A stretch of DNA of 64,000 nt. Source: Elusimicrobiota bacterium (GTDB lineage Bacteria; Elusimicrobiota; Elusimicrobia; JACQPE01). Positions 1-64,000 of this stretch are shown here, piece after piece (within the stretch, counting starts at the first letter, position 1; each line of letters opens with the position of its first letter). Below the pieces are notes generated by a model, which searched no databases, had not been told where the DNA came from, and worked only from the letters and a program-made list of their open reading frames with translations. Location: NCBI GenBank assembly GCA_016180815.1, contig JACPAN010000013.1, positions 54,939 through 118,938 of the forward strand, read 5' to 3'. The position numbers were made by a program, and so were the translations under genes.

Positions 1-101
1 CCGGCGAAGAAGCCGGAAACAAACTTGATAAAGCCAAAAAAATGGGGATTGCCGTGGCCAATGAAGAAGACTTTCTGCGTCTCATCGACCATGCGCGATA
101 A
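1..101 (+). CDS. ligA: NAD-dependent DNA ligase LigA, C-terminal end (5'-partial, runs off window start)
   Basis: Frame 3 reads GEEAGNKLDKAKKMGIAVANEEDFLRLIDHAR* with TAA at 99-101; resembles the conserved LigA C-terminal BRCT tail (AGSKL-KA-x-LG-x-V-x-E-x-FL-LL). Only 33 codons visible. Confidence 0.55.
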   Translation, partial: GEEAGNKLDKAKKMGIAVANEEDFLRLIDHAR

Positions 102-573
102 GAGGCCTCCGAAAAATTCTTGGACCGCAGCTCTGCGCATTCTTTCGCGGCGCGCGCAAAGCGAAGCCATGCTGTTTGAAAAACTCAAGGCTAAAGGCGT
201 CCCTGAAGTTGAAATCCCCGGCCTGATCCAAAAGGCGAAGGATTATCAATTCCTTGATGACGGAGCCTATGCCCGCATGCTGATTCGCCGGGAACGCCAG
301 CGCGGCCGGGGCGTCTTGAACATTCGCCGGACGCTTAAAGCTCACGGCATCAATGCCGCGCTCGCCAATGAGACCGCCGAAGCGGCTGATTTAGGCGATC
401 CTGCCGATGAGCTTGCCCGTGCCCAAGCGCTGATCGGCAAAAAAATTGTAAAAAACAAAAACATGGAGCCCGTCAAAGCTTTTCGATTTTTGCTGTCGCG
501 CGGGTTTGCGCCGGAAACGGCCCGTAAAGCCTCAAAATTTACGCTCGAAATCGAGGGGGAATTCAATGAATAA
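91..573 (+). CDS. recX: recombination regulator RecX
   Basis: ATG at 91 overlaps the ligA stop; translation ...WTAALRILSRRAQSEAMLFEKLKAKGVPE... matches the RecX N-terminal signature (A-LR-LSRR--SE-EL); about 160 aa, typical RecX size. Confidence 0.75.
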   Translation: MRDKRPPKNSWTAALRILSRRAQSEAMLFEKLKAKGVPEVEIPGLIQKAKDYQFLDDGAYARMLIRRERQRGRGVLNIRRTLKAHGINAALANETAEAADLGDPADELARAQALIGKKIVKNKNMEPVKAFRFLLSRGFAPETARKASKFTLEIEGEFNE

Positions 574-2113
574 AGTCGCTTTAATTTCAGTCAGCAATAA
601 ATTAGGGATCGTTCCTTTCGCCCAAGAGCTGGAACATTTGGGTTTTGCCGTTTATGCCACCGGCAAAACGGCTCAGGAACTTGAATCGGCCCAGATTGAC
701 GTCAGCCGCGTTGAAGAAATTACTGGTTTTCCCGAAATCCTGGGCGGCAGGGTCAAGACGCTTCACCCGAAAATTTTAGGCGCCATCCTCGCCAATCCCT
801 CCGATCCCGCCCACCGCAAGGACATGGAGCGCCACGGCATCGAACCCATCGGTCTGGTGGTCGTCAATTTATATCCCTTTGAAGAGATGATGGAAGCCCG
901 CGAGGAGGAAGAACTACTGCGGGAATTCATTGATATCGGGGGCGTATCCTTGATCAGGTCCGCGGCGAAAAACTACCCCAACGTGGTCATTGTCACCGAT
1001 CCCAAAGATTACAACTGGATCATTGAAAAATTAAAGGCTTTCGGCGAAATTACCGCTGAAGAGCGCCGCATCCTCGCCTACAAAGCTTTCGAACACACCG
1101 CCCATTACGACGCCACCATCGCCAGCTATTTCAGAACCCGCATCCCGGCGACATTTCCGGAAGAGTTGACATTGAGGCTTAAGAAAGTCGAGGATTTGCG
1201 CTACGGCGAAAATCCTCATCAGAAAGCCGCGCTCTATACCTTGCCTAAAGCGCGGCGGGGCATCGTTCACGCGCGCGCGCTGCAAGGCAAACAAATGTCC
1301 TTCAACAATTACCTTGATCTGGAAGCGGCTTGGAACCTGGTCCGTGAATTTGAAGAAACGGCTTGCGTGATCATCAAACATTCCAACCCTTGCGGCGCGG
1401 CCACCAGCGAAAATTTATCGGAAGCTTTTGAGCGCGCCTTCAATGCGGATTCGCTTTCCGCGTTCGGCGGCATCGTAGCTTTCAACAGGGAAGTGGACCC
1501 GGATACCGCAAAAAAGTTGTCCGAATACTTCTTGGAATGCGTCATCGCTCCCGATTACCACAGCCAAAGCCTTGATATTTTAAAGCCCAAAAAGAACCTC
1601 AGGCTCCTGGCTATGACGTTAAGAGAGGTCGTGCCCATCGGCGATTTCGACTACCGGGCCATGACCGGCGGTTTTCTGGTGCAGGAGAAAGATTTCGTCT
1701 CTTTCCCGCCGGAGTATAAAATCGTGACCAAGCGCGAACCGACTCAAGCGGAGTGGCGCGACTTAAAATTCGCCTGGAAAGTGGCCAAACACGTCAAATC
1801 AAACGCCATCGTCCTGGCTTGCGAACATCGAACCGTGGGCATCGGCGGCGGGCAGACGTCGCGCATCGACGCCCTGAAAAACGCCCTATTAAAAATCCAG
1901 GAACGAAAAACCATCGCGCGCAGCGTGACGCCGCTGGTCATGGCCTCGGACGGCTTCTTTCCGTTCAATGACGCCATTCTTGAAGCCAGCCAGCGCGGGG
2001 TGACGGCCATCATCCAGCCCGGCGGCTCGATCCGCGATGAAGATTCCATCCAGGCCGCCAATGAAAAAGGCCTATCCATGGTCTTTACCGGACTCAGGCA
2101 TTTTCTCCACTAA
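566..2113 (+). CDS. purH: bifunctional AICAR formyltransferase / IMP cyclohydrolase PurH
   Basis: ATG at 566 overlaps recX stop (ATGAATAA); MNKVALISVSNK...GGRVKTLHPKI...GGSIRD is a full-length PurH pattern (MGS-like N-terminal domain plus AICARFT domain). Confidence 0.9.
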   Translation: MNKVALISVSNKLGIVPFAQELEHLGFAVYATGKTAQELESAQIDVSRVEEITGFPEILGGRVKTLHPKILGAILANPSDPAHRKDMERHGIEPIGLVVVNLYPFEEMMEAREEEELLREFIDIGGVSLIRSAAKNYPNVVIVTDPKDYNWIIEKLKAFGEITAEERRILAYKAFEHTAHYDATIASYFRTRIPATFPEELTLRLKKVEDLRYGENPHQKAALYTLPKARRGIVHARALQGKQMSFNNYLDLEAAWNLVREFEETACVIIKHSNPCGAATSENLSEAFERAFNADSLSAFGGIVAFNREVDPDTAKKLSEYFLECVIAPDYHSQSLDILKPKKNLRLLAMTLREVVPIGDFDYRAMTGGFLVQEKDFVSFPPEYKIVTKREPTQAEWRDLKFAWKVAKHVKSNAIVLACEHRTVGIGGGQTSRIDALKNALLKIQERKTIARSVTPLVMASDGFFPFNDAILEASQRGVTAIIQPGGSIRDEDSIQAANEKGLSMVFTGLRHFLH

Positions 2114-2210
2114 ATTTTAGGCTCTCGACGAAAGTCCCTTTTTTACTCTGGGTCTTTTATGGGGGACTTTTTACCCCCAAAGTCTCACGGCAATCTGATG
2201 GGCATTTAGG

Positions 2211-2831
2211 ATGATGTTTGCGATGAGGCAATCTTTATTGATGGCTCTTTTATGCTGCTCGTTGAGCCCTCTGGCGCATTCATCCGGGCGCTCGGGCGCG
2301 GCAACATCCGCATCCATCTTATCCCGCGAAGATGTCATTCAATTGCACGGGCTCGCCCGGCAGGCGATGGAAAACGACCGCGATGTCCGGATGAATCAAC
2401 GAAATGGCAAAGCCACCTACTCGATTTCCAGAAATTTGGGCGTCTATAATCCAGACGGCCGCGCGGGTTACGTCGGATTTAAAGTCAGGCTTGATGTGCG
2501 CGGTCAAACACTCAAGGGCGGATTCCATCCTGAGGTGTTCGTTTTGCACCTGCGGGTCAATGAGCACCCTGCCGGTGCTCAAGGCATGCGCAGCGAGTGG
2601 CATTATTTTTCAGCGGCCGATGACTCTTATCTCAGAGGGCATCATACGGGACGCATACGCATGGGTGACGAAGTCGAAGTTGTCAGGCATCGCCTGACGC
2701 CCCGAAGCCTGAGCGCCTCCGTCGCAACGGCACAAGGCGTCAGAGCATCATGCCGGTTTATTTTATCGAGCCTGAGCAAATGGCCGAAAAAATTGGCCTT
2801 CCCGATAACCAATATTGTCTTGAGGCGTTAG
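2211..2831 (+). CDS. hypothetical secreted protein
   Basis: ORF with N-terminal hydrophobic signal-like segment (MRQSLLMALLCCSLSPLAHS); no recognised domain. C-terminal extent uncertain. Confidence 0.45.
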   Translation: MMFAMRQSLLMALLCCSLSPLAHSSGRSGAATSASILSREDVIQLHGLARQAMENDRDVRMNQRNGKATYSISRNLGVYNPDGRAGYVGFKVRLDVRGQTLKGGFHPEVFVLHLRVNEHPAGAQGMRSEWHYFSAADDSYLRGHHTGRIRMGDEVEVVRHRLTPRSLSASVATAQGVRASCRFILSSLSKWPKKLAFPITNIVLRR

Positions 2832-2839
2832 GAGAAACC

Positions 2840-3445
2840 ATGATCAAAAAAATTATTCTTACCGCGGCCATTCTTCTGCCTTTGCGGCCCTTATCCGCGG
2901 ATAAAAACGAAACGCGGGGCGAAGATTACCAACATCTTTCCACAAGACTTGACAGCCGATTTCAAGCCGCACCAGCTCATGACGACAAAAAAGCGGTGAT
3001 CAGAAACGTCGTTATCGGCGGCGTGGCCCGCGGGTTGACCTCAACCGCTCTGGGCGGCTGGGAAATGGGTTTGACCGGCACCTTCCCCATTATTCTGCCT
3101 TATCCTGCGTTAAACAGAACGAAAGCTTTGGTCAGCGGCGCAGCCGGCGCATTAAGCGGCGGCGCGGCTGTTTATTACGGCAGCCGGACGGATCGCGAGC
3201 ATGGACGCACCGGCCAAGGTTTTCTATTGGGAACTTTAACCGGAGGCGCGGTCGGCGGCATCGGCAAAGCCATGACGGTCGGCGCCTACGAAGGTATCGC
3301 GGAGGGTCGCTGGGCACGCTCAGCCGGATACGGGCTTCGCGCCGGCACAAGAGCGTTTCTTTGGAAGCTGCCTTTGTCCGCAGTCGGCGCAGCAGCCATC
3401 ACGGCGTCGGTCTTGACTATCGACCGGGCCCTTGACTTCAAATAA
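2840..3445 (+). CDS. hypothetical Gly-rich secreted/membrane protein
   Basis: ATG at 2840 preceded by AGGAG; signal-like N-terminus MIKKIILTAAILLPL; Gly/Ala-rich body. Confidence 0.55.
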   Translation: MIKKIILTAAILLPLRPLSADKNETRGEDYQHLSTRLDSRFQAAPAHDDKKAVIRNVVIGGVARGLTSTALGGWEMGLTGTFPIILPYPALNRTKALVSGAAGALSGGAAVYYGSRTDREHGRTGQGFLLGTLTGGAVGGIGKAMTVGAYEGIAEGRWARSAGYGLRAGTRAFLWKLPLSAVGAAAITASVLTIDRALDFK

Positions 3446-3460
3446 AAGGGGAAATTCAAT

Positions 3461-3979
3461 ATGAAACGTATTGCGATCGCTATTTCGTTATTCTCTCTGG
3501 GTTTAGGCGTAGTTTCAGCGGACGATCACAGAGAATCGCTTGCCGATTGGCAGCGCCTTGATTTGCGTATCGATCAAAGGACCGGCTCACGCCCATCGCC
3601 CCAAAGGCCGTTGAACGTTCGATTAACATATTTCCATCCCGAACACTCTATGCCATCAACAGGATTAGGGGGCATCCCTCGCGAAGAACAGGCAACTCCG
3701 GAAGTCGGCCGATTAACCGTCACTCAATACAGAACAGCCGAGCGAAAAGGATTAACATGGGGTCTGGTTGCCGGAGGCGTCGGATTTACCGGAGCTGCCG
3801 CCGCAACCTGGAGATGGGCCATGCGCGGGCGCGCGGGAGATTTTGATTTTCGGCCTGTCTTTGCCATCCCGGCGAGCGCGTTGGCCGGAGTCGCTGCCGC
3901 AACCGTCCTGGGCGTGGTGACTTATTCATTAGTCAAAAATCACCACATCAATCGAATGACTAAGGAAGGCGTCCACTAG
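3461..3979 (+). CDS. hypothetical secreted protein
   Basis: RBS-like AAGGGGA upstream of ATG 3461; signal-like MKRIAIAISLFSLGLGVVSA; C-terminal hydrophobic segment. Confidence 0.55.
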   Translation: MKRIAIAISLFSLGLGVVSADDHRESLADWQRLDLRIDQRTGSRPSPQRPLNVRLTYFHPEHSMPSTGLGGIPREEQATPEVGRLTVTQYRTAERKGLTWGLVAGGVGFTGAAAATWRWAMRGRAGDFDFRPVFAIPASALAGVAAATVLGVVTYSLVKNHHINRMTKEGVH

Positions 3980-4596
3980 CGCGGTTTGAATTCGGACGGG
4001 CACCAGATCGAAGTTATTTCGTTCTCCATCAGAAGGCGCGGCACCAACTGATCGGACCGGCCGTCATCTATATACTCAACCTGATAACGGGTCCTCGTCA
4101 ATCCAAGACGCATCTGCGCCACGGGGACGGCAACGTCGCCGTTTAACACAAGCATTTCGCCGGCCGTTAATCCTGAAACCGTCCATTCCCGCGCATCATC
4201 CGTCCCTTCCATAGGTTGCCAAGAACCATCCGGCCTCAGATGCTCCTGCCAAGCTGAAATTTTTAAATTGCGGTAAGAACGCGATGTTTTGTTATGAAAA
4301 AAAATCTGATAACGCATCACATCGCCCGCGTAGAAAAATTCGTATTCTCCCCAATGGAGGCGGGGGAATACTTGGGATAAATCCTGGGTCATGTAGCCGG
4401 GCATCAAACGGTCATGGTGGTAGCGCAGGCCGCCGCCGTCAATGACGCCCCGGCCCCATGAGTCCAATAAACGAATTTTATGCTCAAGAACCGGGATGGA
4501 AGCGCGAACGTTGCCGCCGAGAGGGGAAATCTGATTAACGACTCCCGATGCCGACGCGTCGGCGGCCAACAAAAGAAAGAGAAAAACCCTACCCAT
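3976..4596 (-). CDS. hypothetical secreted protein
   Basis: Minus-strand ORF with signal-like N-terminus MGRVFLFLLLAADASA; no recognised domain. Confidence 0.5.
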   Translation of the reverse strand: MGRVFLFLLLAADASASGVVNQISPLGGNVRASIPVLEHKIRLLDSWGRGVIDGGGLRYHHDRLMPGYMTQDLSQVFPRLHWGEYEFFYAGDVMRYQIFFHNKTSRSYRNLKISAWQEHLRPDGSWQPMEGTDDAREWTVSGLTAGEMLVLNGDVAVPVAQMRLGLTRTRYQVEYIDDGRSDQLVPRLLMENEITSIWCPSEFKPR

Positions 4597-4660
4597 GGCA
4601 AGATAAGGTTAACCCCCGGGGACAATTCCGGCAAGGGGGAAATTTTAAAAGAAGCTGCGA

Positions 4661-7060
4661 CTAGCGAGGAAAATTCTTATCGAGGGTTTTTTTGGCCAGC
4701 GCCTTGATTCGCGCGCTTGAGGACTCTTGGACAATGGCTTCAAGAGCGGGACGAACCGCCGGATTTCTCGACTCTTCAAGAATTTCCAGCCAGCGTGATT
4801 TCATTTCTTCGCTGAAGGAATTCGGATGAAGGACGAAATCTTTGACGAAACCGGCCCCTTCGGCCGAATTTTTAATCACTTCGTTGTTCATCAGCCGCCA
4901 AGAAATGCCGCCCACGATTTCGTTATTGGCATCCGAACTTTTGACGATGCGCTCAAGCTCGGGCAAAACGCCGGGATGGCGCACCATGCCGAAGGCCAAT
5001 AAAACGGTCTTTTTGAAAGGGTACCCTCGCCGGCCGTGCTGATCGAGCGCTGTTTTGAGCGCCTGGATGGACTCTTGGTCCGAAAAACCGGCTATGCCGG
5101 AGGAAGCTCCGGAAAGAATATCAAGCGGCAATTCTTGATCGCTTAAGAGTTCTCTAAGGTATTTGCGGCCGGCCTGATCCGTTGATTTGCCCAACAAAGC
5201 CAACGCGCGGGCCCGGACCAAGGTTTGCCCCTCAAGATCGGAGGAAGGAAGGCCGGCCGGGCCTTTTGCAAGCTCCAAGAGAACGGGGGTTAAATCATCG
5301 GGATAACGCGTCCATTTGCTGGTCAAAAGTTTGTCCAGAAGCCCGTGGCGGACATAAGGTGAAGGGTCAATTTTCAAGGCCAAAGAAAGCGTTTCTTTGG
5401 CCTTTGGCGTCAAATCCTCAAGTTTTTCGGCTTCGCGGGATACCCATGTTTTAGCCAGAGCAAACAAGGCTTGGATGCGGGCGATGGGATCAGGGTCGTG
5501 CAGCGCCTGCAGCGACCATTTTTCCTCGCTTGTCCTGGGTCTCGAAAGCTTGACCAAGGCAACCGAACCTGGGTTCCAGGTGATCCACTCCGGCTGCGCG
5601 AGTAAATCAAAATCAGCCGACCATTCTTTTCTATTGATTAAAATAATTTTCTTTTCATGGAATTCCGGAGGAGTCAAACGATGGAAAACCACCGGAATTC
5701 GAAAGTCAAAAACGGTCGTATCCTCGGCATGATTGGGGCGTTGTTTCATTCTCAACTTGATTTTTTTCTTCGAATCATGCCAGCGCTCCTCGACTTCGAG
5801 GATCGGATACCCGCGCGCCAACAGCCAGCTGTCCACGAACCCTTGAAGATCAAGTCCCGAGGCGTTCTCCATGGCCGCCATAAAATCTTTGTATGTGGCG
5901 TTGTTTAAAGCGAATTGGGTAAGGTATTCATTTAAACCTTTTCTAAACGCCTCGCGCCCAATATAGAAATCAAGCATCCTCAAGACCTGTTCGCCCTTGG
6001 TGTAATTCGTGCTGTCGAAGGCGTCGTCCGGAGTGGGCAGTTCCTTGGAAACAATCGGGTGGCTTCGCGGTCCGTCTTCCTGGCGGAAATAACTTTCCCA
6101 TGTGCTCAAGACGGTTTCAACCACCGCAAATTCGTTGCCGAAATAGTCCTCGGTGGCGACGGTCTCCATATAGGAAGCGAAGGCTTCATTGAGCCATAAA
6201 TCATCCCACCATTTCATGGTCACGTAATTGCCGAACCATTGATGAGCCAATTCGTGCGTGACGACCGAGGCGATGCGAAATTTTTGGATTTTGGCCGTCG
6301 GGTCCTCCAACGTCATGGCCGAATCCCTCATGGTGGTCAAGGTCGTATTCTCCATGCCGCCCCAAAGGAATCCCGGCAAGCCGACCATGGCGTAACGGTT
6401 CCAAGGGTATTTAATGCCGTAAAAATTTTCAAAAAAAGGCAGGGCTTTCTTCAAAACGTCCATCGCGAATTCGGCCCGCTCGCGTTTGGAAGGCGACGTG
6501 TAAATGCTCATGCCCGCGCCTTGGACGTCGGCGTTGAGTTCGCCGAATTTGCCGACGACGATATTGACCAGGTAAGTGCTGTGGGGTTTTTCCTGAACCC
6601 AGCGGACGCGCCGCAGCTTCCCGGCGTTTTTAATATCGACGATCTCATCGGCGACTTTGCGGCCGTTGGAAAAAACATCGTATTTCGGATCGACTTCAAC
6701 GGTCGTTTCCGTCGTCGCCTTATCGTAAGGCTCGTCGTTGCAGGGGAATAACTTGCGCGCCGCCACGGGCTCAAGATGCGTAAAAAACATCATCGGCCGC
6801 GTCGGCTCATCGGGATCGGCGACCTTGAAGAAACCTTGGTGTTGGACATCGGCTTGGCCGCCGTAGGCGATGGTGACGGCGATCTCTTTACCTGCCGGTT
6901 GAGAGGCGTTGAAATGGACGGCAGCGGCGTCCAGACGCATGGCAATGGCGTAATGTGAAACATCATACGGACGGTTTTTTGGGGTAAACAAGGCGCCTGA
7001 GGGCATGGCCATGGTCAGCAACGATAATAGAAAAGACAAAGCACGAAATTTTGCCCTCAT
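4661..7060 (-). CDS. M1-family zinc aminopeptidase (aminopeptidase N-like) with C-terminal HEAT/ARM-like repeats; signal peptide
   Basis: Contains GGMEN exopeptidase motif and HELAHQWFGNYVTMKWWDDLWLNEAFASY (HExxH-18x-E zinc site), both M1 hallmarks; signal-like N-terminus. Confidence 0.88.
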   Translation of the reverse strand: MRAKFRALSFLLSLLTMAMPSGALFTPKNRPYDVSHYAIAMRLDAAAVHFNASQPAGKEIAVTIAYGGQADVQHQGFFKVADPDEPTRPMMFFTHLEPVAARKLFPCNDEPYDKATTETTVEVDPKYDVFSNGRKVADEIVDIKNAGKLRRVRWVQEKPHSTYLVNIVVGKFGELNADVQGAGMSIYTSPSKRERAEFAMDVLKKALPFFENFYGIKYPWNRYAMVGLPGFLWGGMENTTLTTMRDSAMTLEDPTAKIQKFRIASVVTHELAHQWFGNYVTMKWWDDLWLNEAFASYMETVATEDYFGNEFAVVETVLSTWESYFRQEDGPRSHPIVSKELPTPDDAFDSTNYTKGEQVLRMLDFYIGREAFRKGLNEYLTQFALNNATYKDFMAAMENASGLDLQGFVDSWLLARGYPILEVEERWHDSKKKIKLRMKQRPNHAEDTTVFDFRIPVVFHRLTPPEFHEKKIILINRKEWSADFDLLAQPEWITWNPGSVALVKLSRPRTSEEKWSLQALHDPDPIARIQALFALAKTWVSREAEKLEDLTPKAKETLSLALKIDPSPYVRHGLLDKLLTSKWTRYPDDLTPVLLELAKGPAGLPSSDLEGQTLVRARALALLGKSTDQAGRKYLRELLSDQELPLDILSGASSGIAGFSDQESIQALKTALDQHGRRGYPFKKTVLLAFGMVRHPGVLPELERIVKSSDANNEIVGGISWRLMNNEVIKNSAEGAGFVKDFVLHPNSFSEEMKSRWLEILEESRNPAVRPALEAIVQESSSARIKALAKKTLDKNFPR

Positions 7061-7473
7061 CCGCCGGATTCAGGCGATTCAGCTTCCGGCTCTGCGTCGT
7101 CGATCACGGAAAAATTCACCGTCTTTAACAGGGAACCGTTTTCATCGAGCACTTCGACTTTCCACCGGCCGGTATGATTCGAATGGACGGTTTTGCGGCT
7201 CCACGTGCGCCATTTGGCGGTTTTGACGTCCAGCGCAATGCGCATGACTTGGCGATCCTCGTAATACCAGACATGCGTGATTTTCGTAGGAACGGCGTGG
7301 CTTGTGACCTTTGTCCAACAGACAAGAGCGCCGACTTCGGCATCAAAATGTTCAGCCGGCTCAACGGGCTGGCGTGCGACGACATCTTTGGCGATCAAGG
7401 CGTCAATGATTTCTACCGACTGGCTTGTCGCCCAGGTTAAGGATGTTAGAAGGGACAAAATGAGCATCATCAA
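7057..7473 (-). CDS. hypothetical small secreted protein (possibly DUF2914-like), 4-bp overlap with the M1 peptidase gene
   Basis: Signal-like N-terminus MMMLILSLLTSLTWATS; stop overlaps start of the downstream peptidase gene (operon-like). Confidence 0.55.
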   Translation of the reverse strand: MMMLILSLLTSLTWATSQSVEIIDALIAKDVVARQPVEPAEHFDAEVGALVCWTKVTSHAVPTKITHVWYYEDRQVMRIALDVKTAKWRTWSRKTVHSNHTGRWKVEVLDENGSLLKTVNFSVIDDAEPEAESPESGG

Positions 7474-7664
7474 AATTCTCCTGTTGATTAACTTTAGAAG
7501 CGGTCTCTGATAAGCATCATAGAATAATGAAGGACGGGGCGATAGACGCCGTTTAATGCCGTAAAAAATAAGGGGACTTAAAGACCCGTTGAAAATAGGA
7601 CCTAAGTCCCATGTTTTTTAGCCTAAAATGGGTCAAAATAAAGCATGTTTTGGTGGAGGTTACA

Positions 7665-8162
7665 ATGAAAAAACGAATATATTTGAGTTTTCTGGCGAGC
7701 GCTATATTATGCGCTCCTTATAGGCCCACGCAGGCTGAAGGATTAACTGAAAGTTTTGTTACCAGCGTCGTTGCAGTCGGCGATTGGGCAAGCAGCCTCA
7801 TGAAAAGGGCTTCCTCCGCCGTAGGCAGCGCCTATCTTTCTTTATCAGGAGTCCCAATTAGGGCAACAATCAGCGGCGCAAGCGATTCCAGCGCTACAGG
7901 GGTTACGGCCAGCACGGGTCATCCCAGTTTGCCGTCAGCCCCCTCGTACGAACGCATCGGCACCGTGGGTTACGCCGCATCGCCCTATGAACGTATTGGG
8001 ACGGTCGGTTATGCCTACCGCAGTGGGTACGAACGCATCGGCACCGTGGGTTTTGTAGAACCTGCCGAAGTCAGACCGCAGCGCATGAGCAAGGTGCGCC
8101 GGGCCTTCGGCGAAGGACGGGATGCTTTAAGTGCACCCGTCATGCCCGTCCGGCTCCCTTAA
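7665..8162 (+). CDS. hypothetical secreted protein with tandem YERIGTVGYA repeats
   Basis: MKKRIYLSFLASAILCA signal-like start; three tandem copies of (S)PYERIGTVG(Y/F) encoded at about 7948-8060. Confidence 0.5.
   Translation: MKKRIYLSFLASAILCAPYRPTQAEGLTESFVTSVVAVGDWASSLMKRASSAVGSAYLSLSGVPIRATISGASDSSATGVTASTGHPSLPSAPSYERIGTVGYAASPYERIGTVGYAYRSGYERIGTVGFVEPAEVRPQRMSKVRRAFGEGRDALSAPVMPVRLP
7948..8054 (+). repeat. intragenic tandem repeat (three units, outer two 25/25 identical)
   Basis: tacgaacgcatcggcaccgtgggtt at 7948-7972 and 8030-8054 with a diverged middle unit. Confidence 0.7.
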
Positions 8163-8191
8163 CGATACGCCAGCGCGACCGGTTCAAATGG

Positions 8192-8980
8192 TCATTTCGG
8201 AAAGAGCCAAATCGTTTCTCGGTATTCTTCGCCGATCTCATCAGCTTCATCTTCCATATCAACCGCTGAGTTTTTATTGAATCTTCTCCAAAACGCGTCA
8301 ACAACAAAGCTTTTATTGATTTGCATGGTATGACCGAATTCATGCGCGCGCAAATACTCATTTTGCATCCAGCCAGCCGAATCAAAATGAATGGTTGCGG
8401 CTGATGCGGTGTAGGCTGTATATGCGTTCCCCGTAGGTTTGCTGACGTTATATTCGCTGGGAACCGGGCTTGGCAATTGAACCAGATAGCCGCCTCCTAG
8501 GCCCAAGCGAACCCTGGCTCCGCTGCCCATCAGCGCCACGTGAACGCGATTGCTCTCAGGCGAGATCCATTGCCACAGAGGGTCAATCGCGACGCTCGTC
8601 CATGAGAGGAATAAATCAACGGATGTCGCCCAGGCATTCATCAGCAATTTGACCGGCGTGATTACAGAGGTCCAATAATCGCCGCGCAACGCGGCTTGAA
8701 CCCCGTCATAATAAATTTCTCCGGAACTGGCCGCCAAAACAACCGGCGCAGCTATGGCCAGCTTGCCCCAATTCCAGTAAGCATTAGCCAAACCCTTGGC
8801 GCCTTCAACAATCACAGGCCGCGCCGGATCAGAGACTTCTTTTTTCTTTGCATCGAAAGACAAGGCGCTGCTGGAATGCAACCCCATGAAATCGTCGCCG
8901 GCCAAAGCGCCTGAAGAAGCCTCCACCATCAACAAGGCCGCCGGAAACAAAATCGTTAATTTCTCAAGATGCCATTTCAT
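8192..8980 (-). CDS. hypothetical secreted protein with C-terminal HExxH motif (possible zincin-like peptidase)
   Basis: Signal-like N-terminus; LRAHEFGHTMQ near C-terminus. Confidence 0.5.
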   Translation of the reverse strand: MKWHLEKLTILFPAALLMVEASSGALAGDDFMGLHSSSALSFDAKKKEVSDPARPVIVEGAKGLANAYWNWGKLAIAAPVVLAASSGEIYYDGVQAALRGDYWTSVITPVKLLMNAWATSVDLFLSWTSVAIDPLWQWISPESNRVHVALMGSGARVRLGLGGGYLVQLPSPVPSEYNVSKPTGNAYTAYTASAATIHFDSAGWMQNEYLRAHEFGHTMQINKSFVVDAFWRRFNKNSAVDMEDEADEIGEEYRETIWLFPK

Positions 8981-9170
8981 GCCGCGCTGCCTACTTCTTA
9001 TTATTATTGTGCCGACTTTAAACTATTTTGTCGTGGGTCTTTGAGGCAATCTTACCTGGGACGAAAGACCGGTAAAGACCAGCTTTATCATAGGGGAGCA
9101 CTTGCTCTACTCCAGATTGCCTGATGGCGCGACAAACAAAAGCCCGTTAAACTCATAAAGAGGAGGCTTT

Positions 9171-12100
9171 TTGCTTAACAGTCACTGGCGCCTGCCGTTT
9201 TTGTTGATCTTGGCTGTTGCCTTGCCTGCGCCTATTATTCTGGCTAATGAGGAAAGGCAAAGCCAATACCCCGAAGATGATGGCGACGACGGCGACGGCC
9301 GGCAAAGCCAGTACCCTGAAGAACCGGAAGGCTTCGACTGCGCGGCTGATCCTTCATGCCGCGCCGCAGCTGAATCGAGGGGCGAAGACCCCGGCTCCGT
9401 CTCCCAACAATTTCTTGAGGATTATTTAGCCGGACGCATCCCCGGCCATAGCCCGCCTCCCGATAGAAGTTCCCCGGGAACTGCCCCTGGCCCAAGCGCG
9501 GACCCATCGGCTGCAGGGCCAAGCACGGAAAGGGGCAAGGCTCTCGATGAAGGCAGAAAAGCCATGGCTGAGAAAGCGGCTTCCGGCGATGTTAGAGGCG
9601 GACACAGCGGCTTAAGCGGAACATTCTCCGGCACCGGCCGTCCCCCGGGATTCGAGGAGGAATTGGGAGCTGCCGCTCATTTGGAGCATACCTTGGGCGT
9701 CGCCGCAGCGCCTAAAATTCCCGGCGCTCCTAAAATCGAACGGCCGGAACTTTATACGGGCGAGACAGCGCCGGCCGCGGCTCCCGCCGGTACCGTAGCG
9801 GCTCCACCCGAAGCCAAGCCCGCTCTCGCTGATCTCTACAAAGCGCCGACGGCGGAAGGTCTAAAGGCCGCCTTGCCTTTAAGTCCATCGGCTGATTTTA
9901 CGCGAGAACGGGACTCATTGACCGACAAATTGGCCGGCCGCGCTGTATCCGCCGTCGAAAAATTAGGCAATGTCGAACTGGCCGGCAAGCTTCATGCCCT
10001 TATGGCTATGACCGATTCCCATGAACGGGCGGTGCTCCTGCGAGAAACATTGGGCGAAGCCGACGCATTAATTGAAACGACTTATCGGGCCAAAATTTGC
10101 GAAACCTTCAAAGGCCTGCCTAAAAAAGAAAAAGCTTGTCTGTCCGGTGAATTATCCAAGGATGATCTGACAAAAGCGCAAAGCATTGCGGCTAAAGAAA
10201 ATCCCGAACTAGCTCTTTATATTAATCAAAAAAGGGCCTACCAAACATTCCTGGAGGGCGGCATGAAAGACGGCCGGCTGGCTCTTGGCGACCGGCTGGA
10301 GCCTTGGGAAATTGGCCTGAATCCAGCGTCAGGGGCGGACATACGCATCGAGAAAGACGCCACCGCTATTGCTGGAGTCGAATTTTTGGGCTTTAAGATT
10401 AAAACCAAAGATGGGACTGAAATTTTTGAGGGAACAAGGGCCGGAACAGACGGCCTCGAAAAAATCAAAATCATCCGCAGTCCGAGCGGCGAAGTAAAAA
10501 CCGCTGTTTTGATCCTGCGCACGACCAAAGACAAAAAAGGCAAAGAGACTGAAGAAATCGTCCGAAGTTCCGTTGAAATCAAGGACAAAGACGGCCGCCT
10601 GGTTGAAACGGAAAAATACGATAAAAGCAAAGGCTTGGTGGAAAAAGAATGGTTTAAAGAAGGCAAAAAAATTAAATCCCTGGAAGAAAGGACCGCTAAG
10701 GGCGTCAAAACCGTCACGCATAAGGAATTCAATCCCAAGTCAACGGCCAAGGACCCGCCGCCCAAGCTTGTGGTGGTTGCGGAATTTAAATTGGAAAAGG
10801 GGAAAGAAAAAGAAATTAAAAGAACGATCTATAAAGACGATACGGAAACTGTCATCATGCCTGACGGCTCGGCCACCGTAACCAACAAAAAATTTGATCC
10901 CAAGCGTCCCTGGAAATACATGAAGGGTAAAATTTCCGGCGAAGGCTTTTTACAAACTGAGATTGCTTTTGGCGAGGCGGGCGTAGATTGCGCTGTCACC
11001 GGATCAACCTCAAAATGCACGATTTTAAGAGGCAAAACCGTCATTGCCGACGGCAAGGCTGAATTCCGTCCTGACGTCATCATTTCTCCAGCGGGCACTT
11101 GCCGGGGGGTCATTGATGAAAAAGGCGCCTGCAATTCGCCCGAGGAATACCGGCCTAAGGAAGGCCCAGGTTTTCGGATGCATGGGCCGCATGTGGCCGA
11201 ATATTTTGAAGTAAGCCCCGGCGCCGATGGCAAAGAAATAAGGACCGGGCTGATGGCAAGTTTAATCTCGGTAAACACGCCCGGTGAATCCTTATCAATG
11301 GCCAACAGTGTCGGCAAATTAATGGGCTTCGATGAAGGCCGTATCAAGGCCATGTCCAATTGGATTTATGACGGCGCTAATCTGTGGCGCATACACAATC
11401 CGGCAAGCAGTCTGGCCAGGATCAAACTCAAGCCCGAAGAATCACCCTTTCGCCTTTGGATTGATCTTAAATCCGGCGAAGATATCAAAGACAAGTCCAT
11501 GATTCTCTATTTTGACAACGCAATGGGCAAAGACCGGCGCGTTGAAAGCGCTCGATTTTTGCTCGCTACCAAACGTTTTGAGTCAGAGGCCCCGGGCGCG
11601 GCTCTGGTGGTTTATGCGCCGCTACATCTAGACATCAATGACAAACCCGTTGGGCCGAAGCTTGATGAAGCAGGTCTTTTGAGATGGAGAGAATACCCCG
11701 CTGATCATTGGAACTGGAACTATGTCCGGTGTTGGGAAACGGAGACCAAGGGCGATCCGAGCTTGATGGAAAAATATGCGGATGCAGGCTCAATGACGCT
11801 GTCTCATGCCAAATTTTTGGTGGAACGAGAGGCCGGCAAAGGATGCCGCGGCAAAGAAATTTCGCGAACGCCCATCGGTAAGCCGGTAACCGAGAAAATT
11901 AAAGTCGAAAAGAGCATGGAGGAGTTCGTCAAACTCAGGAAATTGGAAATGATGAAGCGCAGAATGAAATCCCCGATGGAAGAAGGGCTTGAGTGGGCGA
12001 TGGATAAGAGCGCCGCCCTAGGCCGGGGCACTATCGAAGGATTTAAGGCGGGGGGCTTAGCCTGGGCTGCCATCGCTTCTGAAATGACCGGTGATAAAGA

Positions 12101-14654
12101 AACATCCGCCGCATACGGCCTGGGTGTTTATGCCTCTCTTTTGAGAACCGGCGCCGTGTATACGCCGGATGAGATTCTCGCCAAGGTCAAGGCGGATAAA
12201 AAAGTCTTGGTTTTTTTGGATGCCGAGGTGCGAGCCGGACGCAGCGACGCCTACAAAGCGCTTCGCGGGCCGGGGGCAACGCCTGAATCACTGATCGCCG
12301 CTAAAAAAATGGATAGCGCGCCGGTGACGGATGCCGAACGCTTGGCCCACCTGCGCAAATACGGCACCGCGGAGCATATCCTTGAACGAGCCGAGGAAAC
12401 CGGATCAGCGGCTCTTTATGCGGCCGGCGGAGCCGATGCTTTCATCACCACATTCGCCGAAGGCTGGCCCATGATGATGGGTTTCACCGGGCTTGAGGCC
12501 ATTGAGCGAGTCAAGCGCTTGGGCTCTTTGGCCAAAGCCGCCACCTTAACCAAGGCCGCCGCAGGCGCATATATGACATCGGGCCTCATCATCGGCGGGG
12601 TCAGTTATGTGGGCGAGTTCGCTGACGCAGCCGGCCGTGGCGATGCTGCGGACATGGTGAAAGCCGCGGCCACAGCCGCCGCTGATTTTGGTTTGGCCGA
12701 TGTGGTCATTCATAAAGTTTTCGGGGTTCATTCGAGTGAAAAAGCGACTATGGAAGCCTTGCGTAAAGAACGCCTGGCCCTTGAAAAAGACTCCACGCCG
12801 ACCGCGGAACTGATTTTTATCGAGATTCATGATTTAGTCGCGGGGAAACGCGATTTTGAAGGCATTATGAAAGCCTACGGCTATGAAGGCCCGGTCAGCC
12901 TGGACAACGGCAAAGGCATTTTGACGGTTCGCCCCGGCGATGTCGGGACCAAAGATTTAAAAGCCATGCTGATCGCCAAAGGCATCCGCGTTTATGATTC
13001 CTGGCCCAAGGAATGGAGTCCGATTTTTGATTCCAAATCCACTGACTCAAAAACAGAACCCATCGATACCGGAACCACCAAGATTGAAGATAAAGCTCCT
13101 CCCGGCCCAGGCGATGTTGCGATATCTGCATCAGAGACGGATATCTCTTTAACAATTAAATTTGAAAAATACGGCGACGCGCTGCGCATGAAATACATCA
13201 TCGGTGATTCTTCGGTTCATGATCGGACGCTACGTGTCAGAAAGGATACGCCGGCGGACATTGTTTCGGATCTAAAAAGAGTGGGCTATGCCATTGAAAT
13301 CATCGAGGCTCTCTCGCCGTCGGGTCCGACCGCCAAAAAAACTCCAAAACCAAGCTCCGTCGCTGATCCGGATAAAACAAGCCCGGCTGTGCCCAAAGCT
13401 ATGGCTGAAAAAACTTTAGATTCGGACAAAACCCTGGTTGACGCGCCGTCTGCGGATGCCGCATTTAAAGGCTTTCTCCCACCTGAAATTGCAGCCCGCC
13501 GTATCGAGGCTTTTGCCGAAGCCCGCAAACACATCTTTGGATCGGCAGGTTCAAGCGACGCTTTCCTTCGCGTCAGGCCCGATATTCCTTGGGATAAATA
13601 TGAAACGTTGAAAAAAGCCGGCTTCGACGTGATCGTGGAAGGGGAAATTACAGAGCGTTCAAGCGGAGATACTTCGGTTGGCCCGGCTCCCGGGCCGCCC
13701 GCCGCCAAGAAGCGCGTGATGCTTGAGCGCGTCAAAAGACCGGATGGAAGCTGGGAATATGTTGATGCCTCGGGTAAAAAATTTATCCTTGATGATCCCA
13801 GGCATGAAATCGAGGCAGGGACGCCCATCGCCGGTGGCATGAGCAGGGGCAGGGGCAGTTCCAGAGAGAAATTGCTGGTGGACTGGTCCAAGGACAAGGC
13901 TTTAAACGATTTATATACCGAAATTTTAAAGCCTTATGAAGAGCGCGGCCTTGACGGGGCTGAAAAAACAGCGCTTTTAGGCAAGGTCTATGAAAAAGTT
14001 CGCAAAACGATTCCGGCTAGTCTAACCGCGGAAGCTGAAATCAAAAGCAAGTTTAAAAACAAAACCGTTTTGATCGGCGAGGCTTGCGTCGGCTTTGGCG
14101 GCGTTTGCCGGCACCAAGGTATCGTCATAGCCGCCATTGTCGAACGATTAACCAAAGAGGGGTACCTCAACGGCGTTGCCAGTTATGTGCGGGGCCCCGG
14201 CCATGGATTTGCCGCCTATAGGTCTTCCGATGGGACCTGGATTATCCTGGACGGGGTGCAAAATTATTTCGGCCTGGCCAAAGATGCTTATTTTATCGGT
14301 GAAGACTCATCGGGACGAGGCCTTTTTCCTTATGCCGACTATCTGCCTAAAGAGACCAAACCAAGCGAACCTGCTGCCAAGACAAAACCAGCGCCCAGGC
14401 GGGATGCGATGATCATGGAGCCTGTCTTTTATCTCGATCCATTAACATCCCCCAAAGCAGACAAAACCATTAAGACCATCGAAACTAAATTTAAAGATGA
14501 CGTTATGATCCATACCGATAAAGAAACCGGGCTGGTCAGAATTTATGCCGAATCCGAAGTGGTGAAAAAAATTCACGAGCTTCTCAAGGGTGACGGAATC
14601 GAAATTTTATCGGAAGAAGCATATGGCAGAAAAAAAGTTCTACGCTCGCCGTAA
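9171..14654 (+). CDS. large secreted multidomain protein (1,827 aa) with C-terminal transglutaminase-like / papain-fold Cys-His-Asp signature
   Basis: TTG at 9171 four nt after AGGAGG; signal peptide; acidic RQSQYPE repeats; Pro/Ala/Gly-rich low-complexity region; Lys/Glu-rich repeat region; C-terminal GEACVGFGGVCRHQG...GPGHGFAAYRSSDGTWIILDG (C...H...D spacing as in transglutaminase-like cysteine peptidase cores). Confidence 0.75.
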   Translation: MLNSHWRLPFLLILAVALPAPIILANEERQSQYPEDDGDDGDGRQSQYPEEPEGFDCAADPSCRAAAESRGEDPGSVSQQFLEDYLAGRIPGHSPPPDRSSPGTAPGPSADPSAAGPSTERGKALDEGRKAMAEKAASGDVRGGHSGLSGTFSGTGRPPGFEEELGAAAHLEHTLGVAAAPKIPGAPKIERPELYTGETAPAAAPAGTVAAPPEAKPALADLYKAPTAEGLKAALPLSPSADFTRERDSLTDKLAGRAVSAVEKLGNVELAGKLHALMAMTDSHERAVLLRETLGEADALIETTYRAKICETFKGLPKKEKACLSGELSKDDLTKAQSIAAKENPELALYINQKRAYQTFLEGGMKDGRLALGDRLEPWEIGLNPASGADIRIEKDATAIAGVEFLGFKIKTKDGTEIFEGTRAGTDGLEKIKIIRSPSGEVKTAVLILRTTKDKKGKETEEIVRSSVEIKDKDGRLVETEKYDKSKGLVEKEWFKEGKKIKSLEERTAKGVKTVTHKEFNPKSTAKDPPPKLVVVAEFKLEKGKEKEIKRTIYKDDTETVIMPDGSATVTNKKFDPKRPWKYMKGKISGEGFLQTEIAFGEAGVDCAVTGSTSKCTILRGKTVIADGKAEFRPDVIISPAGTCRGVIDEKGACNSPEEYRPKEGPGFRMHGPHVAEYFEVSPGADGKEIRTGLMASLISVNTPGESLSMANSVGKLMGFDEGRIKAMSNWIYDGANLWRIHNPASSLARIKLKPEESPFRLWIDLKSGEDIKDKSMILYFDNAMGKDRRVESARFLLATKRFESEAPGAALVVYAPLHLDINDKPVGPKLDEAGLLRWREYPADHWNWNYVRCWETETKGDPSLMEKYADAGSMTLSHAKFLVEREAGKGCRGKEISRTPIGKPVTEKIKVEKSMEEFVKLRKLEMMKRRMKSPMEEGLEWAMDKSAALGRGTIEGFKAGGLAWAAIASEMTGDKETSAAYGLGVYASLLRTGAVYTPDEILAKVKADKKVLVFLDAEVRAGRSDAYKALRGPGATPESLIAAKKMDSAPVTDAERLAHLRKYGTAEHILERAEETGSAALYAAGGADAFITTFAEGWPMMMGFTGLEAIERVKRLGSLAKAATLTKAAAGAYMTSGLIIGGVSYVGEFADAAGRGDAADMVKAAATAAADFGLADVVIHKVFGVHSSEKATMEALRKERLALEKDSTPTAELIFIEIHDLVAGKRDFEGIMKAYGYEGPVSLDNGKGILTVRPGDVGTKDLKAMLIAKGIRVYDSWPKEWSPIFDSKSTDSKTEPIDTGTTKIEDKAPPGPGDVAISASETDISLTIKFEKYGDALRMKYIIGDSSVHDRTLRVRKDTPADIVSDLKRVGYAIEIIEALSPSGPTAKKTPKPSSVADPDKTSPAVPKAMAEKTLDSDKTLVDAPSADAAFKGFLPPEIAARRIEAFAEARKHIFGSAGSSDAFLRVRPDIPWDKYETLKKAGFDVIVEGEITERSSGDTSVGPAPGPPAAKKRVMLERVKRPDGSWEYVDASGKKFILDDPRHEIEAGTPIAGGMSRGRGSSREKLLVDWSKDKALNDLYTEILKPYEERGLDGAEKTALLGKVYEKVRKTIPASLTAEAEIKSKFKNKTVLIGEACVGFGGVCRHQGIVIAAIVERLTKEGYLNGVASYVRGPGHGFAAYRSSDGTWIILDGVQNYFGLAKDAYFIGEDSSGRGLFPYADYLPKETKPSEPAAKTKPAPRRDAMIMEPVFYLDPLTSPKADKTIKTIETKFKDDVMIHTDKETGLVRIYAESEVVKKIHELLKGDGIEILSEEAYGRKKVLRSP

Positions 14655-14667
14655 AAACGAAACCCTT

Positions 14668-14997
14668 CTAACGATCCCGGACTTTAATCTCCACGGAAGC
14701 GATGGCGTCAAGGGGAATGTAAACCTCGTAAAATTCCCTACCCGTCGGATTTTTAAGAACAACCGCATGAGAAGCGGCTTCTTTGACCTTGCCTGAATAC
14801 TCTTTGCCGCTCCGGAGATTGATATAAACGTGCAGATTCTTTTCAGCCGCCATCTTGAGAACGTCTTTTTGAGCATGCTCGGCTGAAACCGTCGGGGTTT
14901 CTTCCTTGGCGCCTTGAGCTTCAACGAAGCGTCCAAGGCCCAGCGCCGCGGCTGCGACCAATCCCAGAACAAGCCCTATTTTGATTGATTGTTTCAT
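14668..14997 (-). CDS. hypothetical small secreted protein
   Basis: Signal-like MKQSIKIGLVLGLVAAAALG; convergent with the large gene; start chosen at internal ATG of the longer ORF. Confidence 0.45.
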   Translation of the reverse strand: MKQSIKIGLVLGLVAAAALGLGRFVEAQGAKEETPTVSAEHAQKDVLKMAAEKNLHVYINLRSGKEYSGKVKEAASHAVVLKNPTGREFYEVYIPLDAIASVEIKVRDR

Positions 14998-15221
14998 TAG
15001 ATTTCCTCCCTCCTGATCGTTAATTGAGAACGCCCTATTTTCCATCATTTTTAACCCAAGATGTTATTGCTTAACCGAAAGGTGTTTATTTTCAATCCTT
15101 ATTGAACCGCCGGTTGATGGGTCTTTAGTTCGATCAATCTTAGACCTAAGACACGTGACGTTTTTTTGCGTTCCTGCCATACTAACTTTGAAGCCCCAAG
15201 AAGGTTAAGGAGGACAGTTCG

Positions 15222-15806
15222 ATGTTGTCAAGGATGAAAAAAACGCAAATCGGTTTAGCCGGCCTCATAATCGCCGGTTTATCAACCCAAACAGCGCTTT
15301 GGGCTGAATCAAGCCGTGAGGGTGAAGCCTGCGCCACGGTGAAACAGGAGCTTCGCAAAACACGGACGGCCACGGCCAAGATAGAGGGTTCTCTAGGCGC
15401 CTCAAGCAAGACGGCGGTCCGCCTAGGCTCGGCCTTCGGCGAAACCCGTGCCAAGGGGTGCAAGGGCACGGAATGTGTGCATGGAACCACCGATCCTCAT
15501 TTAGGAACTTTGCCCGTTCGCGTTGGAACGGCTGAGGCAGGAAAAAAGGCGGAATCCAAAAGCGTCAAGACAAAAACCGTCAAAACCGGTGTTTCTAAAA
15601 AGTCCGACAAAATGTCTTCAGGGGGCCGTCCGGCTGACCATGATTGCACTCATCGGCCCGAAGGATCGAGCCTGACCGGTTCCGCCGGGAAGACGGCAAC
15701 CGCTGCCGTAGAATCAGCCAAAAAACCGGCTGAACCAACAAATCCGGTTCCCTGGGGTAAAGGTTGTCGTATGATGGGCGGCGCCGTCACCTGCTGTTTT
15801 CCATGA
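15222..15806 (+). CDS. hypothetical secreted Cys-containing protein
   Basis: AAGGAGG RBS before ATG 15222; signal-like N-terminus; Lys/Thr-rich body; C-terminal CxxxxxxxxCC. Confidence 0.55.
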   Translation: MLSRMKKTQIGLAGLIIAGLSTQTALWAESSREGEACATVKQELRKTRTATAKIEGSLGASSKTAVRLGSAFGETRAKGCKGTECVHGTTDPHLGTLPVRVGTAEAGKKAESKSVKTKTVKTGVSKKSDKMSSGGRPADHDCTHRPEGSSLTGSAGKTATAAVESAKKPAEPTNPVPWGKGCRMMGGAVTCCFP

Positions 15807-16336
15807 AATTAAAGGTAATGAACCAAATGACTAAAACAAAAATGTGGATCGCGCCCGTTATTTTCTTGGCTTTTTCCCAGGCCATGGCTGACACAGACCC
15901 GTTAAAAACGTATGAGGCGACTACTAAGGTGATGGATGGGAAAGCGCCCAAGAAAGGCGTGGCAACTTCGGCTGTTAAGCCGGGGACTGCCAAGCCAAGC
16001 ACGGCCGCGCCCAAGACCCCGGCCAAAGCGGCGGCCTCAAAACCGGACCGGGCTTATTGCATCGCGCGCGTCAATGGCCTGGCTCTGCGCATCAGCGCTC
16101 TTGAAACAAAACGATTGGAATTCAAAGCTGCCAAAAAGGAGGGTGAGGCCATTGTGAAAAGTCTGCGCGAAGAGTACTGGGGACGTGCTTGGACAGAGGA
16201 AACACGTATCGCCGTTCATAAAGCCGAAGGAGCCAGGAAAGGAGCCGCAGATGCCCTTTGGTCAGCCGATCATGCTTTAGACGGGTTGCACAAAGAAATG
16301 GCCGCTCTCGATGAACGTTGCGGCTTATCAAAATAA
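15803..16336 (+). CDS. hypothetical secreted protein
   Basis: ATGA start/stop overlap with upstream gene; hydrophobic signal-like WIAPVIFLAFSQAMA; start ambiguous among ATGs at 15803/15818/15827. Confidence 0.5.
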   Translation: MKLKVMNQMTKTKMWIAPVIFLAFSQAMADTDPLKTYEATTKVMDGKAPKKGVATSAVKPGTAKPSTAAPKTPAKAAASKPDRAYCIARVNGLALRISALETKRLEFKAAKKEGEAIVKSLREEYWGRAWTEETRIAVHKAEGARKGAADALWSADHALDGLHKEMAALDERCGLSK

Positions 16337-16357
16337 CATCAGGAGGAAACCATAACA

Positions 16358-17002
16358 ATGTCGCAAACTAAAAAAATCGCGCTTACGCTGGCCGCTTTTG
16401 GCCTGCTGGCGGGCTATGCGTCGGCCCAGGAGACAGCCAAGCGGGGCGGCCCTCAAGAGCCGAAAAAGACTTGGGCCGACTCTTCGAAGACATTCGATGG
16501 GAATGCGCCCCGCGTCAAAAATGAGGATGGCGAAGAAGCTGAGCCTCTCCGCATTGATGAAAGCGGGCTTGATCCCAAACGAGGCGCAGACGACGGGGAT
16601 GAAAAATATATCTGGGTAGATGGGGAGAAAAAGGAGTCCGAAGGCGGACCCACGACCCGCCAGGGCTATGATGAGCGCACGAGAACCCGGGGACGAAGGG
16701 ACAGGGGATCAAAGAACAGGCAAGTCAAACCTGAACCCAATGAATGCGGGCAATACGACCGGAGCAATCAGCGCTGCCGCCAGGGACGCGGCAAGCGCGG
16801 CGGCGAGCAACAACCGCGTTATGTGCCGCCCAAGCCCAATGAAGACGGCCAGGGAACGCCTGATGAACCGAGTGAAAACGAGCCTTCCCGGCCCAATAAT
16901 CCCGAGGAACGGCGGCCCAGGCAGGAATCGCCCAATAAGCCCAAGGAGAAAATTAAAATCGACCCCGGTCAGAGAAAACCGGGCAGCGTGATCTCCATTT
17001 AA
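16358..17002 (+). CDS. hypothetical secreted, highly charged low-complexity protein
   Basis: AGGAGG RBS; signal-like MSQTKKIALTLAAFGLLAGYASA; Arg/Glu/Pro/Gly-rich low-complexity remainder. Confidence 0.55.
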   Translation: MSQTKKIALTLAAFGLLAGYASAQETAKRGGPQEPKKTWADSSKTFDGNAPRVKNEDGEEAEPLRIDESGLDPKRGADDGDEKYIWVDGEKKESEGGPTTRQGYDERTRTRGRRDRGSKNRQVKPEPNECGQYDRSNQRCRQGRGKRGGEQQPRYVPPKPNEDGQGTPDEPSENEPSRPNNPEERRPRQESPNKPKEKIKIDPGQRKPGSVISI

Positions 17003-17022
17003 GCACCCGATAAAAAGATTCA

Positions 17023-18759
17023 GTGACGACCAGCGGTTTCATTGATGCCGGTTTTGTCGCGATTGCCATGGCATCATTGGCGTTTGTCTTTTACTTTTCG
17101 CTGACAACCAACGCCTTTAAAACTGAGAACCGCCCGTTAAAACGCTACTTAATCACGGCGGCCGCCGCTTACATCAGCATATTCATCTGGGCGCCGGCCG
17201 GGCTTTTTATCCTGGGTCTGTTGATGGCGCTCCTGAGCGCCCTGGCGTCGGGGAGCGCCGATCCCTGCATCTTGCGTCTGCCGGTTAAACCGGCGCTCCT
17301 CGCGCTGAGCGCGGCGAATCTTTTTTTTGGCGTGTTGCTGGCACGCCGCTGGGCCGGAGCATTATCCGGCAGATTGATGAGTTTAAATCGGCGTTTGGCC
17401 AAAAAAAGCCTTGTCCTTGTTTTGTCGGTTGTCGCGTTATCTGTTGGGGGCGCTGCCTGGCGCGGGCATCCTTATGCTGACCACGGAGCAGGTTTGATGG
17501 CCAAAATGACCTGGCTTCTGGGCCATGGCGACGACGTACTTTATGCGACCATGTTTGCGGGCTGGGGCCATGTGTTCGGATGGGACCGGCAGGGTCTTGA
17601 AGATTTTCAACGCCTGGCCCGAGGGCAGGCGCCCCCCGGCGCCAAGGTTGCGCGCGCCGATGCCGCTAAAAAATACGTCGTGTTTTCCGACCTGCATCTC
17701 TTGGAGAAAGGGGCCAGGCACGATCATTTCAAAAACTGGAGCCGGGCCGGCCATGGCCCGGGCAATCATGAAATTTTTCACAGGGCGCTCGATTATTACC
17801 AAAAACACGAATTTTATCTCGTGGAAGCGGGCGACATTGAAGATTTATTCGTCAAAGCCCCCGGCTTCGGCAGGATGGCGAAGGAGCAAATTTTCGACGC
17901 TGTATTGGGACCGCTCGGCAACTATTTTGACGGCGCGGCGGAAAAAAAGGAACGCCTCCAAAAGCTCCGCGCCATAGCGCGCAACTACGCATCTCACTAC
18001 GAACATTTACGCGATTCTTTTTTTAAACACGGCCGCCTCATCAAACTCATCGGCAATCACGATGAGGCGCTGTTGGAACCGGAATTCTTGAATGTTCTGC
18101 GGGAAATATACGGAGGTCCCATAGAGGTTTATGAATACCTTGCCCTGGTCGATGATCCCGCTGTCTCCAACAGTCCGGTGCGCGCTGTGGTGGCGCACGG
18201 GCATCAATTCGATGTGATCTGCGCCATTGGCGCTGGGGATTTAATCGGCGAGGTTTACACGGAATCCCTGGCTTGGTTTGGAACCGGGGCGGACAGAGTG
18301 TGGCCGGGTTATTCAGCCCAAGAAGGCGGCTGGACCCAACGCATGCGCAGAGACTCGGGATTCGCCAATACCATTTCACGTTCTCCCAGTTTCTTTAAGG
18401 AAAAAAACGCGGTTGTGAAATGGAGACACATGAACGAAGACATGGCCGCAAAGGCGGTCACCGGCGCCGGCCCTGAAGCGCCCTACCTTGTCCTCGGCCA
18501 TACCCACGAGCCCAGGTTCCGGGCGGCGGACAAAAACGGCTCGTTGGTGGAAAAATACGTCAACACGGGGTCCGCCTCGCTCTATGAACAACTGGTTTGG
18601 GCCGTAGAAATCATCAACGGCCGGCCCGCCTTGGTCGCTTGGCGGACAAATGAACAAGGCGCATTGATCAAAACGCTCATGGAAGCAACGCCGGACGGGC
18701 GGCTTATCCCGGCGCAGGACAAGATATTGGCAGTTGCATCACCTGGAGGCAATCTTTGA
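17023..18759 (+). CDS. membrane-anchored metallophosphoesterase (calcineurin-like)
   Basis: Several N-terminal hydrophobic helices, then the ordered metallophosphoesterase motifs VFSDLHL, EAGDIEDL, LIGNHDE, VVAHGHQFD, LVLGHTHEP; GTG start inferred from ORF limit. Confidence 0.75.
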   Translation: MTTSGFIDAGFVAIAMASLAFVFYFSLTTNAFKTENRPLKRYLITAAAAYISIFIWAPAGLFILGLLMALLSALASGSADPCILRLPVKPALLALSAANLFFGVLLARRWAGALSGRLMSLNRRLAKKSLVLVLSVVALSVGGAAWRGHPYADHGAGLMAKMTWLLGHGDDVLYATMFAGWGHVFGWDRQGLEDFQRLARGQAPPGAKVARADAAKKYVVFSDLHLLEKGARHDHFKNWSRAGHGPGNHEIFHRALDYYQKHEFYLVEAGDIEDLFVKAPGFGRMAKEQIFDAVLGPLGNYFDGAAEKKERLQKLRAIARNYASHYEHLRDSFFKHGRLIKLIGNHDEALLEPEFLNVLREIYGGPIEVYEYLALVDDPAVSNSPVRAVVAHGHQFDVICAIGAGDLIGEVYTESLAWFGTGADRVWPGYSAQEGGWTQRMRRDSGFANTISRSPSFFKEKNAVVKWRHMNEDMAAKAVTGAGPEAPYLVLGHTHEPRFRAADKNGSLVEKYVNTGSASLYEQLVWAVEIINGRPALVAWRTNEQGALIKTLMEATPDGRLIPAQDKILAVASPGGNL

Positions 18760-53470: not shown

Positions 53471-54313
53471 ATGCTGAATAGAGCAATCATAAAATTCGCG
53501 GCGGCGGCGCTTATTCTGGCTGGCGGCCTGCCGGCAAAGGGCGAATCAACGGCCGTCGATCTGGGCAGTCTGCTCGCAAGCTCAGTCCGTAAAAATGAGG
53601 TTACGGGGCGATTCGAGTGGATCGGCTCCGATAAAACAATCAACGACATCAACAAACTGCTTTTTGACCCCGCCATCAGCGACGCGGATGCGGCGTACGG
53701 CGTTGAATTCCTGGCGCACCATTTAACCGATGAAGCGCTGCTCAATGAAATCACCGTTTTCAACGGCCTTATTTACTTGCGCCGGGCCGAGGCCTTCCAA
53801 TCGGGGGCTGTCCTTGCCCTGGCCGGTATCGCCAATTGTTCAAAAACCATCTCCTGCGCCAAAACGCGAACGCCGGAATCAATTGCCGCGGCGCTCAAGG
53901 CCATCCGCTCTCTTAAAATGATCTACATCCTGAATCCCCATGAAGAGGAAATAAACACGACACGCACCCTCATCAACGCGCGGACCGGGGCAGTGATTAC
54001 CGTGGATGAAAGCGACATTGAAAGGTTCCGGGTATACCCGGATGATTTTGCCGGCGGTCTCAGGGAAATAGGCGATGCGATTAATGACTGGGCTCTTGAG
54101 GCCGGGGACGCGATTTTCGGCAAGCCAACTTTTGAAAACGAAATTCGTGCGAAGATTAAAGGTGAAATGATGGGAATTTTAATCAGCGAACCCAATCCCC
54201 TGATCCGATCGGCCGCAACAGCATTTTTAAAGGACGAAGCCCCGGGCTATATCGATGCCGCCGCCAAAGTACGCCGCGATGTCGATGTCTGGGCCAAAAA
54301 ACATGGGCTATAA
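53471..54313 (+). CDS. hypothetical secreted protein
   Basis: GAGGGGG RBS before ATG 53471; signal-like MLNRAIIKFAAAALILAGG. Confidence 0.5.
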   Translation: MLNRAIIKFAAAALILAGGLPAKGESTAVDLGSLLASSVRKNEVTGRFEWIGSDKTINDINKLLFDPAISDADAAYGVEFLAHHLTDEALLNEITVFNGLIYLRRAEAFQSGAVLALAGIANCSKTISCAKTRTPESIAAALKAIRSLKMIYILNPHEEEINTTRTLINARTGAVITVDESDIERFRVYPDDFAGGLREIGDAINDWALEAGDAIFGKPTFENEIRAKIKGEMMGILISEPNPLIRSAATAFLKDEAPGYIDAAAKVRRDVDVWAKKHGL

Positions 54314-55166
54314 GACACCGTGGGGCGGATATTCCCCGCTTCGTCATTCCGGCGAAAGCCGGAATCCAGGCCCCCCAAGAGAGTCCAATAAACTGGATAC
54401 CGGCTTTCGCCGGTATGACGGAAAAAGAAAGGGTTCGGGGAATTTCTGGCCGTGGCGCAGGTTCAACATTTTGCTCATCCTGTTGGGTCTGTGCCTTGGT
54501 CTAAATGCCGCATCTCCTGATTTTGCGGAGATCGATCGCCTTTATCTTTACCGCCACTTGGGCTCAAACCTTGAAGAATCGATCAACCGGCTTCAAAGTA
54601 TGGATGCGGCATCACCCGGTAATCCGGACATTTTGTGGCGATGGGGACGCGGCCTGGTCAAACTAGGCGAACGCCAAACAAAGAAAAAAGGGAAGCTGAT
54701 ATTTTTCTCACTAGCTGAAGAAAAAATCAAACAAGCGTTGGCTTTAAAAGCCGACAACGCAGAGGCTCATTTTTGGTTCGGCGTTGTTCTGGGCCGCAAA
54801 GCCGAAACCATGGATTTTTTAAGCGCTTTGACTCTAGTGGGTCCCATGAAAAGAGAAATGATGACTGTTCTCAGCCTCAATCCCAGGCATGCAGGCGCCC
54901 ATTATTTTCTGGGACGCTTAATCCTTGAGTTGCCTGGCGGTAATAGAAAGAAAGCTCTCGAAGAACTTGAAGAGGCCGTGAAACTTGCCCCAAACTGCGC
55001 CGCGTGTTACCCGACCTTGGCCGAGGCTTATCTTGACGCCGGGGATGAGTATAAAGCCAGGCTCACGCTCCGGGCCGCCCTCGCCATCAAAAAACCCGAC
55101 GATCCGGCGGAATATGAAATTGATCTTGAAAATGCCCGTAAACTACTGGAAGACATTGGGGAATAA
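54255..55166 (+). CDS. TPR-like repeat protein; start uncertain (ORF 5' region contains a palindromic repeat pair)
   Basis: Body has helical repeat character; 5' limit is the ORF boundary and overlaps the upstream gene; true start may be the in-frame TTG near 54471 or the repeat may be translated. Confidence 0.45.
   Translation: MPPPKYAAMSMSGPKNMGYKTPWGGYSPLRHSGESRNPGPPRESNKLDTGFRRYDGKRKGSGNFWPWRRFNILLILLGLCLGLNAASPDFAEIDRLYLYRHLGSNLEESINRLQSMDAASPGNPDILWRWGRGLVKLGERQTKKKGKLIFFSLAEEKIKQALALKADNAEAHFWFGVVLGRKAETMDFLSALTLVGPMKREMMTVLSLNPRHAGAHYFLGRLILELPGGNRKKALEELEEAVKLAPNCAACYPTLAEAYLDAGDEYKARLTLRAALAIKKPDDPAEYEIDLENARKLLEDIGE
54343..54419. repeat. palindromic hairpin element, inverted pair, at the 5' end of the TPR-like gene
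   Basis: gtcattccggcgaaagccggaatccag ... ctggataccggctttcgccggtatgac. Confidence 0.8.
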
Positions 55167-55190
55167 AGCGCGGGGAGGAGCTATGGCGTT

Positions 55191-56207
55191 ATGGAAAAAT
55201 TGCTGATACCCTTTGAAAGCATGTTGGGGTCATTGTTTCTTATCGTCAGCCTGGGAGTCGCCCGGGCCGACATCTTTCGCGATCCGCCCACGGAGGCGGA
55301 TTTATACACCGACGAATATTTTAATGCTCTTGAAAAAGAGGTCGCAAGCTACCGCCTCTCGCCGCGCGCCTGCCCCGGCCCGGCTACGGAACCCGAGCGC
55401 CGGGCCATGGAAACCGAGTGGGCCGGGCTCGTTCCGGGCGTGAGTCTTCACTTACCCGCAACCACCAGCCGCGCCCAAATCGAAGGCGTCCGGCGCTTTG
55501 CGCGCGCGTATATTCTCCATGGCCTGCCCATTATGTCCGTTCGGTTCGCGGATGAGCCCTATATCGTCAAAACCTTTTCCAGCTTATCAACAAGCGCTGA
55601 CGACGATTATACCGGCGATGTGTTTTATCTGCCAAAACGGCTTTGCGACGCGAACAAGCTCGCCAAAACGCTTCGTTATTTTCAGTTGATGAGCATCAAC
55701 ACTACAACCGGCGCTCTCGGGAAAAACATCATGGCCCGTTATGGTAACCTCAAACTGACATTCCCCCGCGCCTTGATTGCTTTTGAATACAACGCCATGC
55801 CGGGGAAGGTAATCCTCAACAAAACCGACGTTATTTACTTCGCCTTAACCGGTTCTGCGGAGTCCGCAACGGGGGGAAAAGCAAAATCAGACTACCGCAG
55901 CCCAGCCTTAAGCGGGGCAAAAACGTCTACAGAGGACCGGGAACTGCTACGACATGGCCTTGATTCAATATTGGTGGATACGATGAACTTTAGTTGGGGC
56001 CGCCTTGACGGGCGCGTCCGAAACCCAGAGGCCGCGACTTTATTAACCGATGACGACTGCGCCTTTCCGGAATCTTTTTGTGAAATGTGGGCGGGTGAAG
56101 ACCGAGACTTTTGCCTGGAGAATTTTGCCGCCTTTGAGGAGAGGGTGGCGGATATCTGCAACGAAGGCTATGTCGAAACTTATGGCGGCCCGTCGCCGCA
56201 TCCTTAA
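55191..56207 (+). CDS. hypothetical secreted protein
   Basis: GGAGGAG RBS 10 nt upstream of ATG 55191; hydrophobic N-terminus. Confidence 0.55.
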   Translation: MEKLLIPFESMLGSLFLIVSLGVARADIFRDPPTEADLYTDEYFNALEKEVASYRLSPRACPGPATEPERRAMETEWAGLVPGVSLHLPATTSRAQIEGVRRFARAYILHGLPIMSVRFADEPYIVKTFSSLSTSADDDYTGDVFYLPKRLCDANKLAKTLRYFQLMSINTTTGALGKNIMARYGNLKLTFPRALIAFEYNAMPGKVILNKTDVIYFALTGSAESATGGKAKSDYRSPALSGAKTSTEDRELLRHGLDSILVDTMNFSWGRLDGRVRNPEAATLLTDDDCAFPESFCEMWAGEDRDFCLENFAAFEERVADICNEGYVETYGGPSPHP

Positions 56208-56213
56208 AAAATC

Positions 56214-57071
56214 ATGATCACTCCTTTTTCCGCCATGTTCGTTAAACTCAGGAAGGACGCTGGTTTTGAAAGCCCGTATGATTTCTACCATAAAAATGGC
56301 GGAGCCAAGGTGCTTCAACTATCCTTTGTGGGCTACCTTAAAATCGAAAAGGGGGAAATTTTGCCTCAGGCCAAACGGCTTTCTCTTTTGATTCATCTGC
56401 TCAGAATCAAGCCGGGCACGGAACAGGTGCGAGGGCTTCTGGCCGCTTACATAAAAACCATGGTCGGTGATCATGAAGTTTTTGATTCTCTTTTTCAGCC
56501 GATGATGGAAGGCAGGCGGCTGGAGGGTTCCCTCTCCGCTCTTTCCATTAAAGCCGCCAAGGTGCTCTCCAAAGAGCGGGTGCAGCATTTGACTCCGGAC
56601 CAGTTTCATGGCGTTATCCAAGACCCGGCCGGCTACTGGTGTCTGGAAGTGTTGACCAATGACGAGGGGCCATGGACGATTGAGACTTTGGCCAAACTGC
56701 TTAAAATGAGCAAAAGCGAAATCAACGCGGCCATGAACAATCTTAAAAAACACAAACTCGCCAAAGAAAAAAAGAAAGGGGAATGGATCAGCGCTTTCGG
56801 CTGCCGTCATTTTACGGCTCCGGCCTCCCTCACTTATGGCGAAGCGGAACGCGAATGCCTGAAAAAATGCTGGGAAACAGCGCGAAAAAACGGGATCAAT
56901 CTGATGAACCGGGCCATCGCCATCCGCGCCAGCGAAGCGGATATCCGCAACTATTTGGAACATATCCGGGAGGCGCTGGACACGGCTGCGGTTTACGCCA
57001 GCTTCGACCGCACCCCTGATTCCCAAATGTTTTTAATCCACACCCAGGCGCATAAGCTTTTTCCGCTTTAG
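56214..57071 (+). CDS. hypothetical protein, possible N-terminal HTH regulator
   Basis: Protein-like composition versus junk-like antisense ORF 56319..57026; N-terminal segment weakly XRE-HTH-like. Confidence 0.5.
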   Translation: MITPFSAMFVKLRKDAGFESPYDFYHKNGGAKVLQLSFVGYLKIEKGEILPQAKRLSLLIHLLRIKPGTEQVRGLLAAYIKTMVGDHEVFDSLFQPMMEGRRLEGSLSALSIKAAKVLSKERVQHLTPDQFHGVIQDPAGYWCLEVLTNDEGPWTIETLAKLLKMSKSEINAAMNNLKKHKLAKEKKKGEWISAFGCRHFTAPASLTYGEAERECLKKCWETARKNGINLMNRAIAIRASEADIRNYLEHIREALDTAAVYASFDRTPDSQMFLIHTQAHKLFPL

Positions 57072-58072
57072 GGATACCCCGGCGGGCAAGAACGGGCAAA
57101 ACGAAGGGATTGGCGGAAATCGCTCATGGGGCTGGCGCCGCCTTCCATTTCATAAAGCGCTCTTTTTAAGTAATGCCGGGCTCGTTGGCAATTATCAGCA
57201 TCCCCGGGCAAGGGGCGGGAAGCATAAATAAAAGAACCGCGATTGCACTCAACAACGCCGTCTTCATCCGTGCAATAAAGCGCCGACCATTCGATAAAGG
57301 ACTCCCATGATCCCGATATCAACCAATCTATTTTTTGACAGGAGCCTTCTTTGATGATGCTCGCCAATCTGCTCAGGCCTAAATCCATGGAACCGCAATT
57401 TAAGCCTCCCGTCAACCCGGCCTGCCTGGCAAAATGAAAACCCAAAACCGTGGCCATGGCTTCCTCGGTGCTGGTATAGGTATTTTCTCCCAAAATTCGA
57501 TGAACATAGGCATGAAAATATTCATGAGTCAAAGTTTCCGCAGCCAATTGCCGGGCCATGATTTGTTCCTCTCCCATACGCAAGGTGCAAGACCAAAGCG
57601 CATTCATCAAAATATCCCCTTCCGAAGGCCGGAAACGGCCCATGGGAACAGGACCGTTAAAATCATGGATTCGGACGGAAATGGGACCTACGGCAGCTTT
57701 CATGCTCCGAAAGTCGGCGCTGCGTCCGGAAATGCGTTCGGCCAGCCCCCGAATGGTTTCCTGAGCAGCTTCCATGCGATAGGGGCAAGGCCGTTGGGTT
57801 GCCAAGATATGTTCTAGAACAAGACAATTCATTGATTCGACGTCATCAGCGGATACTCCCGGCAAAAGATCTCTTAAGGCGGATTCCTCAGGTAAATCTG
57901 CGCTTGAAACCAAAACTGACGATTCCTCCAAAAAACCTTCGGCCCGGCAGGCATCAATTCTGCCGCCAACGGCATCAGCCAGCTCGCCGGCATGAATTCC
58001 TGCCGTCAGCATCAGGAGAAAAACCGTTCCGACCATCCCTATAAATGTACCAGAGGAAAGGAGGGCCGGCAA
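57068..58072 (-). CDS. hypothetical secreted protein with HExxH motif
   Basis: Signal-like N-terminus MPALLSSGTFIGMVGTVFLLMLTAGIHA; LTHEYFHAYVHR motif. Confidence 0.55.
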   Translation of the reverse strand: MPALLSSGTFIGMVGTVFLLMLTAGIHAGELADAVGGRIDACRAEGFLEESSVLVSSADLPEESALRDLLPGVSADDVESMNCLVLEHILATQRPCPYRMEAAQETIRGLAERISGRSADFRSMKAAVGPISVRIHDFNGPVPMGRFRPSEGDILMNALWSCTLRMGEEQIMARQLAAETLTHEYFHAYVHRILGENTYTSTEEAMATVLGFHFARQAGLTGGLNCGSMDLGLSRLASIIKEGSCQKIDWLISGSWESFIEWSALYCTDEDGVVECNRGSFIYASRPLPGDADNCQRARHYLKRALYEMEGGASPMSDFRQSLRFARSCPPGYP

Positions 58073-58091
58073 TGGGACCGGCTGCTGGAGC

Positions 58092-59282
58092 TTAGATGTT
58101 AAGGCGTTTTTTAATCTTGAGAAAAGCGTTAAGAGCGGTTTCGATGTGGGCTTGGGTATGCTCGCTGGTCATAATGGTGCGCACGCGCTCTTTGCCCTTG
58201 GCCACGGTGGGATAAGTAATGGAAAGGGCAAAAACTCCCTCGTCAAATAAGCCCTGCTCTAATTTTCGGGCCTTCTCAGTGTCTCCGGCCATAACAGGGG
58301 TGATGGGAGTTTCGGACTGCCCTGTGTCAAAGCCCATTTTTTTAAGCTCTTCTTTAAAAAAACGGGTGTTTTTCCAAAGCCGTTTGATACGTTCGGTATC
58401 GGTCTCAAGCACGTCTAAAGCCGCCAGACAAGTGGCGGTCACTGATGGAGGGTGGGAACTCGAAAATAAGAACGGTCTGGCTTTATGAAACAGAAAATCC
58501 TGCATTTCTTTAGTGCTCGCCACATAGCCGCCGATGGCCGCGATGGCCTTGGATAAGGTGCCGATTTGAATGGGGATTTGATCGGTCAAGCCGAAATGAG
58601 ACGGCGTTCCCCGGCCATTGGGACCCATGACGCCGGAAGCGTGCGCGTCATCCACCATGACAAGAGCATCGAAGCGTTCGGCGACGGCGGCAATCTCCGG
58701 CAAGGGCGCGACGTCGCCGTCCATGGAGAAAACCCCGTCCGTGACAATCATGCGCCGCCGCGTGCCCGGCGCATTTTTTTCAAGAATCCCGGCCAACGCC
58801 TTGACGTCGCGGTGGGGGTAAATAAAACGCTTGGCCTTCGACAGCCGTCCGCCGTCGATGATCGAAGCGTGGTTCAATTCATCGGAAACCAACAGGTCTC
58901 TTTCATCGGACATCACGCTTTGAACAACGGCGACATTGGTGGCGAATCCGGACTGAAGAACCACGGCGGATTCCGTGCCTTTAAATTTGGCCAACCGCTC
59001 TTCCAATTGAACGTGAATGGTTTGAGTGCCGATAATGCTGCGCACCGCCGCCGTCCCCACGCCGAAATCATCGATCGCTTTTTTCGCCGCTTGAATGAGC
59101 TTTGGATGAGTCGTCAATCCCAAATAATTATTGGAACTCAGGTTGACGACTTTTTTACCATCGATGACCGAAACGGGCTCTTGGGGAGTTCCCAAAATGC
59201 GCAAACGGCGGTGTAATCCGTTTTTCTTCAAATCGCCGAGCTCATCTTGGAGGAAGCCCAGCGCTGGATGCGCTTTAAGCAT
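58092..59282 (-). CDS. kbl: glycine C-acetyltransferase (2-amino-3-ketobutyrate CoA ligase)
   Basis: Full-length class-II aminotransferase-like PLP enzyme (VVNLSSNNYLGL, SDELNHASIIDG, lysine-containing GTLSKA), directly downstream of a threonine dehydrogenase gene. Confidence 0.85.
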   Translation of the reverse strand: MLKAHPALGFLQDELGDLKKNGLHRRLRILGTPQEPVSVIDGKKVVNLSSNNYLGLTTHPKLIQAAKKAIDDFGVGTAAVRSIIGTQTIHVQLEERLAKFKGTESAVVLQSGFATNVAVVQSVMSDERDLLVSDELNHASIIDGGRLSKAKRFIYPHRDVKALAGILEKNAPGTRRRMIVTDGVFSMDGDVAPLPEIAAVAERFDALVMVDDAHASGVMGPNGRGTPSHFGLTDQIPIQIGTLSKAIAAIGGYVASTKEMQDFLFHKARPFLFSSSHPPSVTATCLAALDVLETDTERIKRLWKNTRFFKEELKKMGFDTGQSETPITPVMAGDTEKARKLEQGLFDEGVFALSITYPTVAKGKERVRTIMTSEHTQAHIETALNAFLKIKKRLNI

Positions 59283-59321
59283 AAGCTAATGTAGTACGTC
59301 CAACACTTCTTTGCTTTTGGC

Positions 59322-59378
59322 GTCATTCCCGCGAAGGCGGGAATCCAGGCCTGGACCCCGGCTTTCGCCGGGGTGACG
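59322..59378. repeat. palindromic hairpin element, inverted pair, between tdh and kbl
   Basis: gtcattcccgcgaaggcgggaatccag then ctggaccccggctttcgccggggtgacg. Confidence 0.8.
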
Positions 59379-59406
59379 AATGCAAAGGGATTTATGACGC
59401 ACTACA

Positions 59407-60375
59407 CTAATTCAATGCGAAAATGATTTTGCCGCAATCTCTTTGCGGCCCGGAAAACAGTTCGAACGCCTGCTGCGCCTCTTTGAGAGGGAATGAATGG
59501 CTGACCACGCTTTCCAAATTGACTTTACGCTCGCTGATCAGCCGATCGAGCTCGTCCTCACCCAAATCAATGCCCATTTTGCCGGCCGTGATGCCGAATA
59601 GGGATAAGCGGCCTCCGTTTCTTAAAACCTGAAAAGCCAAGGCGACCAATTGATCAGCGCCGGACATCTCAAGGCAAACGTCGAAACCTTCCTTGGTTTT
59701 TTTGAGCCCAAGAAGCTTTTCTTTAAGATCGCCGTCGCCTTCATGCCCGAACACATGATCAGCGCCCAGCGTTTTGGCCAGCTTGGCGCGAAACGGGCTT
59801 TTTTCAACGGCCACGACCAAAGAAGCGCCCATGGCTTTGGCGATTTGCACGGCGTAAAGCCCCTGAGGGCCGCAGCCCATCACCAGCACCGTTTTTCCGG
59901 TCACCGGCTCAACGCAAGTGGCATAGAGCGCGTTGCCCATCGGCTCCATCAAACTCGCATAGTCATAAGGAATATGGGAGCCTAATTTCCATAAGACGCG
60001 CTCCGGCACCGTGATATATTCGGCGAATCCGCCGTTAGCGTCCACGCCGATCAACGACATTTTCCGGCAAAGATGTCGGTCCCCGGCCAGACAGGAAGCG
60101 CAGGCTTCGCAAAAAATATGAGATTCGACGGCCACGCGATCGCCGGGGCGGATGTTTTTGACGTCGGGCCCGCACTCGGCGATTTCGCCGCAGATTTCAT
60201 GGCCGAAAATCATGGGAGGATGGATTCGATGGGGCGCCCAAGATGTCCAGTTGAAAATCGGCAAATCGCTGCCGCAAATCGACGCCCGGTGCACCTTGAT
60301 CAACGTTTCACCTTTGCCGGGGCGAACGACCGGAACGTCGGCCAATTGGGCGCCGCGGCTGCGGCTTGTTTTCAT
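59407..60375 (-). CDS. tdh: L-threonine 3-dehydrogenase (zinc-dependent MDR family)
   Basis: ICGSDLPIFNW, GHEICGEI and the CxxC structural-zinc region match Tdh; start placed at MKTSRS by alignment to typical Tdh N-termini. Confidence 0.85.
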   Translation of the reverse strand: MKTSRSRGAQLADVPVVRPGKGETLIKVHRASICGSDLPIFNWTSWAPHRIHPPMIFGHEICGEIAECGPDVKNIRPGDRVAVESHIFCEACASCLAGDRHLCRKMSLIGVDANGGFAEYITVPERVLWKLGSHIPYDYASLMEPMGNALYATCVEPVTGKTVLVMGCGPQGLYAVQIAKAMGASLVVAVEKSPFRAKLAKTLGADHVFGHEGDGDLKEKLLGLKKTKEGFDVCLEMSGADQLVALAFQVLRNGGRLSLFGITAGKMGIDLGEDELDRLISERKVNLESVVSHSFPLKEAQQAFELFSGPQRDCGKIIFALN

Positions 60376-60399
60376 CAAGGCGAGCACGGATACACCATA

Positions 60400-61245
60400 T
60401 TAATTCTTGAAGAAATTTTTAGCCACAAATAAAAAATTTTCTTTTCGCTCCCTGATGCGACGGTAAAAATACCGGAACCATTCATTGCCATAGGGCAGGT
60501 AAAGCCGGACCCGGTATCCGCTTTTGACCAATTCCATGGCCAGCTTGGTGCGGATGCCCAGAAGCATCTGAAATTCGAAATCCTTGGGCGTTTTGCCGTA
60601 TTTACGGGCGAACGCGATGGCGTTTCTAATGCGCAATTCATCGTGGGTGGCGACGGCCGGGGACTGGCCGTCCTTTAACAGCATTTCGCAGCAATGATCG
60701 TAATTGGCGTCGACGTCGTTTTTGGCGGCGAAGGCGATGGCCGGAGATTCTTTATAAGCCCCTTTGCATAAACGCACGCGCGCCTTGGAAACGACCAAAT
60801 CCCCGATATCGTCCGCCGACCTGTACAAATACGCCTGGATGACGATGCCCACATGATCGCCGTATTCCTTCCGAAGCGTTTCAAAAATATCCAGCGTTCG
60901 CTCGGTGTAAGGGGAGCCCTCCATATCGATGCGCACAAAATTGCCGTGTTGTTTGGCCAATGCAAGGAGCATGCGCATATTTTTTAGGGCAAGTTCATCG
61001 CTGATATCGAGGCCGAGATGGGTCAGCTTGACGGAAATCGTGCAGGCGCGTTCGCCGTCGTTGCCGATCTCTTCCAGAAGCTCCGAATATTCCCGGGCAA
61101 CGCCTGCGGCGGCATCGGGCTCTTTCGTGTGTTCGCCCAAAAAATCCAACGTCGTCGAGAGTCCGAGCTTCTGAATCTCCCGGACTCGGGCCAACGCTTC
61201 ACGCTTGGTCTCGCCGGCCACGAAACGATTGGCTAGAAAAAGCAT
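60400..61245 (-). CDS. proline dehydrogenase (monofunctional PutA-like)
   Basis: RLCKGAYKE and C-terminal LYLPYGNEWFRYFYRRIRERKEN are typical proline dehydrogenase motifs; start at internal ATG (MLFLANRF). Confidence 0.75.
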   Translation of the reverse strand: MLFLANRFVAGETKREALARVREIQKLGLSTTLDFLGEHTKEPDAAAGVAREYSELLEEIGNDGERACTISVKLTHLGLDISDELALKNMRMLLALAKQHGNFVRIDMEGSPYTERTLDIFETLRKEYGDHVGIVIQAYLYRSADDIGDLVVSKARVRLCKGAYKESPAIAFAAKNDVDANYDHCCEMLLKDGQSPAVATHDELRIRNAIAFARKYGKTPKDFEFQMLLGIRTKLAMELVKSGYRVRLYLPYGNEWFRYFYRRIRERKENFLFVAKNFFKN

Positions 61246-61319
61246 GGATAACCATGATGATATAAAAACACAAACTCCCTCTTGACGCAAACGCCAACTG
61301 ACCTCAAACTTAAGGGGCC

Positions 61320-62057
61320 GTGAGTAAACGCTTCGTGAACGAATTCATTGGCGCCGTTTTCAAGCGCCTCAAAGAAAACCTGACGCTGGGCAACGCCGTC
61401 GCCGCCATCCTTCTTTTCTCCGCGGGCTTCGGCGTCTCATCGGCCGTTTATTTTGCCGATCAGCGGATGGCTCAACGCTGGGAAATGAACTGGCCTGATT
61501 TTTTTTCATCCAAAGACGGCCTGTCTCTTGATGTTCCGGCCATCCCGGACCTGAATATCACCGTGCCCAAGCCTGAAGAAGCCGCCTTGCCTGCGCAGAG
61601 CACATTCGGTTTGATCGCCGCGCTTGAACCGGCTAAAAATCCGCCTGCCCCGCACGCAGCGCATTCCATTGAGCCGCCGTCCTACAGAAAAAATTTTCCA
61701 TCAACGATCAAGGCCAAGGCGATCTCCGCTCAAAAAAATAATCTTCAAAAAACGCCGGCCTTGACGGCCGCCAACATATGGCCTAAAGAATACGACCGGA
61801 TATTTTTATGCCTGATCCTGATCGGATTTTTGGGAATTTTTATGGCGACGCGCCTCACCAGCGCCGATCCCTCTTGGCGGCTGATCAATTCTTTAGCAAT
61901 TAGCGCAATTTTCGGGCATTCCCTATTTTATTTGCACCAAGGGCTCTATCAGGCCAAAGGACCCGGACTCTGGATCGGATTCGTTTTGATCATGCTCAGC
62001 GCCATGGGCACGATTTACGGCTGTTATAACAGCTATCTGGAAAAAGAAAAACAGTAA
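61320..62057 (+). CDS. hypothetical membrane protein
   Basis: GTG-initiated ORF after AAGGGG; N- and C-terminal hydrophobic helices. Confidence 0.45.
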   Translation: MSKRFVNEFIGAVFKRLKENLTLGNAVAAILLFSAGFGVSSAVYFADQRMAQRWEMNWPDFFSSKDGLSLDVPAIPDLNITVPKPEEAALPAQSTFGLIAALEPAKNPPAPHAAHSIEPPSYRKNFPSTIKAKAISAQKNNLQKTPALTAANIWPKEYDRIFLCLILIGFLGIFMATRLTSADPSWRLINSLAISAIFGHSLFYLHQGLYQAKGPGLWIGFVLIMLSAMGTIYGCYNSYLEKEKQ

Positions 62058-62075
62058 TGCCAGAATGACTGGCTC

Positions 62076-64000: not shown

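Follow-up and report, generated by a model that had tools for sequence, protein, structure and literature searches.

Divergent M48 metallopeptidases and putative zincins among predicted exported proteins encoded in an Elusimicrobia genome region

The 64,000-nt stretch of DNA analysed here (the window) comes from a metagenome-assembled genome of an uncultured Elusimicrobia bacterium and encodes several proteins that combine an apparent export signal with an HExxH motif. This raises the question of whether these proteins belong together as one set of exported zinc peptidases. A preliminary description of the sequence had singled out five such open reading frames (ORFs), together with an M1 aminopeptidase and an M19-like dipeptidase, and suggested a role in degrading external protein or cell-wall substrates. 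We recovered all five ORFs, each with one HExxH motif in its translation, and refer to them as P1 to P5:

P1, 8192..8980, minus strand: predicted exported orphan of 262 aa; HEFGH at nt 8330-8344 (aa 213) and EDEAD at nt 8240-8254 (aa 243-247).
P2, 39746..41074, minus strand: predicted exported protein of 442 aa; HEYAH at nt 39863-39877 (aa 400), 38 residues from the C-terminus.
P3, 48597..49340, plus strand: predicted exported M48-family metallopeptidase, 247 aa long when read from 48597 (258 aa in GenBank); HELAH at nt 49032-49046 (aa 146 from the 48597 start) and EREAD, with the predicted third-ligand Glu, at nt 49098-49112 (aa 168-172).
P4, 52752..53468, plus strand: paralogue of P3 (BLASTP 44% identity, E 2e-56); HELAH at nt 53160-53174 (aa 137), EKEAD at nt 53235-53249 (aa 162-166) and HPLEER near the C-terminus.
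P5, 57068..58072, minus strand: predicted exported, Cys-rich orphan (10 Cys; 322 aa from the GenBank start at 58036); HEYFH at nt 57512-57526 (aa 183, or aa 171 counting from the GenBank start).

All five proteins begin with a signal-like N-terminus as judged by inspection and Kyte-Doolittle hydropathy (a positive n-region and a hydrophobic core, then small residues where cleavage could plausibly occur), in agreement with the signal peptides described previously. This segment is the sole clear hydrophobic one in P1, P4 and P5; P2 has a second, borderline segment at aa 150-168, and the signal core of P3 is weak. Cysteines that are conserved (P3, P4) or abundant (P5) would be compatible with export. 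In a diderm bacterium, a Sec-type signal is evidence of export to the periplasm only. Membrane zincins of the HtpX or BlaR1 type were also considered for P1 and P2 and rejected, since hydropathy gave no clear transmembrane segment beyond the N-terminal signal, the borderline segment of P2 aside. A codon model trained on Pfam-supported genes ranked the annotated frame top of the six for each of the five ORFs.

From composition, 0.53 HExxH motifs are expected over the 20,366 encoded residues. When the 28 signal-bearing ORFs (7,063 aa) were shuffled protein by protein, not one of 20,000 shuffles contained the motif in four or more proteins, with five observed, and the concentration of exported HExxH proteins noted at the outset thus exceeds chance. 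Because P3 and P4 are paralogues, the five motif proteins count as four independent cases. In all five proteins the first His is preceded by a zincin-type context of hydrophobic residues and a small residue. Elsewhere in the window, HEIFH in 17023-18759 was rejected as a zincin because it belongs to a GNHE metallophosphoesterase motif, and HENNH and HERQH in a 6071-aa ORF look like chance occurrences.

The exported HExxH set is of mixed make-up and forms no single gene cluster; the P1-P5 genes occupy five separate transcriptional contexts across 50 kb. Pairwise Smith-Waterman z-scores (shuffled) among P1, P2, P5 and the P3/P4 pair were all below 1.5. We dropped the idea of remote paralogy, whether among P1, P2 and P5 or between them and P3/P4, as BLASTP, shuffled Smith-Waterman and hhalign supported nothing past the motif helix. 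In a Pfam scan, P3 and P4 passed as M48. For P1, P2 and P5, neither Pfam, NCBIfam and PHROGs nor PDB sequences gave a protease-family match (for P1 and P5, no match of any kind in Pfam, NCBIfam or the PDB), and PDB sequence searches with their full-length sequences and core fragments returned noise only. We consider it moderately probable that the window holds four independent HExxH lineages (P3/P4 of family M48 and the putative zincins P1, P2 and P5) among lineage-specific exported proteins, and not one system.

Judged from their sequences, P3 and P4 clearly appear to be genuine M48-family zinc metallopeptidases. Both score above the gathering cut-off of Pfam PF01435 (42.4 and 27.2 bits, respectively, with a cut-off of 20.3). 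The E-A-D segment already noticed in both paralogues corresponds to the M48 third-ligand motif, EREAD in P3 and EKEAD in P4. Residues H146, H150 and E168 of P3 align with H136, H140 and E201 of BepA, which are the zinc ligands of that enzyme (PMC7950410); PDB 3c37 (M48) aligns over both motifs too, and an alignment of 23 sequences retains all M48 invariant columns in P3 and P4. The closest known systems are the signal-bearing M48 enzymes (E. coli BepA, YcaL and LoiP; Geobacter sulfurreducens PDB 3C37), together with the minimal zincins or minigluzincins (proabylysin 4JIU, selecase 4QHF and the Acel_2062 mini-zincin 3E11). P3 and P4 share with M48 the HExxH on the active-site helix, a conserved His five residues on and the Glu of E-x-x-A-D followed by A-G, and resemble 3C37 in having a predicted N-terminal signal and a mature length of ~200 aa. 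Unlike the signal-bearing M48 enzymes, they lack a TPR domain and a lipobox, and the similarity extends over ~25-50% of the length (E 1e-6 to 1e-4).

Further features set the pair apart within the family. The spacer from HExxH to the Glu is 17-20 residues, as against 45-70 in most relatives. The HPx4R active-site plug motif is said to be conserved across the whole M48 family (PMC7950410); the strict pattern (H-E-x-x-H-x(30,140)-H-P-x(4)-R) occurs in neither P3 nor P4, P4 having HPx3R (HPLEER) and P3 having YPER without the His. Scored against the NCBIfam equivalogs for BepA, HtpX and LoiP, the pair reached 24.5 bits at best (cut-offs 274-570). Among 5.8 billion proteins, neither has a close relative other than its paralogue, and a scan of viral contigs found no relatives. 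P3 and P4 appear to be M48 members and not orthologues of any named enzyme.

Lit (U49) and ImmA/IrrE (M78) are gluzincins of phage defence and regulation. P3 and P4 match them weakly over a 40-residue HExxH...E core (Lit E 1e-5 in NCBIfam and PADLOC; M78 E 0.002), with both matches below the M48 scores. Lit and ImmA are cytoplasmic, whereas P3 and P4 carry predicted signal peptides and conserved Cys pairs (two Cys are common to both in the pairwise alignment), and the likeness is one of core fold only and not of membership. An AbiEi/AbiEii pair is flanked by P3 and P4; a defence-system reading built on the weak Lit match and the AbiE genes next door was rejected on the basis of the predicted signal peptides and the better M48 scores. 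A 121-nt repeat upstream of P3 had no Rfam match and its fold is not unusual.

In the mechanism we propose, P3 and P4 would be small, soluble, Sec-exported M48 metallopeptidases with a predicted complete catalytic set, HELAH supplying both His and the catalytic Glu, and the Glu of E-x-E-A-D the third zinc ligand. BepA, the M48 relative with a signal that has been characterised, is a quality-control protease of the periplasmic envelope and not a digestive one (PMC7950410), and by analogy the most likely role of P3 and P4 is proteolysis in the periplasm or cell envelope. Both genes are embedded in same-strand arrays of small orphan genes for exported or membrane proteins, and the products of these neighbours may therefore be their substrates.

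P1 contains HEFGH-x25-EDEAD, of which the EDEAD had escaped the preliminary description. By our own rough estimate from residue frequencies, the chance of an ExxAD in the final 45 residues is ~1%. With hhalign, both motifs fell in register with the P3/P4 pair, weakly (E 0.002, probability 13%), and against a wider M48 profile the ExEAD segment alone aligned (probability 5%). A search of 5.8 billion clustered proteins with P1 returned the query only; three metagenome contigs carry it in identical form, and a scan of viral contigs found no relatives. Its C-terminal 60 residues would mimic the M48/gluzincin core (HExxH, then ExEAD), and this arrangement suggests that P1 is probably a divergent gluzincin.

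P2 carries an FDG motif after its signal peptide and belongs to a very small family, named so far only in Elusimicrobia genomes. HE.TH is kept in three of the four clusters of its relatives (HEYTH, HERTH and HELTH). The remaining relative, a paralogue, has GGFTH in place of HExxH and the motif is therefore dispensable in at least one family member; in the family alignment, the second His of HExxH is the sole invariant motif residue. A scan of metagenome contigs for the family found nothing. In the predicted model of P2, a helical body is followed at the C-terminus by a minimal zincin-like module (a small sheet, then the HExxH helix); no third zinc ligand was identified, and pLDDT is <50 from residue 412 on. 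A Foldseek search of this model against the PDB returned nothing. P2 is probably a zinc hydrolase. Gene contexts of the relatives are not conserved, and an overlapping SLT/LysM gene comes directly after one of them.

In P5, a Glu-Glu lies 16-17 residues after HEYFH. A single-sequence AF2 model (pLDDT 41, uninformative) places the two on consecutive predicted helices with low confidence, and the hhalign probability is <1%. P5 retrieved only itself among 5.8 billion clustered proteins, and scans of metagenome and viral contigs found nothing. It is the motif by itself that argues for a zinc site here, and P5 is possibly a Cys-rich gluzincin of the form HExxH-x16-EE. The gene begins 19-55 nt downstream of kbl (499 bits, with a cut-off of 460), and the same-strand set of genes that precedes P5 encodes a proline dehydrogenase, a threonine dehydrogenase-like protein and a glycine C-acetyltransferase.

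The two additional enzymes of the preliminary description are real, with Pfam scores above the gathering threshold:

M1, 4661..7060, minus strand: M1-family aminopeptidase with a signal-like N-terminus and HELAH (PF01433, E 1e-63, 215 bits; PF17900, E 1e-18).
M19, 20104..21195, plus strand: M19-family dipeptidase with a signal-like N-terminus, not an HExxH enzyme (PF01244, E 1.5e-40, 139.8 bits).

NCBIfam pepN models match the M1 protein below their equivalog cut-offs, and a scan of a genome collection for syntenic relatives of this aminopeptidase gave only matches of <=37% identity in unrelated phyla. The firm part of the inventory, two divergent M48 proteases with M1 and M19, is ordinary, and one M48 gene (P3) is already annotated in GenBank as 'M48 family metalloprotease'.

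The region around these genes is unusually rich in apparently exported orphans: ~30 of the 45 ORFs of the window have signal-like N-termini and most of them match no family. Two very large proteins are also encoded, of 6071 aa and 1827 aa; the sole clear domains of the former are PPDK_N and PEP-utilizers.

How many of the HExxH proteins are active enzymes is a matter on which the evidence pulls both ways. The real zinc peptidases might be the M48 pair and M1 only, with the HExxH of P1, P2 and/or P5 non-catalytic (a chance motif, another metal site or the remnant of a pseudo-enzyme). Such a view would account for the missing family and structure matches of all three and the low-confidence models of P2 and P5, and it gains from the His-Glu lost in one P2 relative and from the orphan status of P1 and P5, which leaves no homologues in which to follow motif conservation. 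We nevertheless regard it as rather unlikely: chance alone would put ~0.16 motifs into the 28 exported ORFs and three remain once the M48 pair is set aside, each of them in typical zincin sequence context, while the ExEAD of P1 is in register with M48 and three of four P2 relatives keep HE.TH. On these sequence features, P1, P2 and P5 are probably, though not provably, lineage-specific zinc peptidases. For these three we infer both zincin fold and activity, as we do, for all five proteins, any cellular location beyond the periplasm and every substrate.

The role of the set can likewise be read in other ways. If the earlier idea is narrowed to protein substrates, the exported endopeptidases P1, P2 and P5 together with M1 and M19 would feed amino acids to adjacent catabolic genes, as the position of P5 after the same-strand proline/threonine catabolic set and the signal-like N-termini of both M1 and M19 might suggest. 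This argument goes no further than guilt by association, no metabolic genes neighbour P1 to P4, BepA serves envelope quality control and not digestion (PMC7950410), and the signals of P1-P5 speak for export to the periplasm only and not across the outer membrane; we judge the feeding role unlikely. Quite improbable, in our view, is an attack or host-interaction arsenal, neither housekeeping nor nutritional, made up of the proteases, the two giant proteins and ~25 exported orphans. Giant proteins of Omnitrophota with peptidase and hydrolase domains have been linked to predation (bioRxiv 10.1101/2023.11.21.568195), and the wealth of signal-like N-termini without family match and the overlapping SLT/LysM cell-wall lytic gene after one P2 relative point the same way, but no secretion system, toxin/immunity pairs or cell-wall hydrolase was found in the window, the clear domains of the giant ORF are limited to those named above, and the contexts of P2 relatives are not conserved. 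The SLT/LysM neighbour and the proline/threonine catabolic neighbours of P5 point to substrates in different directions and are only hints.

Returning to the reading of four independent lineages, activity of P1, P2 and P5 would bring in as many as three small zincin families from a phylum about which little is known, and would mean that motif-plus-signal screens catch peptidases missed by profile libraries. A bolder version, in which these proteins found three undescribed lineage-restricted zincin families and FDG is a signal peculiar to the lineage for sorting or pro-peptide processing, at which the M48 paralogues of the same arrays possibly cut, seems to us very unlikely. The FDG motif itself lies 15-45 residues past the signal peptide in P2 and in at least six neighbouring exported orphans; this recurring N-terminal motif may be a more interesting lead than the HExxH set, and the wider region may tell more about the biology of the lineage.

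The five ORFs that the preliminary description had reported as carrying HExxH motifs were all recovered in the ORF list, with the motif present in each translation and the annotated frame scoring best in every case under a codon model trained on Pfam-supported genes:

8192-8980 (-), P1, HEFGH
39746-41074 (-), P2, HEYAH
48597-49340 (+), P3, HELAH
52752-53468 (+), P4, HELAH
57068-58072 (-), P5, HEYFH

The residues up to the HE (LRAHE, LLAHE, IIAHE, HIAHE and TLTHE across the set) place hydrophobic and small residues before the first histidine, which in all five reads as the usual zincin context. From composition, 0.53 HExxH motifs are expected across all 20,366 encoded residues, and when the 28 signal-bearing ORFs were shuffled protein by protein, not one of 20,000 rounds gave at least four motif-bearing proteins; the five observed represent four independent lineages, and the count in exported ORFs is well above chance. 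The claimed signal peptides resemble Sec signals in P1-P5; export itself we infer from inspection and hydropathy. In Kyte-Doolittle profiles the N-terminal segment is the sole clear hydrophobic stretch of P1, P4 and P5, a second segment of P2 (aa 150-168) is borderline, and the signal core is weaker in P3. The cysteine pair conserved in P3/P4 and the ten cysteines of P5 are consistent with export. The additional M1 aminopeptidase (4661-7060, -), said to be secreted, and M19 dipeptidase (20104-21195, +) were confirmed in their family assignments. The HEIFH of ORF 17023-18759 (+) was rejected as a zincin motif, being part of a 'GNHE' metallophosphoesterase signature; this protein has weak Metallophos matches and hydrophobic segments at its N-terminus.

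P3 and P4 are paralogues (44% identity over 257 residues, E = 2e-56), and each scores above the Pfam gathering threshold for M48; P3 is already named 'M48 family metalloprotease' in GenBank. Comparison with PDB sequences aligned both the HExxH and the E-x-E-A-D helix of P3 to BepA and to 3C37, an M48 protein of Geobacter, pairing H146, H150 and E168 with BepA H136, H140 and E201 (chain numbering), the zinc ligands of BepA (PMC7950410). When 21 distant M48 proteins are aligned with the pair, the columns of A145, H146, E147, L148, A149, H150, H155, E168, A171, D172 and A182 do not vary. Given these aligned ligands and invariant columns, the earlier remark that the paralogues carry an M48-like E-A-D segment was correct. 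The pair differs from typical M48 enzymes. Both resemble other proteins in the core only (E no better than 2e-6), every score against NCBIfam equivalogs falls far under the cut-off, and the HExxH-to-Glu segment spans 17-20 residues, whereas most relatives have 45-70, the short form also occurring in several matches. P3 lacks the M48 HPx4R 'plug', and the P4 version is HPx3R. Lit (U49) and M78 are matched weakly over the same core, 40 residues long, a resemblance that reflects the common gluzincin scaffold. By analogy with BepA, the best-supported mechanism for P3/P4 would be zinc-dependent cleavage within proteins of the periplasm or cell envelope; the extracellular degradation proposed earlier is supported by none of the results.

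No homologue of P1 was found in a 5.8-billion-cluster protein database or in viral contigs, and Pfam, NCBIfam and PDB searches returned no match. Its last 60 residues read HEFGH-x25-EDEAD-EIG, and hhalign placed both motifs in register with the P3/P4 pair (E = 0.002, probability just 13%). The most economical reading is that P1 may be a divergent M48-like gluzincin. P5 is a strict orphan across the protein database and the metagenome and viral contigs. Glu-Glu lies 16-17 residues downstream of its HEYFH, and the segment TEEAMATVLGFHFARQAG aligns to the M48 E-x-x-A...A-G pattern without statistical support; a single-sequence model was unusable (pLDDT 41), with the motif and Glu-Glu in consecutive predicted helices.

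HMMER, run exhaustively over 1.84 billion representatives, gave four relatives of P2, two from the Elusimicrobia MAG GCA_016207685.1 and two metagenome proteins. Three keep a motif (HEYTH, HERTH, HELTH) and one paralogue has GGFTH; the second histidine is the sole invariant position. Candidate third ligands of P2 (E427, D428, H431, H432, E435) all lie within the low-confidence tail of the model. Genomic context varies among the relatives: an S8 peptidase gene faces one of them, and at positions 511-3286 of the L085 locus (GCA_016207685.1, JACQPE010000177.1) the HEYTH-intact relative is followed by an SLT lytic transglycosylase gene with a LysM domain. Their 23-nt overlap suggests co-transcription, and through this neighbour a cell-wall link of the P2 family is possible.

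The five had been presented as a single set. Pairwise comparisons among P1, P2, P5 and the M48 pair show no kinship past the motif helix, and the genes occupy five separate contexts: P1 and a 1827-aa ORF run divergently, P2 lies 3' of an orphan of 699 aa with an FDG motif, P3 and P4 each sit within their own close-packed run of same-strand genes for small orphans, exported or membrane-bound, and P5 follows catabolic genes, starting 19-55 nt 3' of same-strand proline dehydrogenase, tdh-like and kbl genes. They do not form one system. The HExxH 'concentration' is best taken as a side effect of a region in which exported lineage-specific proteins predominate, a sizeable share of them metallopeptidase-like. 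P1, P2 and P5 probably share the zinc-dependent endoproteolytic chemistry of P3/P4. Nutritional, predatory and dedicated-processing roles are each possible for the set, on inferential grounds. The firm content, two divergent M48 enzymes (one annotated before) with M1 and M19, is ordinary. P1, P2 and P5 plausibly represent new small zincin families, P1 and P5 at the level of the motif and P2 with low confidence.

The window comes from the chromosome of an uncultured bacterium and has an even GC content (51-56%). Recognised housekeeping genes (among them recX, purH, lysA, proline dehydrogenase, a threonine-dehydrogenase-like gene, kbl) flank a large block; about 30 of 45 ORFs have a signal-like hydrophobic N-terminus, and Pfam gave no family for most signal-bearing ORFs of the block. 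The 1827-aa signal-bearing ORF (9171-14654, +) had zero family matches. A 6071-aa ORF (21331-39546, +) with an N-terminal hydrophobic segment contains a strong PPDK_N domain (E = 2e-68) and a PEP-utilizers mobile domain at about aa 3530-4020, and a weak ResIII/helicase-like match at aa 645-730; giant proteins have been discussed in the neighbouring phylum Omnitrophota (bioRxiv 10.1101/2023.11.21.568195).

Around P3 and P4 the following features were observed:

44299-49824, first tightly packed same-strand array of small exported or membrane orphans
48441-48561, 121-nt non-coding direct repeat, one copy
49895-50440, AbiEi-like (DUF6922/HTH), of a toxin-antitoxin pair
50447-51100, AbiEii nucleotidyltransferase of that pair
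51095-51215, 121-nt direct repeat, other copy
51244-57071, second such array

The AbiEi/AbiEii pair lies between the arrays, with one M48 paralogue in each. The arrays include the paralogue pairs 44996/45534 (signal peptide and two C-terminal hydrophobic segments) and 46668/47768; by inspection only, ORF 49264-49824 has a layout similar to the former and 47232-47810 a C-terminus similar to the latter. The second array holds a TPR protein (54255-55166), and its last gene (56214-57071) encodes a DUF4423/HTH protein. The repeat copies, one right upstream of P3 and the other directly after AbiEii, 5' of 51244, are 89% identical, against 74-76% for the coding paralogues. The repeat includes a palindrome, AGTTAAC...GTTAACT, as well as a hairpin with a T-run, CGGGCC-TTTG-GGCCCG; Rfam gave no match and the folding energy was not unusual.

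A short FDG motif (variants YDG, MDG, WDG) recurs 15-45 residues past the signal peptide in exported orphans that are otherwise unrelated. FDG-type carriers:

15764-16336
16358-17002
39746-41074 (P2)
41310-43409
44996-45544
46668-47204
47232-47810
47768-48430
49264-49824
51244-51825

FDG occurs nine times among the 20,366 encoded residues; eight of these fall within the first 90 aa of a protein, where 0.59 would be expected, and the motif is kept in P2 relatives of the other Elusimicrobia MAG (TFDGSR, SFEGT). One possible role is that of a sorting or processing signal specific to the lineage.

P1 and P5 have exact counterparts in GenBank, the MAG hypothetical proteins HYT79_06980 and HYT79_07135 [Elusimicrobia bacterium], encoded on a 180-kb contig, and P1 is also present in three short assemblies (runs SRR12113385, SRR12113425, SRR12113431). 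On L002, a metagenome contig, P1 next to the M1 gene and the ORF at 7611-8162 are both 100% identical to the window, whereas the M1 aminopeptidase (3959-5461 against window 4661-7060) is only about 90% identical and has extra residues, a pattern suggestive of variation between strains, or of recombination, at the M1 gene.
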